Shown here: positions 1 to 64,000 of the stretch, in pieces
Layout of the letters: each line of letters opens with the position of its first letter
Position numbering within the stretch: position 1 is the stretch's first letter
DNA from: Ostreococcus lucimarinus
Lineage: Eukaryota
Length of the DNA: 64,000 nucleotides
Assembly (NCBI GenBank): GCA_000092065.1
Contig: CP000582.1
Strand: one strand, 5' to 3'
The notes under the pieces: model-generated
Databases searched by the model: none
What the model saw: only the letters and a program-made list of their open reading frames with translations
What the model was told of the DNA's origin: nothing
Made by a program: the position numbers and the translations under genes

Positions 1-452
1 GGCAACCAAACGTGCGTAAACCCGAAATCCGCTATCATCGGCACTCGATCCTCAATTCTGCGATAGTAAGACTTGTCGCTGTGTAACGAACGCTTCGTCG
101 ACAACCAATCGAATGCTTGTAAAAGCACGACGTCACTGTAACCAGTTTTACACGTCGAGCATTTGGCCTCCTTCACCGTGCACGCGCTCACCGCGACTTC
201 TACCTCATCCATCTCGCGCTCGATAAACCGCTCGAGTAAGTCGGAGCTCTTTCCCGGCTCAAACAGCTCAGTCGACCCGCGGTCCCGGAAGACGGCGCGC
301 GCGTGCTCGATCGCCGGCATCCGCACCGCCGCCGATAACGCGTCGAAGGCGACGTCGGACGCCGACGCCGCAACCTCGTCCTCCTCCTCCTGGACCTCTA
401 CGTCTCCCTCGCGCGCGCGCTCGACGCGCGCGTCTTTCACCACCCGTCTCAT
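1..452 (-). CDS. hypothetical protein, partial (C-terminus lies beyond the window start); not in the supplied ORF track
   Basis: Reverse-strand frame with codon boundaries at 450-452 (ATG) is stop-free down to position 1. It reads ...MRRVVKDARVERAREGDVEVQEEEDEVAASASDVAFDALSAAVRMPAIEHARAVFRDRGSTELFEPGKSSDLLERFIEREMDEVEVAVSACTVKEAKCSTCKTGYSDVVLLQAFDWLSTKRSLHSDKSYYRRIEDRVPMIADFGFTHVWLP. The composition is protein-like, unlike the Arg/Ala-rich antisense ORF 163..771. No family recognised. Confidence 0.35.
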   Translation of the reverse strand, partial: MRRVVKDARVERAREGDVEVQEEEDEVAASASDVAFDALSAAVRMPAIEHARAVFRDRGSTELFEPGKSSDLLERFIEREMDEVEVAVSACTVKEAKCSTCKTGYSDVVLLQAFDWLSTKRSLHSDKSYYRRIEDRVPMIADFGFTHVWL

Positions 453-752
453 CGCGTCGTCATCACCGCCGCGCGCTCGCGCGCGTCGCATCCGCCGCGA
501 ATCATCGCCGCCGCGCGTTCGCACCGGCCGAGAAAGTCGATTCGTGTCGCGTCCGGCGCGCGCCGCGCGCGGCGTCGCGAACGCCCGCGCGCGCGAAACC
601 GCGCGCATGGATGCGCTTCCGAGCCGTCGCGCGCGCTCTCCCGTCGCGGGCGCGCGGCGTCGCGTTCGTCGTCGGCCCTCGCCTCGCGCGTCGATGTGCG
701 TCCGGGCTCGGCCGCGCCCGCACACCGCGACGACGCGCGCCGACGACCGACC

Positions 753-2390
753 ATGCCGGTATCGCGCGTGACGGTGTTCCACGAGGGCTCGTGCGCGCGC
801 GCGAGGAAGGCGCTCGCGGCGCTGCGCGACGAGGGCGTGCAAGAGTCTGAATTTCACAAAATTAATCTCGACGCGTTGACGCCCGACGCGCGGTCGACGC
901 GATTGGAAGGCTTGAAAGCGCTCGCGGGACACCGTTACACCCCCGCCGTGTTCTTTAACGCCGAGTACGTCGGATCGGAGGTTGAGATCACGCACTTGGC
1001 GCGGACGGGAAAGCTGGCGCGCGAGCTGTTGAGGGACGGCGACTGCGACGTCGACGCGTTGCCGCGGGCGCTACGAGACGTGGAGGACGACGAAAGGGAC
1101 GATCCGGGTGGAAAGTCGATCTATGGAAGGTCTAAATCGATAAAGCTGGAGACGCGCGAGGGAGAGGAGAGCGAGGGGAAGAAGGCGAATAAGAAGACGA
1201 GGACGCGAGCGACGACGTACGCTCGAATGACGGAGACGATGAAGCATGCGATGCGGTATCGACGCGCGGAGGCGACGATGATGGCGTCGTCGTCGGGTGG
1301 GTGTTCGTGTTTTGGTGGTGCGGAGCGAGCGAACGAGCCGCCGACGATGTCAAAGGATGAAATCGTCGACGCGCTCGCGCTGGCTGACATGACGGCGCGC
1401 ACGGGCGAGGGCGAGTTCGAGTTCGATGTGGATGATTTTCACACGCTCGAGGCGTACGTGAAGGAGGGAGCGTTGATTCCTAGGGGTAGTCCTGTGCGAT
1501 ACGCGCTGCCTATGGACTTGGATCGCAGGGTCTTGAATTCCTACAGGACCGCGTGGAAAGATCGCGTGAGCTCCAAGCCCGTGGACGCGGCCGCATACTT
1601 GAGAAAAATGTTCTCCATCATCGAGTCGTATCACGTCTCGGCGGAGACTGGGATGGTGGATTACGAAGGCATCGCTCTGGACGATCAGTACGGCGCGTTT
1701 GAGGAGGCGACATGCGAATTGCGAGCGATTCGATTGAATCAAGGCGAGTTGGCAAACGAAGACGCTCGCAAGGCGTTCCTTTTGAACGTGTACAACGTCG
1801 GGGTGAAACACGCGTTCGTAAACGTGGGCGTTCCAAGAAACGCGCGCGAGCGGCTAGCGTTTTACGGAAGCGTCGGGTACAATATTGGGGGTAAATTTTA
1901 TTCCTTGGACGATATCGAGCACGGACTGCTTCGCGCCAACGCGCCGCATCCGACTAAGAAGTTTGCGACAAAATATTTCAAGGATGACGGCGCGGCGAAA
2001 TACGCGCTCTCCAAGCGTGACGCCAGGATTCACTTCGCGTTGAACTGCGGAGCGAACGCGTGTCCGCCCATCAGAGCGTATTCAGCGAATAAAATCGACG
2101 CGCAACTCGATGTAGCAGCCGAAGCCTTTCTCAACGGCACCGTCGCCGTGGACGCTCGCAAGAATGAAGTGCGCCTGTCGAAAATCATGCAGTGGTACGC
2201 GCGAGATTTCGGCGCGGGCGCGACAGAGGTGTTGAGATTCATTGCGCCGAGACTGAAAGATGAATCCAAGGTGGCGCTGGAGACCGCGCTGACGAGCGGT
2301 AAAATACCGCGAATCTCGTACGCGGAGTACGACTGGTCGACGGATGCCTCGGCGCCTCGGCCATTTTCGCTCGCGCGGTACGCGTCGTAG
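753..2390 (+). CDS. DUF547-domain protein with N-terminal glutaredoxin-like domain
   Basis: Belongs to ORF 696..2390, but 696 is GTG; the first ATG is at 753 (MPVSRVTVFHEGSCARARKALAALRDEG..., a glutaredoxin-like fold). The C-terminal half carries DUF547-type motifs LLNVYNVGVKHAF, FALNCGANACPPIR and SKIMQWYARDFG. Confidence 0.7.
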   Translation: MPVSRVTVFHEGSCARARKALAALRDEGVQESEFHKINLDALTPDARSTRLEGLKALAGHRYTPAVFFNAEYVGSEVEITHLARTGKLARELLRDGDCDVDALPRALRDVEDDERDDPGGKSIYGRSKSIKLETREGEESEGKKANKKTRTRATTYARMTETMKHAMRYRRAEATMMASSSGGCSCFGGAERANEPPTMSKDEIVDALALADMTARTGEGEFEFDVDDFHTLEAYVKEGALIPRGSPVRYALPMDLDRRVLNSYRTAWKDRVSSKPVDAAAYLRKMFSIIESYHVSAETGMVDYEGIALDDQYGAFEEATCELRAIRLNQGELANEDARKAFLLNVYNVGVKHAFVNVGVPRNARERLAFYGSVGYNIGGKFYSLDDIEHGLLRANAPHPTKKFATKYFKDDGAAKYALSKRDARIHFALNCGANACPPIRAYSANKIDAQLDVAAEAFLNGTVAVDARKNEVRLSKIMQWYARDFGAGATEVLRFIAPRLKDESKVALETALTSGKIPRISYAEYDWSTDASAPRPFSLARYAS

Positions 2391-2395
2391 CACAC

Positions 2396-2450
2396 GTTTA
2401 CATTTCGTTTACATTCGTTTACATTCGTTTCTGCGTTTCTGCGTTTCGTT
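2396..2450. repeat. short tandem repeats in a convergent 3' intergenic region: (gtttacattc)x3 followed by (gtttctgc)x2
   Basis: Direct reading gives gtttacatttc gtttacattc gtttacattc gtttctgc gtttctgc gtttcgttt. It lies between the stop of the DUF547 gene (2390) and the stop of the CDC25 gene (2721). Confidence 0.8.
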
Positions 2451-2720
2451 TACCGACTCATTCACGTCGTTTCTTTTCGTCGCCCGTTCGTTTCGCTTCA
2501 GTAGTCGGAAGAGTCCGAGTCGTACGCGATCCGCGGCGCGAACGTCCTCGCCGACTCGTAGCGACACATCACGCGCATCTCCTGATGTTGCATCAACCGT
2601 TTCGACCAACCGTCGCGCGTCACCGTCATCGGAGGGTCGCGTCGCGGATTCGCGGCGCGGTTTACAATTCTACGACTCGTGCGCGACGGCGGGGCGTCGG
2701 CGAACGCGGCGATCGGTCGA

Positions 2721-3857
2721 TCAATCGTCGTCCATGCCCGTGAAATCGATGCCTCGTCCGCGAACGGCGCCTCGAAATCGCTCGGCGGATCGAAACAAAG
2801 CTTCGTCGGACGGCGACGGCGCGTGCGTCATCGATTTCGCGCGCTGCGCGACGAACCAGACCTCTCGGCTTTGCGACGTGAACTCGCGACACGCGTCGGT
2901 GTAGCGCGTGTCCGACATGCTCACGAAACCGCCCTCGCAACACTCTGGAAAGGATTCGTAAAAGTGCTTGTAGCCGCCCTGCAAGACGTACGTGTGCGGA
3001 AACGAGAGCGCCGGATACGTAGCCATGTGATCTCTTCGATCCAAGTTCCGCACGTGTCGCCACATGCGCGGTGCGCGTTCGCTACTGAACTCGCAGTAAA
3101 ACACGTACACTACGTTTGCGCTCGTCGTCGCGCGAGACGCGAGAAATTTCTGCACGTCCGTCGGCGAATACAGATTCAACGCCGAGCGCACGCGGCCGCC
3201 CGCGTACTCGAACGGAAATCGACAATCGATGGCGACGACTTCCGGCCCACCGGCGCCACCGGACTCGTGATTCGCTAATAACGCGCGAAGCGCGGCGCCG
3301 TCGATCATGGGCAACCCAAGCGCGGCGTCCAACGCGCTCGGAATCATCGCGCACGGTCCCGCGAGCGCCGGCGTCGCCGGCTCCTCGCAATCGACCCGCT
3401 CGCTCGCATCGTATCGCGTGTCCCCTCGCGAAGGCGTGTATCCGTACGACATCCCGTACGATAGCGCCTGCTTTCGCGGCGGCGCCGGCGGCGACGTCGA
3501 CGCCTTCATCGGCGGCGGCGACGCCAACGGTCGCCCGCCGCGGCACGGAGTCGCCGCCCGCGCGTCCTCCGCGCGCGCCCAATCCGCCCCATTCGCGTTC
3601 GACGCGTCTCTCAGCGCCCGCGCGAACGTCGGCATCGCCGCAAAAACCATCCCTTCCCCCGTTTCGCCCGCGCGCGCTTTCCTCTTTGTCGGCAGCGGCG
3701 TCGCCGTCGACGCCCCGCTCGCGCCGCCGTCCCGCGCCTCCCCATCCGTCTTCCCGCGCGCCGGCGTTTCAAACGCCCCCGCGGGCGCGCGCACCGTCGG
3801 CGGCGACGCCAACGACGCCTCCGCCGTCACTCGCCGTCGCTTCGCCTCGGCGTCCAT
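2721..3857 (-). CDS. CDC25-type dual-specificity phosphatase (rhodanese/Cdc25 catalytic domain)
   Basis: ORF 2721..3881 starts with TTG; the first ATG is at 3857 (MDAEAKRRR...). The C-terminal domain has VVAIDCRFPFEYAGGRVRSALNLYSP and the CX5R active site YCEFSSERAP. Confidence 0.75.
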   Translation of the reverse strand: MDAEAKRRRVTAEASLASPPTVRAPAGAFETPARGKTDGEARDGGASGASTATPLPTKRKARAGETGEGMVFAAMPTFARALRDASNANGADWARAEDARAATPCRGGRPLASPPPMKASTSPPAPPRKQALSYGMSYGYTPSRGDTRYDASERVDCEEPATPALAGPCAMIPSALDAALGLPMIDGAALRALLANHESGGAGGPEVVAIDCRFPFEYAGGRVRSALNLYSPTDVQKFLASRATTSANVVYVFYCEFSSERAPRMWRHVRNLDRRDHMATYPALSFPHTYVLQGGYKHFYESFPECCEGGFVSMSDTRYTDACREFTSQSREVWFVAQRAKSMTHAPSPSDEALFRSAERFRGAVRGRGIDFTGMDDD

Positions 3858-4468
3858 CCTTCGTCGGCGGCGTCGTTTCAAATTTTCAAATTTCGCCGCG
3901 TCGATTCAAGTCGACGCGCGCGACGTCGAGTCGACGCGCGGTCGACCCGGACGGCGGTGCGCGTTCGAGACCGTCGGGTTCGGCGCGGTCTCGGAACCTC
4001 GCCGCGATCGTCGCGATCGTCGCGTCGTCGGCGGCGTCGTCGCGTCGCGCGACGCGCGATGTGCCGCGCCGCGAGATGTGAAACATCAACCTCACTGTGT
4101 CTATTATACCCGCGTGTCCGAACACATCCCGATATATCGGCAGCGCGCGCTCTCTCATGCGCATTCGAGACGCCGCGAGACCATTGTTTGATGCGCGCGG
4201 CGATCGATAAATCACGACCGCGATCGCGCCGTGACGTCGCGCGCGCGTCGTCGACGTCGGCACACGCGCGCGCGCGTCGCCGAGACGCCGACGCGCTCGA
4301 CGAACGACGCGCGAACGGTCGGCGCCCCGCGCCGCGGCGCGAGACGACGCGCGCGAGCGACGCGAGCGACGCGACGCGATCGATCGACCATCGTGCGGCG
4401 ATCGAACGGAACGAACGGACGCGCGACGCGCGAGGGGCGAACGCGCGGGCGCGCGGGCGCGGACGAAG
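3858..4468. promoter_or_regulatory. divergent intergenic/promoter region between CDC25 (minus) and MIPS (plus)
   Basis: 611 bp of GC-rich low-complexity DNA between two head-to-head start codons. The ORFs listed here (3116..4081, 3878..4753, 3886..4728, 3957..4475) are Arg/Ala-rich compositional artefacts. Confidence 0.3.
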
Positions 4469-6058
4469 ATGTTGATCGATAAGTTCACGGTGGAGAGCGC
4501 GACGGTGCGGACGATCGAGGACGGGGCGACGGGGATCGAGTACGTGGAGAGCGAGCACGCGTACGCGAGCACGAGGGTGGAGCGAAGGACGTCGACGAGC
4601 GTTGAGGGGAAGGAATGCTTCGCGCTCGTGCCGGAGACGAAGAATTTTACGATTCGGACGCGGACGAGCGTGCCGAAGGTTGGGATCATGCTCGTTGGGT
4701 GGGGCGGGAATAACGGATCGACGCTCACGGCGGGTATGCTGGCGAATAAGCACGACGTGACGTGGAATACGAAGGATGGGGTGCGGAAGCCTAATTATTA
4801 CGGCTCACTCACGCAGAGTGGGACGTGCCGAGTTGGACATCTCGAAGGCGAGGAGGTTTACGTGCCGTTTAAGTCGTTGATGCCGCTAGCGAATCCGAAC
4901 GACGTCATCGTCGACGGATGGGACATCAACGACGCGAATTTGGCGGACGCGATGGAGCGAGCCAAAGTTTTAGACTTCGATTTACAAAGGCAGCTCCGAC
5001 CCCGTATGGAGGGGATGAGGCCGCGAGCGAGTGTCTTTGATCCGAAATTCGTCGCGAGGAATCAGTTGTCTCGCGCAAACAATGTCATCGGCGGGTCAAA
5101 GACGGAGCAGATGGCGCAGATTCGCGCTGACATTCGCGATTTCAAGGAAAAGAATGGAATCGATAGTGTAGTCGTGTTGTGGACGGCGAACACGGAGCGT
5201 TACTCGGAAACGCGCGAGGGCGTGCACGACACAGAAGAAAACTTGCGAAACGCCATCAAAACGGGCGAGGAAGAGATTTCGCCAAGTACCTTGTTCGCCT
5301 TGGCGTGCATAGACGAGCACACACCGTTCATTAACGGAAGTCCACAGAACACGTTCGTGCCAGGCGTCGTGCAAGCGGCGGTTCGCCTGAACTCGATCAT
5401 CGGTGGAGATGATTTCAAGACTGGTCAAACGAAGATGAAGTCGGTGTTGGTCGACTACCTCATCGGCGCTGGCTTAAAGCCGACATCCATCGTGAGCTAC
5501 AATCACTTAGGTAACAACGATGGTTTGAACCTGAGTGCGCCGCAGACTTTCCGATCCAAGGAAATCTCTAAGGCGAACGTGGTTTCAGACATGGTGGCGA
5601 GTAATCCGCTGCTTTACGACGAGGGCGAGGAGCCCGATCACACCGTCGTGATCAAGTACGTCCCGAATGTCGGCGATAGCAAGCGAGCGATGGATGAGTA
5701 CACCAGCGCAATTTTCATGAACGGCGAAAACACGATCGTCATGCACAACACGTGCGAGGACTCCTTGCTCGCGGCGCCGCTCATCCTTGACTTGTGTCTT
5801 GTGGCCGAACTCTTGACGCGCGTCGAAGTCAAGTGCGAAGGCGAACAGTTTCACAGCATTCACCCCATCGCGGTGTTGCTCTCGTATTGGAGCAAGGCCC
5901 CGCTCGTGCCAAACGGTATGCCCATCGTGAACGCTCTCGCGAAGCAACGCGCCATGCTGGAAAATTTCTTCCGCGCCGCCGTCGGTCTCGCGCCCGAGAA
6001 CAACATGTTGCTCGAGTATTTCGCGGTGACGGGTCAACAGTCCCCCGCATCCGCGTAG
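4469..6058 (+). CDS. INO1: myo-inositol-1-phosphate synthase (MIPS/INO1)
   Basis: Genuine ATG at 4469; 529 aa, single exon. Hallmark MIPS motifs [20 protein letters not shown] and [10 protein letters not shown] are present, with the length typical of eukaryotic MIPS. Confidence 0.92.
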
Positions 6059-6476
6059 TACCAGGTTCCCAATAGCCTGCAGTGGTAGATTCTTTTATCA
6101 TTATTCACGGCCGCTCGCGTCGGTGATCAATACTTTTCGACGCGTTCGGCGCGTCGACTCCGCACTCGTCGCCCGGTCGCGGCGTCTCGATGTCCCCCGA
6201 GGGCGACGGCCACGCCCGCGCGCTCGCGCGCGCGCGCGAATACTCACGAAGCGTCGAGTCGAGCGACGCATCGCGCGCGCGCGCGAGCGCGCCCGTGCGC
6301 GCGTCCTGGGCCGGCGGCGCGCCGACAACCGTTCCGACACCCGAAGTCGCGCGCGCGACGAGCGACGCGCGCGCGTCGCCGGTGAAACCGCGTCCCAACT
6401 TGAAGTTCTTCGGTAACACCGTGCGCGCCATCGCGAGCGCCAACGCGAGGATCGACGATAAGCGCCGAGCCGAGGG

Positions 6477-6492
6477 CGAGAGAGAGAGAGAG
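6477..6492. repeat. (GA)n microsatellite
   Basis: The sequence gagggcgag agagagagagagag acgc lies in the convergent 3' intergenic region. Confidence 0.7.
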
Positions 6493-6837
6493 ACGCCGCG
6501 GCGAGACGCCGCGGGCGAGACGAGGCGAAGAAAAAGCGATGGACGGGACAGGAGACGTTCGAAAAAGCGACGCGAAGGTGGGAACGGCGTCGACGCCGAA
6601 CGTTGGGATCACGTTCCACAAAGGGAAGAGAAAAGAGAAAAGGTGCGGGTACCGGTGGTGAAACCGAAGCCGGCGGCGGTAGAACGCGAAGAAGGCGAGT
6701 GGTCGAGCGGGAGCGACGCGTAGCATGTACAGTACAGTGTTTTTGTATTCAAAAGTTGTGGAAAATTAGGCAAAAAAATGGGTAGAAAAGTTGTCGTTCA
6801 ATGTCATCAATGTGATAGTACAGATGTCAGGGGGCGG

Positions 6838-8008
6838 TCACATGCCGAGACTCTCCCGCATGGACGCCCACGCTTGGAAACCGTGCGCGTCGATGGGGAC
6901 GCGCTTTCCCGTCGTAGGTTCGACGATTGTGTCCATGACGTGTTTGAACATGCAGTCTCGAACGTACGTACCCGAAGCCGAGGCCAGGGTCCAAAATCCC
7001 GCGTCGATTTCGGATTGAAGTTGCCCTGGAGACCATCCCGAGTAGCCGACAAAGAGGCTCAAATCCTCTGGCCGAAGCGTACCCGGCCCAGAGAGTTTGG
7101 CGTTCAATTTCGCCAACTGATCTAGGTTGATGACGCGATATATCCCCGGTATCACCTCTTCAGTCATGCCTGGCTGCTCTTTCGTCGTCAAGGCGATGAC
7201 GGAACGATCGAGCGAGTGGTCCAACCCCACCGGTCCGCCGACGCCGACGACTTCTTCAGACAACAGCGACCAGTACAAATTATCGTGTTTAACCTCTGGG
7301 CAATGCTTGGCGAGCGTCCACGATTGCGTGCGATTCAAAATTATCCCAGTAGATCCGTACGGTGTGTGATCTGCATCGACGTGAGCGAGCGTAAAAGTCA
7401 GTCGACGAGATTCGCGTCGGCGCCTCCGTCTCGGCTTCCGCCCCCCCCTCTTTCTTCTCGAGCGCGCGTCGTCCGAACCACTCACCGAGCATGAAAATCA
7501 CCACGTGCGACCAAAACGAGCTCGCGTCTTCTTCTACCGCCACTAAAAGCGCGCCTTTCTCCAGGTTTTCCAATCCATGCGCCCACGTCGGCGGTGATCC
7601 GTCTCGCGAAGCCGCGTCTATGCTCGCCCCGAGCGCGGCGTTTTCAGAGTATTGCGCCACCATGCGCGCGCGAAACTCGCGCCAGTCCACCGCATGCGCG
7701 CGATCATCGCCTTCGTTTTGCGTTTGTTCGTTTCGTTCGTTCACGTCGTCGTTTTCGCGTCCTGCGCGCGCCCAAACGGAGGTTTCACGCCGTCGTCCCG
7801 GAAGGTGTCGGCGTAACCGTCCCGAATTCAACTCGAGCGCGACGGAGCGCGCGCGCGTGCGCGCGTTCTCGCATCGCGACGGCGGCGCGTGCGCGCGGTA
7901 GGCTATGTGCGCGCCGTGCGCGAGCGAGCTGAGCATGGCGCGCGACGTCGAGGGCGTGCGACGCGCGATTGTGCGCGTCGAGGGCGTGCTGGCGTGGCAC
8001 TTGCTCAT
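6838..8008 (-). CDS. YqgE/AlgH-family (UPF0301/DUF179) protein, two exons: 8008..7486 and 7370..6838, intron 7485..7371; probable organellar transit peptide
   Basis: Track ORFs 7289..8113 and 6838..7485 carry the N- and C-halves of one DUF179 protein in different frames. Minus-strand GTGAGT sits at 7485-7480 and ...cgactgac...gatgCAG ends at 7371. Removing this 115-nt intron joins them as ...FWSHVVIFM|LDHTPYGSTGIILNRT..., which matches the family core [24 protein letters not shown], then GGPV and GYSGWSPGQLQSEI. First ATG is at 8008 (the listed starts 8113 and 7485 are TTG/GTG). The N-terminus is Ser/Arg/Ala-rich. Confidence 0.65.
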
Positions 8009-8099
8009 AAAGTGTACTTTATGAGCAACTTTTTCGTACGGCGACAATAATCTATGAATAAATGCGTGTGCTAAGGCGCCGACGGCGCGAAGACGCGAA

Positions 8100-9179
8100 T
8101 TAATGCCGCTCAATCTCGCCGAGGATGATTTGCGTGGACGGGGAGATCTTCCGAAGCTTGTTGAAGACCCAGTACTTGAAACCGATGTCGAGCGTCACGG
8201 GGACGACGGCGACAAAGATGCGAACCGCCATCTCAAACTTGTGGAAATCGAGACCGTAGTGGGTGATGATGCACGCTAAGAAGGCTTGCCAGCCGTCGGA
8301 GGAATGGTAGCCGACGACCATGTCGGCGCCGAGCATGAGAATGAAGGCTTGAGTGGCGGCGTCGAGGCCGATGAATTCGTCGCTGATGTCCCCGAGTAGG
8401 CGAGAAATGTTGGACTTTTGAAGCGTGACGATGGTAACCGTCATGGTGATGAAGATGAGTGATCCTATGACGTTTCCGGTGGCTAAGAAAGACTTTTTCT
8501 TTTCGATGTCTTCCAATCGTCGCGCTTCTTCGAGCAACAATCCCCGTTCGACGTCGGCGTGCAAACGCGGCGCCCCGCTGATGATTCTGTCGTAGTACAA
8601 ACGTTCCTCAAACTTTTGTATCCCTTGCGCCACGTTTTGCCTCTGCTGCAAATTCAACGACGCATTAAACGCTCCCCAATGCGCCCCCAACCAAGGGGTG
8701 ACGATCGCGCTCTTCACGCTCTGCGCGCACACGAACGGCGTGACGAAGAGCACTAAAAACGCCCGCCACATGCTATTCATCAAACGCCACCACCGCAGTC
8801 GTTCTTCCTCCACCGCGTCCTCGTCGTTATCGTCGAATATATTCTTAAGCGCCAACTCGAGCGCAGATTTTTTCTGCGCAGACTTTCCGTTCGCCGTCCC
8901 GTTCGCTTTCAGGCGCGGCTTTCGCGGCGCGCCGTCGCCGTCCGCTTTGCTTCGAGAAGCTCGCGCGCTCGCGCCGACGCCGTCGTCGGACGCGCGCGTG
9001 ACCGTGAACGTCGCGCGGTCGCACCGCGCGCGTCGCGTGAGCGCGGCGCAGTTAGCGCGTGGACCGACATCTTTCGTCGCGAGCGGTGGTGTCGTCACCG
9101 AAACGCGCGACGACGACGACGGCGCCACGGTGCGCGCCACGCGCGCGGCGCGCGGTGGAAGCGCGGGCGCGAATGACAT
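8100..9179 (-). CDS. hypothetical multi-pass membrane protein with predicted plastid/mitochondrial transit peptide
   Basis: ORF 8100..9275 starts with GTG; the first ATG is at 9179 (MSFAPALPPRAARVARTVAPSSSSRVSV..., transit-peptide-like). A coiled/charged middle region is followed by 3-4 hydrophobic helices (LIFITMTVTIVTL, AFILMLGADMVVGY, VRIFVAVVPVTLDIGF). Family not recognised. Confidence 0.5.
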   Translation of the reverse strand: MSFAPALPPRAARVARTVAPSSSSRVSVTTPPLATKDVGPRANCAALTRRARCDRATFTVTRASDDGVGASARASRSKADGDGAPRKPRLKANGTANGKSAQKKSALELALKNIFDDNDEDAVEEERLRWWRLMNSMWRAFLVLFVTPFVCAQSVKSAIVTPWLGAHWGAFNASLNLQQRQNVAQGIQKFEERLYYDRIISGAPRLHADVERGLLLEEARRLEDIEKKKSFLATGNVIGSLIFITMTVTIVTLQKSNISRLLGDISDEFIGLDAATQAFILMLGADMVVGYHSSDGWQAFLACIITHYGLDFHKFEMAVRIFVAVVPVTLDIGFKYWVFNKLRKISPSTQIILGEIERH

Positions 9180-9395
9180 CGCGCGCGCTCGCCCGCGTGC
9201 GCGCGAACGCGCGCGCGAGCGCGGTCGGAACGCGCGTGGCAGTGCGGCGCGTGGGGGCCCGGCGCCGAGGACCACGGCGCGGGCCGCGGCGGAAACGCTT
9301 TGGAATGTGTTCTCGATTTACAACGATAGCGGTGCGACTGATAGCGGTGCGTGGTGACTGTACAAATATTCTAGTAGACATCGTCGGGACGTTGC

Positions 9396-10634
9396 TCACG
9401 CGTCCGTCTTATCGGCGAGGCGAGACGCAAACGTCTCGAAATCTTCCGGTGGGTCGCGGCTGAAATCCAACGCCTCGCCCGATTGCGGATGAGTGAATCC
9501 AAGCGTGCGAGCGTGCAACATCGGTCGATCGATGGTGGACATCAACGCCTTGGCTTCTTTGACGTCGAAGACGCCGTAACGCGAGAGAGCGCTCACCGCG
9601 GCGCCGCCGCCGCCGCCGTACGTATCGTCACCGAGTATTGGATGCCCGATGTGCTTCGCGTGCACGCGTATTTGGTGTGTTCGACCGGTTTCTAAGCGCC
9701 ATTCCACTAATGACGCGTTTCCGTTCGCTAAAGTGGCGATCACTTCGTAGTTGCTCGCCGCGAAACGGCCGCCGCCCTGCGTCACCGCCATGCGAAGTCT
9801 ATCGCGAGGATCTCGCCCGATCGGTGCCTCTATTCGACCTTTACTCGGACTCGGTACCCCACTTAAAATAGCCACGTACTTCCGACGCACCACTCTCGCC
9901 GCGAATTGCTCGCATAACGAATTATGCGCCGACGCGTCCTTCGCCACGACCATCACGCCGCTCGTGCCCTTGTCCAATCTGTGCACGATTCCCGGTCGAA
10001 TCATCCCATCTCTCGCCCCCTCATCCTCATCGACGGCGTCTTCATCGTCTTCATCGTCATCGCTCAGCGCCTGATTCCCGGTCGGAACGACGAGTTCGGG
10101 TAAATCGCAGTGCCCCAACACTGCGTTTACGAGCGTTCCGCTCTCGTGCCCCGCGCTCGGATGCGTCACCATTCCCGCCGCTTTATTCACCACCAGCACG
10201 CTCTCGTCCTCGTGTACGATATCTAATTTCACCCAAGGCTCTGGTTTCGCCTCACTCGCGCGTTCACGCTCGAGTTCGCCCTCGATGACGTCTCCCGGCT
10301 TGAGCGCGCGCGACGGTTTCGACGCCGTCTTCCCATTCAGCGTCACCATTCGCGCCTTGATCGCCGCCGCGACCCGCCCTCGCGACGCGCTCGCGTCTGG
10401 CACGTTCGCCGCGACGTACGCGTCCAAACGAGACGGCTCGACGACCGCTCGATCGCGCGCCACCGTCAGCGCAAACTTGACGCCGCCGCCGCGCGCACCG
10501 TCGTCGTCGCTCGTCGCCGCGCCGCGCGTCCGCGACGGCGCGCGCGCGCCGCGACGCGACGCGCGAGACTTGACTCCGTCCCGGTGCGCGCGCGCGCCCG
10601 CGCGCGCGAGCGCGCGCGCGACGACGCGCTGCAT
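9396..10634 (-). CDS. RluA-family pseudouridine synthase (RluD-like, S4 domain + catalytic domain)
   Basis: ORF 9396..10682 starts with GTG; the first ATG is at 10634. Catalytic motifs are HRLDKGTSGVMVVAK and GRTHQIRVH. An S4-like N-terminal region and a low-complexity N-terminal presequence are present. Confidence 0.85.
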   Translation of the reverse strand: MQRVVARALARAGARAHRDGVKSRASRRGARAPSRTRGAATSDDDGARGGGVKFALTVARDRAVVEPSRLDAYVAANVPDASASRGRVAAAIKARMVTLNGKTASKPSRALKPGDVIEGELERERASEAKPEPWVKLDIVHEDESVLVVNKAAGMVTHPSAGHESGTLVNAVLGHCDLPELVVPTGNQALSDDDEDDEDAVDEDEGARDGMIRPGIVHRLDKGTSGVMVVAKDASAHNSLCEQFAARVVRRKYVAILSGVPSPSKGRIEAPIGRDPRDRLRMAVTQGGGRFAASNYEVIATLANGNASLVEWRLETGRTHQIRVHAKHIGHPILGDDTYGGGGGAAVSALSRYGVFDVKEAKALMSTIDRPMLHARTLGFTHPQSGEALDFSRDPPEDFETFASRLADKTDA

Positions 10635-10719
10635 CGACGACGACGACGACGACGACGACGGGTGCCGAAGTGCCGACCGCACTCACCGCCGCGCGCGACG
10701 CCTCCGAGCGCGACCGAGG
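10635..10719. promoter_or_regulatory. 85-bp head-to-head intergenic region containing a (GAC)8 run between the RluA and CobW starts
   Basis: The sequence gcatcgacgacgacgacgacgacgacgacgggtgcc lies between ATG 10634 (minus) and ATG 10720 (plus). Confidence 0.3.
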
Positions 10720-11739
10720 ATGTCCGCCGAGGACGCGATCGAAAAGACCCCGGTGACGATCGTCACCGGTTTCCTCGGCGCCGGGAAGACGACGCTCGTC
10801 AATCACATCTTGCGCGGACAGCACGGGTTGCAGATCGCCGTCATCGAGAATGAATTCGGCGCCGTGTCCATCGATGACGCGCTGGTCTCCGAAAATATCA
10901 AGGAGAAAGAGGATATCATAAGCATGGATAACGGATGCGTGTGCTGCACGGTGCGCGGGGACTTGGTGCGCGCGCTGTTGACGCTGAAGGATCGGGAAAA
11001 GAAGTTTGACGCCGTAATCATCGAGACGACCGGGCTCGCCGATCCGGCGCCGGTGGCGTTCACGTTCTTCATTAATCCGGAGATCGCGGAACATTATCGC
11101 ATCGATAGCATTCTGTGCCTGGCGGACGCGAAGCACGTGGCGATGCACATGGAGGAGGAGAAGCCGGATGGGGCGGTGAACGAGGCGGTGCAGCAGGTGG
11201 CGTTCGCGGATCGAATCTTGTTGAATAAGATTGATTTAGTGAACGAGGAAGAGATCGCGACGCTGGAGAAGACGATACGATCGGTGAACGCGAGCGCGGA
11301 CGTGATCAAGACGCAGAATTCGGTGGTCGATTTGGGCGTCGTGTTGGGCGTGAACTCGTTTAGCCTGGAAAAGACGCTCGAGACCGATCCGAGCTTTTTG
11401 GACGAGAACAAGGAGAACAAACACAACCTCACGGGGGTGTCGTCGGTCGGGATCGCGGTCGAAGGCGAGCTCGACTTCGCGGCGATGAACGAGTTTATGA
11501 TGAACTTGTTGCAAGCTAACGCGACGAACATGTACCGATCGAAGGGCGTGTTGTGCTTCGAGGGTCAAGGCGACGCCAAGTTTGTGTTTCAAGGCGTTCA
11601 CGAACAGATCAACTTCGGTCCGTCCGCGTCGACGTGGGCCGAGGGCGAACCACGCGTGAACCGCATGGTGTTCATCGGGCGCAACCTGGACCGCAAGGCT
11701 CTCGAAGCTGGTTTCCGAGGATGTTTGGCGACCAAGTAG
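10720..11739 (+). CDS. CobW/COG0523-family metal-chaperone GTPase (ZNG1-like)
   Basis: Real ATG at 10720 (MSAEDAIEKTPVTIVTGFLGAGKTT, P-loop). The metal-binding GCVCCT motif, IIETTGLADP and the CobW C-terminal domain are present. Upstream ORF extension to 10285 overlaps the RluA gene and is not coding. Confidence 0.85.
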   Translation: MSAEDAIEKTPVTIVTGFLGAGKTTLVNHILRGQHGLQIAVIENEFGAVSIDDALVSENIKEKEDIISMDNGCVCCTVRGDLVRALLTLKDREKKFDAVIIETTGLADPAPVAFTFFINPEIAEHYRIDSILCLADAKHVAMHMEEEKPDGAVNEAVQQVAFADRILLNKIDLVNEEEIATLEKTIRSVNASADVIKTQNSVVDLGVVLGVNSFSLEKTLETDPSFLDENKENKHNLTGVSSVGIAVEGELDFAAMNEFMMNLLQANATNMYRSKGVLCFEGQGDAKFVFQGVHEQINFGPSASTWAEGEPRVNRMVFIGRNLDRKALEAGFRGCLATK

Positions 11740-12096
11740 AGCGACGACACACATTTCGCATATTTTTCAAAGTCTCCGAACGCGGGTCGAAGGGCGCGAT
11801 GAATCAGGAGGTGAATCTAACTTTCATAAATGCACGACATCATAAGGATCGAACGAACGAACGAACGACGAAAGGAAATTTTAATACATTACAACCGTTG
11901 CTTAGCGCGCGCTCGATCTCGGCTCGTCTCGGCGCCGCGCCGCGGGAAAGCACGTCACTTCGCACCTCGTGAGACGCCGTCGTCGATCGACGCGCGCATC
12001 TTGAAACGCATACTCCGGCGTATTTAGTCGCGCTCGAAACGCCCCGTTCGCTCGTTCGTCCGGTCTTATTCTACCTTCTCGTCGCGCGCTCAAACC

Positions 12097-13824
12097 ATGC
12101 CCCGGCGCCGAGTTGGCTTTCTCGCCGTGGCGTTGGCTTTCTCGGCGAGCATCGCATCCCGCGCGCATGCGCGCGCGCTCGAGGCGTTGGCTTCGTCAAC
12201 TTGCGTGTCCTGCGCTTGGTCATCGGCGCTCGAGAGCATGGACGTCGCTGCGCCGAGAGATGTGCTGGACGCGGTGAAACGCGCCGAACGAGAATTGGCG
12301 GCGTGCGGCCTCGGCGGCTTTCTTGACCGCCTCTTTGAGCTCGGAGGTGCGAACGTGTCGATGGATGTAGCCCATGCGTACACTGCGAGTCAGGAGTTCT
12401 GCTCTGGGACATCCGAAATCCAAAAGGAGATGCGCACGAGGGCGTTGGTGGCGGCGAAACGGGCTAGAATTCTCATCGACTTTATAGCCCTGCATGCGCG
12501 GGCCTGTTCCGCACCCATCTTCAAGCTTTCGAGAGAGGACGACGCGAGTGCGGTTGAGTTATTGCGTGAGATGATGAGTGAGTCATATCGCGTTATTTCT
12601 TCCGGGCTGTGCTACGAGGACACAACGAGGTTAACGTCGTCGATCCAGGGCGTGATCGACACGAGACGCCTCGCGCAAAGCGCCAGACGGTCGCTTCTAG
12701 AAGATCTCGATCGCTCGGGGTTGAGGTACATGGAGGACGCGTTCTACAACGAAACAGTCGCGCGAGATATGATATCGGCTTTTGCGGCGTACGATATCTG
12801 CCGGAGCACTGGGAGATGGAAGTCGACGGTGTCGGACAGCATGTTTGACGCGATGCGAGCGCATTACACGAGCCTAGATTTCATATTGACAGGCTTGAGC
12901 GGTGTGGAGTCGAACAACACCAGTGGCGCTCGCACTTTTGCGTTTCTGGTCAACGCAGCGTACGATGTGTTGAGAAGTGCCGAGGCTTGTCGAGAAGCGA
13001 AAAACATACTACCTGGGCGGTACTTCGTTTCGAATGTATTCGATGCCATCATGGCGGAGCTCTCGCTCGAATGCGGCTTGCTCTCGACTGGATTACACTT
13101 TCTCGATGTGTACAGTCGCGGACACGGAAGTTTACTTCTATCTTTGGAGATTAATGAGATATCTCGTCACATCGCGCTCTGCGAAGCCGGAAACACGACG
13201 GCAAAGACTTCGATGTTTGGCCTGAACGAGCGCGCGCTGGTGGAGCTGATCGGCGGGTTGGAAATCATCGACGCGTCCATGGTGGGATGCCGTCGAGGCC
13301 GCGACGATAGCACGGCGGCCAGCAGGCTCGCGCAATCGTTGCTACACGCGCTTAGGACATTTCGCGAACGACGTTGTTTCTTCACCGCCACCACTGGAGA
13401 AGCGTCCGTCGCGGCGGCGGTGTCCATTCCAGAGTATTCCGCGTTTTATTCGGCAACGCCGACGAACGAGGTCATCAAGGTACACGCCAAGCCCACGCTC
13501 GCGTCGGCGATTCTTTCCGCCACGATGACGACTGTTTTTGTCTTCTTGGTGGCATTTCTGCTGGCGATCGCCTACTGGACGTTCCCACGCGCGAAACTCA
13601 GACGGAATTCCAGCAGACGATACGAGCATTTTACATTCGCCGCCGTCGACGAGAACAAGGCGGCCCGCCAATCCACGAGCGACCGCCACCCCCCGGGATC
13701 TCTCGAGCGCTTACAACGAACGACGACGACTCCAACGCGAACGCGCAGAAGATCGTTCTGCGCCAGCGAAACGTCCACCGTCGCACGGACGAAATCGCTC
13801 GATCCGTATCTTCACTTTTCGTGA
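12097..13824 (+). CDS. hypothetical secreted/type-I membrane protein (signal peptide + one C-terminal TM)
   Basis: ATG at 12097. N-terminus MPRRRVGFLAVALAFSASIASRAHA is signal-peptide-like. Composition of the 575 aa is non-repetitive, with a hydrophobic stretch TMTTVFVFLVAFLLAIAYW near the C-terminus. No family recognised. Could still be a chance ORF in GC-rich DNA. Confidence 0.4.
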   Translation: MPRRRVGFLAVALAFSASIASRAHARALEALASSTCVSCAWSSALESMDVAAPRDVLDAVKRAERELAACGLGGFLDRLFELGGANVSMDVAHAYTASQEFCSGTSEIQKEMRTRALVAAKRARILIDFIALHARACSAPIFKLSREDDASAVELLREMMSESYRVISSGLCYEDTTRLTSSIQGVIDTRRLAQSARRSLLEDLDRSGLRYMEDAFYNETVARDMISAFAAYDICRSTGRWKSTVSDSMFDAMRAHYTSLDFILTGLSGVESNNTSGARTFAFLVNAAYDVLRSAEACREAKNILPGRYFVSNVFDAIMAELSLECGLLSTGLHFLDVYSRGHGSLLLSLEINEISRHIALCEAGNTTAKTSMFGLNERALVELIGGLEIIDASMVGCRRGRDDSTAASRLAQSLLHALRTFRERRCFFTATTGEASVAAAVSIPEYSAFYSATPTNEVIKVHAKPTLASAILSATMTTVFVFLVAFLLAIAYWTFPRAKLRRNSSRRYEHFTFAAVDENKAARQSTSDRHPPGSLERLQRTTTTPTRTRRRSFCASETSTVARTKSLDPYLHFS

Positions 13825-14432
13825 CGGCCCGACGCCGCCAACCTCGACTCGTCTTTACCGCACGCCTCAAGATTCAATCGACGCATCTCTATCGCACGCC
13901 TCAAGATTCAATCGATCGTTCACCACTTTTCAACGCCTCCAATCGCTCTTTATTCCTCTTCGCCAGTCTTCGCAGCGCCGTCTCGCGTTCGCGTTCGCTC
14001 AGCGCGGTCCAGTTGCTGATTCTACTCATCGTCCCATCCACGCCGACGACGATCGGTCCTAAACCATCGAGCGCGACGCGCGCGCCCGTTTGCACGTCCA
14101 GCTTCGTCGCATCGGCGTCGTTCGCGCTCGGAGCCGCGAGCGCCGGTGGCGCGTCGTCGGCGCCAGCCATCGTCAGAGCGCGTCGCGCAATGGACGGTCG
14201 ACCGTCCTCGTTCGACGCTCTCGCGGCGCGACGGCGCGACGCGATCGACGCGGCGTCGTCGTCGAGCGCGCGCGCGGGCGCGGCGGCGCCGAGCGCGGGC
14301 GAGGACGACGCGGCGACCGCGCGAACGTCGACGCTCGGTGATGTCTTGCGGTTGCCGCGCGCGAGCGACGACGCGGACGCGCGCGTCGTCGAGCGCGCGT
14401 TCGGGGGAGCGTCGAGACGACAGAGGGAGGAG

Positions 14433-16940
14433 ATGAGCGCGCGCGCGCGCGCGCGAGCGCCGATGCGGTTCAGGGTGGGGACGACGATGGGACGCGCGGA
14501 CGCGACGTTTGAGTGCGCGCGCGCGGACGCCTGGGAATGCGCGACGGTCGCGCGCGATGGCGACGGACGGATGGATGATGGCTATGATGGATGGATTAAA
14601 GGCGATGGGATCGGTCCGAGGGTCGGGCGCGCGCTGTGGGCGCGGCGAGCGGACGCGAACGCGTTCGCCGCGGCGTTGTGCTTGCAAGTGGCGTTTCCAG
14701 AGACCATGACGAAAGTCAATGGATTCGGCGCGGCGTTGGGCTTGGTGAGAATGACGTTGAAGAACACCGAGCAGGCGCCAAGTCTGGGACCGTTGGACGC
14801 GCCCGTGGTCGCGAGAGCGACGCGGGTGGCGTTGGCGACGAGAGCGTTGACGACGAGCGCGAGGATGTTGTGTCCAACGCTACACGCTCACGCCACCGCC
14901 GCGTCGGCGTTAATGAGCGTCAAGGTGTTGTTTAAGCAGCCTCCTTTGCGTGCGGGCATCGCACGGGCGATCAAAGGGACGAAAGGTGAGATGAGCGAGG
15001 CGGAGCGAATAGCGCTGTGGCACACGCGATATCGCTGGGCGGCGCTTCGATTGGTGAAACACATCCCGAGTGACCCCGTGCGCGCGATCGACACGGCTCC
15101 GCTCATGGGATTGATGGCTTTCGTGCAAGGCGTGTCAATGCGTGTTGGAAGCATGAACCTCTCGGAGGGTGGCCCAAACGGCTCGTTCTCGATGAGCTTC
15201 CCGGCGTCTTGGAATCAAGCCAAACGAGCGAAAAGGAAGAGTGCGTTTGGCTCGAAGCGCGCGATTGCGGCTGAAGCGAAAATCCATCCCATTGATATCC
15301 TCAATATCGCGCAGATATCCATGCGTGGTGCGCGAGGACAACGTCGCATCGCGGCGCCGGAACGAGAGGCAGATGCTTTGGAGCACTCGCCGCCAGCCGC
15401 GGAGGAAGGCGCCGGTAGCTCTTCCGATGTCTATACCGGCGGTGACGTCTCAGAGGATCGAAACGTCGACATCGTGGACGACGATGCGAACATTTGGCAG
15501 GACAGGCAACTCGCCACCGCGTCTTGGGCTACTCAAGGTTTTTCCATCGCTCTTTTAATTCGCGCGACGTACCTGTTTGTCACGTGGCTCCCCGTGCTCA
15601 CGTTTGCCGTACCTTTGTTACTTCTGAGCCAGGGTGCACCTGGACCGTTGAGCGCGAGCATGCGAAAGCGCGCGTGGGCCACCATGCACAGCGCGATTGC
15701 ACTGTGCGGTGCGGCGTTCATCAAGTGGGCGCAGTGGGCGAGCACGCGTGAGGACGTCTTCCCGAAGGACCTGTGTCATCAGCTCGAACAACTTCATGAC
15801 GATGCCCCACAGCACTCGTACGGGCAAACGTTACGTATTTTGGCGAACGAGTTTGGTTTTGATCCGAGATTGGTTTTTGCGCAGTTTCCACGGAAGCCCA
15901 TGGCGTCGGGTTCGGTTGCTCAAGTGTACAAGGCGCGTTTGCGCAAGGAAGTCGCCGCGGTGTGCTCGGCGCTCGCTCAACCTCGCAAGCTCGATTTGAA
16001 CGAGGATGGCACCATGGACGTCGCGGTGAAAGTGCGGCATCCCAACGTGGCGAAACGAATTTTTCTGGATTTTCAAATCTTGCGCGCGATAGCGGGGATT
16101 GCAGACGCGTTACCCGCGCTGAAGGGTATGCAGCTGAAGAATACGCTCGGACAGTTCAGTCACACCATGACGGCGCAGACAGACTTACGCAACGAGGCCG
16201 ATCACTTGTTGAAATTTACGCACAACATGAAGAGTGAGGTGCAGATACGAGCACCCCGCCCTGTGCCAGGTTTCGTCACGGAGGCAGTGCTGGTGGAGAC
16301 CTTTGTCAAGGGCGACGGGTTGGGCAGCGCCATCAAACATAAAACTTCTCGAAACTCTGAGCTTTGCTCACTTGGCGTTCACGCATACTTGCTCATGCTT
16401 CTACGCGACAACTTCATCCACCAAGATTTACATCCAGGAAATATTCTGTACAGCGTCGAGAACGGCCAGTCGAGTGTCGACTCAGAAACAGCGGGGATCG
16501 TGAAACTTGAGTTGATTGATTTCGGCATCGCAGACGAACTCCCGAAAGCCGTGAGGAATAAGTTTCTCGGATTTTTGTGCTTCTTACTGCGAGGCGAGGG
16601 AGAAAAGGCGGCCGACGTCGCACTGACGTGGGATGCCAAACAAACGTGCACCGATCGCGTGGCGCTTCGGCGTGACATGGCGCGACTCGTTTCGAGCCAA
16701 GGAGACGTGTACACGCAGCGCGTCGATTTGGATGGACTGTTGAAGGAGATCATGCAGCTTTTCCGCAAGCACGGCGTGAGCATCGACGGCATATATGCCT
16801 CGCTCGTCGTATCTCTCTGCGTTTTGGTGGGATTCGCGACGAGCCTCGACCCAGAAATCAATTTGTTCGAAGTCGCCGCGCCATCCGTCATGGCGTTCGC
16901 GCTCACCGGAGACGTCGTCGGGCGTTTGTTCAAAGGCTGA
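14433..16940 (+). CDS. ABC1/UbiB-family atypical kinase (aarF domain-containing), start codon uncertain
   Basis: The C-terminal ~500 aa carry ADCK motifs: AAFIKWAQWASTREDVFP, ASGSVAQVYKA, VAVKVRHPNVAKR, NEADHLLKF, HQDLHPGNIL and IDFGIADE. The ORF is open from 13374, but 13374-14430 translates to low-complexity junk and overlaps the 12097..13824 ORF. The first in-frame ATG after that is at 14433. Confidence 0.7.
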   Translation: MSARARARAPMRFRVGTTMGRADATFECARADAWECATVARDGDGRMDDGYDGWIKGDGIGPRVGRALWARRADANAFAAALCLQVAFPETMTKVNGFGAALGLVRMTLKNTEQAPSLGPLDAPVVARATRVALATRALTTSARMLCPTLHAHATAASALMSVKVLFKQPPLRAGIARAIKGTKGEMSEAERIALWHTRYRWAALRLVKHIPSDPVRAIDTAPLMGLMAFVQGVSMRVGSMNLSEGGPNGSFSMSFPASWNQAKRAKRKSAFGSKRAIAAEAKIHPIDILNIAQISMRGARGQRRIAAPEREADALEHSPPAAEEGAGSSSDVYTGGDVSEDRNVDIVDDDANIWQDRQLATASWATQGFSIALLIRATYLFVTWLPVLTFAVPLLLLSQGAPGPLSASMRKRAWATMHSAIALCGAAFIKWAQWASTREDVFPKDLCHQLEQLHDDAPQHSYGQTLRILANEFGFDPRLVFAQFPRKPMASGSVAQVYKARLRKEVAAVCSALAQPRKLDLNEDGTMDVAVKVRHPNVAKRIFLDFQILRAIAGIADALPALKGMQLKNTLGQFSHTMTAQTDLRNEADHLLKFTHNMKSEVQIRAPRPVPGFVTEAVLVETFVKGDGLGSAIKHKTSRNSELCSLGVHAYLLMLLRDNFIHQDLHPGNILYSVENGQSSVDSETAGIVKLELIDFGIADELPKAVRNKFLGFLCFLLRGEGEKAADVALTWDAKQTCTDRVALRRDMARLVSSQGDVYTQRVDLDGLLKEIMQLFRKHGVSIDGIYASLVVSLCVLVGFATSLDPEINLFEVAAPSVMAFALTGDVVGRLFKG

Positions 16941-17027
16941 CGATTAGATTAGTTTTAGAATAGCGCAGATTTTAATGTAGAACTTAGTAGTAGTTTGGTT
17001 TATTCGAGGACAACGTGCTGCTACGAA

Positions 17028-18557
17028 TTAAACTTCGAGCATCATTCTACGCGGGTCTTCAACAGACTCCTTAATCGACTTCAAAAATGTCACGGCTTCG
17101 CGACCGTCGACGAGGCGATGATCGTACGTCAACGCCACGTTCATCATCGGGCGCGCGACGATGGCGCGGTCGGCACCGACGCACACCGGACGCCAGACGA
17201 TTGAATGCATGCCCAAAATGGCGCTTTGCGGCGGGTTGATGATGGGAGTGCCCGTCAACGATCCAAACACGCCGCCGTTTGAAATCGTAAAAGTACCGCC
17301 CGCCATTTCGTCGATGGACAGCGTTCCATCGCGAGCCTTCTTACCGTACGACGCGATGGAGCTTTCCACGTCGGCGAAATTCATGCCTTCGCAGCTTCTC
17401 AACACCGGTACCACCAAACCCTTGGGCGCGCTCACCGCGACGGATATGTCAACGTAGTTTCTATACACGATTTCGTCGCCGTCGATGATGGCGTTCACCG
17501 AGGGCTCTTCCTGAAGCGCCTTCGCCGCCGCCTTGACAAAGGTACTCATGAAACCTAGCTTGACGCCGTGTTTTTCTAAGAATGCATCCTTGTACTCCGC
17601 GCGCATTTGCATCACGTTCGTCATGTCGATTTCGTTGAACGTGGTGAGCATCGCGTACGTGTTTTGCGAGCTCTTCAACCGCTCCGCGACGCGCAAGCGC
17701 AAGCGCGACATGGGCACGCGCGTCTCGGCGCGAGCGCCCGACGTGACTTTCGGCGCCGCCGGCGCGGGCGATGGCGCAGCGGTCGCTTTCGGCGCTTCCT
17801 TGGCCGGCGTCGCCGCGGCCATCGCCGCGGCCGCTGGCGCGGCCGAAGCTTGTTTCTCCGGCCCCGCCCCCGGAGCGAGCGTCGCCACCTTTTGACCGAC
17901 GGAGACGGTGTCGCCCTCCTTCGCGAGCACGTCCGTCACCGTCCCGCTCGTCGACGCGCGAACGTCTATGGTGACTTTATCCGTTTCAATTTGCGCGATC
18001 ACTTCGTCCATCGCCACCTTTTGACCCGGTTTCACGAGCAAAGCCGCGACGCTCCCCTCCGTGATGGAGTCGCCCATCGAAGGCACCTCAACGCTCACCG
18101 GCGCGCCGCTCGCCGCCTCCGCCTTGGGCGCCGCCGCGCCGCCCTTCCCCCCCTTTTTCCCGCCGACGCCCGGCGCGAACGCCATCACCGCTTGCCCCAC
18201 GTTCACCGTATCCCCCACCTTCGCGTCCACGCGCGTCACCGTCCCCCCGCTCGGCGCCCGCACGTCGATCGTCACCTTGTCCGTCTCGATTTGCGCCACC
18301 GTCTCATCCGTCGCCACCTCGTCCCCGACCGCCTTCGTCACGCTCGCCACCGCGCCCTCCGAGATCGAATCCCCCATCGACGGCACCGCGATCGTCTCCT
18401 CTCGCGTCGCCGTCCCGCCCTTGTGCCTTCGAATCATCGTCATCGCGTCGAATCCTCCGTCGCCGATCATCGCGCGCGCGCGCGCCCTCGTCGTCGCGTT
18501 CGCCGTCTCCGTCTCGTTCGCGCCGTCGCGCGTCGTTCCCGTCGTCGCGCGTCCCAT
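17028..18557 (-). CDS. dihydrolipoamide succinyltransferase (E2 of 2-oxoglutarate dehydrogenase, SucB-like) with two tandem lipoyl domains
   Basis: ATG at 18557. Two lipoyl-lysine motifs are present ([13 protein letters not shown] and [13 protein letters not shown]). The catalytic domain is near-identical in pattern to SucB ([34 protein letters not shown] ... [12 protein letters not shown]). Mitochondrial-type N-terminal presequence. Confidence 0.9.
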
Positions 18558-19053
18558 CGTTCGCGTCGCGTAGTGCGAGCGCTGGATACACTGGCGTCAT
18601 TCGCGCGTCGTCGATTCGTCAGTCCTCGTCGCGTCGTCGTCCGCTCGTTCGCCGAATCGCGTCGCGCGCGATCGCATCGCATTTAATCCAATCCGAATTC
18701 GAATCGAATCGCGCGCTCGAATCGCGTCGCGCGCGACGTCGCGCGTCGTCGCGCGTCGATCGTTCGCGCCCTCGCGTCGCGTCGCGCGCGCACCGTTCGA
18801 CGCGCGATCGCGTCGCGCGCGATCGCGCCGAGTCGTCGTCGCATCGCGTCGCGCTTTGGCAACGGTCGAGTCGCGGACCGACGGACGGCCGGGGACGGTC
18901 CGTGTGTCGCCTTCGCGGCGCCGCGTTCGGCGACGGCGCGTCGGCAAAACGCGCGGGACTCGACGACGACACAGGGCGTCGACTCGAGTCGCACCGCAAA
19001 GGCGCGCAGTGGTGCGACTCGTAACGCGACGGCGCCGCGAAGGCGCGAGAGAG

Positions 19054-21447
19054 ATGCGCGACGCCCGCGCGGAGGCACCGCGTCGTGGGAAAGATTTGAA
19101 ATTCGAATCGGCGTCGCGTCGAACGAGGGCGAGGGCGTCGCGCGAAGCGTTCTCGCCCGGGTCGAGCGCGTGCGCGTCCGAGCGTGGAAGTTTCGCGACG
19201 ACGACGACGGTCGAGAGCGCGTCGCGACGCGATGCGCGGGAATACACGCCGCCGCCGTTGACGGCGGAGGAGATCGCAGAGATGAACGAAGCCGTATCTG
19301 AGCTCGTCGTCGAGAGCTCCATCCCGTTCGCGTGGACGAGCTCGCCGGCGTTCTTCCGGTTCATGCACGCGCTTAGGCCTGAACTCTTCAGCGCCGCGGA
19401 GCGCGCGCGCATCGAAAGCGGCGCGGAGCTCGTCGACCAGCCCGAGAACCTTCGATGTCGCCGTTGGCACTCGACAGCCGGCGTCGACGGGTTGTACGAG
19501 AAACGTATGAAACGCGCCCTCCGTGCGCTTGAAGACTGGGAGGAGTTGGCGTTATCGGCGGATGGTTGGCAATCTGAAGATGGCGTGAAAGTACTAAACT
19601 TGTCCATAACGGTGAGAGAAACTGGTCGCGAGTACTACTGGAAGAGCGTCGAAATAGAAACGGAGTCAGAAAGCGCAGTGTTCATGCAACAGACCGCCGC
19701 GCAAGTGATGAAAGACCTCCCACTGAAGAAGTTCAAATGCATCATTGGGGACAACACCTCGCATGTCGTCAGCTTCTTGGAAGCTATCGCGGCTACTCCA
19801 GAGACATCTCACATTACTCCGATTGGTTGCTATGCACATCGTTTCAACTTGCTGGCTGGAGACGTCCACGAGACGTTCAAATTCTTATTTCTGGATCTAG
19901 AGCGGGCCATCAACAAGCTCCGTGTTCAGTCTCGAATGCGCGCGCTTTTCGACGCGGCGCGTAAAGAGAAGAATAGTAAGAAACAACTTGAGACGTACTG
20001 CCCAACGCGATGGGCGTCCGCGCATGCATGTCTACACAGCTACGTACTGAATATCGACGTGTTCAGATTTTTGGACGAAGACGACGGTGTGATCGCAAAA
20101 AATTTCCGTAAAATGTGTGAAAAAGACTCGGAATCAATCTTTAAAGTATTCTTTGACCGGGATTCGCAGATGGCAGTCCGTAGGTTAGAGCCCTTGTTCC
20201 GAGGTTTGGCGGCGGCAAACAAGTTTATGGAAGCTACTGGCGCTCATCTTGCGGAAGTCTTCCCGCTGTGCTGGGCACTAGAAAAAGACTTGAGACAGTG
20301 GCTCGCGAACGTGAAAACGAGTGCTCAACAGTCATGGATTGAACGTGCGACGCGCCAGTCATGGATTGAACGTGCGACGCGCCAGCCGACACGCGATGGA
20401 CTCACGACGCCTGAGCAATTATCAGACGTACTTCACCGAGTTTACAAAGTGCGATTCGAAGGACTGGAGGCACAGCCAGGTAACCCAAGCACGAAGCGCA
20501 CGCCGTTGCGAGACGAACCCCTCGTACATCTTGCATCATATTTGAGTTACATGATGCATGCGAGAATGCGTATCAAACATCAGTTCGTCGTGCCGGAAGT
20601 ATATGAAGCGAAAAAAGGTATCGGAAAGATTCATTTCCACTTGGAGGAAAAGAAAGCAGACGTGGAAGCAGCCAAAACGGCATTAGAAAAACTGAACGCG
20701 GTCACCTGTCCGAAAGCGGCACGACCCTACCGCGACGACTATCGCGTTCGCTTCATCGAGAATGACGCGTACATCCAAGCTTGCGCCGACAAAACGTTTG
20801 TGGACGTTACACTGGAGCAGCTTGAGTACATCAGGGCACACAACTGGTGGCGCAACTTCTTGGAGCCAGAATGCGTGCAAACCTGGCCTGCATGGAAAGA
20901 TCTAATTCCTTTCGCACGTCGTATAAACGCGATTGTTCCACATAGTGCGTCTGTTGAACGCATGAACTCGTCTCAGAAACTTGTGCACAACAAGAGGCTC
21001 AGCTTGAGCCACGCGAATGTCCAGAAGTTGTCTTTCATTTACTTCAATGCTAGGCATGAGCGCCGGTTATTCGCGAGTCCCTTTCATCGTTTGGTATCAG
21101 AGACATACGACGCAGCAGAAAGTCAAGTAGCCGCGAGTCCTGTGGTAGTTGTGGACAGCGACAGTGATGATGGAGTTGGTGAAGATGAAATCCTCTCGTC
21201 AGATGACGACGACTTAGACGAGTACTTAAAAGAGGTAGACGAGCTCGTCATGTCGCCACACGCAAACGTTTCGAATGGAACGGAAATGACAAGTTTAGGC
21301 AACCTCGATGAAACCGTGCCGGTACAGGATGATGTCTCGCATCCCACTCGGAACAAGGCAAAGGAAACTTTTGCACAGAAGACAGCTCGCAAGGCATTAG
21401 AGCGTCAAGAGAAGAAGAGACGTAGTAAGAGTAGAAGATTGCAATAG
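19054..21447 (+). CDS. hAT-family transposase (Ac/Tam3-like), apparently intact
   Basis: ORF open from 18856; in-frame ATGs at 19054 and 19282. hAT blocks are present: DGWQSEDG, CYAHRFNLL, PTRWAS, and the C-terminal hAT dimerisation domain WRNFLEPE...WKDLIPFARRINAIVPHSASVERMNSSQKLVHNKRLSLSHANVQKLSFIYFN. No BED finger seen. Confidence 0.8.
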   Translation: MRDARAEAPRRGKDLKFESASRRTRARASREAFSPGSSACASERGSFATTTTVESASRRDAREYTPPPLTAEEIAEMNEAVSELVVESSIPFAWTSSPAFFRFMHALRPELFSAAERARIESGAELVDQPENLRCRRWHSTAGVDGLYEKRMKRALRALEDWEELALSADGWQSEDGVKVLNLSITVRETGREYYWKSVEIETESESAVFMQQTAAQVMKDLPLKKFKCIIGDNTSHVVSFLEAIAATPETSHITPIGCYAHRFNLLAGDVHETFKFLFLDLERAINKLRVQSRMRALFDAARKEKNSKKQLETYCPTRWASAHACLHSYVLNIDVFRFLDEDDGVIAKNFRKMCEKDSESIFKVFFDRDSQMAVRRLEPLFRGLAAANKFMEATGAHLAEVFPLCWALEKDLRQWLANVKTSAQQSWIERATRQSWIERATRQPTRDGLTTPEQLSDVLHRVYKVRFEGLEAQPGNPSTKRTPLRDEPLVHLASYLSYMMHARMRIKHQFVVPEVYEAKKGIGKIHFHLEEKKADVEAAKTALEKLNAVTCPKAARPYRDDYRVRFIENDAYIQACADKTFVDVTLEQLEYIRAHNWWRNFLEPECVQTWPAWKDLIPFARRINAIVPHSASVERMNSSQKLVHNKRLSLSHANVQKLSFIYFNARHERRLFASPFHRLVSETYDAAESQVAASPVVVVDSDSDDGVGEDEILSSDDDDLDEYLKEVDELVMSPHANVSNGTEMTSLGNLDETVPVQDDVSHPTRNKAKETFAQKTARKALERQEKKRRSKSRRLQ
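20330..20383 (+). repeat. perfect 27-bp tandem duplication inside the transposase ORF (encodes QSWIERATR twice)
   Basis: The unit agtcatggattgaacgtgcgacgcgcc occurs twice consecutively. Confidence 0.9.
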
Positions 21448-21510
21448 ATAGACTAGCGCGCGACGTGAGTCGGTTTTCGCGCGGTTCTCGTCGATTCGCC
21501 ACCGTCGTGC

Positions 21511-21560
21511 CAGCTCGTACCAGCTCGTATCAGTTCGTATCATCTCGTATCAGCTGCGAT
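21511..21560. repeat. 5 x 10-bp imperfect tandem repeat (cagctcgtac/cagctcgtat/cagttcgtat/catctcgtat/cagctgcgat) followed by (gac)n
   Basis: Direct reading; located 64 bp after the transposase stop. Confidence 0.85.
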
Positions 21561-21639
21561 GACGACGACGACGACGACGAATGCGTACGGGTCGCGCGCG
21601 CGCGAAAGCTGCTCGATCGATCGCTCGATTATTACGATA

Positions 21640-22701
21640 TCACTCGTCGGGATGCGGGACGATGAAAGCGGCGGCGTCGGTGCGAACGTCGGCGTCGCGC
21701 GAACCGCGGCGACGGGACTCGGCGGCGGCGCGCGAGGGCGACGGCGAGGGCGAAGACGCGGGCGAAGCGACGAGCTCGCCGACGATGACGTCTCGCGGAG
21801 AATCGCCGAGGGCGTCGGGGTGAGGGTCGGTGGAGGCGGTGGTGACGGCGCGGGAGGGTCGCTTGCGACGGGCGTCGCGGCGCGCGCGTCTGAGAGCCGT
21901 CGCGAGGGACTCGCCGAGCGGCGCGCGCGAGTTTTCGGCGTCGGCGACGACGACGGGTAATCTCGGTAAACCTCGCGCCTCGATCGCGCTCACGATGACG
22001 GCGACTTCGCCGAGATCTAAACCGCTGAAAATTACCGCGCGCTGACTGCCGTACTCACCGCCGCGAGCGAGAGCCGCGTCGCGCGGCGATTCCCAGTCCG
22101 GTTCTCGCGTTCGAGCCACCTCTTCTAAAGTCATCCACGCGTGCTCGCTCCGCGCGGGGATCACGGGTACGTCGTAACCACCGAGTTCGTCCACCAGCAC
22201 GCGCACTCGAGGCCACTCTTCGGCGCGGAAACCGACGAGGATGACCGCCGGCGGTCCGCTCGGCGTCGACGCGGCCGCGTCGGCGACCGTCTTCGCCGTC
22301 GCGCGCGCGGTGATGCCCAATATCTCAGCCTCTCTCTCCTCGCTTAAATCACCGTGCGACGTTTCAGGTTCGTACTCCCACTCGTCGTCTTTTTTTGCGA
22401 CCGACGCCGCGTTCGTCGTCGCCGCGTCCCGCTCGGGCGCCGCGGCGTCTTCGACCCCTTGCGCGTCTCGCGCCTCACCCGCGCGCCGTTCGTCCTCCAT
22501 CGCCGCGTCCATCATCTTTTGCAACCACGGGTCATCGCCGCCGTCACCGTCGCGCGTCTCGCTCGCACCGCGCCGCGTCCTTTCGCGTCGTCGTCGTCCA
22601 CTCGCGACGCTGACGCGGCGGCGGCGAAAAGCAACCGCCGAAGACGCCGACGTCGACGTCGTCGCGCGACAGCGCGCCGCCGCGCCCGTCGCGGGCGCCA
22701 T
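21640..22701 (-). CDS. hypothetical protein (possibly DUF3783-like), acidic N-terminus
   Basis: ATG at 22701; 353 aa. The region PAVILVGFRAEEWPRVRVLVDELGGYDVPVIP ... SGLDLGEVAVIVSAIEARGLPRLPVVVADAE looks like a conserved small-domain protein. The family assignment is tentative. Confidence 0.4.
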   Translation of the reverse strand: MAPATGAAARCRATTSTSASSAVAFRRRRVSVASGRRRRERTRRGASETRDGDGGDDPWLQKMMDAAMEDERRAGEARDAQGVEDAAAPERDAATTNAASVAKKDDEWEYEPETSHGDLSEEREAEILGITARATAKTVADAAASTPSGPPAVILVGFRAEEWPRVRVLVDELGGYDVPVIPARSEHAWMTLEEVARTREPDWESPRDAALARGGEYGSQRAVIFSGLDLGEVAVIVSAIEARGLPRLPVVVADAENSRAPLGESLATALRRARRDARRKRPSRAVTTASTDPHPDALGDSPRDVIVGELVASPASSPSPSPSRAAAESRRRGSRDADVRTDAAAFIVPHPDE

Positions 22702-22958
22702 CGGTTTTGTTTCGTTTCGTTCGCTTTCGTTTCGTTTGACTCGGTGATGCGACGCGCGAGGAGTGAAGTGAAGCGAAGGGCGGTTGAATTCTGGTTTGTT
22801 TTGGTTCGTCGCGCCGCGCCGCGACGCTTGGGCGCCGTTGGTAATGTATTCGTTCGTAAAATACGCACCGTAGGCGTCGTCTAGGTGTGGATTCGTCGGT
22901 GATGTCGAGCGCGTGCCGCCGTCATCGCGCTAAAGCGTTTATTCAATCGCCGGTTCGC

Positions 22959-24038
22959 TCACGCGCGCCCGCCGTCGCGCATCGTGCCCACGCACACGCG
23001 AAGGGCAAACTCTAACATGCGGATCGGGATGAGAAAGACGCTGATCGGAAACGGAAGCTTGAAGCCGTACATGATTTGCGACCAAAATCCCGTCATCGCG
23101 AGGACGAAGATGGCGAAATTGAAAACCGTTCCTTTTTCATCGATGACGTTTGGTCCGAGGTACTTGTGGCGGACGAGATACGTCAACAGCCCACGAGCAA
23201 AGAGTTGTGCGCCACGCGTTGCAGAGTGATACGCGGTGATGGCCTGCTGAACTAACCACGCCGCGATGACACCTATGACTTTACAGGCATATCTCACGCC
23301 AGGTCCAACCCATTTCTGATACTCCTTGGGCGTGCTCATCATCAACACGGGGGTGAGATTTTCATCGACGATGTTGTGCACGATGTCACCAACAGCGACA
23401 CCAAGAGAGACACACGCCGCGAAATGCACGCGTAATGTAGCCACGACGGCCACGAACCCCATGTAGATCGCACCCAGAGCATCTCCAACCTGTTCAGGAT
23501 CCATACTCTTGGCGACGACGCCAATCTTTCGAACCACCAACGCCTTCTTCGTAATCTCTTGCGTATCCGGAATGCCGTTGTGGTCTTCATCTAGCTCATC
23601 GTCCTTCAAGCTCGCGCGCTGCGCAGCTTCGATATTGCGCCATATTATCACCAAAGCGTCTCGAGTGTTCGCGTAGCCGGTGATTCTGTACGCCTCCACC
23701 GCCGCCGTGATCGTGGCAAAGTATCCGCCAAAGAAGCACAGGATGAATCCAACGATCGCCGGTCCAAACTCTTGCGGGTGGTACGGTTGCAGCGCGAGCC
23801 AGGTTTTCCGACAAAACTCAAACGTGGCCACGGCGTAGGGTTCAGATTGCGCCGCCAAACGGCTCGCGGCGACGAGGGCGGGGCCGGCTTTATCTAATAC
23901 CGTTGGGAGCGTCGTCAAGCCCGCGGTGACGACGGACGGCGACGGCGCCGACTGGGCGACGACGTGTTTCACCGGCGGCGCCGAAGGCGGTGATTTCGTC
24001 GCCTTGTTGGATTTCAATTTACGCGAAAACACGGACAT
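22959..24038 (-). CDS. hypothetical polytopic membrane protein
   Basis: ATG at 24038; 359 aa with at least 6 hydrophobic helices (IVGFILCFFGGYFATITAAV, IYMGFVAVVATLRVHFAACV, VIGVIAAWLVQQAI, FNFAIFVLAMTGFW, ISVFLIPIRMLEF). GC about 52%. No family recognised. Confidence 0.5.
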   Translation of the reverse strand: MSVFSRKLKSNKATKSPPSAPPVKHVVAQSAPSPSVVTAGLTTLPTVLDKAGPALVAASRLAAQSEPYAVATFEFCRKTWLALQPYHPQEFGPAIVGFILCFFGGYFATITAAVEAYRITGYANTRDALVIIWRNIEAAQRASLKDDELDEDHNGIPDTQEITKKALVVRKIGVVAKSMDPEQVGDALGAIYMGFVAVVATLRVHFAACVSLGVAVGDIVHNIVDENLTPVLMMSTPKEYQKWVGPGVRYACKVIGVIAAWLVQQAITAYHSATRGAQLFARGLLTYLVRHKYLGPNVIDEKGTVFNFAIFVLAMTGFWSQIMYGFKLPFPISVFLIPIRMLEFALRVCVGTMRDGGRA

Positions 24039-24206
24039 CGGTCGCGCGCTCGAGGGCGCAGGCGAGAAGTGCGGAGTGCCTTTCGAGGCGCGCGACGGAT
24101 GTTGCGACTAGAATTACAATACTACAACATGCGCACATGCTTTCGCTACGCGACACGTGCACGGCGGGCTAAAGGACAGTGACTCGAGTCAGGCGCTTCT
24201 TTCGCT

Positions 24207-25142
24207 TCATAGTTTCTCTCCGATCAACTTTTTAAGCAAAACGCGTCTTGCTCCGAGTACCCCGCCGAGTCCGTACCACCACGGATCTTCGCCACAGGCG
24301 ACGTATCCCCGGCGCTCATACATCTCGCGTGCGCGCTGATTATCGACATCAACATGAAGCCAAAGATGGGTGTATCCCCAAAGCCGCGACGCACGTTCGC
24401 ACTTCACCAACATCGAGCTCGCGACGCCTCGTCCGCGCGCGTCGGCTTTGACGGCGACGTTACTGACGTACGGAACACGTGGTTTTGTCGTCGGAAATGG
24501 CTCCGGAAATAAAGCTTCTGGTGAACACACGCGAAGGCTTGCGCTTCCTACCCAACGAGACTCATCATCGGCGACGGCTTCGTCCAGGCGCGAGATCAGC
24601 GTCAAGCACTGCGCCTTTTGTCTCGCGCGAAGCGCTCGCGCGTCGTTTTTCGCGTATTCATCGCCGAGTTTCTTCATTTCACGAATTTCACGACTCGCCT
24701 TCTTCCGTTCTTCAATCTGGTGCGTCGTCATGTGCTTCAACTCCTTCGCGATCGAGCGCGCGTACGCGTCGTCCAACATTTTCTTCACCGCCTCCGCCGC
24801 GTCGTCCAGCGCGTCGCCGCGACGCTCGGACTTTTCCTCGACTCGCGTTTCGTACGCGAACGCGTCCCCGCAGACTTTCGCCGCCGCCGCCGCGTGCGCC
24901 GCCGTCGTCGCCACGCGCACGTGCACGCGCGCGCCGCGCGCCGCGCTACCGCCCGCGTCGTCGGCGGCGCGCGTGGACGTCGGCGAAGCGTCGTCGACGT
25001 CCGGCGCGGACCGCGTCAGCACGCGCGCGCGCGTCACCGAGGACGACGCGCGGGGAGTCGAGCGGCGCGACGGCAACGACGACGACGCGCGCGCGGTGGG
25101 ACAGGACGCACGCGCGCGCAGAGCGATTACAGCGGGCGTCAT
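24207..25142 (-). CDS. GNAT-family N-acetyltransferase with N-terminal organellar transit peptide
   Basis: ORF start 25208 is TTG; the first ATG is at 25142 (MTPAVIALRARASCPTARASSSLPSRRSTPRASSS...). GNAT motif A is present in the C-terminus (YVSNVAVKADARGRGVASSMLVKCERASRLWGYTHLWLHVDVDNQRAREMYERRGYV). Confidence 0.6.
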   Translation of the reverse strand: MTPAVIALRARASCPTARASSSLPSRRSTPRASSSVTRARVLTRSAPDVDDASPTSTRAADDAGGSAARGARVHVRVATTAAHAAAAAKVCGDAFAYETRVEEKSERRGDALDDAAEAVKKMLDDAYARSIAKELKHMTTHQIEERKKASREIREMKKLGDEYAKNDARALRARQKAQCLTLISRLDEAVADDESRWVGSASLRVCSPEALFPEPFPTTKPRVPYVSNVAVKADARGRGVASSMLVKCERASRLWGYTHLWLHVDVDNQRAREMYERRGYVACGEDPWWYGLGGVLGARRVLLKKLIGEKL

Positions 25143-25357
25143 AGCTTCTCGCAGGCCGCGGACGAGTGGCGCTGGAATGATCGCATCAACCCCGCTTGAG
25201 GCAAACAAACAAGGACTGAAGGAGACAAGACTTCGCTCAGCTCAGGAGGACGTTGTAAATAAGCTCTGTGCTTGCTCTTTTTCTAATGAACGGTGAATTC
25301 GACGATGATTTCAAAGACGGTTTAACTTGAATATTTCAAGGGTGTCGTACGTGATAC

Positions 25358-27324
25358 TTAAAATCGCTCACCGAATCGAACATATGTGGAGGCCGTGCCG
25401 CTGTTGTTATCAATGCACCACTCCGCTCGCACCGGCCCCAGTTTGATACCAACACCGTGAGTTGATCCTTTACCAGCTCTTCGATAAAACTCCGTTGGGT
25501 TACCTGATAACGCTGAACTTGACGATAAGTCGGAGCATTGCTCCCAAAATAAGAAGCCGTGTGTTTTCAATACAGGAACAGGGAGGCGTATCTCAACTGC
25601 AGTCTCGAGAAGAGAGCGTGCGGCGCCAAGTTCACCCACGGTGTATCCTCTACAAGAGTGCGGGCCACCCAAAGCAAAAGCATCGTAAGCTGCGCAATTC
25701 CCAAGAATGTGACCTGCTCGAGTGTGCAAGACAACAACAGGAGGAGGAAGAGAATTTTTCTTGTTTTCTGGCAGCAACTGAACAAATCGTGTTAATTCGA
25801 CTTTGGAACGGTTGAATATCGGTCGTTTTGGCCAAAACGGAATCGACTGATCGATCTGAAATATATCTCGGGCGCCGACTTGCGTACCGTTTACAAACGT
25901 CGTCGTGTCTCTGGTGACATTACCCTGAAGGAACATGACTCGATCTGTACCTGTGTCAGATAACGTAGTTCGAGGACCATCAAGCGACAGAGAACCATTT
26001 GGGAGTTGTTTTGCGCCAGACGCACATACCGCTCCCGAATCATCACGCGTTGTCACTTCTTCTAATACCATACCAAGTGAGCACTTCGACTGCTTTGTAA
26101 AGTTCTGGCAAACCGTCGCCTTGATACCTGCTCTATCGACCCAAATGCCGGGAACATCTTGAATCAGAGGCCCTCCGGTGAAGACCGGGGACAGTTTCCG
26201 CGAATTGAAAGCCGCAGCTTTGAAAGATGTCTTATCGCTATCAGCGTCGCCTTTGCAGTACGGGTGGTTGTACTCCAGTTTGAACCCCAGATCTTCCTGT
26301 GGTTCAAGGAAGTTGGCTGTTGAAATCGACCCAAAAAGTTGACGTCCCCAGCTATCCAGATTCCTGTGTTCAAAGAACACAGAACCACCTGGACGCGCCG
26401 AAACAAGATCTGGACGACCATTTTCACCTGGTGCGATACTCCATTCAAGTTCAGTCTCCGCTGTCTTCGTTGGTCTTTCGCGAAGTAGTATATCAACTTC
26501 AATTTTGGATGGATCGCGCTCATCAGGTCTCGGTACAACTTGGACGTTGTCAAACAACTGCAGTAGGAAAATATCACGCAATGCCGTCTTCGCGTCTTCG
26601 ACGTTATAGAGTTTTCCAACTTTAAAATTATGTTCCCTCTGAATCACACGCGGATGAGTCACTCCCTTGTTGCCAGGCATTGGCTGGAGATTCTCGTCTA
26701 CAAAGACCGCTTGGACTCGTGTGATTTCTCCCTCGACGACGTGTGCTATGACCTCACCATTTTCCATTCCATCGAAGTGTGATATCGTACCGAATGTGAG
26801 GCCCTTGCTGGTGTAGTAACCCTCTACGATATTTTTTGCTGTCGCCAACACGCGGACTGTACAGTTTTGACTTTTCCGAGCAGCTTTCAAAACCTCTTGT
26901 TCGACATCTTTTGGAAGTGCAGTCGACCCAGCAACTCTAAACGATTGTACCTGCGGCCAGATCTTTTCTCGAAAAACAAACTCAACTGCGTAACCATCCT
27001 GTTTGGGCGTGACATTGGCGTCAACGTTTGCGAAGAGACCTGTGTTAAGAAGCTGTTCAAGATCATCAGAGAGATCTTTCTTCGAAAGTTCCGCGCCCTT
27101 CCGCGCATTGAGACCCTGAAATAATTCGGACTGTATTGAAAGGAGTTAGTAATAAGTTAAATATTCATGCCGCCTTCCTTACCTTCGTCGGAATACCTGG
27201 ACCGGTCGGAAGATTCGTCGCGAGGACTGATTCACAAATGAAATTATCCCTGTTCTTGGGCTTGTTTGCGGCACGGGCAGTATTTGTGGAGGATTCGTCG
27301 TCGCTGTCGTCGTCGTCATCATCT

Positions 27325-27362
<38 letters not shown>

Positions 27363-27812
27363 GTATTCAACATCGTCGTCGTCAACACTGAGCTCGCCTT
27401 CTCCACCGGAAGCTCGAGCGTCAGCGATAGGAATCGCGGTCAGAAGGTAAATGTTGCTACCACTGTGGCCACTCGAATCGTCAGAGTCCCAACCGTCACC
27501 ACTACCGTCGTTGCCATTCCCGATGCCGGAGCCATGATTTCCACTACCTCCACTTCCAACCTCTGGTTCCTCAGTCACAGAGCTGCAAGCTGTTCCTTGT
27601 TTATGTTTGCTCCTGAGGGTTACACGAAACAAAGAGCGCGACGGTGTGTTGCGCGTGGGCGAAAAAGACCAGTTGGTGCCGGAAGCTCGACGGCTAAATT
27701 TTCCACCCGATGATGCTACGCTCGACGACGCTTTATGTTTATTGTATCGGTGACTGGGCGCGGCGGACTTGATGAAAGCGGCGCGGGAAGAGACCTCCGC
27801 AAGGACGGACAT
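25358..27812 (-). CDS. TOC75: Toc75/OEP80-family (Omp85) chloroplast outer-envelope beta-barrel protein, two exons: 27812..27183 and 27130..25358, intron 27182..27131
   Basis: Exon 2 (track ORF 25358..26890, listed start is TTG) has POTRA-like segments. It carries the Omp85 barrel with LGGPHSCRGYTVGELG and the C-terminal ...VRFGERF. The frame stays open upstream to 27130 (QGLNARKGAELSKKDLSDDLEQLLNTGLF...). Minus-strand donor acgaag|GTAAGG at 27183/27182 and acceptor tttcaatacAG| at 27131 give a 52-nt intron. This joins in frame to exon 1 (track ORF 27165..27812, ATG 27812). Exon 1 encodes a Ser-rich transit peptide, a poly-Gly tract (GSGGSGNHGSGIGNGNDGSGDG, a Toc75 hallmark) and a ~30-residue poly-Asp tract. 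Confidence 0.8.
27293..27385. repeat. (GTC/GAC)n trinucleotide repeat encoding the poly-Asp tract of Toc75
   Basis: There is a perfect (tcg)~15 run at 27323-27360 and imperfect flanks. Minus-strand reading gives DDDDVEYIDDDDDDDDDDDEDDDDDDSDDE. Confidence 0.9.
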
Positions 27813-28250
27813 GTTCTATCGAAGGCCGCTGTTCTCTATCAAGCGCCAGGGTGTACTTGAATTTTTCGAGAGACTCAAAATGAACCTACTATAAGTGGCG
27901 GCAGCGGACTCAGCCGGTTGAGCACGGCGCGCGAATGACGCCGTGCGCCCTCAAGGGCGAAAGGCTTGAAGCGGAAAGGGTGTCATAATCGACATCGCGC
28001 TTTTCGTATTTAATACGCTTTGAAGACCATACTGGTACCCAAAATAAAAAACTATCATGTAGGTCTCCCCCGAAGGAATAATTTATATCAGACAGATAGA
28101 CTTTAGGCGAATGAAGACAAATTATATGCATTCTTAATCAGTTCATGTTTCGAGTTTACACATAAACTGAGGCGCGCAGCGGCACGGAGCCGTCGACAAC
28201 CGTGCGGCCGCCACTCGCGCGAGGATATCCCATGCACCACAGCTTTCTGA
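27813..28250. promoter_or_regulatory. AT-rich divergent promoter region between Toc75 (minus) and LTV1 (plus)
   Basis: 438 bp at about 42% GC between two head-to-head ATGs. Small minus-strand ORFs here (27910..28131, 28103..28375, 28143..28451) have no protein-like features. Confidence 0.3.
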
Positions 28251-29624
28251 ATGGGAGGTCGCAAGAAGACGTCGTTTGTGGATAAAAAGAGCGCGGTGAC
28301 GTACGCGTTGCTCCCTAACCACGACCGACAAGCGCACAGCCTCGGCCTTCCTAACACATGGGTCCGGACGGACAATAACCAGGGTGCGGACCCCTTCGAT
28401 GACGGCGATCACGTTGGGCGGGAACTCGAACGTGAGCTCCGAGAAAGCCATTCACAACACGTGTCCGCGGGCGATCTTTCAAATGAAAAGGACACAAACA
28501 ATAAATTGACGGCATCAGAGAAGTTGGAACTAGGACTTCCAGACGACGGCTATGATTACACTAAACACTTAAGAGAGTGCGACCCAGATAAAGTACGTAC
28601 CGTAGAAAGTGATTATGCAAATCCACGCAGTGAGATATTTACGAAAAGCATTGACCACGCAAGAACCGAGTATGCGGGCGGGGCAATGAACCAAGGCGAG
28701 TGTGATTTTCACACCTTGCACGAACAAGATAACATTGCCGACGTGTTACAACTTCTTGACGACATAAGCCAAGGCGGATCAATGGAAACCTGCGCTTACG
28801 AGGAGTTACAAGACGATATAATTTTCTTGGCTAGTCAGCGTAAAAGTGAAGAGCGGTGCTCATCGCCTTTCTTGCCCCGAAAAGTAGAGCCGTTGAGTCC
28901 GCAAACCCATCGTGCAGCCACGAAAGTATTAGTAAGAAGTTCAAGTGATGCGGTAGGGAACGAACGTTCAGACGATAGCCATTTTCTGCGTATGATCCAT
29001 AACTACGATGACGACGATCTTGGCGCTACGCCGATGAAAGATGAGAGCAATATTAGATCTGAGAACACAAAATGGCAGACTCTTGAGCAGTTGAACTTCA
29101 ACGATGGAAATTTACAAAAGCATAACGTGGATGCACGCACAGTGAAAAGTTATGCGCTCAATCATAGTGAGGAACAAACTCCACGAAATGCCTACTTAGA
29201 AGAAAGCATTCTGGACAAAAGAACTCAAGCGACCCACATGTATGACTGCGAAAGCATTTTGAGTTTGCACAGTAACTCAAACCATCATCCAAAACTTCTT
29301 GAAGGGAGACTTCTGAGTGAAGAACGTAAATTGAAAACGCCAGATCAACAGAGTGCAAGCATTCCGGGCATTCATACTTGTTTTCCTCTCGGTATGAAAG
29401 CATCATCAGAAGCTGAATTCGATTGGCGCAGCTGCACAGCTCGTAAAGGAGAAAGTGCTCAACAGAAAAAGGAGCGCAAAAATGCCGTCAAAATGGGCCG
29501 TCGACAAGCTCGAAGTACGAAAAAGGGGTTGAAAGAAAGTTTTCAATATTTCAAGCAAGCAGGAGCTGGGGGCGGTAGCTCTGGGGATGTAAGAGCAAAG
29601 ATATCTGTGACAAAAATGCAGTAG
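28251..29624 (+). CDS. LTV1: LTV1-like ribosome biogenesis factor homologue
   Basis: ATG at 28251. The N-terminus MGGRKKTSFVDKKSAVTYALLPNHDRQ matches the conserved LTV1 start (MxKKKFIDKKxAVTFxLVxRSQ). The middle is acidic and low-complexity. The C-terminus is basic (QQKKERKNAVKMGRRQARSTKKGLKESF) as in LTV1. Confidence 0.55.
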   Translation: MGGRKKTSFVDKKSAVTYALLPNHDRQAHSLGLPNTWVRTDNNQGADPFDDGDHVGRELERELRESHSQHVSAGDLSNEKDTNNKLTASEKLELGLPDDGYDYTKHLRECDPDKVRTVESDYANPRSEIFTKSIDHARTEYAGGAMNQGECDFHTLHEQDNIADVLQLLDDISQGGSMETCAYEELQDDIIFLASQRKSEERCSSPFLPRKVEPLSPQTHRAATKVLVRSSSDAVGNERSDDSHFLRMIHNYDDDDLGATPMKDESNIRSENTKWQTLEQLNFNDGNLQKHNVDARTVKSYALNHSEEQTPRNAYLEESILDKRTQATHMYDCESILSLHSNSNHHPKLLEGRLLSEERKLKTPDQQSASIPGIHTCFPLGMKASSEAEFDWRSCTARKGESAQQKKERKNAVKMGRRQARSTKKGLKESFQYFKQAGAGGGSSGDVRAKISVTKMQ

Positions 29625-29675
29625 CATATCCATGTGGTTGCTCAGTTCTGAAGCATTTCTAGCGTAGGCGCTGTA

Positions 29676-32600
29676 TTATTTAGGTGTCATTTTCGACAAC
29701 AAATTGATCGCATCTGATAGCGCAGATTCATCAATTTTTTCTTCTATTCGCAGATCCAAGTACTTGTGTTCGATACCGAAGCATAAAGACAGCTCGTTGG
29801 AAATCCCTTCAAGCTCACTGATGACACAAATAGGAATATCAGACATGAAGTCAGGATTGACACGGAATAATGGATCACGCGATGAGTAGAGGAGCTGAGT
29901 GCAGCATAGAATACTCAATGTCTCGTTCGGGCATTCATTGACACTATTTGGATTGCTCTCTATAAATACTCTGCGCAAACTTGCGTTGACAGATGCGGAT
30001 TCGTTCTTGACTTCAGGATAAGAGGATGCAAGCAATGCCGCATAACTGAGAATTTTTCCTACATCCGAATTATTCTGTTGCGAGACGAGGACTTCATACT
30101 CTTTTGTGAATAAAGTAACCAAGCCAAGTATTTTTGGGTTCGACTGTATTGCATCACTGGCTTGCTCGCGCCAAGATGGGTCTGCGCATACATGTTGCTT
30201 TGTTTCACACAGTCTCACGAATTCTCGAGCGATATACACTCCTAAACCACGCGTGACTAGTATCACTTCATCGCCGTTGTTAATGTCTAAATAAGCGCGT
30301 ATGCGTTGCACATACATTGCGGCAAGCTCTGAGACGCTTGCTGCGGTGGAGGATTGCCAGTCCGTAGTAACGACGAAAGCTGCTGATTTTATCGACGAAG
30401 CTAGGCTGGAATAAAAACTAGTTCCACAGTCTACGTCATTGAGAAAGACGACTATGGGAGTTGTTGTATTACCATTCAATCGCGTAATAAAGCTTCGACT
30501 CACAGGTGAATTTCTATGCTTCCATTGCGGGAGTCGGTATCTCAAAGTAGCTGCAATGCGCTGAGATTGCTCAGATAGGTTACCTGGAGAAGCTGCATCT
30601 TTCCAGGCATTGGCCAGAGTCGGATTTATGAAACAATGCGACAGAATATTAGGGTCTGCGGCACCTTTTCCTCCCGGTTCGATGGGCTCAAACATTTTCG
30701 CATTATTATAAGAATAAGGATTTGTCATGTTCGTGCAAGAGGGCAATTTTAGAAAGTCGCATATTTTGTCGATATGCGACGTAGGATCAGAAACTAGGTC
30801 TTCGTAACAAATTTCCAATTGTCGAGTACTTTCTACATTGCGCAGAAAATCAATGATGTTGGAATTTCCTCGTGCCCATAATTTATCCATATGGCTCCAG
30901 ATCTGCTCGATGGTGGATGCAGATAGAAGCTCCAAACGTTTGCGGCCATTTAATTGTAGCAACTTCTCATTTTCAAGGATATCATGCCTTGATTTGAAAG
31001 TTTCTTTTGACATGGAGTGGATCGTTGCGTACGGATGCCTGTGTATGAATATATAGTACACATCTTCAAATATTGATTCGGCTCGTTCCAAAGTGTCCAA
31101 AGACCACGAATAAGGTGGCGACTTGTCCACTAGAATCCGATCGCCACACCAATTTTGAAGGACTTCATAGACATTCTTTGTTGACATGGAATGCATGTCG
31201 TGCATTATTTTATCAGCTTCATCGGCGAAACAGCCGCGAAGTTCTACAATAGCTTTACGCAAACCTTCAAACGCCCACGAGTGTCCACGAGATATTGACT
31301 CAAACCTTTGGTACATCGTCTCAAAATTTAGCAAGTAAAGTTCTTGAGGTGCAAAAATTGATGGATGAGAGTTTAGTATCATCTGCAAAAGAGTTGAACC
31401 AGACCTCGGCGACGACAACACGAATAGTATCTTTCCCTTCACCTTTGGCTCGTGGAGCCGTAATCGGGGCATCCATGAATTCGAATCTGTTAGTGGCGTA
31501 TACTTTTTAACTTGCGACTCTATCCACAAACAAATGCGCTCACCGGCACTTAATCCTACTGAGAATGTTTCGCGTGTGACCACTTTGATTGCGGCGTCAA
31601 CACTCGCTGCGATCCCTTTGATAGTATTCTCTCTGAATTCGCCAGACCCACAGTGGCTGAATCCAATATCTCGCAGTACATTGTGCAAAGGCTCTGACAT
31701 TGACAGTGGATGTCGGCGTCGACATGGCTCGTTTCTGCTAAGTGAGCTGTGTAACTCGTTCCAAATACATTTTTGTAGTTGGAAGGTCAACCGATTTGCG
31801 TCAACATGAGTATTCTGGTTAGCGGCGTTGCATCTGGTAAGTAGAACGTTTTGTCTGTGGCGAGGTTCTTGAAAAGCCCGGCAATCGCGGCGCACATTTG
31901 TGAGCACGTGTGCCATACTACCGCCATAACCAAAAGAGCTCGTGCCGATTATACCTCCGCTAGTGGGCCCTTTTAGCATAGGAAAGTGTGATCGCTTGTC
32001 CAAATTTACATCTCTCCATGTGTGTCCCATCTTCTCTGCGGTTGTGCACGCATGTTGCCCTAGTAGTAGATTGTTCAATTTTCTAAAATGAACCAATGGT
32101 GATGTCAATAAAGCGTGACTCATGAGGGCAGACTTGATCAGTGAAATCATACCAGATGCACCATCGAGGTGCCCTAAATTGGTATGTAAACTACCAAATC
32201 CTATGTTTGAAGTGCGAGATGGGTCTTCAAAACAGAATATACGCTGGTATGCACCGATTTCTATTGCGTCGCCAAGTGGCTCACCTAGTCCAGATGCTTC
32301 TACGAATGCAACGTCTGCTGGTAGTATGTTAGCATCAAGCAGTGCACGGTGCACTTTGTACTCAATTGCCGGTCCTCGAAGCGCTCTGAGCGAAGCGCCG
32401 CCGCCTTTATGTATACACGAGGACCCCAGGAGCGTGACAAGCATAAATTTGCTACTGGTGGCTTTGTATGTACAGATCATGACTGCACCGACGCCTTCAC
32501 CTCGCTCAAATCCGTCCGCTTGAGCATCAAATGTTTTGCATCGACCATCAGCTGGAAACATCTGACGTGCAATATGTAAATCTGATAATTGTCTGTGAAG

Positions 32601-35600
32601 TATGATATTCGAACTCGCCGCTATGGAGGAGTTAGCATATTCAGGATCTGATGGCACATTCACTTTAGAAGAACTCGTAGCGAGATGAATACAAACTAAT
32701 CCTGACGCAGACGCGCAGTCGATAGAGATAGATTCGCCTTGAAACCCAAATGTGTGACTTATTCGATTCGACGCAAAAGCATACGTCGATTCGGACATAC
32801 CATGCGCAATATTTGATAGCTTATCGTGGGCAGAGCAGCCTGAATCTGTGAACATCACACGGAACGCTTCGTCCCTTGCCACAGAATCACTGTCATTCGT
32901 ACATATACCTACGTATACTGATATTTTTTGCTCGTAAACGCGCGTACTCTTGTCTGAATATGGTACATCGGTAACTTCATGGCACGCTTTCAGCAACTCG
33001 CGCTGTTGCGGTTCAAGAAGTGATCGAACATCAGATCGGCCAATTCCAAAAAAGTTTGAGTCGAAAACGTCAAGCTGTCTTAGGAACGAGCCGTGCCTAC
33101 TATATTCGTGATAGACAAAATCCCGCTTTCTACTAATACCGGTGAAAGAAAATATACGTTCAACATCCCAGCGATCTATGGGGATCTTCCTAATTGCATC
33201 TATACCGTTTGCGATTGCGCCACAAAATTGTACCGGATGCATGATATGTTTGCAATCTGCGTCACCCGTGTGCACTGCGATACATGCCACCGAGCTTATG
33301 ATACCATCCTGAACGACGATACGCATGGGCTCTTTGGCAGATGGTTTGCAATCATCTATTTTTTGCCGAAGAGTCGTCTTATGGATAAATTTTGATAACG
33401 ATGTGATTGTTGGATGGTCAAACGCAACTGTTGACGGCAATGGTACGTCAAAGCATATTTCTATGGAACGGGATAGCTCCGTGAGATACATGCTGTCTAA
33501 TCCAGCGTCTATGAATGGCATATTAGCGTCAATAGTGTGTCCGAGAACCCGGCGAACATGATCAGACACAAGGGATTGTGTCTCTGATAACGTGCTGGGA
33601 TGTGTACGATCTGTACACAATAACGTTCGCTTTGAATCCGTTGAAACACCTTGCGACAGTAACGGGATGGACAATTTATCCCAAAGAAACATGTTTGCCA
33701 CTATGGTCGCATCTTGTATCATAACGCTGTTCAAAATCGACAGTATATGTATCCCAACCTTTGTGGGCACTGACCCAATACCAAATCGAGTCAGACTGTC
33801 AAGCTGCAATGCGCTTTGCTTCATCATTCCTGTCAAGTTTACCCACGCTCCCCATTGAACACTAACTTTATCGAGACCTTGATGGTGTGCGTAGTTGCAA
33901 TGTGCATCTAACGAAGAATTGGCAGCGACATAGTTCACTTGCCCAAACGTTCCTAGCAGCACAGAGATCGAGGAGTAATAATCAGTTTGAACTGATAACG
34001 AAGTCGGATCGCGAATACTCGCTAGAGATCCGATTAGTTTCGGAGACACGACGACACGAATCGTATAGGCTGTCTGTTTCGTCGCGATAGCGTCACGAAG
34101 AACACCGGATGCAAAGAATGAACGATTAACTTGAACTCGAGAATTGTGCCATGTATTGTCTGAGTAGTGGCAGTTATCAACGGAATCAACAGTTACTGAA
34201 TGGGATGAGGATCCGTTCCAAACGACAACAGAGTATGAACATCGACCACTTCGGTTCGTCAAGCGAATCAATCGCTGTCCATTCAGCAGTGCTGTGATGT
34301 ACACAAGTTTACCAATTTCACCAGCACCGTGTACTTCTGTTTGATTATTTTTACATTGATTGTTGCGACGCATGTTAGCCGGCGATGAATGAGTCGAACA
34401 TAGATTCGGCGTAAACGCAAGATGACCAACGGCACTGACGTGGCGAAGACGCGCTGTGGTGTTTGAGATACCCGACGGATGTATGCGAGCTGAATCTCCC
34501 GTACATACGGCATATGTTGTATTTTTATTTTCGACACAAAACACTCTTGGTAGTGTCGATAGTGTCAGGTCGGATATATGTTTATGTATACTCGATATTG
34601 GCGATGGAAATATGCGTTTTGTGACGGGTGCTGATTTGCTGAGTACACATAGGTGCTTAGATTCGCTCGAAGTTGTGAGCGCACAAATTGAATGCAAAAT
34701 ATTCACAACGGTTGGCAGTGATCCGCATCTGTGGACGCTGCGGCGGTAGTTGCACAATGTATGCCGAACAGTAGTTGTAGCACAAGTGTCGCCATTGGGT
34801 GCAACATTAACTCGAAGCGGGCTCGCCTCCCAGCGAAGAGCATACAAATATTCAACATTTGGAACACTTGAGCGAGATGAAGACGGCGATGTGGATGTGC
34901 ACAATACAGAGTCAGTTGAAATGTGCAAGAACACCTCTGGTGTAAACGTTGACCAATTTTGACGTGAATAATTGTACTTGAACCTGTGATCACTCAGTAT
35001 AATGCAACACATGAGCGTGTCGTGTTGCGCATATTGAACGGTACATGAACGTCGATATAGCTCAACAGTCCGTACATACGCGACGGAGTTACCGCCGGTG
35101 AACGTATCGAGCAAAGTACATCGCAAACGATGTTGAGGCTTTTCATGGTATTCATTGGATTCAACATGAATATCTGCAGAAGACAAGCCGCCATGCATTT
35201 CGCGAAATTTAACAAACCCTTGTTCTGCATCAGCGTATGCTGCCACTGTGTTCGCATTTAACCCGACGCCGTGTTCACCAGCTCGCACAGTAGCATGTGT
35301 GCTAGCGATAGCGTTGGATTGAGCATCAATTACTTTATATCCCGACCCGTACACGAGAACTTTATTTGATTTTAGATATGCATCTAAAACTTTCGAGGCA
35401 TACACAGTTGAAAGTACTACATTTTTTAGTGAGAGTTCTGTGGTACGATCATCCAAAATCAAACATGTGGCATCAGATGCAACTTGCAACGGTGATGAAG
35501 TAAGAGCATTTACGGTAGCGTTGAAGCGAATCGAAACACAAGCCATAGTGAGTGTCGATAAAGCGACTGTTGCACGCGAGCTTAGCTGTGATATCCAACA

Positions 35601-38600
35601 CTCGATGCTGTGTTGCATGACAGAAGCATCTGGCAAGTATTTCATCACGTAATCGCGTCGAACAGATACGTGTGCGTTCGTTCCTTGAAATGCAAACGCG
35701 CTCACTCCTCGGTTTACGGCGTGTGCATCACATTGCCACGCACTTTGCGTTGCCTGGCGTGGAAGAGCGATTCCGCATCGCTCAGCCGTATCTTGATTCA
35801 GAATACTCTGAATGTGGGTGCTGAGCTGGCATAGGTGCACGAGCGCAGGAGTGTTCAAGCGAAATATGCAATCAACAATGCCACACAGACCCATACCGCC
35901 CGAAGCTGGCTCGGTGTGTCCGCAGCGAGTCTTCATTGCTGAAAAAGTAACGACTGGCAATCTTTTGAGGCTGCTAAGTACGGTGCGCGCTGCGCCAACT
36001 TCTATAGGATCCCCCAGAGACGTGCCAGTACCATGAAGCTCTATACCACCAGAAGAGCTGTTATCATTACCAGACTGGAGCATGGTGTGCAAAATCACGC
36101 TCTGCTGCGATGGGCCATGGGGGGCTGTGAGAGAGCTTGAGCGTCCATCTTGGTTGACAGAAGATGCAGAAGCGTAAAACATGCAGTAGTCGTCGCGCAC
36201 GCCGTCGCTGTGCGGTGTCAAGAGCAGCAAAGTTGATCCTTCTCCTCGAACGTAGCCGTTTGCAGCCATGTCCAGAGTCTTACATCGCCCATCATCTGCC
36301 AGCATCCCCGCAGTTCTAAAAACAATAGTCGTCGTCGGGTTCAGGGTGATGTTCACGCCGCAACATATCATGCTGTCGCATTCTCCCGTGAGCACTGCGT
36401 TACGCGCTACATGTGATCCAACTAAAGACGACGAGCACGCTGTGTCGATGCTTGCACACGTTCCGCGCAGATTGTATGTGAAAGAAATCCGTCCACACGC
36501 AACACTGAGTGAGCCACCAGTTGCTTGAAGCTTGCCGGCACGAGAGGTGATCGCGCTGTAATCAGTGCTAGATATACCGACAACAACGCCACATCCCTCG
36601 CTATATTGGCCGTTTACTGCATGTGCGCGCCCATCTAAGGCGCGCGCTAGAAGGATGCGCTGCTGTGGGTCCACGGCAGTAGCTTCTGCACGTCGCATTG
36701 AAAACAGGGCAATATCAAAATATTCAATGTTATGGAGAAATCTACCAAACCGTATCAGGGCGTAATCGTCGGCTCTAATATCCCACCGATTTTCAGGCAC
36801 ACCACTTACGTCATCCAGTGCGTGCTGATACTGCCCGGGGCTGCTGACTGATGATATGCACACTTGAGCTGAGTATGTGACATCAATAGTACTATTACGG
36901 AGCACCTGTGCACTTCCGTAATTCGATTTTCCATGCGACAGTTCACCCGCCACGGCTTCTGCAAGTGCATATACGCTAGGATGATCAAATACAACCGTCG
37001 ACGGGAGCTGCACAGCGAATTCATCGTTCAGTCTGCTTCGCAATTCAACGGCGCCGAGTGAGTCAAGACCCGCATCCAACAGTGGCTCCTTTGCATCCAA
37101 TGGTCTACCAACCGCATCATTCACTATACTCGCTACACGTCCCGCAATTTCGTCGCCGTGGATCACGCATGATGGTACGCCACGTTCTCCGGCTGATATC
37201 TTGATCTTGAGTTGTGTGCTATTTTGATCGACGTATGGTGCATTTGGCGGGGAAACCGCACTGTGTGATGTAGGTACACTCCATGCATGTAAGCCGGTTG
37301 CACGCAGTGGGCAAACGGCGTAGATTGAGAACATATTTGGAGGTTGAATGAGAGTGCGTAGCGTTCTCAGCGCAGTGTGTGGGTCAATCACTTCTATCCC
37401 TAGAGATCCAAAGTTTCTGGGTGTACCCACTGCAGAACGCACAGCCATGCCATAGGATCCACCCCAGGGTCCCCACTGGAGACTCATGCACCGCCATCCC
37501 ATCGTCGTGCCGAGTTGAGCGAGTGTGTCGAGCAGTGCGTTAGCACCTGCATAGTTAGTTTGACCCGGCGAGCCGAGCAATGCAGCTATGGACGAGAAGA
37601 AAACATGTGTCAAAGACATTTGAGGGAGATTTTCATGACACACCGCTTGTGCACCTTGTGTTTTGTTTGCAAACGCAATCGAGACTGTGGAAAACGTTTG
37701 CTTCATTAGGATTGAATCTTTGAGAACACCGCTCATGTGCAATACCCGACCGACATTTCGCACACTACACGAAACCAAGCGTTCTGTTTCGCTTCTGACA
37801 CAAAGGTTTACACGTTGGATGGTAAGCAGGGATGTAAATTTTGCCGGCGCGATATGTTTTCCTCTTCCGGAACGCCCCACGAGTACGAAGGGTCTATCAC
37901 AGATGGATGCATTCCATTCATAGATAAGCGCTCCGATGCCACCGACACCACCGGTGTAAATGTCGCTGCACGGGTGTAGAAGCGCATTAGAGTCGCACTG
38001 TGCGATGTGCTTTGCCATCGCTCGACGTGGGTCTCGCCACAACATTTTTGCGTGTAAATTCGGACAGACCTTCGATAACGTCGGCGTGCGGACATGGCGA
38101 TTCGATATTGATTTGGCATGCACCTCGTTCGAATCAGAATTTGAATGAAGAAAGTCGGTTGCTTTTGCGTGCACAATACTTGATGCGCCCAAATCAACGC
38201 ACACTAAACGCTGTGACATCTCATGTGCGCCACTCCTGAAGATACCCCACATGGCACCAGCGACCGGAATACATCGACCGATAGAGCTCTGCGTGTCAGC
38301 ACATAGGCGTGGACAGGCTGACACCAGCTCTGTTGCTGTCGTGCGAATCACGCATAGATTGGAACTTGCATGTAAACTCTGCACGGCAAGAGAAGCCACG
38401 CGTGATGCACTTTGCCTCCCCGCAGCTAAATGCGAGTATACGTTCGTGACACCTTCTGTACGGAGAAGCGGTCCTCTGTATGTGTTCTCGGTTTTCCACG
38501 TGGCGCGATATATCATATCGATGGCGTGTCTTCCTTGCCTCCCACCATAATAGCGCTCTGATCCCATCGCTGCAGGCTCTGAGTGAGACGCAACCTTTTT

Positions 38601-41600
38601 GCCCAGTAGTTCGTGCATCGCAAGTTGATTTTCCGTCGCTTGCTGTGCTATATGGTCACTCTGCATCTTTTGCGGCGAGAAGCGTGATAGTGCGTGGTCT
38701 CGGGACCGTGCCAACGAAGTTTGGTGTGTGCAGATTTCGAGACTCACTGGCAAGTGCAATTCAAAGCTATCATCACTGAAAGTATTTAGCCTGAGAGCTG
38801 ATAAGCTCTGCACGTGCGCATCGAGCTCTGCGGCAAACGACTGATCTAGTGTTTGCACCTTTTTACTATGAACTTTGAAGTGCAAATCAAGGCTGGATTT
38901 GGAGACGTTTGCGTAATACACTTTCGGCGATGGAGTTCGTTGCGTGAGCATGGTCTGCACTACTTTACAAGACGTGTGCCCTGCTCGTTGTGACGATACG
39001 GAAATACTGCCGGTAGTTTGCGATATTTTGAACGATAATGCATCGTTGCGCCAAGTATCCAACAAACAGGCAGCATGTATTTGCGTGCGACGCACCACGT
39101 TAACAGTCATTGTGTGGAGTTGCTTTACACAAGTGAGGGTCAGCTCCAGAAAGCTGGTAGCGGGGAGAACCAAGCGGCCACGAACGCAGTGATCGCGATC
39201 TATATGTCGTGTTTTTAATGGTGGGAGTTGAATCCGTAGGCATTCGCTCGTCTCGACTGCGTGCACGAGCCGCAGGCCAAAGGCAGCATGTGATATCCAA
39301 CACTCGATGCTGTGTTGCATGACAGAAGCATCTGGCAAGTATTTCATCACGTAATCGCGTCGAACAGATACGTGTGCGTTCGTTCCTTGAAATGCAAACG
39401 CGCTCACTCCTCGGTTTACGGCGTGTGCATCACATTGCCACGCACTTTGCGTTGCCTGGCGTGGAAGAGCGATTCCGCATCGCTCAGCCGTATCTTGATT
39501 CAGAATACTCTGAATGTGGGTGCTGAGCTGGCATAGGTGCACGAGCGCAGGAGTGTTCAAGCGAAATATGCAATCAACAATGCCACACAGACCCATACCG
39601 CCCGAAGCTGGCTCGGTGTGTCCGCAGCGAGTCTTCATTGCTGAAAAAGTAACGACTGGCAATCTTTTGAGGCTGCTAAGTACGGTGCGCGCTGCGCCAA
39701 CTTCTATAGGATCCCCCAGAGACGTGCCAGTACCATGAAGCTCTATACCACCAGAAGAGCTGTTATCATTACCAGACTGGAGCATGGTGTGCAAAATCAC
39801 GCTCTGCTGCGATGGGCCATGGGGGGCTGTGAGAGAGCTTGAGCGTCCATCTTGGTTGACAGAAGATGCAGAAGCGTAAAACATGCAGTAGTCGTCGCGC
39901 ACGCCGTCGCTGTGCGGTGTCAAGAGCAGCAACGTTGATCCTTCTCCTCGAACGTAGCCGTTTGCAGCCATGTCCAGAGTCTTACATCGCCCATCATCTG
40001 CCAGCATCCCCGCAGTTCTAAAAACAATAGTCGTCGTCGGGTTCAGGGTGATGTTCACGCCGCAACATATCATGCTGTCGCATTCTCCCGTGAGCACTGC
40101 GTTACGCGCTACATGTGATCCAACTAAAGACGACGAGCACGCTGTGTCGATGCTTGCACACGTTCCGCGCAGATTGTATGTGAAAGAAATCCGTCCACAC
40201 GCAACACTGAGTGAGCCACCAGTTGCTTGAAGCTTGCCGGCACGAGAGGTGATCGCGCTGTAATCAGTGCTAGATATACCGACAACAACGCCACATCCCT
40301 CGCTATATTGGCCGTTTACTGCATGTGCGCGCCCATCTAAGGCGCGCGCTAGAAGGATGCGCTGCTGTGGGTCCACGGCAGTAGCTTCTGCACGTCGCAT
40401 TGAAAACAGGGCAATATCAAAATATTCAATGTTATGGAGAAATCTACCAAACCGTATCAGGGCGTAATCGTCGGCTCTAATATCCCACCGATTTTCAGGC
40501 ACACCACTTACGTCATCCAGTGCGTGCTGATACTGCCCGGGGCTGCTGACTGATGATATGCACACTTGAGCTGAGTACGTGACATCAATAGTACTATTAC
40601 GGAGCACCTGTGCACTTCCGTAATTCGATTTTCCATGCGACAGTTCACCCGCCACGGCTTCTGCAAGTGCATATACGCTAGGATGATCAAATACAACCGT
40701 CGACGGGAGCTGCACAGCGAATTCATCGTTCAGTCTGCTTCGCAATTCAACGGCGCCGAGTGAGTCAAGACCCGCATCCAACAGTGGCTCCTTTGCATCC
40801 AATGGTCTACCAACCGCATCATTCACTATACTCGCTACACGTCCCGCAATTTCGTCGCCGTGGATCACGCATGATGGTACGCCACGTTCTCCGGCTGATA
40901 TCTTGATCTTGAGTTGTGTGCTATTTTGATCGACGTATGGTGCATTTGGCGGGGAAACCGCACTGTGTGATGTAGATACACTCCATGCATGTAAGCCGGT
41001 TGCACGCAGTGGGCAAACGGCGTAGATTGAGAACATATTTGGAGGTTGAATGAGAGTGCGTAGCGTTCTCAGCGCAGTGTGTGGGTCAATCACTTCTATC
41101 CCTAGAGATCCAAAGTTTCTGGGTGTACCCACTGCAGAACGCACAGCCATGCCATAGGATCCACCCCAGGGTCCCCACTGGAGACTCATGCACCGCCATC
41201 CCATCGTCGTGCCGAGTTGAGCGAGTGTGTCGAGCAGTGCGTTAGCACCTGCATAGTTAGTTTGACCCGGCGAGCCGAGCAATGCAGCTATGGACGAGAA
41301 GAAAACATGTGTCAAAGACATTTGAGGGAGATTTTCATGACACACCGCTTGTGCACCTTGTGTTTTGTTTGCAAACGCAATCGAGACTGTGGAAAACGTT
41401 TGCTTCATTAGGATTGAATCTTTGAGAACACCGCTCATGTGCAATACCCGACCGACATTTCGCACACTACACGAAACCAAGCGTTCTGTTTCGCTTCTGA
41501 CACAAAGGTTTACACGTTGGATGGTAAGCAGGGATGTAAATTTTGCCGGCGCGATATGTTTTCCTCTTCCGGAACGCCCCACGAGTACGAAGGGTCTATC

Positions 41601-44600
41601 ACAGATGGATGCATTCCATTCATAGATAAGCGCTCCGATGCCACCGACACCACCGGTGTAAATGTCGCTGCACGGGTGTAGAAGCGCATTAGAGTCGCAC
41701 TGTGCGATGTGCTTTGCCATCGCTCGACGTGGGTCTCGCCACAACATTTTTGCGTGTAAATTCGGACAGACCTTCGATAACGTCGGCGTGCGGACATGGC
41801 GATTCGATATTGATTTGGCATGCACCTCGTTCGAATCAGAATTTGAATGAAGAAAGTCGGTTGCTTTTGCGTGCACAATACTTGATGCGCCCAAATCAAC
41901 GCACACTAAACGCTGTGACATCTCATGTGCGCCACTCCTGAAGATACCCCACATGGCACCAGCGACCGGAATACATCGACCGATAGAGCTCTGCGTGTCA
42001 GCACATAGGCGTGGACAGGCTGACACCAGCTCTGTTGCTGTCGTGCGAATCACGCATAGATTGGAACTTGCATGTAAACTCTGCACGGCAAGAGAAGCCA
42101 CGCGTGATGCACTTTGCCTCCCCGCAGCTAAATGCGAGTATACGTTCGTGACACCTTCTGTACGGAGAAGCGGTCCTCTGTATGTGTTCTCGGTTTTCCA
42201 CGTGGCGCGATATATCATATCGATGGCGTGTCTTCCTTGCCTCCCACCATAATAGCGCTCTGATCCCATCGCTGCAGGCTCTGAGTGAGACGCAACCTTT
42301 TTGCCCAGTAGTTCGTGCATCGCAAGTTGATTTTCCGTCGCTTGCTGTGCTATATGGTCACTCTGCATCTTTTGCGGCGAGAAGCGTGATAGTGCGTGGT
42401 CTCGGGACCGTGCCAACGAAGTTTGGTGTGTGCAGATTTCGAGACTCACTGGCAAGTGCAATTCAAAGCTATCATCACTGAAAGTATTTAGCCTGAGAGC
42501 TGATAAGCTCTGCACGTGCGCATCGAGCTCTGCGGCAAACGACTGATCTAGTGTTTGCACCTTTTTACTATGAACTTTGAAGTGCAAATCAAGGCTGGAT
42601 TTGGAGACGTTTGCGTAATACACTTTCGGCGATGGAGTTCGTTGCGTGAGCATGGTCTGCACTACTTTACAAGACGTGTGCCCTGCTCGTTGTGACGATA
42701 CGGAAATACTGCCGGTAGTTTGCGATATTTTGAACGATAATGCATCGTTGCGCCAAGTATCCAACAAACAGGCAGCATGTATTTGCGTGCGACGCACCAC
42801 GTTAACAGTCATTGTGTGGAGTTGCTTTACACAAGTGAGGGTCAGCTCCAGAAAGCTGGTAGCGGGGAGAACCAAGCGGCCACGAACGCAGTGATCGCGA
42901 TCTATATGTCGTGTTTTTAATGGTGGGAGTTGAATCCGTAGGCATTCGCTCGTCTCGACTGCGTGCACGAGCCGCAGGCCAAAGGCAGCATGTGATATCC
43001 AACACTCGATGCTGTGTTGCATGACAGAAGCATCTGGCAAGGATTTCATCACGTAATCGCGTCGAACAGATACGTGTGCGTTCGTTCCTTGAAATGCAAA
43101 CGCGCTCACTCCTCGGTTTACGGCGTGTGCATCACATTGCCACGCACTTTGCGTTGCCTGGCGTGGAAGAGCGATTCCGCATCGCTCAGCCGTATCTTGA
43201 TTCAGAATACTCTGAATGTGGGTGCTGAGCTGGCATAGGTGCACGAGCGCAGGAGTGTTCAAGCGAAATATGCAATCAACAATGCCACACAGACCCATAC
43301 CGCCCGAAGCTGGCTCGGTGTGTCCGCAGCGAGTCTTCATTGCTGAAAAAGTAACGACTGGCAATCTTTTGAGGCTGCTAAGTACGGTGCGCGCTGCGCC
43401 AACTTCTATAGGATCCCCCAGAGACGTGCCAGTACCATGAAGCTCTATACCACCAGAAGAGCTGTTATCATTACCAGACTGGAGCATGGTGTGCAAAATC
43501 ACGCTCTGCTGCGATGGGCCATGGGGGGCTGTGAGAGAGCTTGAGCGTCCATCTTGGTTGACAGAAGATGCAGAAGCGTAAAACATGCAGTAGTCGTCGC
43601 GCACGCCGTCGCTGTGCGGTGTCAAGAGCAGCAACGTTGATCCTTCTCCTCGAACGTAGCCGTTTGCAGCCATGTCCAGAGTCTTACATCGCCCATCATC
43701 TGCCAGCATCCCCGCAGTTCTAAAAACAATAGTCGTCGTCGGGTTCAGGGTGATGTTCACGCCGCAACATATCATGCTGTCGCATTCTCCCGTGAGCACT
43801 GCGTTACGCGCTACATGTGATCCAACTAAAGACGACGAGCACGCTGTGTCGATGCTTGCACACGTTCCGCGCAGATTGTATGTGAAAGAAATCCGTCCAC
43901 ACGCAACACTGAGTGAGCCACCAGTTGCTTGAAGCTTGCCGGCACGAGAGGTGATCGCGCTGTAATCAGTGCTAGATATACCGACAACAACGCCACATCC
44001 CTCGCTATATTGGCCGTTTACTGCATGTGCGCGCCCATCTAAGGCGCGCGCTAGAAGGATGCGCTGCTGTGGGTCCACGGCAGTAGCTTCTGCACGTCGC
44101 ATTGAAAACAGGGCAATATCAAAATATTCAATGTTATGGAGAAATCTACCAAACCGTATCAGGGCGTAATCGTCGGCTCTAATATCCCACCGATTTTCAG
44201 GCACACCACTTACGTCATCCAGTGCGTGCTGATACTGCCCGGGGCTGCTGACTGATGATATGCGTACTTCAATCGAACGAGTTGGGCTGTCAATTGGCAG
44301 TTCTGTTTCTGTTCTTTTTATTTCGTTCTCAGCCCCTAGGATCAATCCTGCTATACTCTTGACCGTGGGGTAATCGAATATGAGGGTACTCGGAAGGTCG
44401 GTAATTGTAAAAGCATCTGCTATCGCGTTACGACTCTCAACGGCACCAAGCGAATCAACACCGGCCTCCATTATCGCGGAGTCAGCAGTGAGTTCATGAC
44501 CAGAGACTTCCTTGAAAATTTGCAATAGTTTTTGTACTACCAGTACTTCTGTGTCTTTGGCAGAGGCCGTATTCTTGCTGTCTACGTTCCCCGCTTGATT

Positions 44601-47600
44601 GAAGTTTTGCTTCTTTCCGTACAGGAAGCGATTTTTCACTGCGAATGACATGAACCTACTCCAGTTTAGTCCGGTCGCTATCAACTGCTGCGATAATAGT
44701 GTAAAATTGTGATGTAGTATGGAGTGATCGAGACGCGTCTGGATTATAGACATAGCAACTGATGGTTGTATGTATTGAAGACCAACTCGTTCCATACGAC
44801 GAGAAATACCGTCAGAATTAGCCATTCCATCACCAGCGAGCCATGCACCCCATTGAATTGACTCGTTTACCATGCCACGTTCTTTGCAAGTTGAACTCCA
44901 TTGATCTAACCAACTGTTTGCATACGTATAGTTACTTTGACCAATTGAAGCAATGGTCGCCGCCAGGGATGAGAAATTTAGAAATGTTTTCACCAGGTAG
45001 GCATCTTTTAGCGCACTATGCAATCGTTTTACCCCACTCACTTTCGGTGCAGACACTTCAGCCAAGTGAGCTGATGTCTGATCGCAGATCAACGCATCTC
45101 TTAGAACTCCACTAGTGTGAAATATTCCCACAGAGTCAGACAAAGACAACGATCTGAAAATTGTCGAGAATTCGGAGCATGATATGTCTGCGTTCTCCAG
45201 TGTGAAGTGCAAGCGGCTATCCCTTGGCAATCTCATTATTCCATTATTATGACCATTACGTGATAGAAGTATAACACTATTTGCACCAATACCCAGCAAC
45301 CACCGTGTGAGCAGTATTCCAATCGCTCCAGTTCCACCCGTGACTAATTGATGACCAGACATCACAGTTTTGTGATACACGACGACTTTTCCAATGTGGG
45401 ACGCTCTCGTCATTTCCCTCATGCTTTGACGGATGAACCGAAATTCGTTGCTCAAACATATCGATGGCTGTATCAAACCAGCACACATAAACAACCCCAG
45501 TAATGATAAACGAAAACTGAGTTCAGCAATAGACTGGTGATCAATAGCCTTGACTTCATAAGTTGCTTTATAGTTTTCTTTTTCGAACGCGTCGGCTGAC
45601 CAAATACCGCGCTTTGATAGCTCTAAAAATGTAGCGTGTACATTCAATATCGACAAGGAGGCCGCAATCATGCCAGGTGATGTAAGCGTATTTAAGACTA
45701 CGTCGACGGGACAACTTCGTGATAAAGAGCTTAAAAATACTGACTGCGAAAACTTAGTCGATCGTGAGTTGCTCATGCATGGAATACCAAGGTATCGCAT
45801 CAAATGCCGTTTCTTCACATTACTCGATGTTCCAGAGAGCGAGTCACCCATCATAGAACATATCGATTTTATCGCAAGTCCAACGCCACCCGTCGTCCCA
45901 TGTACGAGAAGATGAGCTGGAGTGGTTTTAAGTCGACGAATGGAGCTAAAACATTCGTCGACGGTGAGAAAAACTGTCGGAATCGCCGAAGCTTCGATAA
46001 AATTTACTCGCGGCGGTTTTATGCTAAATAATGAACGGTGTACGTAAGCTACGTCACCGAGACAACCAGTCGTCAAGCCAAATATAGCATCTCCGTGTGA
46101 ATGAGAGTACACATCGTCAATTATGCCTGAAAAGTCTGTACCCGGTGGTTCTGTCACCCCAGGGTACATATCTAGAATATTCAAAACGTCCCTGAAGTTC
46201 AGCCCTACGGCAAGAATCCGCGTTCTAACAAATGGCTTTGATACTGTGATTCCACTATCCAAAGCTATACTCGGTACGGGAGTCAGATCTTTTATCGCAC
46301 CTCTGGGACTTGGTTGAAGTACAAAGTTATTCAATGGTACTTTTCGGCATCCGTGTATCATTGGAACATATCTAGCTCGAGCCAAATATTGAGACTGAAT
46401 TGGTTCTGCACGACTTTCACATTCTGCCTTCTTAAAGTGGCTCGACGCTCGCTTTAGCGATAGTGGAGAGTCGCTGTGCACGTCCAAGTGATAAGTTTGA
46501 TTGAGATCAGCTACAGAGACCATCGATATTGTGTGTATCACAGATGCTGAAATGACATTTGACATATTTTCTCCCGCGCGACCAACTGGTGTGCTTGATG
46601 TGGCGAGCCCAACAAGCCGTATTGACGCATGCACATTTTGCATCATCGCAGCGTAAGACGGGGCATATCGGTATGAAGTCGATGTGTTAGTATCCATACT
46701 GCGTCCCAGATTGTATGAGTGTGGGGTTTGCGGACAAACGTGCTTGATATGATGCACTGCGCACCACATTAGTGCATATAGCACACTTGATTGCACTTTC
46801 TTGTTCAAGTTTTCTCTTTCGAAAGCACGATTCATAGTACTCAAAGGTTTGCATTGTAAACGGCGCAATAGTGCAAGATTTGATGTCGTATGATTACTCT
46901 CGGGTGCATCTTTCTTCTTTGCTGAGGACGAGCTCTCAAACTGGTGCTCTAAAGGCAGCTGCTGCAGTTGAAATATATGTATCACTGCTGGTACGTGAAC
47001 CACGTCGTTATTTTCTTTGTCCATCAAGCAATACAAAATGTGCATGGAGCAATCAATCAGATGTGCTGCTCCGACGGTCGCGCATGCTGAGCCGACGTAC
47101 TTTGACATCTTTGTCTTAAGAGCACCACGCCGTGAACGAATGCAATGCCCAAGCTGCTGGAAAGGTTCCCTGATATTGGAACCATCATTTGTTTTTCGGA
47201 ATTTGGAGGTTGTTGCGCTCTCGCCAGAACGCAACATGAGTCGCATAGTGCTATCTCGATATGTTACCACTGATATCGTATCAAGCTGCTTCAGTACGAT
47301 TGGAATCAGCAAGATTGTCTTCATTTGAAGCACGCTATCAATGAGCAAGTCGTCCAAGGGAATTATCGGAATAATCAATGATGCAGCTGCGGGTAGAACG
47401 GGCGTGTGGTTCACGCTGTGGTCGTGTAAGCTAGACCAAGCAGGTCTACATATATTGACGGTGAAAACCGCTCTCGACGCTGATTTAAAGACACTTATAA
47501 GTTGCACATTTGAATACAAAGTACCAACACCAGCATGGAACATTTGCGAACAAAGTAAACGCGCTCTTGTCGAGCAACAACGATGCGTCAACTTCGATGG

Positions 47601-50600
47601 AATCGCGCGGATAATTGTGTGCGCATTAACGCCACTCATTCCAAAAGAAGAAGAAGCCGTAAGCTCGATTTGCGGCGCTGTTGTCATCGCTCGTGCAATG
47701 TGAACATTCCCTTCGCTGGCCACGTGTGTGAATACACTAAGATGTGGATTCAGATTACGACAAAGGCGCATTCCAAAATTAACAGCGTGCGTTGAGCAGA
47801 CTATAGAATCGAGAATGCCAACTACTCCCGCGCTACCTTCGGTATGGCCTAGTGAACTTTTACTGGTTCCAATGAGAAGAAATGAAAAGCATGATTGAAG
47901 TTGCATTAGGCTACTGAGCTCGATCGAGTCTCCAAGCGAGGTTCCAGTTCCATGGAGTGAAAGATAGCAGCTACGACTCGACGCATTTTCAATGCGTAGC
48001 AACGCGACTTGGATCAACTTCTGCTGGCTTGGTCCGTTGGGAGCCGTGAACGAACTTGAGCGCCCATCTTGGTTCACAGTGCACGCCGATAACACAAAAT
48101 CGTGTCGGCTTTCATATCTATGGGCTGGCTGGACTGGTTCTAAATGTAAAAGACCAAATGCTTCTCCTCTTCCATATCCGTCCGCTCCAGCATCTAAGGT
48201 TTTGCATCGGCCATCGTAAGCAATAGCACCGAGAGATGACAAAGTCACGAAGGTATCCGGAATCAGTATACATTGCGTGCCGCCAGACAACGTAGACGAA
48301 GCATGTGAGCCATCCATACTTGCACACGCTAAGTGCGCCGCTACCATTGACGAGGAGCATGCCGTATCTATCGCGATGCTCGGCCCATTCATTCCGAAGG
48401 TGAACGATGGTCTGCTAGCGAGGAACGAAATACCATTACCTGTACCTGCGTACGCATAGAACGCCCATTTTGTCGATCTCAGAATGAACTGGTAGTCATT
48501 CCACATTACGCCAATAAATACCCCCATATGATGATATATTTTCGTGTCAGATACACCATGCAAGCATTCGATGCAACAATTCAACAAATGACGTTGCTGC
48601 GGGTCCATGCATATCGTTTCTTGAGGTGTCAAGTGGAATATAGTGTTGTCAAAGTAAAAGATGTCGCGCAACAACACAGCAAATCGCGTAGATCCACTGA
48701 GAAGCTCAACGTCAAAACGAGTAGAAAGCCGTCTTTGCAATTCAGCACCAGTGACCAGTGACGTCCGCAAGCTTTGCAAATTCTTTATGTTGTTTGGATA
48801 TCGAAGTGAAATGTTTGATATTTTGTGAACATTCGATCCTGTTCCTTCGTGAGGATTCAATCCCAGTGATTTCGATTTCAAATCGAGTGAAATCACTGAA
48901 TCTGAAGTTGTACGCGCGTCCGTGAATGAGAAGATTGCTTTGCTTAGCTCATGCACTGTTGGATAATCGAACATTGATATAATTGGCAAGTCTATCTGGA
49001 ATTTGGCGTTTATAGACGATCGAAGGTCAGCAAGCGCCAAGCTGTCAAGTCCAAGCTGCATAATAGGCTGCGCATCATCAATATATGTATACGTTTCCAT
49101 GTCGATCGATGACATTATCGCGTGTCGTAGAAAATCGGCAATCGTATCAAAAGAATATGAACTAGTTTTTGTCTGAATTGAATCTGATACGATATTCGGT
49201 GTGGAAGGGCTAGTGAGCGCAGGCAGACGCGACGCTATGTATGTGGGTACCGTACAGGCATTCAACATAGAAAGGTTTAGCATAAACAAGCCGTGGGCGA
49301 CGTTTATAGATGCTAATAAGCGCTTCTCCAAATGTGCGTCCAGGCGGGCCATTCCAAAGACGGCGTCCGTCCATGCACCAAATTGGACACTGGAACTAGA
49401 GAATCCGCTGTTGAACATCAACTTCACACATTCATCTAACACGTTATTTGATATTGAATAATTCATTTGACCGAATGAATAAATAAAGCCAGTTATTGAC
49501 GAGCACGCGATTGATCGTTGAGCTTGTATATTTGCTAAGGCGTGGTCACGAACATATCCTAGTACTTTTGCAGAGGTTACAGTAGACATCGTTTCTGGAG
49601 TCTGTCGGAGCACAACAGCATCACACAATGACCCACTGGCGTACACAAATGTATTTATTCTATTGCGATCGATTGAAGTCAAGCCTTCTCGTGCAATTCC
49701 GCGATCACTCTTAAATGATCGAACTATGCTCTGTCCAAACCTCGAATGCACTCGGAGTTTTGCAATATGAGCGCTCCAACCACGACGACTCGAGAGGGAA
49801 AGATTGCTAGCGTCGGAGTGTAGAAGAAATAACGAAAGACACGACCCGATAGCGCCAGTCGCACCGGATATCGAAACGCCATTTCTTAAACTAGTCCCGT
49901 AATATGAATTATTTTCACAAATAAAAATATTTGGAATTCGACTAGGAATCACGTGTACCTCGTCATCATTTTGCAACTTGCCGATACCTGGGAGGTGTTT
50001 TGTGGCACTGATACCCATAGCTTCAATTTTTAGATACGTGGCGGCGATTTCACACGTCTTCATTTTCGAGTAAATGTTGGAATTTTTTGGTAACGGTGAG
50101 CTGTACATTGACCATGAATATGTGTGACGCGGTATGTGAGTGTCAATCCGATATGAACGCGCCGAAACATGAGATATGACTGCCAAAGCTGTTCGATTGA
50201 GACAAGATGAATCGGCTGACGCCCACGGAAAGTACTGAAAACTATGCCCATGTAAGTCACTAAGATGTTTGCTTGCGCGATAACGCACAAGGTTCCACAG
50301 AGTGTTTTTATGCACCTTGTGGATGGAAGCGCGGATACGAGAGCTTTTCATTCGAAACTTGATCACCGAGCCAATGCTAAAATTATCTGCATACATGGAG
50401 TAATCTGCTTCGGACAGTGGCTCTCGTGATATTTTAGTAGTCAATGGGATCTTTACGTACGTTGTCCTGTCTATGACATCTGTAAAGGCATTTGACAAAT
50501 ACAGCTCTCGCAAACCAGTAGGTATGTACGATGAAAATGACTTGGGTGAGTGCAGAGCGGCGCAGGATTGAAAGGTGTTATCAAGCGACGAGCTGTGGTA

Positions 50601-53600
50601 ATCGTGGAAGAAATCTATTTTGATTGAACTACGGCTAGTGCACACCATAGTATTATTATCGAATACCAGTGGGTTAGCATATTCGTGTGTTTGATATACT
50701 TTTGTACTTCGTGTACATTTCCAAAGGCATTTAAAAAACAAGATACTTTCGGAGTACATTTCCAGTGCGCTAGACGTCGTATCTATACGAATATCATTGA
50801 TTTGTGCCTTTCCGTTGGCCGGCAAAATGACCCGCGCAGTTGGGATAGTCACGTCACACATATTGCGAATTTTGGTTTCAACGAACATGCGAACTGCAGA
50901 TGAGCAGAGTAACAACATACTCGCAGCTGGTAAGATTGCTTTCCCGTGAACAGAGTGATCAAATAACCCGGTATTATTAGTGCTGATGATGTTACCTTGC
51001 ATGACAACATGTGTGCTCTTTGCAACGGTCAATGAATGAAGACGTTGAGGCAAAGTCGGAGTTATCCAAATACGATCTCTCTGCAGCAAACGCATGGACC
51101 ATCGGATCGGGAGATTCGTCGCGCGTTTTATCCGATTCTGCAATATGGCGTGCGCGTTTGTGCCTTGGAATGCAAACGCGCTGACAGATGCATGAGTTTC
51201 TGATGAAAAATGTGCGTTCAACAACGGGACGATTGCACGAGGTGAACGCATGGAGTTCTTATGTGCTTGGTTGAATGTCTCGGATATATGTGTGTTGATA
51301 CACCTCAACAATCGGATTGAGATGCACTTACTAGATGAGACACTCTCAGAAGCTTTCAAGATATTGATGGAACCTGATGCTGGTTCCGCATGCCCGCAGT
51401 GTGACTTATTCGCCTGTAAGGCGACAGTATATGAACTATATGAGTATGCACTCATAGTAGCACTCAACTCAATCGGATCACCTAGAATTGTACCAGTGCC
51501 GTGCAGTTGAATAGTTTCGACCGAAACGTCCCTGCGTTGTGTCGCTAATTTCATCACGGCTTCCTGTGCTAGCCCACTGGGAGCAGTGAGCGAACTAGAG
51601 CGACCATCTTGATTCGCTGCGCTACCGTGGAGGATTATCGAGTTTGATACCAACGTATGCCTCCACAATAGAATATGCATCATACCCGCTTCTGCCCGTA
51701 CGTATCCATCTGCAGACGCATCAAGGGTTTTACAATGGCCGTCTGCTGAAAGCATTTTGGACATCTCAAATATCAAGGAAGAACGTTCCAGTAGCGTGAG
51801 ATTTATCCCCCCTAGGCAACACCCACGCATGTGAGTGTCCAACGTTCGATGAAACATGGTGACACAAATCAAAGCTGACGAGCAAGCTGTATCGACACAT
51901 ACACTTCTACCACTTAGCGCAAAGGTGTATGAAATACGTCCACTTGCAACACTGGCGATAGTACCGGTACCAAGGAAATTACTTTCTGAGTACGCACACA
52001 GAGTTGCATACTCGGCGCTTGAAATTCCAACACCTACCCCCCAGCTGTTGTCCATGTCTTTCACGACTGATACACAATTATCCACCAACATCAGCACAAT
52101 GCGATGTTGTGGATCGATGTAAAGAGCTTCCTGTCGACCAACATTGAAATAACTACAATCGAATCGATCAGGAGATTCGATAGTGACTCCGCATCGTACT
52201 GACTTTCCTATTGTGTGGTCGACATCAGTAGACCATCTTGTTCCCATATGATTGTCAGAGTTTGGCAAGAGAGAGCTAAGAATAGGAATGCTGTGAATTG
52301 AATCGTCGTTGCTCGCGGCTTCAAGCATGAGATTCGATTGCAAACTCGGAACTGAATCCTGGTAAGACAACAATGTAGCGAGGTATGCTGAAATGTCTCG
52401 AACGGTTGGATAGTTGAATACCAACGTCACTGGCAAATCCGAATTGAGGGCGCTTGAGATTTGATCACGAATGTCCACGGACACTATAGAATCTATACCC
52501 ATTTCCACCAGCGATACGTCGTCTTGTACACGCATTCCCATTACGGATGAAACAATCGCACTCACACTTAGACGTATGTCCTCGAAACTTCTCATTGGCA
52601 TTTTCACTGGGATGTCTTTGCCAGCGTCGCGCTCAACAAAGCCCCTTTCATTTTTAGAAAGATTCGTGTGCTCATGGAGTTTTCGAGCACGTGGACGTCT
52701 TTGATGCGGTAGCTCCTTGAACTTGTTGACTAGAACGATCGATAGCCCTTTCGATGAGAGAATCTTATCCAGCATACAAAGTGCCGATTTTTCATCCACG
52801 CTACCAACGCCTAAATCGTGGAGTCTTTGCAATACTGTGGGCGTCGACATACCGTCAGTACAATCCCAAGCACCCCATTGTATACTTTTCCACACATTAC
52901 CACACTGTGTCTGGTTTTGTGCGAATGAATCAGTCATGGCATTAGCTGCAGCATAATTTGCTTGTCCGGTGGATTTTAGGACATGTGATGTCGATGAAAA
53001 GACCAACCATGCCCGTAAAGCAGTGAGACTGAAGGCGCATTGAAGTTTTTCAGCGGCTCGGTGCTTGGGCGCGCAGACAGTTCTAATCTTATTCGGATTT
53101 TGGTGTACACTCAAGCCATCATATAACAAACCCGAAGCATGTAGCACATACTCGCACGCAAGATTTGGTGCTGCAAAAGTTGCCGAAAAGTCAGCCCAAC
53201 TCGCGACATCAATTTTGTGCACAGATATCTCCATAAAGGGACATGAATGGTTGAGATCAAATCGTGCGCTCCGACCGCTTCTCGATGCACATATGAGCTC
53301 ACCCGTGCGTGGCTTGTTAGTGTATATGTGGCGAGCAATAATGGTGGAGAGTGCGCCTAGTCCTCCGCTCATCAAGATGCCGCCATCGAACTGCATCGTA
53401 TCAGTGGAGAATGTACTATCTAGTATTCTTGGGAGGTAACGCGAAGATATTGTCGCTTTTACGCGCTGCGCCTCAAGAAAGCGCACAGATACTACTTTGT
53501 GTGAAATTGTCGTTTGTTCCGTGCCCAAACTGTCGATGTATGAGCACTGCGGGATAGTATGGTCTCTACAACCCATATTTCTTGTAATGTCGTAAGACCC

Positions 53601-56600
53601 CATTGATTTGATGTAGTACGGAGTACTTATTTCTTCGCACGCAATCTTGCATACTGTCTCAACTGCAGAAGATATACACGGGGTATGTGTGGTACTTAGG
53701 CCCAATTCGGCAACCTGAACATGTGTCGCTACATTCTGTAAAGCACAAAAAGACGATGAAATCAGTTGCGTCGTGTTCACACCGCTTTCGAATTTGAGCG
53801 ATGCGCGCTGAATTGGATTGGTACAGAGTATAGTAGAGAAGTTTATAGCATCTTTTCTTCCCATGGTGTCCTTTCGATAAAGCGAGTTGGTATAGATAAC
53901 TTTTATTTTTGCTTGACGCTTAAGCTTAATATCTGCGTCGAACCTCGCTCGTCGAAAACTCGCGCATGAAAGGCTTACGGTGAAATTACGAGTCGCGTTC
54001 TGCATGCAATGGTCTGATTCACCGCAATTTTTCAATGAGATACGACAACTCAACATTGAATTGCCAGAACAGTTCGAAATTGTGGCCATTTTGACACCTA
54101 CTGGCAAAAGAAGCACGTTGGGTGTGTCCACGACGGACGTGCAAGCTCGTAGCTGTAAAGAGCAATCCATCACGTTCGGCTCGAAAGCGAACATTTGCTC
54201 AATGTGCATCCATCTAGGAATGCGGGCTGTTCGGCTATATACATATTTAGAAGCTGCGAAAGTGTTTTTGCTCTCTATCGAACAGCGCGTATGCGCTCGA
54301 TTAGGAACATCTGCGATGTGTGCACATGCATGCATGGTATGCTGAATGACTATTCGACTTTTGTAATCTTCAATCCGTAAATGAATTTTTCTGTGCCTTT
54401 GCTTACTTGATAGAGGAATGGGAGCACATGTTAGCTGATTTGCAGCCCCAGCAACACGACAAGTTGAAAAGAGACCAGCATGAGCGGAAAGAAATATCTC
54501 TAAAATCGCGGTGTTTGGCAAAATGCATGTGTCTTTGACAGTGTGATCCAGCAAGTAGTTCGAATGTAAATGTTTGAACTGTAGCTCAATTAATCCTTTT
54601 GCCGGAATATACTGTATTTGGGGGTGCGGAGTAAATATATCTACGTTCCATTGTACTTTCAAGTTCTTCAAGACAGACGTCACATTATGCGATTCAAATC
54701 CAAGTGTGAGTGCAATCATACAATTTGTCCCTTGGAACGCAAACGCACTCGTGGTGACAAATTTTGGACAATCTGCCAAAAACTCCATTTGGTGACACTG
54801 TCGGTTTATGACGATTGCTGCGTGAGTGCAAACTCGATCTTCTACCAATGGATTCATTACTCGAAGCGAGACATTTCCAGTGTTGGATGAAATCAAACTT
54901 TTTGCGACTTGAGATAGTGTCAACACCCCAGATGCGGGCTCGCCGTGCCCCACACGACATTTGACAGCTTCCAGTTGTACGGCATGAGAGTGTGACTCAA
55001 AGTGAACTAATCCACCTAAGTAGGCTCCGATTTCGATTGGATCGCCCAACGGTGTCCCCGTGCTGTGTAAGTACGAGCATTCTACATGCCCGGCGCGGGA
55101 TCCATGCAATAGTTCAACAAGCGCACGCTGCTGCGCTTGGCCATTTGGTGCCGTGAGCGCGGAAGAACGCCCGTCCTGATTGATAATTGAGTGCAAAATA
55201 CTACAGACATATCCAGAAGTTTTGGTCGGTAATTTCTGTTTAGCACCAGAGTGCAATAAACAAGCGTGCGAGGCTTCAGCGCGACTGTATCCATCAGCAC
55301 ATACATCAAGCGATTTACAACGCCCATCATCTGCGAGCATTCCAGTGACTGCAAATAAAGACATCGTTGATTGTAAAAGAATGACGTTCACACCGTAAAC
55401 AATTATGTGATTCCCTTCATCACGCAGATACCTACGCGCCACATCAACTGCAACGAGAGAGGACGAACACGCTGTATCTATCGCAATCGACACACCTCCC
55501 AGATTGTGATGAAATGAAACGCGTCCTGGTACAACTGAAAATGCAGCATCCGTGGCGAACCCCGTCTTTGAAATATCGAGGCCACAGTGATCCATGCTCG
55601 AAATTGCAACAAGTATACCTGAGAGGTTCGCATCATCGATCATATGAACGCACTTGAGAGTATCATTCAAAGCAAGGCGTTGCTGAACGTCTATTCGCCG
55701 GGATTCTGCTTGAGAAATCTGAAAGAGTTCGAAGTCAAAAAAGCTTGTTTGTGGAAATAAGAAAGATCCAAAGATCGACGATGTCTTCCATTTCGGACCA
55801 TCAACCAAAATGTCCCATTTAGCAAATGGCACGTGAGATATTAAGTCTGCCGCTTCATTTTGAACATCCGGATAAGATCCCGTAACATACGAAAGTATTA
55901 TCGTTTCTTTTGAGCTAATTTTCGATGTTTGAAGTGGCCCCATAGTGATCACGTTATCATGCATTTTGTCAAATATATAATGGGCGACATCGACATATGA
56001 TACGAAATCAAAAGCAAGAGTAAGAGGCAGTTTGATGTCGAATGATGCCGAAAGTATTTCGCTGAATTCGATCGCAGAAAATGAATCAAAATCCCATCGA
56101 ATTGATGCATCCATCACATCTTGACAATTCGTTACTGATTTTAAAATTTTGAGCACATCGGCTTCGATATGGTTTCTTGTCCGGAGAACCCTCGATGAAC
56201 TATTAATTTGATACGATGAGTTCTCTGCTTTTGAATATTTCCCTGGATTTGAAGTTAATTTCAAATTTCCTGAGCAGAAATAGACGCCGCACGTGGAGCT
56301 GTAGCCAATATTAAAGTGATTCATTCCTATATGACAGAGTAGTAACGTGCAATTTATGTCGATGTTTTGGACCAAAAGACGAACAGCATCAGTGGGGAGC
56401 AGCATACTGATGCCTGACTTGATGTAGCGACTTGAAACGACCTCATCAACCATCCCACCATTTGACCAAGCACCCCACTGGATGCTAATGATAGAAGAAC
56501 CAACATTTCTGCACATATTTGAAGACGAATCCATGAAAGCGTTTGCGGCTACGTAACCCAGCTGTCCTCGTGTTGCGAATAAGCAAGATATTGATGAACA

Positions 56601-59600
56601 GAGTGTTAGCCTTCGGAAATCCAAGCAGGCATATTTGTTATATAGTTCGCTCGTTATAGATATTTTGGGAGCCAAGACTTTTGAGCACGTGAAAAAATTT
56701 TGAAATTGTATTAATGCGTCGTGTAATACGCCTGCGCAGTGATACATGTGCAGATCGACGCAAGAGTTTGGCTCAATACCGTGTCGTGATACACGGATGA
56801 ATGCACTGTCCAAACTCCGATTTGTGTGGAGGAATCTGCCTGAGCGCCCGTGTAAGATCGCCATCACTTGAAACTTTGAGCAATACCATTGGAGGATATT
56901 CGACGCAATGTGACCAGTTCCACCTGTCAAGTACAGTGAGATTTGCTTTAATGGGCTGTCGAAGTCTCTTCGGATGAGTGATCCTGATACATGGTTTCGT
57001 ACTCCTTGTACGTTTTGTCGTGAAACTTCCGTGATACTCTTCAAGTAAGCATGTTTATTTTGAATAACCACAACAGAATTATTTACATTTGGTGATTCCC
57101 ACGGAACAATAACGTGTCTCACAGACGCTGAAGATGGATGTGAGACTGAATCAACAATTGATATCATACCTTCAGATAAAGCCACACGCATCATAGAACT
57201 CGCATCCAGCTGTTCCATTTCTCGAGTGGTGTGGACACTCACTTTCGTCGCTCGACGCAGAGCATGAGCTAATTGTAGGAAATCTGAAACACCCCTTACG
57301 TTTGTAAACGTACTGTGCTTTCTCAACTCGGATGCGATAATATTCGATCTCAAGCCATGCCCCAAGAGAAGCGGTTGAAACGCGATTATTGAGTATTTGA
57401 ATGCAGATGGTTTGGTATGGGACATTCCCGTGGGGTTTGAAAATTGATCCGTCCTCATCCGTCGAGATACAATATGGAACAAAATCGTACTGTACGCTTT
57501 ATTGGACGCAAAATGGTCACTTAATATATCGCTTCGGTCATTTAAGTTCAGTGATGGAAGTGTTGACACGATGGCTCTCGTACGAATCTCGGATTTTCTG
57601 TGAGTGTACGAAGTCACTCCGGACGGTAGGAAGAGATGGAGAGGCGGATCCTGTGATCTGATGGAGCCCACAAAGCCCAGTTGCAGACTACAATCTTCGT
57701 GTTTAGCGCGATTGTGTCCACAAAATACATCGGAGGTCGTCCTTCCTACCGATCCTACGCCTCCAAACGACTGATACAAGCTTGGGGCACCGTAGTCACT
57801 CAATCTCAGCATGCCAGAGATTTGCGCATAACACACGTGCAACCCTTTTGAAACCGTGTTGGATGTGGTAAAACTTGTACTCGTACCTGAGGAGAGGGTG
57901 CAGTATCCGCTTTCATCGAGTTTCAATGATAGATCTACATTGGGTTTGTCCAAGTAGAGTGACGTCGAAATAATTACGCTTTGCACAGCGTGACGTATTG
58001 GATGGTACAGCATGGTGTGCTGCTCAGGATGTCCGACCAAGAACATGACGCGATACAGAACTGTCGCTGGGCATATCGTTCTATTACGAACTCGGTGATG
58101 CTTGTATAAGACGCTATCAATTTTTAGGATAAAGGACTGCGAGGTCTTTCCGGTGGACATTGAGCAGGCCCATCTCAACGACGACGATAATTGCGATAAT
58201 TGACCATGTCTACCAGCGATCTGTAGAGTGGACCAGCGAACCGAATAGTGATGCGAGGCCAAAAGCCGTGATATTGTATGCGCATTTGTTCCTTGAAAAG
58301 CAAATGCACTCGTACCGAAATAACGTAACGATGAGTTCTCCACCAAAGATACATTCTCCCTCGGTAACGAAACCAAAGATCCACTGCTGTCAATATCACA
58401 CACGATATGCGTGTTCAATCGTCTTAGATGTAAAATTTGAGAGAATAAATGATTCGTTGACTCTTGAATTGTAAAGACAAGGTTGATCATACCTGAAGCT
58501 GCTTCAGCATGCCCCGCGATTGACTTGCTAGCATTAATATTCACGAGTTTTGCTGATTGAATTGCCTCAAGAATGGCATTTATTTCGATTGGGTCGCCGA
58601 GGGCAGTGCCGGTTCCATGCATAGAAATATTAAATGAGTTTGAACACTTGTGACAGCTTCGTAGTGCTTGACGCAATAGGCTGACTTGACTTGTACCATT
58701 CGGCGTCGTAAGCGCGCTCGATCGACCGTCTTGATTAATTTGCGTTGCGCAGACTTGCACTACTCGGGCCGGCGAGAAATCGCTTTTTGATAAATCTACC
58801 ACAGCCAGCAGGCAAGTATACTCAGATCGTACGTAGCCATCAGCAGAAATATCCAAAGTTTTACATCGACCTTCGAGCGACAACATACCGAGTCTGTAAA
58901 GCGCATCAGTCACATTTTCACATATGATATGATTCACTGCCGCAGGCAGGCCGAATGTACACTTTGTGAGGGCGAAGAAGGTCGAAACCAAGTGCAATGC
59001 CACGAGTGAAGACGAACAGGCGGTATCCACGGATACACACGGACCATGAATGTCGAAGAAGAATGCAATTCTGCCACTTGCTACACTATGGGCCTGACCC
59101 ATGACGGATTGATCATTCACAGAGAGCGATACATCGCCAAACTGTGAAATACCCAACGCCAAGCTAGTGTTTTTCGTCTTTTGGTACGATGAGGTCGACG
59201 ATAGCAGTTTCTGCGCATAAAACAGAAGATTCTGCTGCTGTGAGTCCATCGAAATGATTTCTTGCAGTGTTAGGCGAAAACATGATGAGTCGAAGCCACG
59301 AAGATCGTGATGATTACCAAAATTGTATGATAATCCGTCGTCGTGAAGTGTAGTGTTCAAATCTTTTGCAACATCAAATTTTGAAACCTGATGACACGAT
59401 ATAGCATCCGACGTTTGCAATATGTTCCCGCTTGTGGCAACTATACCAATCTCAATTGGCGAAATACTATGCGAAATACTTCGAACATCTTGATTTGGCG
59501 AAAATTGTACTTTCTCAGACGATATATCATCCGCTGAGTTATGCAGTGCTGAATTACTCTTAAGACGAAACACATCTACTGGTTTTCGACTCGGAGTAAC

Positions 59601-62600
59601 AGACTTACTACCGTCGTGTGCAATTATAAGCAAATCCAATGTGCGAAACCAGTCGTCGTCGGTCCATTCCGTTCTCCTGAAACACTCGTGCTGGTTTAGT
59701 AGACATTGAATCTCGCCCACAAACCCAGAGCGCAGCAGTGCAAGTTCACCATTATTGGTCACCGCTCTCATCACACACAGTGGGTGTTGGGTTCTTGTCG
59801 TATGCCATCGTAACTCGTGCGCCATCGATGTCGTATTATAGAAAATCTCACTGCCGTAAATTGTTGGAGATCGTGCGTTGTATGAATCGTACGTAGGATT
59901 ATCATAGCTCATTATCTGACAGCCAAATTTTGAGAAAAGACTTTTCAGCAAATATTGATATCTTTGTTTGCTCAAGTTTTCCACGACGAGTAGGCGAAGA
60001 CTCGAAGCATCAAAGCTAGATGAGAACTCGCTGCGCACCATGGACGCACCGATAGATTCCGGCGCTATAAGAATAGTTACGCGCTCTCTAGCGATTGAAC
60101 GATGAATTGTCCCAGAATCGGATTCATTTATGACAATTGAGCCTTTTGCATTTAAGACCGCAGTCGCCGTTGTGATGTTCAACAATCCCGCTTTATTTGC
60201 AAAGTGTAACGAAATATCAGTACAGTTAATGCTCAAACTCAGCTGCAAGTTTCTGATAAATGAATAGTGCATGTGAGTGCTGAAAAGTGTCAGTTTTGTA
60301 TGACCTGTAGCGTGCATGTGCACTACAAAGGGTGAAGTATCGACAGGCATAATACATGGATAATCTAATCCTTTCCCGGGGACTTTTTGAGAATATTGTA
60401 GTCTAATATTCGAGATGTTCTTTCCTAGTGCAGTGGGAGGCCTTGTGAAAACATACTTTCTCAAGAGCGTAGTAGAACCAAATATTACATGCGGTGAAAA
60501 CGACAAAACTTCTGCATCAGGAATGCTATCTGAGTCTCTGTGAACCAGCAGTACACCATCCAGCGAAGCAACGACGTAGTGGAGAAGAAGTCGAAGGTAA
60601 AAGTTTGACGTCACTGCATACACGCGCAGGCGAGAGTGTCTGACTTCCGGAATTAGGTTGAATATGTATTCGCGGTACGTGGTCATATGTTGGTCAATAT
60701 CCAAGTATATGCATACATTGCTCGAAGTAACATATAAAGGTTGGGAAATATAGATCGTCTTCACATTTGTGTTCGTCTGTGCGCTTTCATTCCGTGATTT
60801 TTGGATTGATTGCGACAGTCTAGCTCGCATTAGCCGAGAAGTGTGGGAATGTTGGAGAGAAGTACCTCTTTCCATACGTATGCTGCTTTTTAGAATGAGG
60901 CTCTTCAACAGAGTTTTCCCACTATGTAACTGCTCTTCACACGAAGACCGGCAGGTATGTTCAAGACAGGCAATCAAATTGTCGACTGTGCCTCTGCAAA
61001 ATTTGCTTTCGTCATACATCAGGGTGCCGCTAATGTCGGCATGAGAATCTTGAAGTCCCAACCAGAGCGAAAAAACGGCTTGTTGAAAATGCTCTACTCT
61101 GGACTCCATACATTTTGATCGACGCAGATTGCTGACAAAGCTGAAGCATGTCTCAAACATAGGATTGTTAGCATGAAAGTCACATCCATGTCGAGTGCAA
61201 AGCAAATGGATGATATCGTTGATGGGGACTAGAGGGCATTCACGAGCAGCGTTTATCATGTGGTGCACATTCGCGACAATATGTGAGAAATTGATGTTCA
61301 TGTCGACCACACATCGGCCTGGTACAACGGCAGCGTAACACCCTATGGTTGATTGTTGTGAAAGTGAACTTGCGCATCGTAAATCGAATGAGTTTCCGAG
61401 AGTGATTCTTGCCAGACGTGATGCCTGAACCTGGCGTTCAGTTATGGTGGCGATCACAATTAGCCAGCAAGAAAGCAAAATGGTGCAAGTAGTAGTACCT
61501 AAGATTCTTGCGGTAGACTTCAATAAACGCGTTGCGCTTGCACTGAGTTTGAAAGGAACTCCAGCGCCTCGCAAGATGTCTGGTGAATTTAGGTCAGTCA
61601 TGAAATCATGTCGCAGCTTTGAGGCATTGAAACTACTTCGCTTATTTTCTGTGAGAACGTTCTCCCAGTGTATCAACGCTTTATTTCTCAGTTGTGCACG
61701 ACGATCTTTTTGGTCTATCAGGTGATGAAACCAGGAGGTGTACGAATCGAACGTCCCAGGTCGATCGCATGTAAGTGTGTTTGATCTACACGCATGGGCG
61801 ATGATAGCTAAAGAGAGCGCGTCACCAGCAATGTGGTGCAAAACTACCAGCAATTTTGACTCGCCCAGGCGATACAAACGAAGTGGTGCGTCGTTGAAAA
61901 TATCGAATGGATATGACTTCGCTTCAGCTATGACGATCTCTGAACGTCGGTGAACCGAACCACAATTCTTTCTATCACACCTTAAGATTGGTATGGAAGA
62001 AATTGTCTCTCCTGATTTTATGGATACACTATCATTGGGGGAAAAACGCATTCGTAGAATTGGATGGTTTAGTAACATACAGTTGAAGACCTCAATTATA
62101 TCCTTCTCCATAGAGATGTCCACGATCATTGACATATTGTAAGCACAACTTGACGGATAGAGCTTGAAGTGCAGTACAAATATTTTTTGTTCTTGGCTTG
62201 ATACCAGGACGCTGTCGTCTTTTACGTTTGCATGAGCTTCACTTTGGGAGACTGCAGTCGCGACCTGATTCATTTCGAGTCGTTTTATCAATTCCTCCAT
62301 TGATAAACTTTCAGTCAACAAGCTGGCTGGTATGCGACATCCGAGTTGCTGTTGAAGCCTAGCAAAAAATTCAGTTATCCCTAAGGAATCCATCCCACTC
62401 TCTATGAGAGTTTTGTCTTTCATAAATGAGTGGAAACTAACATCGCGGTAGCATGCGGAGACGATTTCGTACAACGATAGTTGGGCACCGTTGTGATTGA
62501 ACTCAGATGGCACATCCGGTTTCTTATGGTTTGTTTTTCTTTTGCGCAAGTGTGACCTTGATACTGACTGGTGCTCTAAATAGTGGAACTTGGAACTAGA

Positions 62601-64000
62601 TGAATTTCGCGCTACCAGCACATCCCAATGGCCGACTTCATTGCGATACCTCTCCATGTAGAAAAGTTCAATGTGTAGGGTAATGCATTTCATCTCACGT
62701 GAACGATGATGTATAAGTGTCTTTGAGTCTTCAAATAGCTTGCTCGGTAGAGCGAGGCCGGATTTTGACAATGTGCGCCCATACAAACTCTGTGATGAAG
62801 GACGGAAACACAATCGCCGTGCTGATTGAGATTGTCTTGTGAAATGTGATGCACATCGAGTCAAACGTGCTTCGAATGCGAGCTGTCCGCAGGCTTCTGC
62901 ACTGTTGAAAGTTCCATCGTGCGTACTTAGAGAGACAGTCCAGACATCTCGTGCGCATGTTTTCGTGCGATGAATACACTTTGTGATCAGGAAACGATCG
63001 TCATTGCCCAGCATATTAAGGGTCTGAAGATAACTCTCGATGTGTGCGCCAATTCCATGCATGTGAGCGTGGATGCACAAAATTATCTTGCAAGTCCCTT
63101 TCAAGTGTAGAAAATGGCCACGCATGTTTATCATCGGACTTCCACTGTCTTCAGCTTGATTAAATTCTAGTCTATGCCATAAAAATTCCATATCAGTGGT
63201 TCCCAAATGTTTACACCATTCATCTGAAGCAGCCACGATGTGTGCGTTTGTTCCAGAGTATCCAAACGAGCTTATCGATTTTAAGGCTGGGTTTAACGCG
63301 CATCGGCCTCGATTGAATCTCAATACATTCACATACTCCTTTACACTATCAAGAACAATTGGATTCATGTTGCGCAAAGACAATAGAAATCTACTTAAGC
63401 GCATATCATAAAGTGTCATCACTAACCCATGGATTCCTGAAGACGCTTCGCTGTGCCCATGTAGCGTCTTACTTGCCTGGAAGACGACGGGAGAGCGACC
63501 CACACAGTATACTCGTTGAATTGCAGCTATCTCGATGGGATCACCGAGCTGCGTACCTGTGCCATGTAACTCAGACTCATCTACGCCATTTCCTTCGACA
63601 TTAATGCCTGAGTGCGATGCACAGGATTGAATTAGCTCAAATTGAGCGTTGCCGTTCGGTGCCACCAAGGAACTAGTCCTTCCATCTTGGTTTATTTTGC
63701 TTGCTTTGAAGTATCCTACGTTTTCACTGATATCGTTCGATGCAGCGTGATCCACGCGACGTTTTGCAAGAAGCAGGCCTGCATAATTTTCGGCCCGACC
63801 ATATCCGTCGGCTTCGACGTCCATCGCTTTACATCTGCCATCTGATGATAGCATTCCTGCTGCATTGCAGACTATTGAAGTTCTTGGATCAAATATTAAG
63901 TTGACCCCGAAGGCCAGTTGTTCACAATCTCGATAATGATCATCACAAACACATGAAAAGTGCACTGCAACTAACGATGAAGAACACGCGGTATCAATAG
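29676..64000 (-). CDS. giant modular type I polyketide synthase / NRPS hybrid megasynthase, AT-less (trans-AT-like), intronless, N-terminus outside window
   Basis: Single stop-free minus-strand frame, stop TAA at 29676-29678. It enters the window inside a KS (first residues ...GMLSSDGRCKAMDVEADGYGRAE...). KS signatures (DTACSSSLV / HGTGT.LGDPIE / GH.E.ASG) recur at least 8 times, plus one degenerate copy. Recurring DH (H...G....P), KR (TGG.G.IG ... Y..AN) and ACP (G.DSLG) domains are present. There is one ER (LNFRDVL ... HGTTGGVGLA), one C domain (HHIAGDA), a degenerate A domain and a PCP. No GHSxG/AFHS acyltransferase motif was seen anywhere. Confidence 0.95.
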   Translation of the reverse strand, partial: IDTACSSSLVAVHFSCVCDDHYRDCEQLAFGVNLIFDPRTSIVCNAAGMLSSDGRCKAMDVEADGYGRAENYAGLLLAKRRVDHAASNDISENVGYFKASKINQDGRTSSLVAPNGNAQFELIQSCASHSGINVEGNGVDESELHGTGTQLGDPIEIAAIQRVYCVGRSPVVFQASKTLHGHSEASSGIHGLVMTLYDMRLSRFLLSLRNMNPIVLDSVKEYVNVLRFNRGRCALNPALKSISSFGYSGTNAHIVAASDEWCKHLGTTDMEFLWHRLEFNQAEDSGSPMINMRGHFLHLKGTCKIILCIHAHMHGIGAHIESYLQTLNMLGNDDRFLITKCIHRTKTCARDVWTVSLSTHDGTFNSAEACGQLAFEARLTRCASHFTRQSQSARRLCFRPSSQSLYGRTLSKSGLALPSKLFEDSKTLIHHRSREMKCITLHIELFYMERYRNEVGHWDVLVARNSSSSKFHYLEHQSVSRSHLRKRKTNHKKPDVPSEFNHNGAQLSLYEIVSACYRDVSFHSFMKDKTLIESGMDSLGITEFFARLQQQLGCRIPASLLTESLSMEELIKRLEMNQVATAVSQSEAHANVKDDSVLVSSQEQKIFVLHFKLYPSSCAYNMSMIVDISMEKDIIEVFNCMLLNHPILRMRFSPNDSVSIKSGETISSIPILRCDRKNCGSVHRRSEIVIAEAKSYPFDIFNDAPLRLYRLGESKLLVVLHHIAGDALSLAIIAHACRSNTLTCDRPGTFDSYTSWFHHLIDQKDRRAQLRNKALIHWENVLTENKRSSFNASKLRHDFMTDLNSPDILRGAGVPFKLSASATRLLKSTARILGTTTCTILLSCWLIVIATITERQVQASRLARITLGNSFDLRCASSLSQQSTIGCYAAVVPGRCVVDMNINFSHIVANVHHMINAARECPLVPINDIIHLLCTRHGCDFHANNPMFETCFSFVSNLRRSKCMESRVEHFQQAVFSLWLGLQDSHADISGTLMYDESKFCRGTVDNLIACLEHTCRSSCEEQLHSGKTLLKSLILKSSIRMERGTSLQHSHTSRLMRARLSQSIQKSRNESAQTNTNVKTIYISQPLYVTSSNVCIYLDIDQHMTTYREYIFNLIPEVRHSRLRVYAVTSNFYLRLLLHYVVASLDGVLLVHRDSDSIPDAEVLSFSPHVIFGSTTLLRKYVFTRPPTALGKNISNIRLQYSQKVPGKGLDYPCIMPVDTSPFVVHMHATGHTKLTLFSTHMHYSFIRNLQLSLSINCTDISLHFANKAGLLNITTATAVLNAKGSIVINESDSGTIHRSIARERVTILIAPESIGASMVRSEFSSSFDASSLRLLVVENLSKQRYQYLLKSLFSKFGCQIMSYDNPTYDSYNARSPTIYGSEIFYNTTSMAHELRWHTTRTQHPLCVMRAVTNNGELALLRSGFVGEIQCLLNQHECFRRTEWTDDDWFRTLDLLIIAHDGSKSVTPSRKPVDVFRLKSNSALHNSADDISSEKVQFSPNQDVRSISHSISPIEIGIVATSGNILQTSDAISCHQVSKFDVAKDLNTTLHDDGLSYNFGNHHDLRGFDSSCFRLTLQEIISMDSQQQNLLFYAQKLLSSTSSYQKTKNTSLALGISQFGDVSLSVNDQSVMGQAHSVASGRIAFFFDIHGPCVSVDTACSSSLVALHLVSTFFALTKCTFGLPAAVNHIICENVTDALYRLGMLSLEGRCKTLDISADGYVRSEYTCLLAVVDLSKSDFSPARVVQVCATQINQDGRSSALTTPNGTSQVSLLRQALRSCHKCSNSFNISMHGTGTALGDPIEINAILEAIQSAKLVNINASKSIAGHAEAASGMINLVFTIQESTNHLFSQILHLRRLNTHIVCDIDSSGSLVSLPRENVSLVENSSLRYFGTSAFAFQGTNAHTISRLLASHHYSVRWSTLQIAGRHGQLSQLSSSLRWACSMSTGKTSQSFILKIDSVLYKHHRVRNRTICPATVLYRVMFLVGHPEQHTMLYHPIRHAVQSVIISTSLYLDKPNVDLSLKLDESGYCTLSSGTSTSFTTSNTVSKGLHVCYAQISGMLRLSDYGAPSLYQSFGGVGSVGRTTSDVFCGHNRAKHEDCSLQLGFVGSIRSQDPPLHLFLPSGVTSYTHRKSEIRTRAIVSTLPSLNLNDRSDILSDHFASNKAYSTILFHIVSRRMRTDQFSNPTGMSHTKPSAFKYSIIAFQPLLLGHGLRSNIIASELRKHSTFTNVRGVSDFLQLAHALRRATKVSVHTTREMEQLDASSMMRVALSEGMISIVDSVSHPSSASVRHVIVPWESPNVNNSVVVIQNKHAYLKSITEVSRQNVQGVRNHVSGSLIRRDFDSPLKQISLYLTGGTGHIASNILQWYCSKFQVMAILHGRSGRFLHTNRSLDSAFIRVSRHGIEPNSCVDLHMYHCAGVLHDALIQFQNFFTCSKVLAPKISITSELYNKYACLDFRRLTLCSSISCLFATRGQLGYVAANAFMDSSSNMCRNVGSSIISIQWGAWSNGGMVDEVVSSRYIKSGISMLLPTDAVRLLVQNIDINCTLLLCHIGMNHFNIGYSSTCGVYFCSGNLKLTSNPGKYSKAENSSYQINSSSRVLRTRNHIEADVLKILKSVTNCQDVMDASIRWDFDSFSAIEFSEILSASFDIKLPLTLAFDFVSYVDVAHYIFDKMHDNVITMGPLQTSKISSKETIILSYVTGSYPDVQNEAADLISHVPFAKWDILVDGPKWKTSSIFGSFLFPQTSFFDFELFQISQAESRRIDVQQRLALNDTLKCVHMIDDANLSGILVAISSMDHCGLDISKTGFATDAAFSVVPGRVSFHHNLGGVSIAIDTACSSSLVAVDVARRYLRDEGNHIIVYGVNVILLQSTMSLFAVTGMLADDGRCKSLDVCADGYSRAEASHACLLHSGAKQKLPTKTSGYVCSILHSIINQDGRSSALTAPNGQAQQRALVELLHGSRAGHVECSYLHSTGTPLGDPIEIGAYLGGLVHFESHSHAVQLEAVKCRVGHGEPASGVLTLSQVAKSLISSNTGNVSLRVMNPLVEDRVCTHAAIVINRQCHQMEFLADCPKFVTTSAFAFQGTNCMIALTLGFESHNVTSVLKNLKVQWNVDIFTPHPQIQYIPAKGLIELQFKHLHSNYLLDHTVKDTCILPNTAILEIFLSAHAGLFSTCRVAGAANQLTCAPIPLSSKQRHRKIHLRIEDYKSRIVIQHTMHACAHIADVPNRAHTRCSIESKNTFAASKYVYSRTARIPRWMHIEQMFAFEPNVMDCSLQLRACTSVVDTPNVLLLPVGVKMATISNCSGNSMLSCRISLKNCGESDHCMQNATRNFTVSLSCASFRRARFDADIKLKRQAKIKVIYTNSLYRKDTMGRKDAINFSTILCTNPIQRASLKFESGVNTTQLISSSFCALQNVATHVQVAELGLSTTHTPCISSAVETVCKIACEEISTPYYIKSMGSYDITRNMGCRDHTIPQCSYIDSLGTEQTTISHKVVSVRFLEAQRVKATISSRYLPRILDSTFSTDTMQFDGGILMSGGLGALSTIIARHIYTNKPRTGELICASRSGRSARFDLNHSCPFMEISVHKIDVASWADFSATFAAPNLACEYVLHASGLLYDGLSVHQNPNKIRTVCAPKHRAAEKLQCAFSLTALRAWLVFSSTSHVLKSTGQANYAAANAMTDSFAQNQTQCGNVWKSIQWGAWDCTDGMSTPTVLQRLHDLGVGSVDEKSALCMLDKILSSKGLSIVLVNKFKELPHQRRPRARKLHEHTNLSKNERGFVERDAGKDIPVKMPMRSFEDIRLSVSAIVSSVMGMRVQDDVSLVEMGIDSIVSVDIRDQISSALNSDLPVTLVFNYPTVRDISAYLATLLSYQDSVPSLQSNLMLEAASNDDSIHSIPILSSLLPNSDNHMGTRWSTDVDHTIGKSVRCGVTIESPDRFDCSYFNVGRQEALYIDPQHRIVLMLVDNCVSVVKDMDNSWGVGVGISSAEYATLCAYSESNFLGTGTIASVASGRISYTFALSGRSVCVDTACSSALICVTMFHRTLDTHMRGCCLGGINLTLLERSSLIFEMSKMLSADGHCKTLDASADGYVRAEAGMMHILLWRHTLVSNSIILHGSAANQDGRSSSLTAPSGLAQEAVMKLATQRRDVSVETIQLHGTGTILGDPIELSATMSAYSYSSYTVALQANKSHCGHAEPASGSINILKASESVSSSKCISIRLLRCINTHISETFNQAHKNSMRSPRAIVPLLNAHFSSETHASVSAFAFQGTNAHAILQNRIKRATNLPIRWSMRLLQRDRIWITPTLPQRLHSLTVAKSTHVVMQGNIISTNNTGLFDHSVHGKAILPAASMLLLCSSAVRMFVETKIRNMCDVTIPTARVILPANGKAQINDIRIDTTSSALEMYSESILFFKCLWKCTRSTKVYQTHEYANPLVFDNNTMVCTSRSSIKIDFFHDYHSSSLDNTFQSCAALHSPKSFSSYIPTGLRELYLSNAFTDVIDRTTYVKIPLTTKISREPLSEADYSMYADNFSIGSVIKFRMKSSRIRASIHKVHKNTLWNLVRYRASKHLSDLHGHSFQYFPWASADSSCLNRTALAVISHVSARSYRIDTHIPRHTYSWSMYSSPLPKNSNIYSKMKTCEIAATYLKIEAMGISATKHLPGIGKLQNDDEVHVIPSRIPNIFICENNSYYGTSLRNGVSISGATGAIGSCLSLFLLHSDASNLSLSSRRGWSAHIAKLRVHSRFGQSIVRSFKSDRGIAREGLTSIDRNRINTFVYASGSLCDAVVLRQTPETMSTVTSAKVLGYVRDHALANIQAQRSIACSSITGFIYSFGQMNYSISNNVLDECVKLMFNSGFSSSSVQFGAWTDAVFGMARLDAHLEKRLLASINVAHGLFMLNLSMLNACTVPTYIASRLPALTSPSTPNIVSDSIQTKTSSYSFDTIADFLRHAIMSSIDMETYTYIDDAQPIMQLGLDSLALADLRSSINAKFQIDLPIISMFDYPTVHELSKAIFSFTDARTTSDSVISLDLKSKSLGLNPHEGTGSNVHKISNISLRYPNNIKNLQSLRTSLVTGAELQRRLSTRFDVELLSGSTRFAVLLRDIFYFDNTIFHLTPQETICMDPQQRHLLNCCIECLHGVSDTKIYHHMGVFIGVMWNDYQFILRSTKWAFYAYAGTGNGISFLASRPSFTFGMNGPSIAIDTACSSSMVAAHLACASMDGSHASSTLSGGTQCILIPDTFVTLSSLGAIAYDGRCKTLDAGADGYGRGEAFGLLHLEPVQPAHRYESRHDFVLSACTVNQDGRSSSFTAPNGPSQQKLIQVALLRIENASSRSCYLSLHGTGTSLGDSIELSSLMQLQSCFSFLLIGTSKSSLGHTEGSAGVVGILDSIVCSTHAVNFGMRLCRNLNPHLSVFTHVASEGNVHIARAMTTAPQIELTASSSFGMSGVNAHTIIRAIPSKLTHRCCSTRARLLCSQMFHAGVGTLYSNVQLISVFKSASRAVFTVNICRPAWSSLHDHSVNHTPVLPAAASLIIPIIPLDDLLIDSVLQMKTILLIPIVLKQLDTISVVTYRDSTMRLMLRSGESATTSKFRKTNDGSNIREPFQQLGHCIRSRRGALKTKMSKYVGSACATVGAAHLIDCSMHILYCLMDKENNDVVHVPAVIHIFQLQQLPLEHQFESSSSAKKKDAPESNHTTSNLALLRRLQCKPLSTMNRAFERENLNKKVQSSVLYALMWCAVHHIKHVCPQTPHSYNLGRSMDTNTSTSYRYAPSYAAMMQNVHASIRLVGLATSSTPVGRAGENMSNVISASVIHTISMVSVADLNQTYHLDVHSDSPLSLKRASSHFKKAECESRAEPIQSQYLARARYVPMIHGCRKVPLNNFVLQPSPRGAIKDLTPVPSIALDSGITVSKPFVRTRILAVGLNFRDVLNILDMYPGVTEPPGTDFSGIIDDVYSHSHGDAIFGLTTGCLGDVAYVHRSLFSIKPPRVNFIEASAIPTVFLTVDECFSSIRRLKTTPAHLLVHGTTGGVGLAIKSICSMMGDSLSGTSSNVKKRHLMRYLGIPCMSNSRSTKFSQSVFLSSLSRSCPVDVVLNTLTSPGMIAASLSILNVHATFLELSKRGIWSADAFEKENYKATYEVKAIDHQSIAELSFRLSLLGLFMCAGLIQPSICLSNEFRFIRQSMREMTRASHIGKVVVYHKTVMSGHQLVTGGTGAIGILLTRWLLGIGANSVILLSRNGHNNGIMRLPRDSRLHFTLENADISCSEFSTIFRSLSLSDSVGIFHTSGVLRDALICDQTSAHLAEVSAPKVSGVKRLHSALKDAYLVKTFLNFSSLAATIASIGQSNYTYANSWLDQWSSTCKERGMVNESIQWGAWLAGDGMANSDGISRRMERVGLQYIQPSVAMSIIQTRLDHSILHHNFTLLSQQLIATGLNWSRFMSFAVKNRFLYGKKQNFNQAGNVDSKNTASAKDTEVLVVQKLLQIFKEVSGHELTADSAIMEAGVDSLGAVESRNAIADAFTITDLPSTLIFDYPTVKSIAGLILGAENEIKRTETELPIDSPTRSIEVRISSVSSPGQYQHALDDVSGVPENRWDIRADDYALIRFGRFLHNIEYFDIALFSMRRAEATAVDPQQRILLARALDGRAHAVNGQYSEGCGVVVGISSTDYSAITSRAGKLQATGGSLSVACGRISFTYNLRGTCASIDTACSSSLVGSHVARNAVLTGECDSMICCGVNITLNPTTTIVFRTAGMLADDGRCKTLDMAANGYVRGEGSTLLLLTPHSDGVRDDYCMFYASASSVNQDGRSSSLTAPHGPSQQSVILHTMLQSGNDNSSSGGIELHGTGTSLGDPIEVGAARTVLSSLKRLPVVTFSAMKTRCGHTEPASGGMGLCGIVDCIFRLNTPALVHLCQLSTHIQSILNQDTAERCGIALPRQATQSAWQCDAHAVNRGVSAFAFQGTNAHVSVRRDYVMKSLPDASVMQHSIECWISHAAFGLRLVHAVETSECLRIQLPPLKTRHIDRDHCVRGRLVLPATSFLELTLTCVKQLHTMTVNVVRRTQIHAACLLDTWRNDALSFKISQTTGSISVSSQRAGHTSCKVVQTMLTQRTPSPKVYYANVSKSSLDLHFKVHSKKVQTLDQSFAAELDAHVQSLSALRLNTFSDDSFELHLPVSLEICTHQTSLARSRDHALSRFSPQKMQSDHIAQQATENQLAMHELLGKKVASHSEPAAMGSERYYGGRQGRHAIDMIYRATWKTENTYRGPLLRTEGVTNVYSHLAAGRQSASRVASLAVQSLHASSNLCVIRTTATELVSACPRLCADTQSSIGRCIPVAGAMWGIFRSGAHEMSQRLVCVDLGASSIVHAKATDFLHSNSDSNEVHAKSISNRHVRTPTLSKVCPNLHAKMLWRDPRRAMAKHIAQCDSNALLHPCSDIYTGGVGGIGALIYEWNASICDRPFVLVGRSGRGKHIAPAKFTSLLTIQRVNLCVRSETERLVSCSVRNVGRVLHMSGVLKDSILMKQTFSTVSIAFANKTQGAQAVCHENLPQMSLTHVFFSSIAALLGSPGQTNYAGANALLDTLAQLGTTMGWRCMSLQWGPWGGSYGMAVRSAVGTPRNFGSLGIEVIDPHTALRTLRTLIQPPNMFSIYAVCPLRATGLHAWSVSTSHSAVSPPNAPYVDQNSTQLKIKISAGERGVPSCVIHGDEIAGRVASIVNDAVGRPLDAKEPLLDAGLDSLGAVELRSRLNDEFAVQLPSTVVFDHPSVYALAEAVAGELSHGKSNYGSAQVLRNSTIDVTYSAQVCISSVSSPGQYQHALDDVSGVPENRWDIRADDYALIRFGRFLHNIEYFDIALFSMRRAEATAVDPQQRILLARALDGRAHAVNGQYSEGCGVVVGISSTDYSAITSRAGKLQATGGSLSVACGRISFTYNLRGTCASIDTACSSSLVGSHVARNAVLTGECDSMICCGVNITLNPTTTIVFRTAGMLADDGRCKTLDMAANGYVRGEGSTLLLLTPHSDGVRDDYCMFYASASSVNQDGRSSSLTAPHGPSQQSVILHTMLQSGNDNSSSGGIELHGTGTSLGDPIEVGAARTVLSSLKRLPVVTFSAMKTRCGHTEPASGGMGLCGIVDCIFRLNTPALVHLCQLSTHIQSILNQDTAERCGIALPRQATQSAWQCDAHAVNRGVSAFAFQGTNAHVSVRRDYVMKYLPDASVMQHSIECWISHAAFGLRLVHAVETSECLRIQLPPLKTRHIDRDHCVRGRLVLPATSFLELTLTCVKQLHTMTVNVVRRTQIHAACLLDTWRNDALSFKISQTTGSISVSSQRAGHTSCKVVQTMLTQRTPSPKVYYANVSKSSLDLHFKVHSKKVQTLDQSFAAELDAHVQSLSALRLNTFSDDSFELHLPVSLEICTHQTSLARSRDHALSRFSPQKMQSDHIAQQATENQLAMHELLGKKVASHSEPAAMGSERYYGGRQGRHAIDMIYRATWKTENTYRGPLLRTEGVTNVYSHLAAGRQSASRVASLAVQSLHASSNLCVIRTTATELVSACPRLCADTQSSIGRCIPVAGAMWGIFRSGAHEMSQRLVCVDLGASSIVHAKATDFLHSNSDSNEVHAKSISNRHVRTPTLSKVCPNLHAKMLWRDPRRAMAKHIAQCDSNALLHPCSDIYTGGVGGIGALIYEWNASICDRPFVLVGRSGRGKHIAPAKFTSLLTIQRVNLCVRSETERLVSCSVRNVGRVLHMSGVLKDSILMKQTFSTVSIAFANKTQGAQAVCHENLPQMSLTHVFFSSIAALLGSPGQTNYAGANALLDTLAQLGTTMGWRCMSLQWGPWGGSYGMAVRSAVGTPRNFGSLGIEVIDPHTALRTLRTLIQPPNMFSIYAVCPLRATGLHAWSVPTSHSAVSPPNAPYVDQNSTQLKIKISAGERGVPSCVIHGDEIAGRVASIVNDAVGRPLDAKEPLLDAGLDSLGAVELRSRLNDEFAVQLPSTVVFDHPSVYALAEAVAGELSHGKSNYGSAQVLRNSTIDVTYSAQVCISSVSSPGQYQHALDDVSGVPENRWDIRADDYALIRFGRFLHNIEYFDIALFSMRRAEATAVDPQQRILLARALDGRAHAVNGQYSEGCGVVVGISSTDYSAITSRAGKLQATGGSLSVACGRISFTYNLRGTCASIDTACSSSLVGSHVARNAVLTGECDSMICCGVNITLNPTTTIVFRTAGMLADDGRCKTLDMAANGYVRGEGSTLLLLTPHSDGVRDDYCMFYASASSVNQDGRSSSLTAPHGPSQQSVILHTMLQSGNDNSSSGGIELHGTGTSLGDPIEVGAARTVLSSLKRLPVVTFSAMKTRCGHTEPASGGMGLCGIVDCIFRLNTPALVHLCQLSTHIQSILNQDTAERCGIALPRQATQSAWQCDAHAVNRGVSAFAFQGTNAHVSVRRDYVMKYLPDASVMQHSIECWISQLSSRATVALSTLTMACVSIRFNATVNALTSSPLQVASDATCLILDDRTTELSLKNVVLSTVYASKVLDAYLKSNKVLVYGSGYKVIDAQSNAIASTHATVRAGEHGVGLNANTVAAYADAEQGFVKFREMHGGLSSADIHVESNEYHEKPQHRLRCTLLDTFTGGNSVAYVRTVELYRRSCTVQYAQHDTLMCCIILSDHRFKYNYSRQNWSTFTPEVFLHISTDSVLCTSTSPSSSRSSVPNVEYLYALRWEASPLRVNVAPNGDTCATTTVRHTLCNYRRSVHRCGSLPTVVNILHSICALTTSSESKHLCVLSKSAPVTKRIFPSPISSIHKHISDLTLSTLPRVFCVENKNTTYAVCTGDSARIHPSGISNTTARLRHVSAVGHLAFTPNLCSTHSSPANMRRNNQCKNNQTEVHGAGEIGKLVYITALLNGQRLIRLTNRSGRCSYSVVVWNGSSSHSVTVDSVDNCHYSDNTWHNSRVQVNRSFFASGVLRDAIATKQTAYTIRVVVSPKLIGSLASIRDPTSLSVQTDYYSSISVLLGTFGQVNYVAANSSLDAHCNYAHHQGLDKVSVQWGAWVNLTGMMKQSALQLDSLTRFGIGSVPTKVGIHILSILNSVMIQDATIVANMFLWDKLSIPLLSQGVSTDSKRTLLCTDRTHPSTLSETQSLVSDHVRRVLGHTIDANMPFIDAGLDSMYLTELSRSIEICFDVPLPSTVAFDHPTITSLSKFIHKTTLRQKIDDCKPSAKEPMRIVVQDGIISSVACIAVHTGDADCKHIMHPVQFCGAIANGIDAIRKIPIDRWDVERIFSFTGISRKRDFVYHEYSRHGSFLRQLDVFDSNFFGIGRSDVRSLLEPQQRELLKACHEVTDVPYSDKSTRVYEQKISVYVGICTNDSDSVARDEAFRVMFTDSGCSAHDKLSNIAHGMSESTYAFASNRISHTFGFQGESISIDCASASGLVCIHLATSSSKVNVPSDPEYANSSIAASSNIILHRQLSDLHIARQMFPADGRCKTFDAQADGFERGEGVGAVMICTYKATSSKFMLVTLLGSSCIHKGGGASLRALRGPAIEYKVHRALLDANILPADVAFVEASGLGEPLGDAIEIGAYQRIFCFEDPSRTSNIGFGSLHTNLGHLDGASGMISLIKSALMSHALLTSPLVHFRKLNNLLLGQHACTTAEKMGHTWRDVNLDKRSHFPMLKGPTSGGIIGTSSFGYGGSMAHVLTNVRRDCRAFQEPRHRQNVLLTRCNAANQNTHVDANRLTFQLQKCIWNELHSSLSRNEPCRRRHPLSMSEPLHNVLRDIGFSHCGSGEFRENTIKGIAASVDAAIKVVTRETFSVGLSAGERICLWIESQVKKYTPLTDSNSWMPRLRLHEPKVKGKILFVLSSPRSGSTLLQMILNSHPSIFAPQELYLLNFETMYQRFESISRGHSWAFEGLRKAIVELRGCFADEADKIMHDMHSMSTKNVYEVLQNWCGDRILVDKSPPYSWSLDTLERAESIFEDVYYIFIHRHPYATIHSMSKETFKSRHDILENEKLLQLNGRKRLELLSASTIEQIWSHMDKLWARGNSNIIDFLRNVESTRQLEICYEDLVSDPTSHIDKICDFLKLPSCTNMTNPYSYNNAKMFEPIEPGGKGAADPNILSHCFINPTLANAWKDAASPGNLSEQSQRIAATLRYRLPQWKHRNSPVSRSFITRLNGNTTTPIVVFLNDVDCGTSFYSSLASSIKSAAFVVTTDWQSSTAASVSELAAMYVQRIRAYLDINNGDEVILVTRGLGVYIAREFVRLCETKQHVCADPSWREQASDAIQSNPKILGLVTLFTKEYEVLVSQQNNSDVGKILSYAALLASSYPEVKNESASVNASLRRVFIESNPNSVNECPNETLSILCCTQLLYSSRDPLFRVNPDFMSDIPICVISELEGISNELSLCFGIEHKYLDLRIEEKIDESALSDAINLLSKMTPK
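29679..30460 (-). other. C-terminal thioesterase-like alpha/beta-hydrolase domain of the megasynthase (nucleophile position apparently Gly)
   Basis: The N-terminal TE-type motif PIVVFLNDVDCGTSFYSSLASSI is present. At the expected GxSxG nucleophile elbow the sequence reads LVTRGLGVYIAREF, with no Ser by eye alignment. Confidence 0.5.
30610..31450 (-). other. sulfotransferase (ST) domain of the megasynthase
   Basis: The PAPS 5'-phosphosulfate loop KILFVLSSPRSGSTLLQMILNSHP (codons located at 31395-31409 by direct reverse translation) and a 3'-PB-like IHRHPYATIHSM are present. The domain is about 280 aa and sits between the terminal KS0 and the TE-like domain, as in CurM / olefin synthase. Confidence 0.7.
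31900..33240 (-). other. degenerate non-condensing ketosynthase (KS0) preceding the ST domain
   Basis: The active-site region reads ISIDCASASGLVCIH (codons at about 32699-32728) versus canonical IDTACSSSLV. The catalytic Cys position is Ser. HGTGT is replaced by EASGLGEPLGDAIE, and GHxEAASG is partly retained as NLGHLDGASG. Confidence 0.6.
35587..44262. repeat. intragenic tandem repeat: 3,702-bp unit x about 2.34 (copies 35587..39288, 39289..42990, partial 42991..44262), >99% identical
   Basis: Identical antisense ORFs recur every 3702 bp (35610/39312/43014 and others). The protein segment KS-[DH-KR-ACP-KS]-[DH-KR-ACP-KS] is repeated with only isolated substitutions (KSLPD/KYLPD, SVSTSH/SVPTSH). 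Homology breaks at 44262/44263 and 35586/35587. Confidence 0.9.
45390..46260 (-). other. enoylreductase (MDR-type ER) domain within a fully reducing DH-ER-KR-ACP module
   Basis: The motifs ILAVGLNFRDVLNILDMYPG and LLVHGTTGGVGLAIKSI (codons at 45881-45903) are present. The domain is followed by KR QLVTGGTGAIGILLTRWLL (about 45348) and ACP EAGVDSLGAVESR (about 44460). Confidence 0.7.
59165..60740 (-). other. degenerate adenylation-like (AMP-binding superfamily) region plus PCP-like carrier domain
   Basis: Weak A-core remnants are spaced as in A domains: A3-like SPFVVHMHATGHTKLTLFSTH, A4 FDAS, A6-like GELALLRSGFVGEIQ, and A7-like WFRTLDLL. A carrier-like HHDLRGFDSSCFRLTLQEI follows, corresponding to GGDSI/GGHSL. 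Confidence 0.4.
60900..62210 (-). other. NRPS-type condensation (C) domain
   Basis: The motif LLVVLHHIAGDALSLAIIAHAC (the HHxxxDG core; codons at about 61820-61840 verified by reverse translation) lies within an approximately 430-aa region. It follows an ACP (ESGMDSLGITEFFARL). Confidence 0.65.

What the first reader, a model, noticed from the sequence alone, without database searches (positions are those of the whole stretch)
19000..21560. Intact hAT transposase with foreign base composition, an internal 27-bp duplication and subterminal-like repeats
A full-length hAT transposase (about 720-800 aa, with all catalytic and dimerisation blocks and no stops) sits in the 68%-GC compartment. It is itself about 50% GC, which suggests recent insertion of an autonomous element rather than an old resident. 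It contains a perfect 27-bp in-frame tandem duplication (20330-20383). It is followed by a 5x10-bp tandem array (21511-21560) resembling hAT subterminal repeats. Its 5' side abuts a cgcgtcgcgcgcgatcgc-type repeat block (18.6-18.9 kb).
Basis: partly seen in the sequence, partly recalled or inferred. Interest (0 to 1): 0.6.

Follow-up and report, generated by a model that had tools for sequence, protein, structure and literature searches.

The report
Immobilised young hAT transposon relic
This is a recently arrived but already crippled copy of a "DodoPi" hAT transposon in the marine alga Ostreococcus lucimarinus: the transposase reading frame is still open, but both transposon ends and the DNA-binding zinc finger are gone, so it is an ordinary, already annotated relic and not an active element.

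Summary
The window is Ostreococcus lucimarinus CCE9901 chromosome 2. ORF 19054-21447 is exactly XP_001416135.1, "DodoPi transposase-like protein", so the gene is already annotated.

hAT membership is firm. The DDE, CxxH and RW residues are intact, a broadened profile hits Hermes at E=3e-33, and a pLDDT-88 model matches only Hermes.

It is not autonomous. Full relatives from metagenomes are about 3.3 kb, with 13-bp TIRs (TAGGGGTGCAGCA), 8-bp target duplications and a CxxC...HxxHC finger. The window copy lacks about 556 bp at the 5' end and about 115 bp at the 3' end. It has no TIR, no duplication, and only a scrambled finger remnant. The 10-bp array is the family's real 3' subterminal repeat.

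The insertion is lineage-specific: it is absent from syntenic sites in three related lineages and present in four wild contigs. It is young (about 1.3% derived change in the body) and shows no detectable purifying selection (omega about 1.3).

Unexpectedly, its 5' 0.5 kb carries 81 of 107 derived changes, mostly AT to GC. That region is 4-10% polymorphic against a 0-0.3% background.

The parts
18656..18826 (.). CGCG-rich repeat block in the spacer between the divergent E2 gene (17028-18557, minus strand) and the hAT ORF. The 20-mer ATCGCGTCGCGCGCGATCGC occurs exactly twice, with two degenerate copies. This is host spacer, not recognisable element DNA, and it forms part of the hypervariable zone.
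   Evidence: Searches show the repeats. One search finds only marginal similarity (z 2.4-3.3) between 18560-18880 and element 5' regions. Searches show 4-8% divergence from wild contigs here.
18904..19053 (+). Degenerate remnant of the part of the ancestral transposase gene that encoded the N-terminal CxxC...HxxHC zinc finger. The cysteine codons are lost, there are several indels, and GC is about 70%. It now lies upstream of the annotated start codon.
   Evidence: One search gives the alignment. In one search, window 18904-18991 aligns to L017 element positions 557-644 (z=12.8) and to L005 384-468 (z=12.6). One search gives a collinear 38-bp blastn hit.
19054..21447 (+). Open reading frame of 797 aa, identical to XP_001416135.1 / ABO94427.1 'DodoPi transposase-like protein'. 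It is the hAT transposase core without the N-terminal finger. Catalytic codons: D170 at 19561, D233 at 19750, C259/H262 at 19828/19837, R319-W320 at 20008, E635 at 20956.
   Evidence: exact match to the NCBI record; invariant residues; Hermes E=2.8e-33; pLDDT 88 model, top 12 fold hits all Hermes; coordinates.
19054..19600 (+). GC-eroded 5' part of the ORF (64.7% GC, GC3 0.75). It holds 81 of the 107 derived substitutions on this lineage: 59 AT-to-GC against 9 GC-to-AT, spread evenly over codon positions. Distance to the nearest full element falls stepwise from 0.39 to 0.13, then to about 0.03 after ~19550.
20329..20382 (+). Perfect 27-bp tandem duplication, in frame (QSWIERATR twice), within the all-helical insertion domain. 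It is polymorphic in the wild: present in L001/L002, absent in L003 and L021, and absent from all mobile relatives.
21448..21556 (+). Retained 3' untranslated part of the element. It ends with the family's 3' subterminal repeat array (CAGCTCGTAY units, 21505/21511-21555). Homology to complete elements ends at about 21556, and the last ~115 bp including the 3' TIR are missing.
   Evidence: One search gives the alignment of 3' ends. One search shows the array has 3-5 copies at the same position in L006, L017, L018 and L020, and that GTAYC/GRTAC motifs are enriched in the element termini.

Best explanation
A DodoPi-family hAT transposon (full length about 3.3 kb) inserted into the ~0.4-kb spacer between the 2-oxoglutarate dehydrogenase E2 gene and a 353-aa gene. 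This happened in the lineage leading to O. lucimarinus, about 3.7 kb outside the low-GC region of chromosome 2.

Shown: the copy has since lost what it needs to move, namely both terminal inverted repeats, any target-site duplication, the 5' UTR and the N-terminal zinc finger. Inferred from Hermes: that finger binds the subterminal repeats. The copy therefore cannot be excised, and its protein probably cannot recognise transposon ends.

Shown: the relic is at high frequency or fixed in wild populations. Shown: the remaining 797-aa frame keeps the catalytic DDE/CxxH/RW residues. Inferred: it does so mainly because the copy is young (about 1.3% derived change in the body), not because the host uses it. 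Substitutions on this lineage look unconstrained.

Shown: the 5' end, which faces the E2 promoter spacer, is being rewritten towards host-like CGCG-rich sequence at 10 to 16 times the rate of the rest. The mechanism of that rewriting is not established.
For: Identity:
- The ORF is an exact match to XP_001416135.1, and the neighbours match XP_001416373 and XP_001416375 of O. lucimarinus CCE9901.

hAT membership:
- D170, D233, E635, C259/H262 and R319-W320 are invariant.
- The broadened profile hits Hermes at E=2.8e-33 over almost its whole length.
- The AlphaFold model has pLDDT 88 and pTM 0.88. Its top 12 Foldseek hits are all Hermes (E 6e-11 to 3e-8), and the next hit is above 0.01.
- Distant relatives pass the Pfam DUF659, Dimer_Tnp_hAT and zf-BED thresholds.

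Mobile relatives:
- P0008 sits on five contigs as a 3312-bp unit with perfect 13-bp TIRs and different flanks on each.
- 8-bp target duplications are seen: GGTTTATG in L017 and GCGCCGCG in L010.

Truncation of the window copy:
- No TIR motif occurs anywhere in the window, and only low-complexity inverted matches flank the ORF.
- 3' homology ends at ~21556, about 115 bp short of the TIR.
- 5' homology is significant only from 18904 onward.

Lineage-specific insertion:
- Syntenic loci L012/L013, L014 and L015 have orthologues of both flanking genes but no hAT (tblastn at E<=1 finds nothing).
- The L012 spacer is 378 bp. In the window, 429 bp of the spacer is not recognisable relic sequence.

Frequency:
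- The copy sits at the same site in four independent wild assemblies, L001, L002, L003 and L021.

No constraint detected:
- Lineage-specific changes in 19600-21447 are 4.5 synonymous and 21.5 non-synonymous, omega 1.32. The 5' part gives 0.70.
- In simulation the frame stays open by chance with probability about 0.4 for each part.

Single copy:
- There is one copy in the 64-kb window. It is the only NCBI protein among the family hits.
Against: - Every indel inside the ORF relative to mobile relatives is a multiple of three (+12, +27, -3, -3). So are the three indels that vary among wild contigs (3, 3 and 27 bp). That is more in-frame events than neutrality predicts. However, some may predate the insertion, and one lies in an ACG microsatellite.
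- The catalytic residues are all intact.
- The lineage omega rests on only 26 substitutions, so it cannot exclude moderate constraint.
- I could not search the rest of the CCE9901 genome, so complete copies elsewhere are not excluded.
- Expression was not tested.
- The very uneven divergence along one insertion (0.39 falling to 0.03) is not explained by simple neutral decay.
Confidence: 0.75

Rival explanations
1. Incipient domestication. The relic has been captured as a host gene. It would be transcribed from the E2 bidirectional promoter spacer, with a new start codon at an internal methionine, and its 5' end is being remodelled to host gene style. The finger-less transposase core would be kept for some host function or as a regulator of incoming DodoPi elements.
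For: - There are no TIRs, and the copy is fixed or at high frequency at one site.
- All catalytic and dimerisation residues are intact.
- All seven ORF indels are in frame.
- GC skew changes sign at ~18.7-18.85 kb between the two divergent genes, as at a bidirectional promoter.
- The 5' 546 bp has acquired a host-like GC3 of 0.75.
Against: - Lineage omega is 1.32 in the body and 0.70 in the 5' part.
- An open frame is expected by chance at this age.
- The copy is absent from three related lineages, so it has no long-term retention record.
- It lacks the DNA-binding finger, which (from my own knowledge of ZBED and DAYSLEEPER) domesticated hAT genes usually keep.
- A 27-bp duplication and other amino-acid variants segregate freely.
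Confidence: 0.17
2. One reading: an intact autonomous hAT element that inserted recently and can still transpose.
For: - The frame is open and carries all catalytic blocks.
- The composition is native to the element.
- The 3' subterminal array is retained.
- Closely related elements (88-92% nucleotide identity) look mobile elsewhere.
Against: - There is no TIR and no TSD.
- The 3' terminal ~115 bp and the 5' ~556 bp are missing.
- The zinc finger is destroyed.
- The position is identical in four wild assemblies.
Confidence: 0.03
3. Mosaic origin. An older, already GC-ameliorated DodoPi relic occupied this site, and its 3' 2 kb was later overwritten by gene conversion from a younger element. 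This would explain the stepwise divergence profile.
For: Distance to the nearest full element drops in steps rather than smoothly: 0.39, 0.28, then 0.13-0.14 across three bins, then 0.03 from ~19550.
Against: - The same 5' zone is also 10-50 times more polymorphic than its surroundings within the species today. That points to a process still running, not one old event.
- No second DodoPi copy is known in this genome to act as donor.
- The site is empty in related lineages.
Confidence: 0.05

Closest known systems
Hermes transposase (Musca domestica hAT element; PDB 2BW3, 4D1Q, 6DWW, 8EDG)
   Same: - Same fold and catalytic layout.
- The profile match is E=2.8e-33 over Hermes residues 3-514.
- All top structural hits are Hermes, with TM 0.53-0.65 normalised to the target.
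- The D, D, CxxH, RW and E motifs align with Hermes DLW, TDRG, CSSH, TRWNS and SER.
   Different: - Only about 13% sequence identity.
- The window protein has no N-terminal BED-type finger.
- It has a long acidic/basic C-terminal tail (about 130 aa, low pLDDT), and its insertion domain carries a 9-aa duplication.
- Hermes is encoded by a complete element with 17-bp TIRs (my own knowledge); this copy has none.
Complete DodoPi-type elements in marine metagenomes (L006-L010, L017, L018, L020; proteins P0004-P0012)
   Same: - 63-86% protein identity and 77-92% nucleotide identity over 19102-21555.
- The same 3' UTR and the same CAGCTCGTAY subterminal array.
- The same base composition.
   Different: - They are 3.26-3.7 kb, with TIRs TAGGGGTGCAGCA or TAGGCCTGCTGCA and 8-bp TSDs.
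- They have a ~370-bp 5' UTR and an extra N-terminal ~105-130 aa with the CxxC...HxxHC finger.
- They occur with many different flanks, some low-GC (44-54%) and one next to a copia-type integrase.
- The window copy has none of these terminal features.
Domesticated hAT genes (ZBED family, DAYSLEEPER; from my own knowledge)
   Same: A single immobile hAT-derived open reading frame without TIRs, at a fixed chromosomal site.
   Different: - Those genes are conserved at syntenic positions across species under purifying selection, and typically keep the BED finger while often losing catalytic residues.
- Here the pattern is reversed: finger lost, catalytic residues kept.
- The gene is confined to one lineage, and omega is about 1.

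Membership tests
hAT superfamily transposase (protein) | RNase H-like DDE catalytic core interrupted by a large all-helical insertion domain, as in Hermes | tested here: met
   D170, D233 and E635 are invariant in the family and nearly invariant in a 68-sequence alignment. The profile matches Hermes at E=2.8e-33. The pLDDT-88 model has Hermes as its only significant fold match.
hAT superfamily transposase (protein) | CxxH motif and RW motif between the second D and the E | tested here: met
   C259/H262 (CYAH) and R319-W320 (TRWAS) are invariant. They align to Hermes CSSH and TRWNS.
hAT superfamily transposase (protein) | C-terminal hAT dimerisation domain (Pfam PF05699) | tested here: inconclusive
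   The Pfam hit is below threshold in all 13 family members (15 bits against a cutoff of 21.4; best E 6e-4). However, the Hermes alignment runs through this region (SAAxER...RNRL), and distant relatives found with the family profile pass the threshold.
hAT superfamily transposase (protein) | N-terminal BED-type zinc finger for end recognition | tested here: not met
   It is absent from the window protein. Full-length relatives carry CxxC-x13-HxxHC. The corresponding window DNA, 18904-18991, is a scrambled remnant.
Autonomous hAT transposon (element) | Short terminal inverted repeats at both ends | tested here: not met
   There is no TAGGGGTG/CACCCCTA in the whole window, and only low-complexity inverted matches flank the ORF. 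Relatives have perfect 13-bp TIRs.
Autonomous hAT transposon (element) | 8-bp target-site duplication | tested here: not met
   None can be defined because both termini are missing. Relatives do show them: GGTTTATG in L017 and GCGCCGCG in L010.
Autonomous hAT transposon (element) | Subterminal short repeats near both ends | tested here: inconclusive
   The 3' array is retained and is homologous to the family's array. The 5' subterminal region is absent.
Autonomous hAT transposon (element) | Multiple copies or polymorphic insertion sites in the host genome | not testable with these tools
   There is one copy in the 64-kb window, and it is the only NCBI protein in the family search. The rest of the CCE9901 genome could not be searched. 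The site is occupied in all four wild assemblies.
Domesticated (exapted) hAT gene | Orthologues at the syntenic position in other species | tested here: not met
   Three related lineages keep both flanking orthologues but have no hAT. One has a bare 378-bp spacer, and two have a TPT gene there.
Domesticated (exapted) hAT gene | Purifying selection on the coding sequence | tested here: not met
   Lineage omega is 1.32 in the body (4.5 synonymous, 21.5 non-synonymous) and 0.70 in the 5' part. Pairwise omega to the nearest elements is 0.74-0.76. Power is low, and the in-frame indels are a weak counter-signal.

The most novel reading that the evidence does not exclude
The spacer plus the first ~0.5 kb of the relic (about 18.65-19.55 kb) is a narrow, currently active hotspot of GC-biased, clustered sequence replacement. 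It could be biased gene conversion or templated repair at the E2/hAT bidirectional promoter. It converts foreign ~50% GC DNA into host-style CGCG-rich sequence at least ten times faster than the adjacent 2 kb changes. Because the relic is young and its ancestral sequence can be reconstructed from mobile relatives, it would be a natural reporter for the force that keeps Ostreococcus gene 5' ends and spacers at 70-77% GC despite an AT-biased mutation spectrum.
Probability: 0.35. Interest if true: 0.55.

Novelty: already known. Interest (0 to 1): 0.3.

Why it matters
As posed, the finding matters little. It is a TE-derived ORF that the 2007 genome annotation already calls a DodoPi transposase-like protein. 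This work shows it is a dead-ended copy, not an active transposon or a domesticated gene.

It adds three small things:
- It defines the DodoPi family as a bona fide hAT lineage and records its TIRs, 8-bp TSD, subterminal array and zinc finger, none of which I could find described in the searchable literature.
- It shows that a genome described as nearly TE-free (bioRxiv 10.1101/2025.04.21.649811) took up a hAT copy recently, just outside the low-GC region.
- It exposes a sharply localised, GC-biased, highly polymorphic zone at the relic's 5' end. This zone could be used to measure GC-biased conversion in a picoeukaryote in which that process has so far been inferred only from genome-wide statistics (PMC5498103).

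Tried and rejected
- **Pfam on the window protein alone.** DUF659 and Dimer_Tnp_hAT were both below the gathering score, so this was not enough for membership.
- **PDB search with the 13-member family profile.** No hit. Only after adding 61 distant relatives did Hermes appear.
- **First structure prediction, from the shallow alignment.** pLDDT was 36.8, which is unusable, so no fold search was run on it.
- **Literature search for 'DodoPi'.** It returned only unrelated word fragments. The two Ostreococcus genome papers (PMC1544224, PMC1863510) are not held.
- **Reconstructing the exact insertion point.** I tried aligning the window spacer to the empty-site spacers of L012-L016. Only low-complexity GC-rich matches came back, so no target site could be defined.
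- **Searching for TIR-like inverted repeats around 18.3-21.9 kb.** The 178 pairs found were all 70-80% matches of CGCG-type low complexity.
- **Testing whether GC-rich spacers are hypervariable in general.** Rejected. Other 70-77% GC spacers differ by 0-0.7% between the window and wild contigs.
- **Testing whether the hypervariable zone reflects linkage to the divergent low-GC haplotype.** Rejected. The 3.5 kb between the relic and that boundary is 0-0.3% divergent.
- **Using population dN/dS on the body.** Uninformative, because 19600-21447 is almost identical among the wild contigs.
Full report
**Where the window comes from**

Exact look-ups place the window in Ostreococcus lucimarinus CCE9901, on an 895,087-bp record that I take to be chromosome 2.
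- The E2 succinyltransferase at 17028-18557 (minus strand) is XP_001416373.1.
- The 359-aa protein at 22959-24038 is XP_001416375.1.
- The ORF in question, read from its first ATG (19054-21447, 797 aa), is XP_001416135.1 / ABO94427.1, named 'DodoPi transposase-like protein'.

The object is therefore already annotated. A text search for 'DodoPi' found no paper in the held library, and the two genome papers are not held.

**Checking the observation**

- An uninterrupted frame runs from 18856 to 21447.
- The body 19600-21447 is 49.9% GC. The upstream spacer 18558-19053 is 69.8% GC, and the sequence from about 21.6 kb onward is 68-76% GC.
- TRF reports a 27-bp unit at 20329-20385, 2.1 copies, 100% identical. 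The duplication is in frame and repeats QSWIERATR.
- TRF also reports a 10-bp unit, CAGCTCGTAT, at 21511-21555, 4.5 copies, 85% match.
- The upstream block contains the 20-mer ATCGCGTCGCGCGCGATCGC exactly twice, plus two degenerate copies. Its 18-mer core occurs twice in the window against 0.07 expected.

Two qualifications apply.
- The 'high-GC compartment' is a mosaic. Gene bodies are 53-60% GC, and spacers and gene 5' ends reach 70-77%. The cleaner contrast is at third codon positions: 0.55 in the hAT body against 0.68-0.82 in neighbouring genes.
- The protein is not full length for its family (see the section on missing parts).

**Is it a hAT transposase?**

Pfam alone is not convincing. 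DUF659 scores 29 bits against a cutoff of 34.7, and Dimer_Tnp_hAT scores 15 bits against 21.4. All 13 family members are similarly sub-threshold. A profile of those 13 finds nothing in the PDB.

I then searched 1.84 billion representative proteins with the family profile. There were 614 hits at E<=0.001 and 143 at E<=1e-10.
- Several distant full-length hits pass the Pfam thresholds for DUF659 and Dimer_Tnp_hAT, and one also passes zf-BED.
- In a 68-sequence alignment headed by the window protein, the nearly invariant residues are the hAT signature: DGW, DN, CxxH, TRW and ER.
- The profile of that alignment matches Hermes transposase (6DWW, 4D1Q, 2BW3, 8EDG) at E=2.8e-33 over Hermes residues 3-514.
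- An AlphaFold model built from it has mean pLDDT 88 and pTM 0.88.
- The model's top twelve Foldseek hits in the PDB are all Hermes chains (E 6e-11 to 3e-8), and the next hit is above 0.01.

In the window protein the catalytic residues are D170, D233 and E635, with C259/H262 and R319-W320. All are intact. Protein-level membership of the hAT superfamily is therefore well supported.

**What a complete family member looks like**

Only 13 protein clusters are close relatives, and all but the window's own cluster contain only metagenome sequences.
- P0008 (67% identical) lies on five contigs as the same 3312-bp unit. It is bounded by perfect 13-bp inverted repeats, TAGGGGTGCAGCA...TGCTGCACCCCTA, and each contig has different flanks. 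L010 shows the 8-bp duplication GCGCCGCG.
- A metagenome scan added L017, a 3289-bp element flanked by a perfect 8-bp duplication, GGTTTATG. It also added L018 and L020, which have TAGGCCTGCTGCA-type ends.
- Complete elements have a ~370-bp 5' UTR and an ORF of 890-919 aa. The N-terminal 105-130 aa contain a CxxC-x13-HxxHC finger.
- Every complete element carries 3-5 copies of CAGCTCGTAY about 115 bp inside the 3' TIR. GTAYC/GRTAC motifs are concentrated in both terminal 200-250 bp.

**What the window copy lacks**

- The motif TAGGGGTG/CACCCCTA does not occur anywhere in the 64 kb. The inverted repeats found around the ORF are only CGCG-type low complexity.
- At the 3' side, the window aligns base for base with complete elements from the stop codon through the array. 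It then diverges completely at ~21556, about 115 bp short of the TIR.
- At the 5' side, solid nucleotide homology to the nearest elements (92% to L004, 88% to L005) starts at 19102.
- Upstream of that, a heavily diverged but significant remnant covers 18904-18991. It aligns to L017 element positions 557-644 with z=12.8 against shuffles. These are the codons of the zinc finger, now with the cysteine codons gone and several indels.
- Further upstream there is only marginal similarity (z 2.4-3.3).

About 556 bp of the 5' end are therefore missing or unrecognisable, and the annotated start codon is an internal methionine of the ancestral protein (GAREM). The copy cannot be excised. By analogy with Hermes, whose BED domain reads the subterminal repeats (my own knowledge), its protein probably cannot recognise transposon ends either.

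**Age and distribution**

Four independent wild assemblies carry the relic at the same place between the same neighbours, at 98% protein identity: two Tara contigs of 134-145 kb, one ENA contig and one JGI contig.

The related lineages tell a different story. Three have E2 proteins 77-82% identical to the window's and the same gene order (acetyltransferase, 359-aa gene, 31x-aa gene, E2, ABC1, CobW, and so on).
- The site holds either a bare 378-bp spacer (L012/L013) or a TPT transporter gene (L014, L015).
- tblastn with the hAT protein finds nothing in these loci even at E<=1.
- Orthology of the flanking genes was confirmed.
- The window spacer minus the recognisable relic is 429 bp, close to the 378-bp empty spacer.

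The insertion is therefore specific to the O. lucimarinus lineage. I polarised substitutions using L004, L005, L006 and L011. The window lineage has 107 derived changes, but only 25 of them fall in the 1850 bp from 19600 to the stop. That is about 1.3%, similar to the 26 derived changes on the L004 lineage. The copy is young.

**Selection**

- Pairwise omega is 0.74-0.76 to the nearest elements and 0.35-0.48 between distant elements.
- On the window lineage alone, the body has 4.5 synonymous and 21.5 non-synonymous changes, giving omega 1.32. The 5' 546 bp gives 0.70.
- I re-placed the observed substitutions at random on the inferred ancestor. The frame stayed open in about 40% of trials for each part, so the open frame is not evidence of function.
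- The upstream extension of the frame (18856-19053) lies in DNA so GC-rich that several overlapping frames on both strands are also open.
- The one counter-signal is that all indels in the ORF are multiples of three: +12, +27, -3 and -3 relative to the elements, and 3, 3 and 27 among wild contigs.

I therefore regard neutral decay of a young relic as most likely (0.75). Incipient domestication remains a minority possibility (0.17).

**The 27-bp duplication**

It is absent from every mobile relative and from wild contigs L003 and L021. It is present in the reference and in L001/L002, where it has already acquired point differences from the reference copy. It arose after insertion, it is segregating, and it sits in the variable part of the insertion domain. 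It is consistent with relaxed constraint and has no evident function.

**An unexpected feature**

Divergence along this single insertion is extremely uneven.
- Distance to L004 in 100-bp bins from 19054 is 0.39, 0.28, 0.13, 0.14 and 0.13. From ~19550 onward it is about 0.03.
- Eighty-one of the 107 derived changes lie in 19054-19600. Of these, 59 are AT-to-GC and 9 are GC-to-AT, spread evenly over codon positions.
- This raises the segment to 64.7% GC and GC3 0.75, which is host-like.

The same zone is highly polymorphic today.
- Over 16 kb the reference and the wild contigs differ by 0-0.3%, including in other 70-77% GC spacers.
- In 18654-19253 they differ by 4-10%, and in the flanking 300-bp bins by 1-2%.
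- The differences are clustered multi-nucleotide replacements that often create CGCG runs. They are shared mosaically among independently assembled haplotypes, and 65 of the 85 variable sites are W/S.
- GC skew changes sign at ~18.7-18.85 kb between the divergent E2 and hAT genes.

Published population genomics of O. tauri inferred GC-biased gene conversion and frequent multi-nucleotide polymorphisms genome-wide (PMC5498103). A local conversion or repair hotspot at this bidirectional spacer is therefore a reasonable hypothesis, but I did not test it. A mosaic origin through an older relic plus a later conversion is less likely, because the process appears to be ongoing.

**Context noticed on the way**

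- The window and wild contig L001 are identical up to 25142, the start codon of the acetyltransferase gene. After that they are completely unrelated, although both become low-GC.
- L001's continuation (2OG-Fe(II) oxygenase, protein kinase, RPE65) is syntenic with the other species.
- The reference instead continues with an Omp85/Toc75-like gene and a single 11,392-aa modular polyketide synthase ORF.
- This looks like the two-haplotype, recombination-suppressed low-GC region described for O. tauri chromosome 2 (PMC5498103). The giant PKS loci are noted in bioRxiv 10.1101/2025.04.21.649811.
- The relic lies about 3.7 kb outside that region, in normally recombining, almost invariant DNA.

**Verdict**

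The sequence observations are real, and the hAT assignment is correct and now well tested. The interpretation as an intact autonomous element is wrong: this is a solitary, young, terminally truncated and finger-less DodoPi relic, already annotated in GenBank. As a finding it is ordinary. The only part worth a specialist's second look is the narrow GC-biased hypervariable zone at its 5' end.

Noticed in passing
window 18354-19553 (peak 18654-19253): A local hypervariable zone. Divergence from four wild O. lucimarinus-type contigs is 4-10%, against 0-0.3% over the surrounding 16 kb. The differences are clustered multi-nucleotide, mostly W/S replacements, shared mosaically among haplotypes. The zone coincides with a strong AT-to-GC substitution excess on the relic's 5' end.
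   Followed up: partly
window 25142/25143: The reference and wild contigs L001 and L003 are identical up to the acetyltransferase start codon. The reference and L001 are then completely unrelated (no blastn or tblastx match anywhere in the window), and both turn low-GC at this point. L001's side is syntenic with other species. This looks like the boundary of a two-haplotype, mating-type-like low-GC region (PMC5498103).
   Followed up: partly
window 29676-63854 (minus strand): A single uninterrupted ORF of 11,392 aa (46.5% GC, GC3 0.44) fills the low-GC part of the window. Its N-terminal 5000 aa contain repeated KS, KR, PP-binding and DH domains plus a Condensation domain. It is a giant modular type I PKS with an NRPS-like domain.
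   Followed up: partly
window 18558-21639 compared with L014 6757-7932 and L015 6571-7842: In two related lineages a triose-phosphate-transporter-family (TPT) gene sits between the E2 gene and the 31x-aa gene, exactly where the hAT relic sits here. The window has no TPT match at all, and a third lineage (L012) has neither gene.
   Followed up: partly
L020 3255-3300: The 3' TIR of one DodoPi element is followed after exactly 8 bp (CCCGGGAT) by the 5' TIR of another. This could be a head-to-tail junction, an adjacent insertion or an assembly artefact.
   Followed up: no
L006-L009 and L018 flanks: The left and right flanks of the same element on one contig usually do not form a target-site duplication. 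Only L010 and L017 do. This suggests that metagenome assemblies join flanks of different copies, so the element is multi-copy in its hosts. The left flank of L018 encodes a copia-type integrase.
   Followed up: no
P0005; L004 ~330-392: P0005 looks like a recombinant or an assembly chimera. Its N-terminal half resembles P0006 and its C-terminal half is identical to the window type. L004, the closest full-type element, has a premature stop in its N-terminal region, so its called ORF starts late.
   Followed up: no
window 17607-19607, several frames: Long overlapping ORFs of 283-359 aa occur on both strands in the 70% GC spacer and gene 5' ends. They are by-products of composition, not genes, and the 18856-19053 extension of the hAT frame is the same kind of by-product.
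   Followed up: no

What the first reader, a model, noticed from the sequence alone, without database searches (positions are those of the whole stretch)
25150..25360. Abrupt GC-content boundary: about 68% GC gene-dense region switches to a <=50% GC block
Between the GNAT start (25142) and the Toc75 stop (25358), composition changes within about 100 bp and stays low to the window end (38.8 kb). The low-GC side holds housekeeping genes (Toc75, LTV1) with an intron and AT-rich promoters, plus the megasynthase. This resembles the low-GC outlier chromosomal regions described in Mamiellophyceae genomes. Those regions are intron-richer and compositionally distinct, and are proposed to be sex/mating-type related.
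Basis: partly seen in the sequence, partly recalled or inferred. Interest (0 to 1): 0.7.

Follow-up and report, generated by a model that had tools for sequence, protein, structure and literature searches.

The report
Edge of Ostreococcus mating-type low-GC region
The sharp GC drop is real and marks the already-described edge of the low-GC candidate mating-type region on chromosome 2 of the tiny marine green alga Ostreococcus lucimarinus, so it is a correct re-discovery and not a new phenomenon.

Summary
The GC boundary is real. The maximum-likelihood change point is at about 25,200: 60.7% GC to the left (not 68%) and 46.8% to the right, which stays at or below 53% to the window end. None of 3,000 block shuffles reached the observed signal.

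The window is Ostreococcus lucimarinus CCE9901 chromosome 2, shown by exact protein matches. The literature calls CCE9901 the MT- strain and places the candidate mating-type locus (BOC1) in the low-GC part of chromosome 2. It used this same sharp GC drop to define the locus boundaries, and it places giant PKS genes inside BOC1.

New detail from public metagenome contigs:
- A second, commoner haplotype is about 99% identical to the window up to base 25142, the GNAT start codon.
- It is unalignable from 25143 onward. It carries different genes there and is equally low in GC (about 46%).
- Toc75, the first gene inside the region, groups by haplotype type and not by species across two O. tauri assemblies.
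- GC3 falls from about 72% to about 45%. CpG observed/expected falls from 1.70 to 1.15.

Novelty: already known. The most likely mechanism is loss of recombination and of GC-biased gene conversion between two ancient haplotypes. That mechanism is inferred, not shown here.

The parts
1..25142 (.). High-GC flank (60.7% GC, CpG observed/expected 1.70) shared by both haplotypes. It behaves as an ordinary recombining chromosome arm.
   Evidence: GC. It is 98.9-99.3% identical to haplotype-B contigs L007-L011 from window 12.9 kb up to 25142. There are no haplotype-A versus haplotype-B differences in the first 600 bp next to the boundary, and polymorphisms are shared by both groups from 1,062 bp outward. 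CpG observed/expected.
24207..25142 (-). GNAT acetyltransferase gene (311 aa). It is the last shared gene, and its ATG at 25142 is the last base common to the two haplotypes.
   Evidence: PF00583 at 53.1 bits against a cutoff of 20.7. The junction alignment shows identity from the ATG inward and no similarity upstream.
25143..25357 (.). First 215 bp of the haplotype-specific low-GC region. It holds the GNAT upstream/5' region and the Toc75 3' end, and contains the maximum-likelihood GC change point (about 25,200).
   Evidence: GC is 47.9%. There are no tRNA genes and no flanking direct or inverted repeats beyond CG-rich low-complexity matches.
25358..27130 (-). Toc75 (chloroplast outer-envelope translocon channel), exon 2. 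GC3 of the stretch measured (25358-26851) is 44.8%.
   Evidence: Omp85 PF01103 at 62.9 bits. About 50% identity to plant TOC75-3. tblastn of P0046 and GC3.
27131..27182 (-). Toc75 intron: 52 nt, GT...AG with a TACTAAC-like branch site, 34.6% GC. It belongs to the short-intron size class reported for this chromosome region.
   Evidence: Sequence. The spliced product equals P0046. GC. The 40-65 bp intron class is described in PMC2367439 and PMC3491373.
27183..27812 (-). Toc75 exon 1. It encodes a transit-peptide-like N-terminus followed by Gly-rich and acidic stretches.
   Evidence: P0046 residues 1-210 match at 100%.
28251..29624 (+). LTV1-like ribosome-biogenesis gene (457 aa), GC3 45.6%.
   Evidence: Identical to CCE9901 ABO94428, and cluster members are named 'protein LTV1' by JGI. 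Human LTV1 in PDB 6g18_t matches at E = 8.2e-5. No Pfam hit.
29676..64000 (-). Giant modular type I polyketide synthase. The window holds nine KS domains plus a C-terminal sulfotransferase region. The ORF continues past the window end.
   Evidence: A KS active-site motif sits at 63995 with no upstream stop codon. Pfam finds KS, KR, ACP and sulfotransferase domains. It probably corresponds to OluPKS3, 14 modules, of PMC4661987. Overall GC is 46.5%.
35587..44269 (-). Tandem array of near-identical PKS modules (period 3,702 bp, 99.7-99.9% identity). It forms a 51.5% GC sub-block inside the 44.8% GC gene.
   Evidence: Self-BLAST and GC. The secondary change points at 35,690 and 44,490 coincide with the array ends.

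Best explanation
Window base 25142/25143 is one edge of the low-GC 'BOC1' region of chromosome 2 of Ostreococcus lucimarinus CCE9901, which is the candidate mating-type (MT-) locus.

To the left lies ordinary chromosome that both mating-type haplotypes share. To the right, two ancient haplotypes exist in nature that can no longer be aligned. The window carries one of them (Toc75, an LTV1-like gene and a giant PKS). The commoner one carries a Tpa1/Ofd1-type oxygenase, a kinase, an RPE65-GST fusion, a cyclin and TIMELESS.

Proposed mechanism. The two haplotypes do not recombine with each other, so the region escapes GC-biased gene conversion. That process keeps the rest of this genome near 60% GC against an AT-biased mutation spectrum. 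Both haplotypes have therefore drifted independently to about 46% GC, mainly at silent sites and by CpG-to-TpG decay. The flank is homogenised by recombination right up to the boundary.

Shown here: the species and chromosome record, the base-exact homology break, equal low GC in both haplotypes, the GC3 and CpG signatures, and the Toc75 split by haplotype type across species.

Inferred, not shown: that recombination is suppressed inside the region in O. lucimarinus, that biased gene conversion is the cause of the GC difference, and that the locus actually controls mating.

My confidence in the identity is about 0.95. My confidence in the recombination/gene-conversion mechanism is about 0.65.
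For: - Identity: three window proteins are exact matches to CCE9901 proteins on an 895,087-bp record, and Toc75 ABO94670 is on that record as well.
- Literature: CCE9901 is MT- and the low-GC part of chromosome 2 is the candidate MT locus (PMC7016971). MT boundaries were defined by the sharp 9-17% GC drop, and an equilibrium GC of 0.36 under mutation bias versus the observed 0.60 is attributed to biased gene conversion (PMC8557840). Recombination suppression was measured in the O. tauri low-GC region, where the two haplotypes (650 and 450 kb) group across species (PMC5498103). PKS genes lie inside BOC1, which has sharp boundaries.
- Homology break: haplotype-B contigs of 145-531 kb from independent metagenomes are about 99% identical to the window up to 25142 and unrelated beyond it.
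- The window's own junction recurs in independent assemblies L001, L002, L037-L039 and L087.
- Haplotype B is 45.8-46.3% GC for at least 16.8 kb, against 46.8% in the window.
- GC3 is 68-82% on the left, 41-49% on the right and 43-49% in haplotype B.
- CpG observed/expected falls from 1.70 to 1.15 (1.12 in haplotype B), while TpG and CpA rise from 0.8 to 1.2-1.27.
- Toc75 tree: CCE9901 groups with O. tauri CAL52071 (100% bootstrap, 88% amino-acid identity). O. tauri OUS42082 falls in a separate clade (100% bootstrap) at 75% identity.
- Flank: no differentiation next to the boundary. Shared polymorphisms start at 1,062 bp, and a 2.56-kb element 3.7 kb away is present or absent on both backgrounds.
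- Haplotype-B-specific proteins occur on about 430-520 public contigs, against tens for haplotype A. This matches the reported MT+ excess of 52-97%.
Against: - Mating has never been observed in Ostreococcus, so 'mating type' is an inference in the literature as well.
- I could not place the window in chromosome coordinates, nor see the far edge of the low-GC block. The reference DNA was not retrievable, and the PKS runs off the window.
- The small outlier chromosome of the same genomes is also low in GC without being a mating-type locus (PMC3491373). Low GC therefore does not require a mating-type locus.
- Metagenome contigs are unphased consensus sequences. The four-gamete style evidence for recombination in the flank is only suggestive.
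- I did not physically link an MT+-type Toc75 to the O. lucimarinus haplotype-B contigs.
- That OUS42082 comes from strain RCC1115 (MT+) is inferred from its accession series and a different chromosome length. No tool stated it.
- In another Ostreococcus lineage (L047), Toc75 is not next to a GC boundary. The exact boundary position is therefore not universal.
Confidence: 0.8

Rival explanations
1. The low GC is a property of an insulated chromatin compartment and not of lost recombination. In this view BOC1 is a TAD-like, hypomethylated, highly transcribed domain with its own mutational or repair regime, and the mating-type association is secondary.
For: bioRxiv 10.1101/2025.04.21.649811 reports TAD-like insulation with sharp boundaries, lower CpG methylation (22.2% falling to 19.2% in O. 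lucimarinus BOC1) and 1.86-fold higher expression. The small outlier chromosome is low in GC without being a mating-type locus. The dinucleotide regime changes at the boundary, not only the GC level.
Against: The compositional switch coincides to the base with the end of inter-haplotype homology. Two non-homologous haplotypes have converged on the same GC. A recombination-based cause predicts both facts directly. Lower methylation alone would predict better, not worse, CpG retention, yet CpG observed/expected is lower inside the region. The two views are not mutually exclusive.
Confidence: 0.15
2. This is an ancient balanced, non-recombining 'supergene' dimorphism with some function other than mating type, for example ecological or viral-interaction morphs. 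The GC decay follows from non-recombination as in the best explanation.
For: Two haplotypes coexist widely. The Toc75 split crosses species. No cross or zygote has ever been observed. The boundary-proximal genes I saw are housekeeping genes or a PKS, not obvious sex genes.
Against: The literature reports an RWP-RK (MID-family) gene in the minus-type haplotypes, including CCE9901 (PMC8557840; PMC5498103). It also reports that both types co-occur in every Tara sample containing the species, as expected for mating types. I did not test either point.
Confidence: 0.08
3. This is a local insertion or a horizontally acquired island, for example a PKS cluster dropped into a normal chromosome, and not a regional compartment.
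For: A giant PKS with foreign-looking composition occupies most of the low-GC sequence in the window. The region is absent from most conspecific contigs.
Against: The first genes inside are vertically inherited green-lineage housekeeping genes, including Toc75 with about 50% identity to land-plant TOC75-3 and a spliceosomal intron. The alternative allele is not an empty site but a different, equally low-GC gene set of at least 16.8 kb on contigs extending more than 100 kb. No tRNA gene or flanking repeats were found at the boundary, and no integrase domain appeared among the boundary-proximal proteins scanned. The PKS family is shared with O. tauri and Micromonas.
Confidence: 0.02
4. This is an assembly chimera joining a high-GC Ostreococcus contig to DNA of a lower-GC organism such as Bathycoccus.
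For: Bathycoccus has about 48% GC and co-occurs with O. lucimarinus.
Against: The exact GNAT|Toc75 junction is reproduced at 99.0-99.98% identity in at least six independent metagenome assemblies that span it (L001, L002, L037, L038, L039, L087). The proteins on both sides are annotated on the same CCE9901 record.
Confidence: 0.01

Closest known systems
Candidate MAT locus (M-/M+) on chromosome 2 of Ostreococcus tauri (Blanc-Mathieu et al. 2017, PMC5498103; Benites et al. 2021, PMC8557840)
   Same: A low-GC block on the big outlier chromosome. Two haplotypes are unalignable at nucleotide level while the flanks are more than 99% identical. Housekeeping genes are trapped inside. Gametologs group by haplotype type across species. 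The boundary is recognisable as a sharp GC drop. The O. tauri minus-type Toc75 falls in the same 90% cluster as the window's Toc75.
   Different: A different species. Here the alternative (presumed MT+) haplotype is seen only as metagenome contigs. In the papers I read it was known from a transcriptome and from read mapping. Toc75 is 75% identical between types, much less diverged than the 53% reported for five core genes, so the edge gene may belong to a younger layer. That last point is tentative.
BOC1 low-GC region of Mamiellales big outlier chromosomes (Moreau et al. 2012, PMC3491373; bioRxiv 10.1101/2025.04.21.649811)
   Same: Lower GC than the genome. Short introns of 40-65 bp. Clustered housekeeping genes. 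A giant type I PKS inside. Sharp edges.
   Different: Nothing essential differs; the window is an instance of this. The one intron I examined has canonical GT-AG ends and a branch-site-like motif, whereas the class is described as lacking conserved motifs.
Mating-type loci and UV sex-determining regions of other haploid algae (Chlamydomonas and Volvox MT, Ectocarpus UV). This comparison rests on my own knowledge and on citations within PMC5498103.
   Same: Haploid-phase dimorphic, rearranged, non-recombining regions. They contain shared gametologs together with haplotype-limited genes, and they are flanked by recombining sequence.
   Different: No cross, gamete or zygote has been observed in Ostreococcus. 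In Mamiellales the region is strongly GC-depleted relative to a GC-rich genome, which makes its edge visible from composition alone.
Pseudoautosomal boundary of mammalian sex chromosomes. This is an analogy from my own knowledge and was not tested.
   Same: An abrupt switch between a recombining, GC-richer segment and a non-recombining segment, located at or within a gene.
   Different: The mammalian system is diploid XY, with one degenerating partner. Here both haplotypes are gene-dense, equally low in GC and haploid-expressed. I found no evidence that the flank has elevated GC or elevated recombination relative to the genome average of about 60%.
Small outlier chromosome (SOC) of Mamiellales (chromosome 18 in O. 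lucimarinus, 53% GC; PMC3491373)
   Same: Lower GC than the rest of the genome in the same organisms.
   Different: In the SOC the whole chromosome is affected. [quoted passage not shown] The window's genes are conserved housekeeping genes and sit on the chromosome 2 record.

Membership tests
Mamiellales BOC1 / candidate mating-type locus | Lies on the big outlier chromosome (chromosome 2 in O. lucimarinus) | tested here: met
   Exact matches to CCE9901 proteins ABO94668, ABO94428 and ABO94666 on an 895,087-bp record, and to Toc75 ABO94670 on that record too. That this record is chromosome 2 follows from the literature and was not read directly from the record.
Mamiellales BOC1 / candidate mating-type locus | Sharp GC drop of about 9-17 percentage points at the boundary (criterion used in PMC8557840) | tested here: met
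   60.7% falls to 46.8%, a drop of 13.9 points. The change point is at about 25,200 and the transition takes about 150-200 bp.
Mamiellales BOC1 / candidate mating-type locus | One contiguous low-GC block of hundreds of kb flanked by high-GC sequence on both sides | not testable with these tools
   Only 38.8 kb lie in the window, and the PKS runs off its end. Reference chromosome DNA was not retrievable. Indirect support: haplotype-B contigs extend 117-504 kb beyond the boundary by their record coordinates, but I could read only 16.8 kb of them.
Mamiellales BOC1 / candidate mating-type locus | Two haplotypes unalignable at nucleotide level inside the region, with flanks more than 99% identical | tested here: met
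   Identity is 98.9-99.3% up to 25142 and there is no BLAST match beyond it. Both junction types recur in independent assemblies.
Mamiellales BOC1 / candidate mating-type locus | Genes inside group by haplotype type and not by species (trans-specific gametologs) | tested here: met
   This was tested for Toc75 only. The CCE9901 copy groups with O. tauri CAL52071 (100% bootstrap), separate from O. tauri OUS42082 (100% bootstrap); identities are 88% versus 75%. Assignment of OUS42082 to the MT+ strain is inferred.
Mamiellales BOC1 / candidate mating-type locus | Recombination suppressed inside the region and normal outside it | tested here: inconclusive
   Outside: no A/B differentiation, polymorphisms shared from 1,062 bp outward, and an indel segregating on both backgrounds. 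These contigs are unphased metagenome consensus sequences. Inside: the complete lack of homology implies no homologous exchange, but rho was not measured.
Mamiellales BOC1 / candidate mating-type locus | Short (40-65 bp) AT-rich introns and clustered housekeeping genes | tested here: met
   A 52-nt, 34.6% GC intron in Toc75. Toc75 and the LTV1-like gene are housekeeping genes. Only one intron was examined.
Mamiellales BOC1 / candidate mating-type locus | RWP-RK (MID-family) gene in the minus haplotype, and an actual role in mating | not tested
   No such gene was looked for, and the window covers only the edge of the region. Mating has not been observed in the genus according to the literature.
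Horizontally acquired genomic island | Foreign phylogenetic affinity of the cargo, mobility genes or repeats or a tRNA gene at the borders, and an empty site in relatives | tested here: not met
   Toc75 is a vertically inherited green-lineage gene with an intron. No tRNA gene or border repeats were found. The alternative allele is a different gene set, not an empty site.
Assembly chimera | The junction is unsupported by independent data | tested here: not met
   The junction is spanned by L001, L002, L037, L038, L039 and L087, which come from different samples and assemblers.

The most novel reading that the evidence does not exclude
The boundary may be a base-exact, evolutionarily stable recombination edge that sits on the start codon of the GNAT gene. 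One shared coding sequence would then be driven by two completely unrelated, haplotype-specific upstream regions, giving a built-in mating-type-specific regulatory switch at the locus edge.

In addition, the full O. lucimarinus alternative (presumed MT+) haplotype, which in the papers I read was known only from transcripts and read mapping, may be recoverable from existing metagenome contigs. One example is the 531-kb Ga0527078_0087. Such contigs would allow both edges and the evolutionary layers of the locus to be mapped without a culture.
Probability: 0.3. Interest if true: 0.4.

Novelty: already known. Interest (0 to 1): 0.22.

Why it matters
[quoted passage not shown] The window shows its edge clearly, and reading the edge from raw sequence alone was a good call. 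The phenomenon, its location in this strain, its use as a boundary marker and the PKS inside it are all published, so the finding adds no new biology.

The modest increments from this work are:
- A base-exact boundary for O. lucimarinus, at the GNAT start codon.
- Genomic sequence of the alternative haplotype next to that boundary, taken from metagenomes.
- Evidence that the edge gene Toc75 is itself an old dimorphic gene.
- A CpG-to-TpG decay signature that fits the idea of lost GC-biased gene conversion.

Tried and rejected
1. Chromosome coordinates. I tried to obtain them by looking up window proteins in public assemblies. The 895-kb NCBI record is listed for the proteins, but its DNA was never returned. 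The window therefore could not be placed on chromosome 2, and whole-chromosome GC could not be plotted.

2. A nearby chromosome end. Many contigs end about 27.8-28.0 kb from the boundary, so I suspected the high-GC flank ends at a telomere. The contig ends (L051, L052) turned out to be a CG-rich trinucleotide low-complexity coding repeat about 2.7 kb left of the window start, not telomere repeats. I dropped the idea.

3. GC beyond the megasynthase. The listed ORF start at 63965 is an artefact. The frame is open to the window end and begins inside a KS active-site motif. A pattern search from the window end would only have landed in more PKS, so I ran no further search on it.

4. Linking an MT+-type Toc75 to the O. 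lucimarinus haplotype-B contigs. The metagenome scan with P0057 returned 80 loci. None overlapped the 16.8 kb of haplotype B that I hold, and the 531-kb contig was not among them. It remains unresolved which metagenomic Toc75 belongs to O. lucimarinus haplotype B.

5. Conservation of the GNAT|Toc75 boundary in another Ostreococcus lineage (P0051/L047). There, Toc75 is followed by 1.5 kb of low-GC sequence with no GNAT, so the boundary is not conserved in that lineage.

6. A CCE9901 gametolog of the haplotype-B RPE65-GST gene. The nearest relatives are at most 60% identical, and none of the listed hits is named as CCE9901. This was inconclusive.

7. Mobile-element hallmarks at the boundary (tRNA genes, repeats). 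None were found.

8. Terminal inverted repeats for the 2.56-kb polymorphic element. Only CG-rich noise was found.

9. Confirming that haplotype B is strain BCC118000 (MMETSP0939). MMETSP members exist in the cyclin and kinase clusters, but their organism is not given.
Full report
OBSERVATION

A 1-kb composition profile shows GC of 0.51-0.70 from 1 to 25 kb and 0.42-0.53 from 26 to 64 kb. A single change-point model places the switch at about 25,200, with a log-likelihood ratio of 602. GC is 60.7% on the left and 46.7% on the right. None of 1,000 shuffles at each of three block sizes (500, 1,000 and 2,000 bp) came near this value; the null maximum was 289. A Mann-Whitney test on 1-kb bins gives p = 6e-11.

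In 100-bp windows GC falls from 0.80 at 24950-25099 to 0.44 at 25200-25299 and 0.37 at 25250-25349. The switch lies in the 215-bp spacer between the GNAT start codon (25142, minus strand) and the Toc75 stop codon (25358-25360, minus strand).

The left side is 60.7% GC, not 68%. The right side averages 46.8%, with 9 of 38 bins at 50-53%.

The shift is concentrated at silent sites. GC3 is 68-82% in eleven of the twelve left-side ORFs measured and 41-49% in Toc75 exon 2, the LTV1-like gene and the PKS. The dinucleotide regime also changes. CpG observed/expected drops from 1.70 to 1.15, while TpG and CpA rise from about 0.8 to 1.2-1.27.

WHAT THE SEQUENCE IS

Three window ORFs are residue-for-residue identical to Ostreococcus lucimarinus CCE9901 proteins ABO94668, ABO94428 and ABO94666, all on an 895,087-bp record. 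The CCE9901 Toc75 entry ABO94670 is on that record too.

Gene identities:
- GNAT: a clear PF00583 match.
- Toc75: has the Omp85 domain and is about 50% identical to land-plant TOC75-3.
- Toc75 structure: two exons separated by a 52-nt GT-AG intron at 27131-27182 (34.6% GC). The spliced translation equals the 800-aa protein P0046.
- LTV1: a weaker assignment. There is no Pfam hit, but human LTV1 in PDB 6g18 matches at E = 8e-5, and JGI names the cluster LTV1.
- Megasynthase: a modular type I PKS with nine KS domains in the window and a C-terminal sulfotransferase region.

The PKS reading frame is open to the last base of the window and starts inside a KS active-site motif. The gene therefore continues beyond the window, and the listed start at 63965 is not real. 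It probably corresponds to the 14-module OluPKS3, described with duplicated modules by Shelest et al. 2015 (PMC4661987).

WHAT IS ALREADY PUBLISHED

- All Mamiellales have a big outlier chromosome with one contiguous low-GC sub-region (BOC1) between high-GC flanks. BOC1 is rich in housekeeping genes and in short introns of 40-65 bp (PMC3491373; PMC2367439).
- In O. tauri this region exists as two unalignable haplotypes of 650 and 450 kb, with suppressed recombination. Genes in them group across species, so it was proposed as a mating-type locus (PMC5498103).
- Benites et al. 2021 used the sharp 9-17% GC drop to define the locus boundaries in eight genomes, including O. lucimarinus. They called CCE9901 MT-, and they attribute the GC difference to lack of GC-biased gene conversion against an AT-biased mutation spectrum (PMC8557840).
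- Leconte et al. 2020 mapped Tara reads to CCE9901 chromosome 2. They saw reduced coverage over the low-GC region and estimated that the opposite type (MT+) makes up 52-97% of natural populations (PMC7016971).
- A recent preprint describes sharp BOC1 boundaries, TAD-like insulation, hypomethylation and giant PKS genes inside BOC1, including in CCE9901 (10.1101/2025.04.21.649811).

INDEPENDENT TESTS MADE HERE

1. Haplotype dimorphism exactly at the GC switch. I looked up the flank protein encoded at 22959-24038 and retrieved metagenome contigs of 145-531 kb (L007-L011). They match the window at 98.9-99.3% from about 12.9 kb up to base 25142 and not at all beyond it. The junction alignment shows identity from the GNAT ATG inward and unrelated sequence immediately upstream.

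Beyond the break these contigs carry, in order, a Tpa1/Ofd1-type 2OG oxygenase, a protein kinase, an RPE65-GST fusion, a cyclin and TIMELESS, followed further out by ELO, TAF4 and PTPA genes. I call this haplotype B. It is 45.8-46.3% GC over the 16.8 kb I could read, with GC3 of 43-49%. That is the same as the window's haplotype A.

2. The window's own junction is genuine. It is spanned at 99.0-99.98% identity by independent assemblies L001, L002, L037-L039 and L087. Many haplotype-A contigs stop 55-100 bp into the shared flank. That is expected where an assembly graph forks between two alternatives.

3. Relative abundance. Haplotype-B-specific proteins occur on about 430-520 public contigs, and haplotype-A-specific ones on tens. 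This fits the published MT+ excess. None of the listed members of the haplotype-B protein clusters is attributed to CCE9901.

4. A split by haplotype type across species. The CCE9901 Toc75 and O. tauri CAL52071 (on a 1,074,072-bp chromosome 2 record) fall in one 90%-identity cluster. A second O. tauri Toc75, OUS42082 (on a 1,047,055-bp record), falls in another cluster at 73% identity to the query.

A neighbour-joining tree on 561 ungapped columns puts CCE9901 with CAL52071 at 100% bootstrap. It puts OUS42082 with an abundant metagenomic type (P0057) at 100% bootstrap. Identity is 88% within a type across species and 75% between types within O. tauri. That OUS42082 belongs to the MT+ strain RCC1115 is my inference: only two annotated O. 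tauri assemblies are described. The 75% figure is much higher than the 53% reported for five core genes, so this edge gene may belong to a younger layer. That is tentative.

5. The flank behaves as recombining sequence.
- In the first 600 bp next to the boundary the clonal CCE9901 sequence shows no differences from four of five independent haplotype-B contigs.
- Over 4.5 kb, divergence between A and B (1-2.4 per kb) equals the diversity among B contigs.
- Polymorphisms shared by A-linked and B-linked contigs begin 1,062 bp from the edge.
- A 2.56-kb element 3.7 kb from the edge is present or absent on both backgrounds.

Because metagenome contigs are unphased consensus sequences, this is suggestive and not proof.

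MECHANISM

The best-supported account is the published one. The two haplotypes cannot recombine with each other, so GC-biased gene conversion no longer offsets AT-biased mutation, and both haplotypes decay in GC. Four results here fit this account:
- The compositional edge coincides with the homology edge to within about 60 bp.
- Two non-homologous haplotypes have converged on the same 46% GC.
- The effect is concentrated at third codon positions.
- CpG is lost while TpG and CpA are gained.

None of these measures recombination or gene conversion directly. I put the identity of the feature at about 0.95 and the mechanism at about 0.65.

The main rival for the mechanism is a chromatin-compartment explanation. 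It is supported by the fact that the small outlier chromosome is also low in GC without being a mating-type locus, and it is not exclusive of the recombination model. A rival for the function is an ancient balanced supergene unrelated to mating, which stays open because no cross has ever been seen. A local insertion or horizontally acquired island is rejected for these reasons: the genes are vertically inherited and intron-bearing, the alternative allele is a different gene set and not an empty site, and there are no tRNA genes or border repeats. An assembly chimera is rejected because independent contigs span the junction.

LIMITS

- I could not retrieve the reference chromosome, so the window's coordinates and the far edge of the block were not seen.
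- Contigs end about 2.7 kb left of the window start in a CG-rich low-complexity coding repeat, not at a telomere. No claim about distance to the chromosome end is made.
- I could not link an MT+-type Toc75 physically to O. lucimarinus haplotype B.
- In another Ostreococcus lineage Toc75 is not at a GC edge, so the exact boundary is not universal.

VERDICT

The feature is an already-described one in a reference genome. The increments are a base-exact boundary at the GNAT start codon, alternative-haplotype genomic sequence from metagenomes, the Toc75 split by haplotype type, and the CpG decay signature. Interest is low (0.22).

Noticed in passing
window 18906-21467: A 2.56-kb segment is a presence/absence polymorphism. 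It carries an 863-aa ORF with a sub-threshold DUF659 match (29.2 bits against a cutoff of 34.7), and its composition is lower than its surroundings (GC 53%, GC3 60%). It is present in the window, L007-L016, L029, L038 and L039. It is absent, replaced by about 85 bp, in L027, L028 and L030, and L037 also lacks the gene. It may be a transposon-like insertion, but no clear terminal inverted repeats were found.
   Followed up: partly
window 35587-44269: Inside the PKS, a tandem array of about 2.35 near-identical modules (period 3,702 bp, 99.7-99.9% identity) is 51.5% GC, against 44.8% for the rest of the gene. The array ends coincide with the secondary GC change points at 35,690 and 44,490. Gene conversion between copies might raise GC locally, or the duplication may be recent; neither was tested. 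Metagenome scaffolds such as L001 collapse these copies.
   Followed up: partly
window 29676-35600: The PKS C-terminus has a KS whose active-site motif reads DCASAS where the other KS domains read DTACSS, followed by a sulfotransferase domain (PF13469 and PF00685). This arrangement resembles sulfotransferase-assisted chain release, from memory of CurM-type modules. A thioesterase was not tested.
   Followed up: no
window 63965-64000: The ORF list gives the PKS a GTG start at 63965. In fact the frame is open to the window edge and begins mid-KS (IDTACSSSLV), so the gene is truncated by the window and exceeds 11,441 codons.
   Followed up: yes
L027/L035 versus L028-L034, locus positions 1-4276 (about 12.5 kb from the boundary inside haplotype B): Haplotype-B contigs fall into two structural versions beyond about 12.5 kb from the boundary. 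One has a PP2C gene and the other has a 334-aa protein, PTPA and TAF4. Haplotype B also splits into two sequence sub-lineages that differ by about 5.3 per kb in the low-GC part, with at most 0.4 per kb within each. This could be population structure, cryptic sub-types or assembly artefacts.
   Followed up: partly
window 17600-20600 (4.5-7.5 kb from the boundary): A local hypervariable stretch in the otherwise conserved flank shows 25-90 differences per kb between contigs. It overlaps the 5' end of the 2-oxoacid dehydrogenase E2 gene, whose called products vary (436, 509 or 549 aa), and the polymorphic element.
   Followed up: no
flank protein at window 22959-24038, and haplotype-B proteins on L009: NCBI entries labelled '[bacterium]' are identical to O. 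lucimarinus flank and haplotype-B proteins: MDA9620614, MDA9620615 and MDA9620617, carrying locus tags N9S66_00575 and N9S66_00600. A published bacterial MAG therefore contains Ostreococcus nuclear contigs.
   Followed up: no
window 1-25142 versus 25143-64000: The high-GC flank has a strong CpG excess (observed/expected 1.70) and a TpA deficit (0.56). Both low-GC haplotypes sit at a CpG observed/expected of about 1.12-1.15.
   Followed up: partly
L051 1-200 and L052 1-180 (about 2.7 kb left of window position 1): Several independent assemblies break at the same CG-rich trinucleotide (GCC/GTC) low-complexity coding repeat. This explains the recurrent contig ends about 27.9 kb from the boundary.
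   Followed up: yes
L026 (Ga0373644_0000640): Another low-GC (46%) Ostreococcus-like contig carries an RPE65-GST gene, a small PKS fragment and an MT- type Toc75 (87% amino-acid identity) in that order. It ends 177 bp after the Toc75 stop codon. This hints that RPE65-GST may lie just beyond the PKS in minus-type haplotypes, and that Toc75 may be the edge gene in that lineage as well.
   Followed up: no

What the first reader, a model, noticed from the sequence alone, without database searches (positions are those of the whole stretch)
25358..27812. Toc75 gene with a 52-nt intron, poly-Gly tract and an unusually long poly-Asp tract
Exon 1 and exon 2 join through a minimal GT-AG intron (gtaagg...caatacag). 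The N-terminal region has the polyglycine stretch characteristic of Toc75 targeting sequences. This is followed by about 30 consecutive acidic residues encoded by a (GAC)n microsatellite, a slippage-prone, potentially length-polymorphic tract inside an essential import-channel gene.
Basis: partly seen in the sequence, partly recalled or inferred. Interest (0 to 1): 0.5.

Follow-up and report, generated by a model that had tools for sequence, protein, structure and literature searches.

The report
Ostreococcus Toc75 gene, correctly read
This is the ordinary chloroplast import-channel gene (Toc75) of the tiny marine green alga Ostreococcus lucimarinus; its short intron and its variable aspartate repeat are both real, but both are normal for this group of algae.

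Summary
On the minus strand, exon 1 (27812..27183), a 52-nt GT-AG intron (27182..27131) and exon 2 (27130..25358) encode an 800-aa protein. Six environmental transcript-like contigs, about 99.8% identical to the window, lack exactly those 52 nt. Two DNA-like contigs keep them.

The protein is Toc75, not OEP80:
- It is 48-62% identical to Toc75 of distant green lineages and 22-24% identical to 120 OEP80 proteins.
- It has the Toc75-specific four-residue deletion in turn T7.
- Its best solved relative is Chlamydomonas Toc75.

The C-terminal 519 aa equal the GenBank "predicted protein, partial" of Ostreococcus lucimarinus CCE9901, so the public model is truncated.

Two details were overstated:
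- There is no polyglycine. A Gly/Ser-rich segment (13 Gly in 35 residues, longest run GG) sits where relatives have it.
- The acidic run is 18 consecutive residues (D11-E-D6), not about 30.

The (GAC)11 repeat is polymorphic. A (GAC)10 allele, linked to K653E, occurs in six environmental contigs. An acidic linker at this position is conserved across relatives, and Micromonas-like ones have 28-30 consecutive acidic residues. The intron is ancient and typical of the low-GC "BOC1" region, whose edge this gene occupies. Interest is low.

The parts
27813..27926 (-). 5' UTR (at least 114 nt), with no upstream ATG and an in-frame TAG two codons before the start
   Evidence: Five of the six transcript-like contigs begin at 27916-27926 and L001 begins at 27821.
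27183..27812 (-). Exon 1 coding part, residues 1-210. The whole N-terminal extension is here, plus the first beta-strand of POTRA1.
27573..27812 (-). Residues 1-80: transit-peptide-like segment (25 Ser/Thr, 14 Lys/Arg, 1 acidic residue)
   Evidence: Composition, coordinates. The function is inferred from the bipartite Toc75 presequence described in PMC4195282 and PMC5147994.
27456..27560 (-). Residues 85-119: Gly/Ser-rich segment (13 Gly in 35, longest run GG), the positional counterpart of the Toc75 polyglycine stretch
   Evidence: Relatives have G5-G10 runs here.
27411..27455 (-). Residues 120-134, NIYLLTAIPIADARA: a short hydrophobic segment ending in overlapping Ala-x-Ala motifs. This is the candidate type I signal peptidase (Plsp1) site.
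   Evidence: Aligned motifs LPAYA, PPAYA, PPAHA, QPAFA and QPALA in relatives. The importance of Ala at -3 and -1 is from PMC2171254. Cleavage here is inferred, not shown.
27294..27383 (-). Residues 144-173: acidic tract DDDDVEYIDDDDDDDDDDDEDDDDDDSDDE
27327..27359 (-). Perfect (GAC)11 microsatellite (residues 152-162), present as (GAC)10 in environmental alleles
   Evidence: The TRF array is 27295..27360.
27131..27182 (-). Intron: 52 nt, phase 0, GT-AG, 34.6% GC, with TACTAAC placing the putative branch A 15 nt from the 3' end
   Evidence: The position is conserved in four relatives.
25358..27130 (-). Exon 2 coding part, residues 211-800 plus the TAA stop
26477..27245 (-). Three POTRA domains, residues about 190-428 (the range spans the intron)
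   Evidence: Pfam hits at 211-266, 274-345 and 378-428. Beta-alpha-alpha-beta-beta elements in the model.
25361..26467 (-). Omp85-type beta-barrel, residues about 432-800, ending in RFGERF
   Evidence: Pfam PF01103 at 488-797, model, Foldseek to Chlamydomonas Toc75 7vcf_B, alignment.
25160..25357 (-). 3' UTR (up to about 198 nt), running over the start of the next ORF (24207..25208, GNAT acetyltransferase)
   Evidence: Transcript-like contigs L003-L006 end at 25160-25270; L001 ends at 25309.

Best explanation
The locus is the single two-exon gene for Toc75, the beta-barrel protein-import channel of the chloroplast outer envelope, in Ostreococcus lucimarinus (CCE9901 or a near-identical strain).

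Shown:
- A transcript of roughly 2.7 kb starts near 27926.
- A 52-nt phase-0 GT-AG intron is removed. It is short, AT-rich and of the kind typical of the low-GC 'BOC1' part of the big outlier chromosome.
- An 800-aa precursor is made.

Inferred from the land-plant Toc75 pathway and from positional homology:
- Residues 1 to about 80 act as a stromal-type transit peptide.
- The Gly/Ser-rich segment (85-119) plays the role of the polyglycine 'rejection' signal that keeps the protein at the envelope.
- A type I signal peptidase cuts after the Ala-x-Ala motif at about residue 132-134.
- The mature protein therefore begins with a disordered, strongly acidic linker (residues about 135-176) in the intermembrane space. 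Three POTRA domains and a 16-stranded barrel follow.

The acidic linker is conserved in charge but not in sequence across Mamiellales and other prasinophytes. In O. lucimarinus part of it has been taken over by a (GAC)n microsatellite. This repeat gains and loses units in frame by replication slippage, giving 10- and 11-unit alleles, apparently without cost.
For: Gene structure:
- Splicing at 27183|27130 gives one ORF of 800 aa.
- P0001 is an exact 800-aa match found in an environmental contig.
- Six contigs (L001-L006), about 99.8% identical to the window, lack exactly the intron, and five share 5' ends at 27916-27926.
- DNA-like contigs L014 and L015 are collinear with the window and keep the intron.
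- The 5' UTR has no ATG and has an in-frame stop.

Identity:
- Pfam finds Omp85 plus three POTRA hits, including the Toc75-specific models.
- TIGR00992 (IAP75) scores 554 bits.
- PDB phmmer finds 7vcf_B, Chlamydomonas Toc75, at E = 1e-92 over residues 155-800.
- Foldseek of the model finds 7vcf_B at E = 1e-50; the best BamA scores 1e-25.
- BLASTP gives 592-802 bits against Toc75 proteins and at most 153 bits against 120 OEP80 proteins.
- The T7 turn is 4 residues shorter than in OEP80, as published for Toc75 (PMC4195282).

Organism:
- Residues 282-800 are identical to XP_001416377.1 of O. lucimarinus CCE9901.

Intron:
- Its position is conserved in relatives, with introns of 54, 49, 64 and 192 nt.
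- It meets the published BOC1-intron definition of under 75 nt and under 43% GC (PMC3879977).
- The flanking giant PKS is a BOC1 hallmark (bioRxiv 10.1101/2025.04.21.649811).

Tract:
- (GAC)11 with K653 occurs in the window and L001. (GAC)10 with E653 occurs in L002-L006 and L015.
- Relatives have 21-31 acidic residues in a 32-residue window at the same place.
- Residues 1-187 have pLDDT below 50.
Against: - No direct evidence here for transit-peptide function, the cleavage site, the topology of the acidic linker or its role. All are inferred by analogy with pea and Arabidopsis Toc75.
- The sample types of the intron-less contigs were not available. Their RNA origin is inferred from the missing intron and the shared ends.
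- TIGR00992 scores below its very high curated cut-off (554 against 1163 bits).
- The Ala-x-Ala motif before the acidic tract is clear in Micromonas-like, Bathycoccus-like and Cymbomonas proteins, but only loosely kept in the closest Ostreococcus relatives.
Confidence: 0.93

Rival explanations
1. The acidic tract belongs to the cleaved envelope-sorting presequence and is absent from mature Toc75. Plsp1 would then cut after a second Ala-x-Ala motif (A179-R-A181) just upstream of POTRA1.
For: An A-R-A motif lies at residues 179-181, nine residues before the first POTRA1 strand. The whole region 1-187 is predicted to be unstructured.
Against: That downstream motif is absent from O. tauri, Micromonas-like, Bathycoccus-like and Cymbomonas orthologues. 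A P-A-x-A motif directly before the acidic tract recurs in most of them. In pea the cleavage site lies about 21 residues after the polyGly (residues 91-110, mature protein from 132; PMC5147994). This matches the upstream site here.
Confidence: 0.2
2. The 10- versus 11-unit difference is an assembly or sequencing artefact in a low-complexity region, not a real polymorphism.
For: Short-read assemblers can collapse microsatellites, and only single-unit variation is seen.
Against: The 33-nt repeat is shorter than a read. (GAC)10 is found in six independent contigs from different samples, and always with the linked substitution K653E about 1.5 kb away. (GAC)11 goes with K653 in the window and L001.
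Confidence: 0.07
3. The intron-less contigs are genomic DNA of strains that have lost the intron (a presence/absence polymorphism), not spliced RNA.
Against: Five of the six contigs start within 11 nt of each other (27916-27926). All six stop at the gene's ends instead of running into the neighbours. The (GAC)10/E653 haplotype occurs both with the intron (L015) and without it (L002-L006). The intron position is kept in all four relatives examined.
Confidence: 0.03
4. The gene is the paralogue OEP80 (Toc75-V) or another Omp85 protein, not the import channel Toc75.
For: Both families share POTRA domains and the Omp85 barrel. IMG labels some fragments 'BamA'.
Against: Identity to 120 OEP80 proteins is 22-24% (at most 153 bits), against 48-62% (592-802 bits) to Toc75. 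The protein has the Toc75-type T7 deletion, Toc75-type insertions and the RFGERF end. Chlamydomonas Toc75 is the best sequence and fold match. In the precomputed domain lists none of the 120 OEP80 hits carries PF25280 and only one carries PF25282.
Confidence: 0.01
5. Only the downstream ORF is the gene, as in the 519-aa GenBank partial model or the 469-510-aa gene calls, and exon 1 is a separate or non-coding ORF.
For: GenBank XP_001416377.1 is partial, and prokaryote-style gene callers start inside exon 2.
Against: Transcripts span both exons in one frame. Exon 1 supplies the first strand of POTRA1 and the conserved NFICESVLATNLPTGPGIPTK motif, which is contiguous with exon 2 in the O. tauri and MMETSP proteins.
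Confidence: 0.01

Closest known systems
Toc75 (Toc75-III) of land plants (pea psToc75, Arabidopsis At3g46740) and Chlamydomonas Toc75 (PDB 7VCF, 7XZI)
   Same: Three POTRA domains plus an Omp85 barrel, the short T7 turn, an N-terminal extension with a Gly-rich part followed by Ala-x-Ala, and the C-terminal RFGERF.
   Different: No tri-glycine or longer run. A long acidic linker lies between the presumed cleavage site and POTRA1. The loop-6 motif reads SCRGY instead of SVRGY.
Ostreococcus tauri XP_003074813.1 ('Surface antigen variable number', 824 aa), the annotated full-length orthologue
   Same: 88.6% identity over residues 180-800. The same N-terminal architecture and the same exon-junction sequence GIPTK|SELFQGL.
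   Different: Its acidic linker is a mixed D/E/Y sequence without a homopolymer, and its Gly-rich part has runs up to G4.
GenBank XP_001416377.1 / ABO94670.1, 'predicted protein, partial' of O. lucimarinus CCE9901
   Same: Identical to residues 282-800 of the protein encoded here.
   Different: It lacks residues 1-281, that is exon 1, the intron and the start of exon 2. It therefore misses the presequence, the repeat, POTRA1 and the start of POTRA2.
BOC1 introns of Mamiellales (short AT-rich introns of the low-GC region of the big outlier chromosome)
   Same: 52 nt and 34.6% GC, lying in a low-GC block next to the giant PKS. It fits the published definition of under 75 nt and under 43% GC (PMC3879977) and the 40-65-bp class of Ostreococcus chromosome 2 (PMC2367439).
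   Different: The literature describes these introns as lacking a recognisable branch-point motif. This one and its three short orthologues all carry CTAAC with the putative branch A 12-24 nt from the 3' end. A composition-preserving shuffle gives a joint probability of about 1e-5.
OEP80 (Toc75-V)
   Same: POTRA domains plus an Omp85 barrel in the chloroplast outer envelope.
   Different: Only 22-24% identity, a longer T7 turn, no Gly-rich presequence and a different C-terminus (PMC4195282).

Membership tests
Toc75 (IAP75 family, TC 3.A.9) | C-terminal Omp85-type beta-barrel | tested here: met
   PF01103 at E = 1.2e-16 over residues 488-797. The model shows a run of beta-strands from 432 to 796. 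Foldseek finds 7vcf_B at E = 1.4e-50.
Toc75 (IAP75 family, TC 3.A.9) | Three N-terminal POTRA domains of the Toc75 type | tested here: met
   PF07244 (211-266), PF25280 POTRA2_Toc75 (274-345) and PF25282 POTRA1_3_Toc75 (378-428), all above their cut-offs. Three beta-alpha-alpha-beta-beta units appear in the model. PDB POTRA structures of Arabidopsis and pea Toc75 match at E of about 1e-21 to 1e-22.
Toc75 (IAP75 family, TC 3.A.9) | Closer to Toc75 than to the paralogue OEP80 | tested here: met
   592-802 bits and 48-62% identity to Toc75 of Chara, Chlorokybus, Mesostigma and Cymbomonas. At most 153 bits and 22-24% identity to 120 OEP80 proteins.
Toc75 (IAP75 family, TC 3.A.9) | Turn T7 between strands 14 and 15 four residues shorter than in OEP80 and cyanobacterial Omp85 (PMC4195282) | tested here: met
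   The alignment shows GIK----L-GPVRAEW against OEP80 GVRVDSPL-GPLRLEY.
Toc75 (IAP75 family, TC 3.A.9) | Curated family model TIGR00992 at or above its trusted cut-off | tested here: not met
   554 bits, E = 4e-166, model positions 201-718, against a cut-off of 1163 bits. This is still the best NCBIfam hit by over 500 bits. I read the miss as reflecting the model's very high cut-off; I did not examine which sequences the model was built from.
Toc75 (IAP75 family, TC 3.A.9) | Bipartite cleavable presequence containing a polyglycine stretch | tested here: inconclusive
   An N-terminal extension of about 190 residues is present, with a transit-peptide-like start and a Gly-rich segment in the right place. 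No Gly run exceeds two residues. Relatives have G5-G10 runs.
Toc75 (IAP75 family, TC 3.A.9) | Ala at -3 and -1 of the second (Plsp1) cleavage site | tested here: inconclusive
   A130-D-A132 and A132-R-A134 lie 11-15 residues after the Gly-rich segment. The rule is from PMC2171254. Actual cleavage cannot be tested here.
Toc75 (IAP75 family, TC 3.A.9) | Location in the chloroplast outer envelope, association with Toc34/Toc159, and preprotein conductance | not testable with these tools
   This needs biochemistry or localisation experiments.
BOC1 introns (Mamiellales) | Shorter than 75 nt and below 43% GC (PMC3879977) | tested here: met
   52 nt and 34.6% GC, against 54.8% and 48.5% in the two exons.
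BOC1 introns (Mamiellales) | Located in the low-GC BOC1 region of the big outlier chromosome | tested here: met
   Window GC falls from about 0.61 to about 0.45 at 25-28 kb. The low-GC side holds a giant type I PKS, a described BOC1 hallmark. The GenBank protein maps to an 895-kb contig. That this contig is chromosome 2 is not shown here; the literature names chromosome 2 as the intron-rich one.
OEP80 (Toc75-V) | Higher similarity to OEP80 than to Toc75, with the long T7 turn | tested here: not met

The most novel reading that the evidence does not exclude
In Ostreococcus lucimarinus the Toc75 envelope-sorting signal has lost every tri-glycine, which is the element reported as critical in pea. 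Sorting, or retention in the intermembrane space, may instead rely on a flexible Gly/Ser/Asn segment together with the adjacent poly-Asp linker. If that linker stays on the mature channel, it could also act as an 'acid-chain'-like electrostatic site for basic transit peptides on the intermembrane-space side. Natural 10- and 11-unit alleles would then offer a ready-made length series.
Probability: 0.1. Interest if true: 0.45.

Novelty: already known. Interest (0 to 1): 0.15.

Why it matters
Mostly as housekeeping.
- It shows that the public O. lucimarinus Toc75 model (XP_001416377.1, 519 aa, partial) lacks its first 281 residues, and it supplies the full 800-aa structure with transcript support.
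- It documents a conserved acidic, disordered linker between the Toc75 presequence and POTRA1 in prasinophytes. My two Toc75 text searches turned up no paper that discusses it.
- It shows that polyglycine can degenerate to a Gly/Ser-rich segment in a functional lineage.
- It gives one clear case of a BOC1-type intron that is ancient and keeps a CTAAC branch-site-like motif.

None of this changes how Toc75 or Mamiellales genomes are understood.

Tried and rejected
- A search with a neighbouring gene, the E2 succinyltransferase at 17028..18557, was meant to name the organism. It gave only unnamed environmental top hits. Cluster look-ups then gave O. tauri at 77% but not the species. The species came from looking up clusters of the Toc75 hits themselves.
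- I first took the low-GC half of the window for generic BOC1 sequence rich in small introns. It is in fact one uninterrupted PKS ORF. The BOC1 assignment now rests on the literature statement that giant PKS genes are a BOC1 hallmark.
- NCBIfam TIGR00992 did not reach its cut-off, so it was not used as proof of membership.
- PubMed id 17460045 (the O. lucimarinus genome paper) is not held.
- The literature search for an acidic region in algal Toc75 found nothing specific.
- The OEP80 probe for one search was typed from my memory of Arabidopsis OEP80. It served only to fish out real database entries, with which it proved 98% identical. All comparisons used those database proteins, not the probe.
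- The single representative-library HMMER search was not run, because that library carries no names and would not have separated Toc75 from OEP80.
Full report
**What is in the sequence**

The feature lies on the minus strand.
- An ATG at 27812 opens a 630-nt exon.
- At 27182 the sequence GTAAGG begins a 52-nt stretch ending in ATACAG at 27131.
- Reading resumes at 27130 in the same frame and runs to a TAA at 25360..25358.
- Spliced, this is one 2403-nt ORF of 800 aa.
- Unspliced, a stop follows five codons into the intron, and 52 is not a multiple of three.
- The intron is 34.6% GC, against 54.8% for exon 1 and 48.5% for exon 2.

**Is the splice real?**

The spliced 800-aa protein has an exact match (P0001) in the protein collection. 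There are also two 799-aa near-matches, P0002 and P0003.

The six contigs that encode these proteins (L001-L006, from six JGI samples, 2.4-2.9 kb) are about 99.8% identical to the window. Each aligns in two blocks, 27926..27183 and 27132..25160 at most. They therefore lack exactly the 52 nt; the 2-nt overlap is the AG shared by the exon end and the intron end.

Five of the six start within 11 nt of each other (27916-27926). None runs into the neighbouring genes. This is the behaviour of transcripts, not of genomic contigs.

Two other environmental contigs (L014, L015) are collinear with the window across the junction. L015 carries the same 52-nt intron base for base.

The 114-nt leader has no ATG and has an in-frame TAG two codons before the start. 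The model, including its start codon, is well supported.

**What the protein is**

- Pfam finds the Omp85 barrel (PF01103) and three POTRA hits. Two of these are the Toc75-specific models PF25280 and PF25282.
- Against solved structures, the best sequence match is Toc75 of the Chlamydomonas TOC-TIC supercomplex (7vcf_B, E = 1e-92, residues 155-800). The POTRA crystal structures of Arabidopsis and pea Toc75 come next.
- An AlphaFold model built on 22 homologues is confident from residue 190 onward. It shows three beta-alpha-alpha-beta-beta units and a barrel.
- Foldseek puts Chlamydomonas Toc75 at E = 1e-50, about 25 orders of magnitude ahead of any BamA.

I fished real OEP80 proteins from the database and compared them.
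- The window protein scores at most 153 bits (22-24% identity) against all 120 of them.
- It scores 592-802 bits (48-62% identity) against Toc75 of Chara, Chlorokybus, Mesostigma and Cymbomonas.
- In an alignment it shares the Toc75 state of a published diagnostic character: turn T7 is four residues shorter than in OEP80 (PMC4195282).
- It also shares the Toc75 insertions and the RFGERF C-terminus.

It is Toc75. The one membership item not met is the trusted cut-off of TIGR00992 (554 against 1163 bits). I read this as a property of that very high cut-off, not as evidence against membership.

**Organism and annotation status**

Residues 282-800 are identical to XP_001416377.1/ABO94670.1, [quoted passage not shown], on an 895-kb contig. 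The window therefore comes from O. lucimarinus CCE9901 or a near-identical strain.

The public model is truncated. It lacks exon 1, the intron and the first 71 residues of exon 2. The O. tauri orthologue (XP_003074813.1, 824 aa, 88.6% identical) is annotated full-length with the same junction sequence.

**The intron in context**

In genomic contigs of four relatives there is an intron at exactly the same place, phase 0 between GIPTK and SELF.

| Locus | Toc75 identity to this protein | Intron length |
|---|---|---|
| L007 | 88% | 54 nt |
| L010 | 85% | 64 nt |
| L008 | 77% | 49 nt |
| L012 | 63% | 192 nt, 67% GC |

L012 comes from a GC-rich genome. The RefSeq model of Micromonas commoda uses the same acceptor position. 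The intron is therefore old, not a recent gain.

The window's GC content drops from about 0.61 to about 0.45 between 25 and 28 kb. The low-GC side is occupied by one uninterrupted ORF of at least 11,429 codons (29676..63965, minus strand). It encodes a multimodular type I polyketide synthase with a condensation domain.

Giant PKS genes are a described hallmark of the low-GC BOC1 region of the Mamiellales big outlier chromosome (bioRxiv 10.1101/2025.04.21.649811). Chromosome 2 of Ostreococcus is known for 40-65-bp introns (PMC2367439). BOC1 introns are defined as under 75 nt and under 43% GC (PMC3879977). This intron fits all of these, so it is not "minimal" in any special sense.

One small departure from the literature: BOC1 introns are said to lack a branch-point motif. 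This intron has a perfect TACTAAC, and all three short orthologous introns have CTAAC, with the putative branch A 12-24 nt from the 3' end. Composition-preserving shuffles give 0.03-0.08 per intron, or about 1e-5 jointly if the introns are independent.

**The N-terminal extension**

- Residues 1-80 look like a chloroplast transit peptide: 25 Ser/Thr, 14 Lys/Arg and one acidic residue.
- Residues 85-119 are Gly/Ser/Asn/Asp-rich (13 Gly in 35), but no Gly run exceeds two residues.
- Relatives carry true runs in the same position: G10 in a Micromonas-like protein, G7 in Cymbomonas, G8 in L012, G5 in the 88% relative, G4 in O. tauri.

This is mildly notable, because in pea a tri-glycine within the stretch is reported to be critical for sorting (title of Baldwin and Inoue 2006, cited in PMC4195282).

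Next comes a short hydrophobic segment ending in A-D-A-R-A (residues 120-134). Relatives show LPAYA, PPAYA, PPAHA, QPAFA or QPALA there. In land plants, Ala at -3 and -1 marks the second cleavage site, which is cut by the type I signal peptidase Plsp1 (PMC2171254). I infer cleavage at about residue 132-134. This is not shown.

**The acidic tract**

The sequence is DDDDVEYI-D11-E-D6-S-DDE. The longest acidic run is 18 residues, with 26 acidic residues in the densest 32-residue window. It is not about 30 consecutive.

At the DNA level there is a perfect (GAC)11 at 27327..27359, inside a 66-nt period-3 array. This is the longest such array in the window.

It is polymorphic.
- The window and L001 have (GAC)11 together with Lys653.
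- L002-L006 and the DNA contig L015 have (GAC)10 together with Glu653.
- One contig (L006) also has D164A.

The linkage to a substitution about 1.5 kb away, across six contigs, argues for real haplotypes and against assembly error.

The tract is not unusual for the clade. Every Mamiellales relative examined has 21-31 acidic residues in 32 at the same position, and Micromonas-like proteins have 28-30 consecutive. Cymbomonas (16) and the more distant L012 (12) have a weaker version. What is specific to O. lucimarinus is that the region became a GAC homopolymer. The closest relatives use mixed GAC, GAT, GAA and GAG codons and have no (GAC)n longer than 2.

The region is predicted to be unstructured, with pLDDT below 50 for residues 1-187.

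The simplest reading is a charge-constrained, sequence-unconstrained disordered linker in which slippage is tolerated. If cleavage occurs at about residue 133, the linker sits at the N-terminus of the mature channel, in the intermembrane space next to POTRA1. Whether it does anything there, such as attracting basic transit peptides, is speculation. The main rival is that it is removed with the presequence at a second A-x-A motif at 179-181. That motif is not conserved in relatives.

**Verdict**

The finding is real and was read essentially correctly, but it is ordinary. It is a known, essential gene family in a sequenced alga. Its intron belongs to a described class, and its coding microsatellite sits in a conserved low-complexity linker.

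The useful by-products are a corrected full-length gene model and a documented two-allele repeat polymorphism. Two small observations may merit a note elsewhere: the loss of tri-glycine, and the conserved CTAAC motif in BOC1-type introns.

Noticed in passing
window 29676..63965 (minus strand): One uninterrupted ORF of at least 11,429 codons running off the window end. It is a giant multimodular type I polyketide synthase (repeated KS, KR, DH and ACP domains) with one NRPS-type condensation domain. It fills the whole low-GC half of the window and has no introns within 34 kb.
   Followed up: partly
window about 25000..28500: Sharp compositional boundary, with GC about 0.61 on the left (1-25 kb) and about 0.45 on the right. 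The Toc75 gene (0.48-0.55) is the first gene on the low-GC side, so it sits at the edge of the presumed BOC1 region. The neighbouring GNAT gene (24207..25208) is already GC-rich.
   Followed up: partly
window 25358..26917 compared with GenBank XP_001416377.1: The public O. lucimarinus model for this gene is a 519-aa 'partial' protein starting at residue 282. The full gene is 800 aa with one intron.
   Followed up: yes
P0081 (Micromonas commoda XP_002504526.1) compared with P0018 (MMETSP transcript): The RefSeq model of the M. commoda orthologue jumps from the Gly-rich segment straight to AELFGGLN. It omits the acidic tract and the first POTRA1 strand (NFIVESVLATNLP.GPGIPTK), both of which are present in the transcript-derived protein. 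This is probably a mis-placed donor site in the annotation.
   Followed up: partly
introns: window 27131..27182; L007 9794..9847; L008 9934..9982; L010 3041..3104: All four short orthologous introns carry CTAAC, with the putative branch A 12-24 nt from the 3' splice site (TACTAAC in the window). The literature describes BOC1 introns as having no recognisable branch-point motif.
   Followed up: partly
L015 nt 1..640 (upstream of window position 28055): In an environmental strain that is 99.4% identical across the gene, the 640 nt upstream of the Toc75 promoter region have no match anywhere in the window. This is a strain-level structural difference in the intergenic region towards the divergent neighbouring gene.
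   Followed up: no
L002 nt 2536..2908: The 3' end of this transcript-like contig repeats window 25920..25548 at 97.6% identity, directly after the 3' UTR. It is likely an assembly chimera between two alleles.
   Followed up: no
window 28251..29624 (plus strand): A 457-aa ORF divergent from Toc75, low in GC and with no Pfam match. A minus-strand ORF of unknown function (321 aa) sits in the same position, between the PKS and Toc75, in the 88% relative L007. Local gene order therefore looks conserved.
   Followed up: no
window 25160..25208: The Toc75 3' UTR, as defined by the transcript-like contigs, overlaps the first codons of the mechanically listed downstream ORF (GNAT acetyltransferase, TTG start at 25208). 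That gene's real start is therefore probably further downstream.
   Followed up: no
protein residues about 701-705 (window about 25646..25660): The conserved loop-6 motif SVRGY of Omp85 proteins reads SCRGY here, in O. tauri and in the Micromonas-like orthologue shown in the alignment. The consensus of the 22-homologue alignment reads HSCRGY.
   Followed up: no
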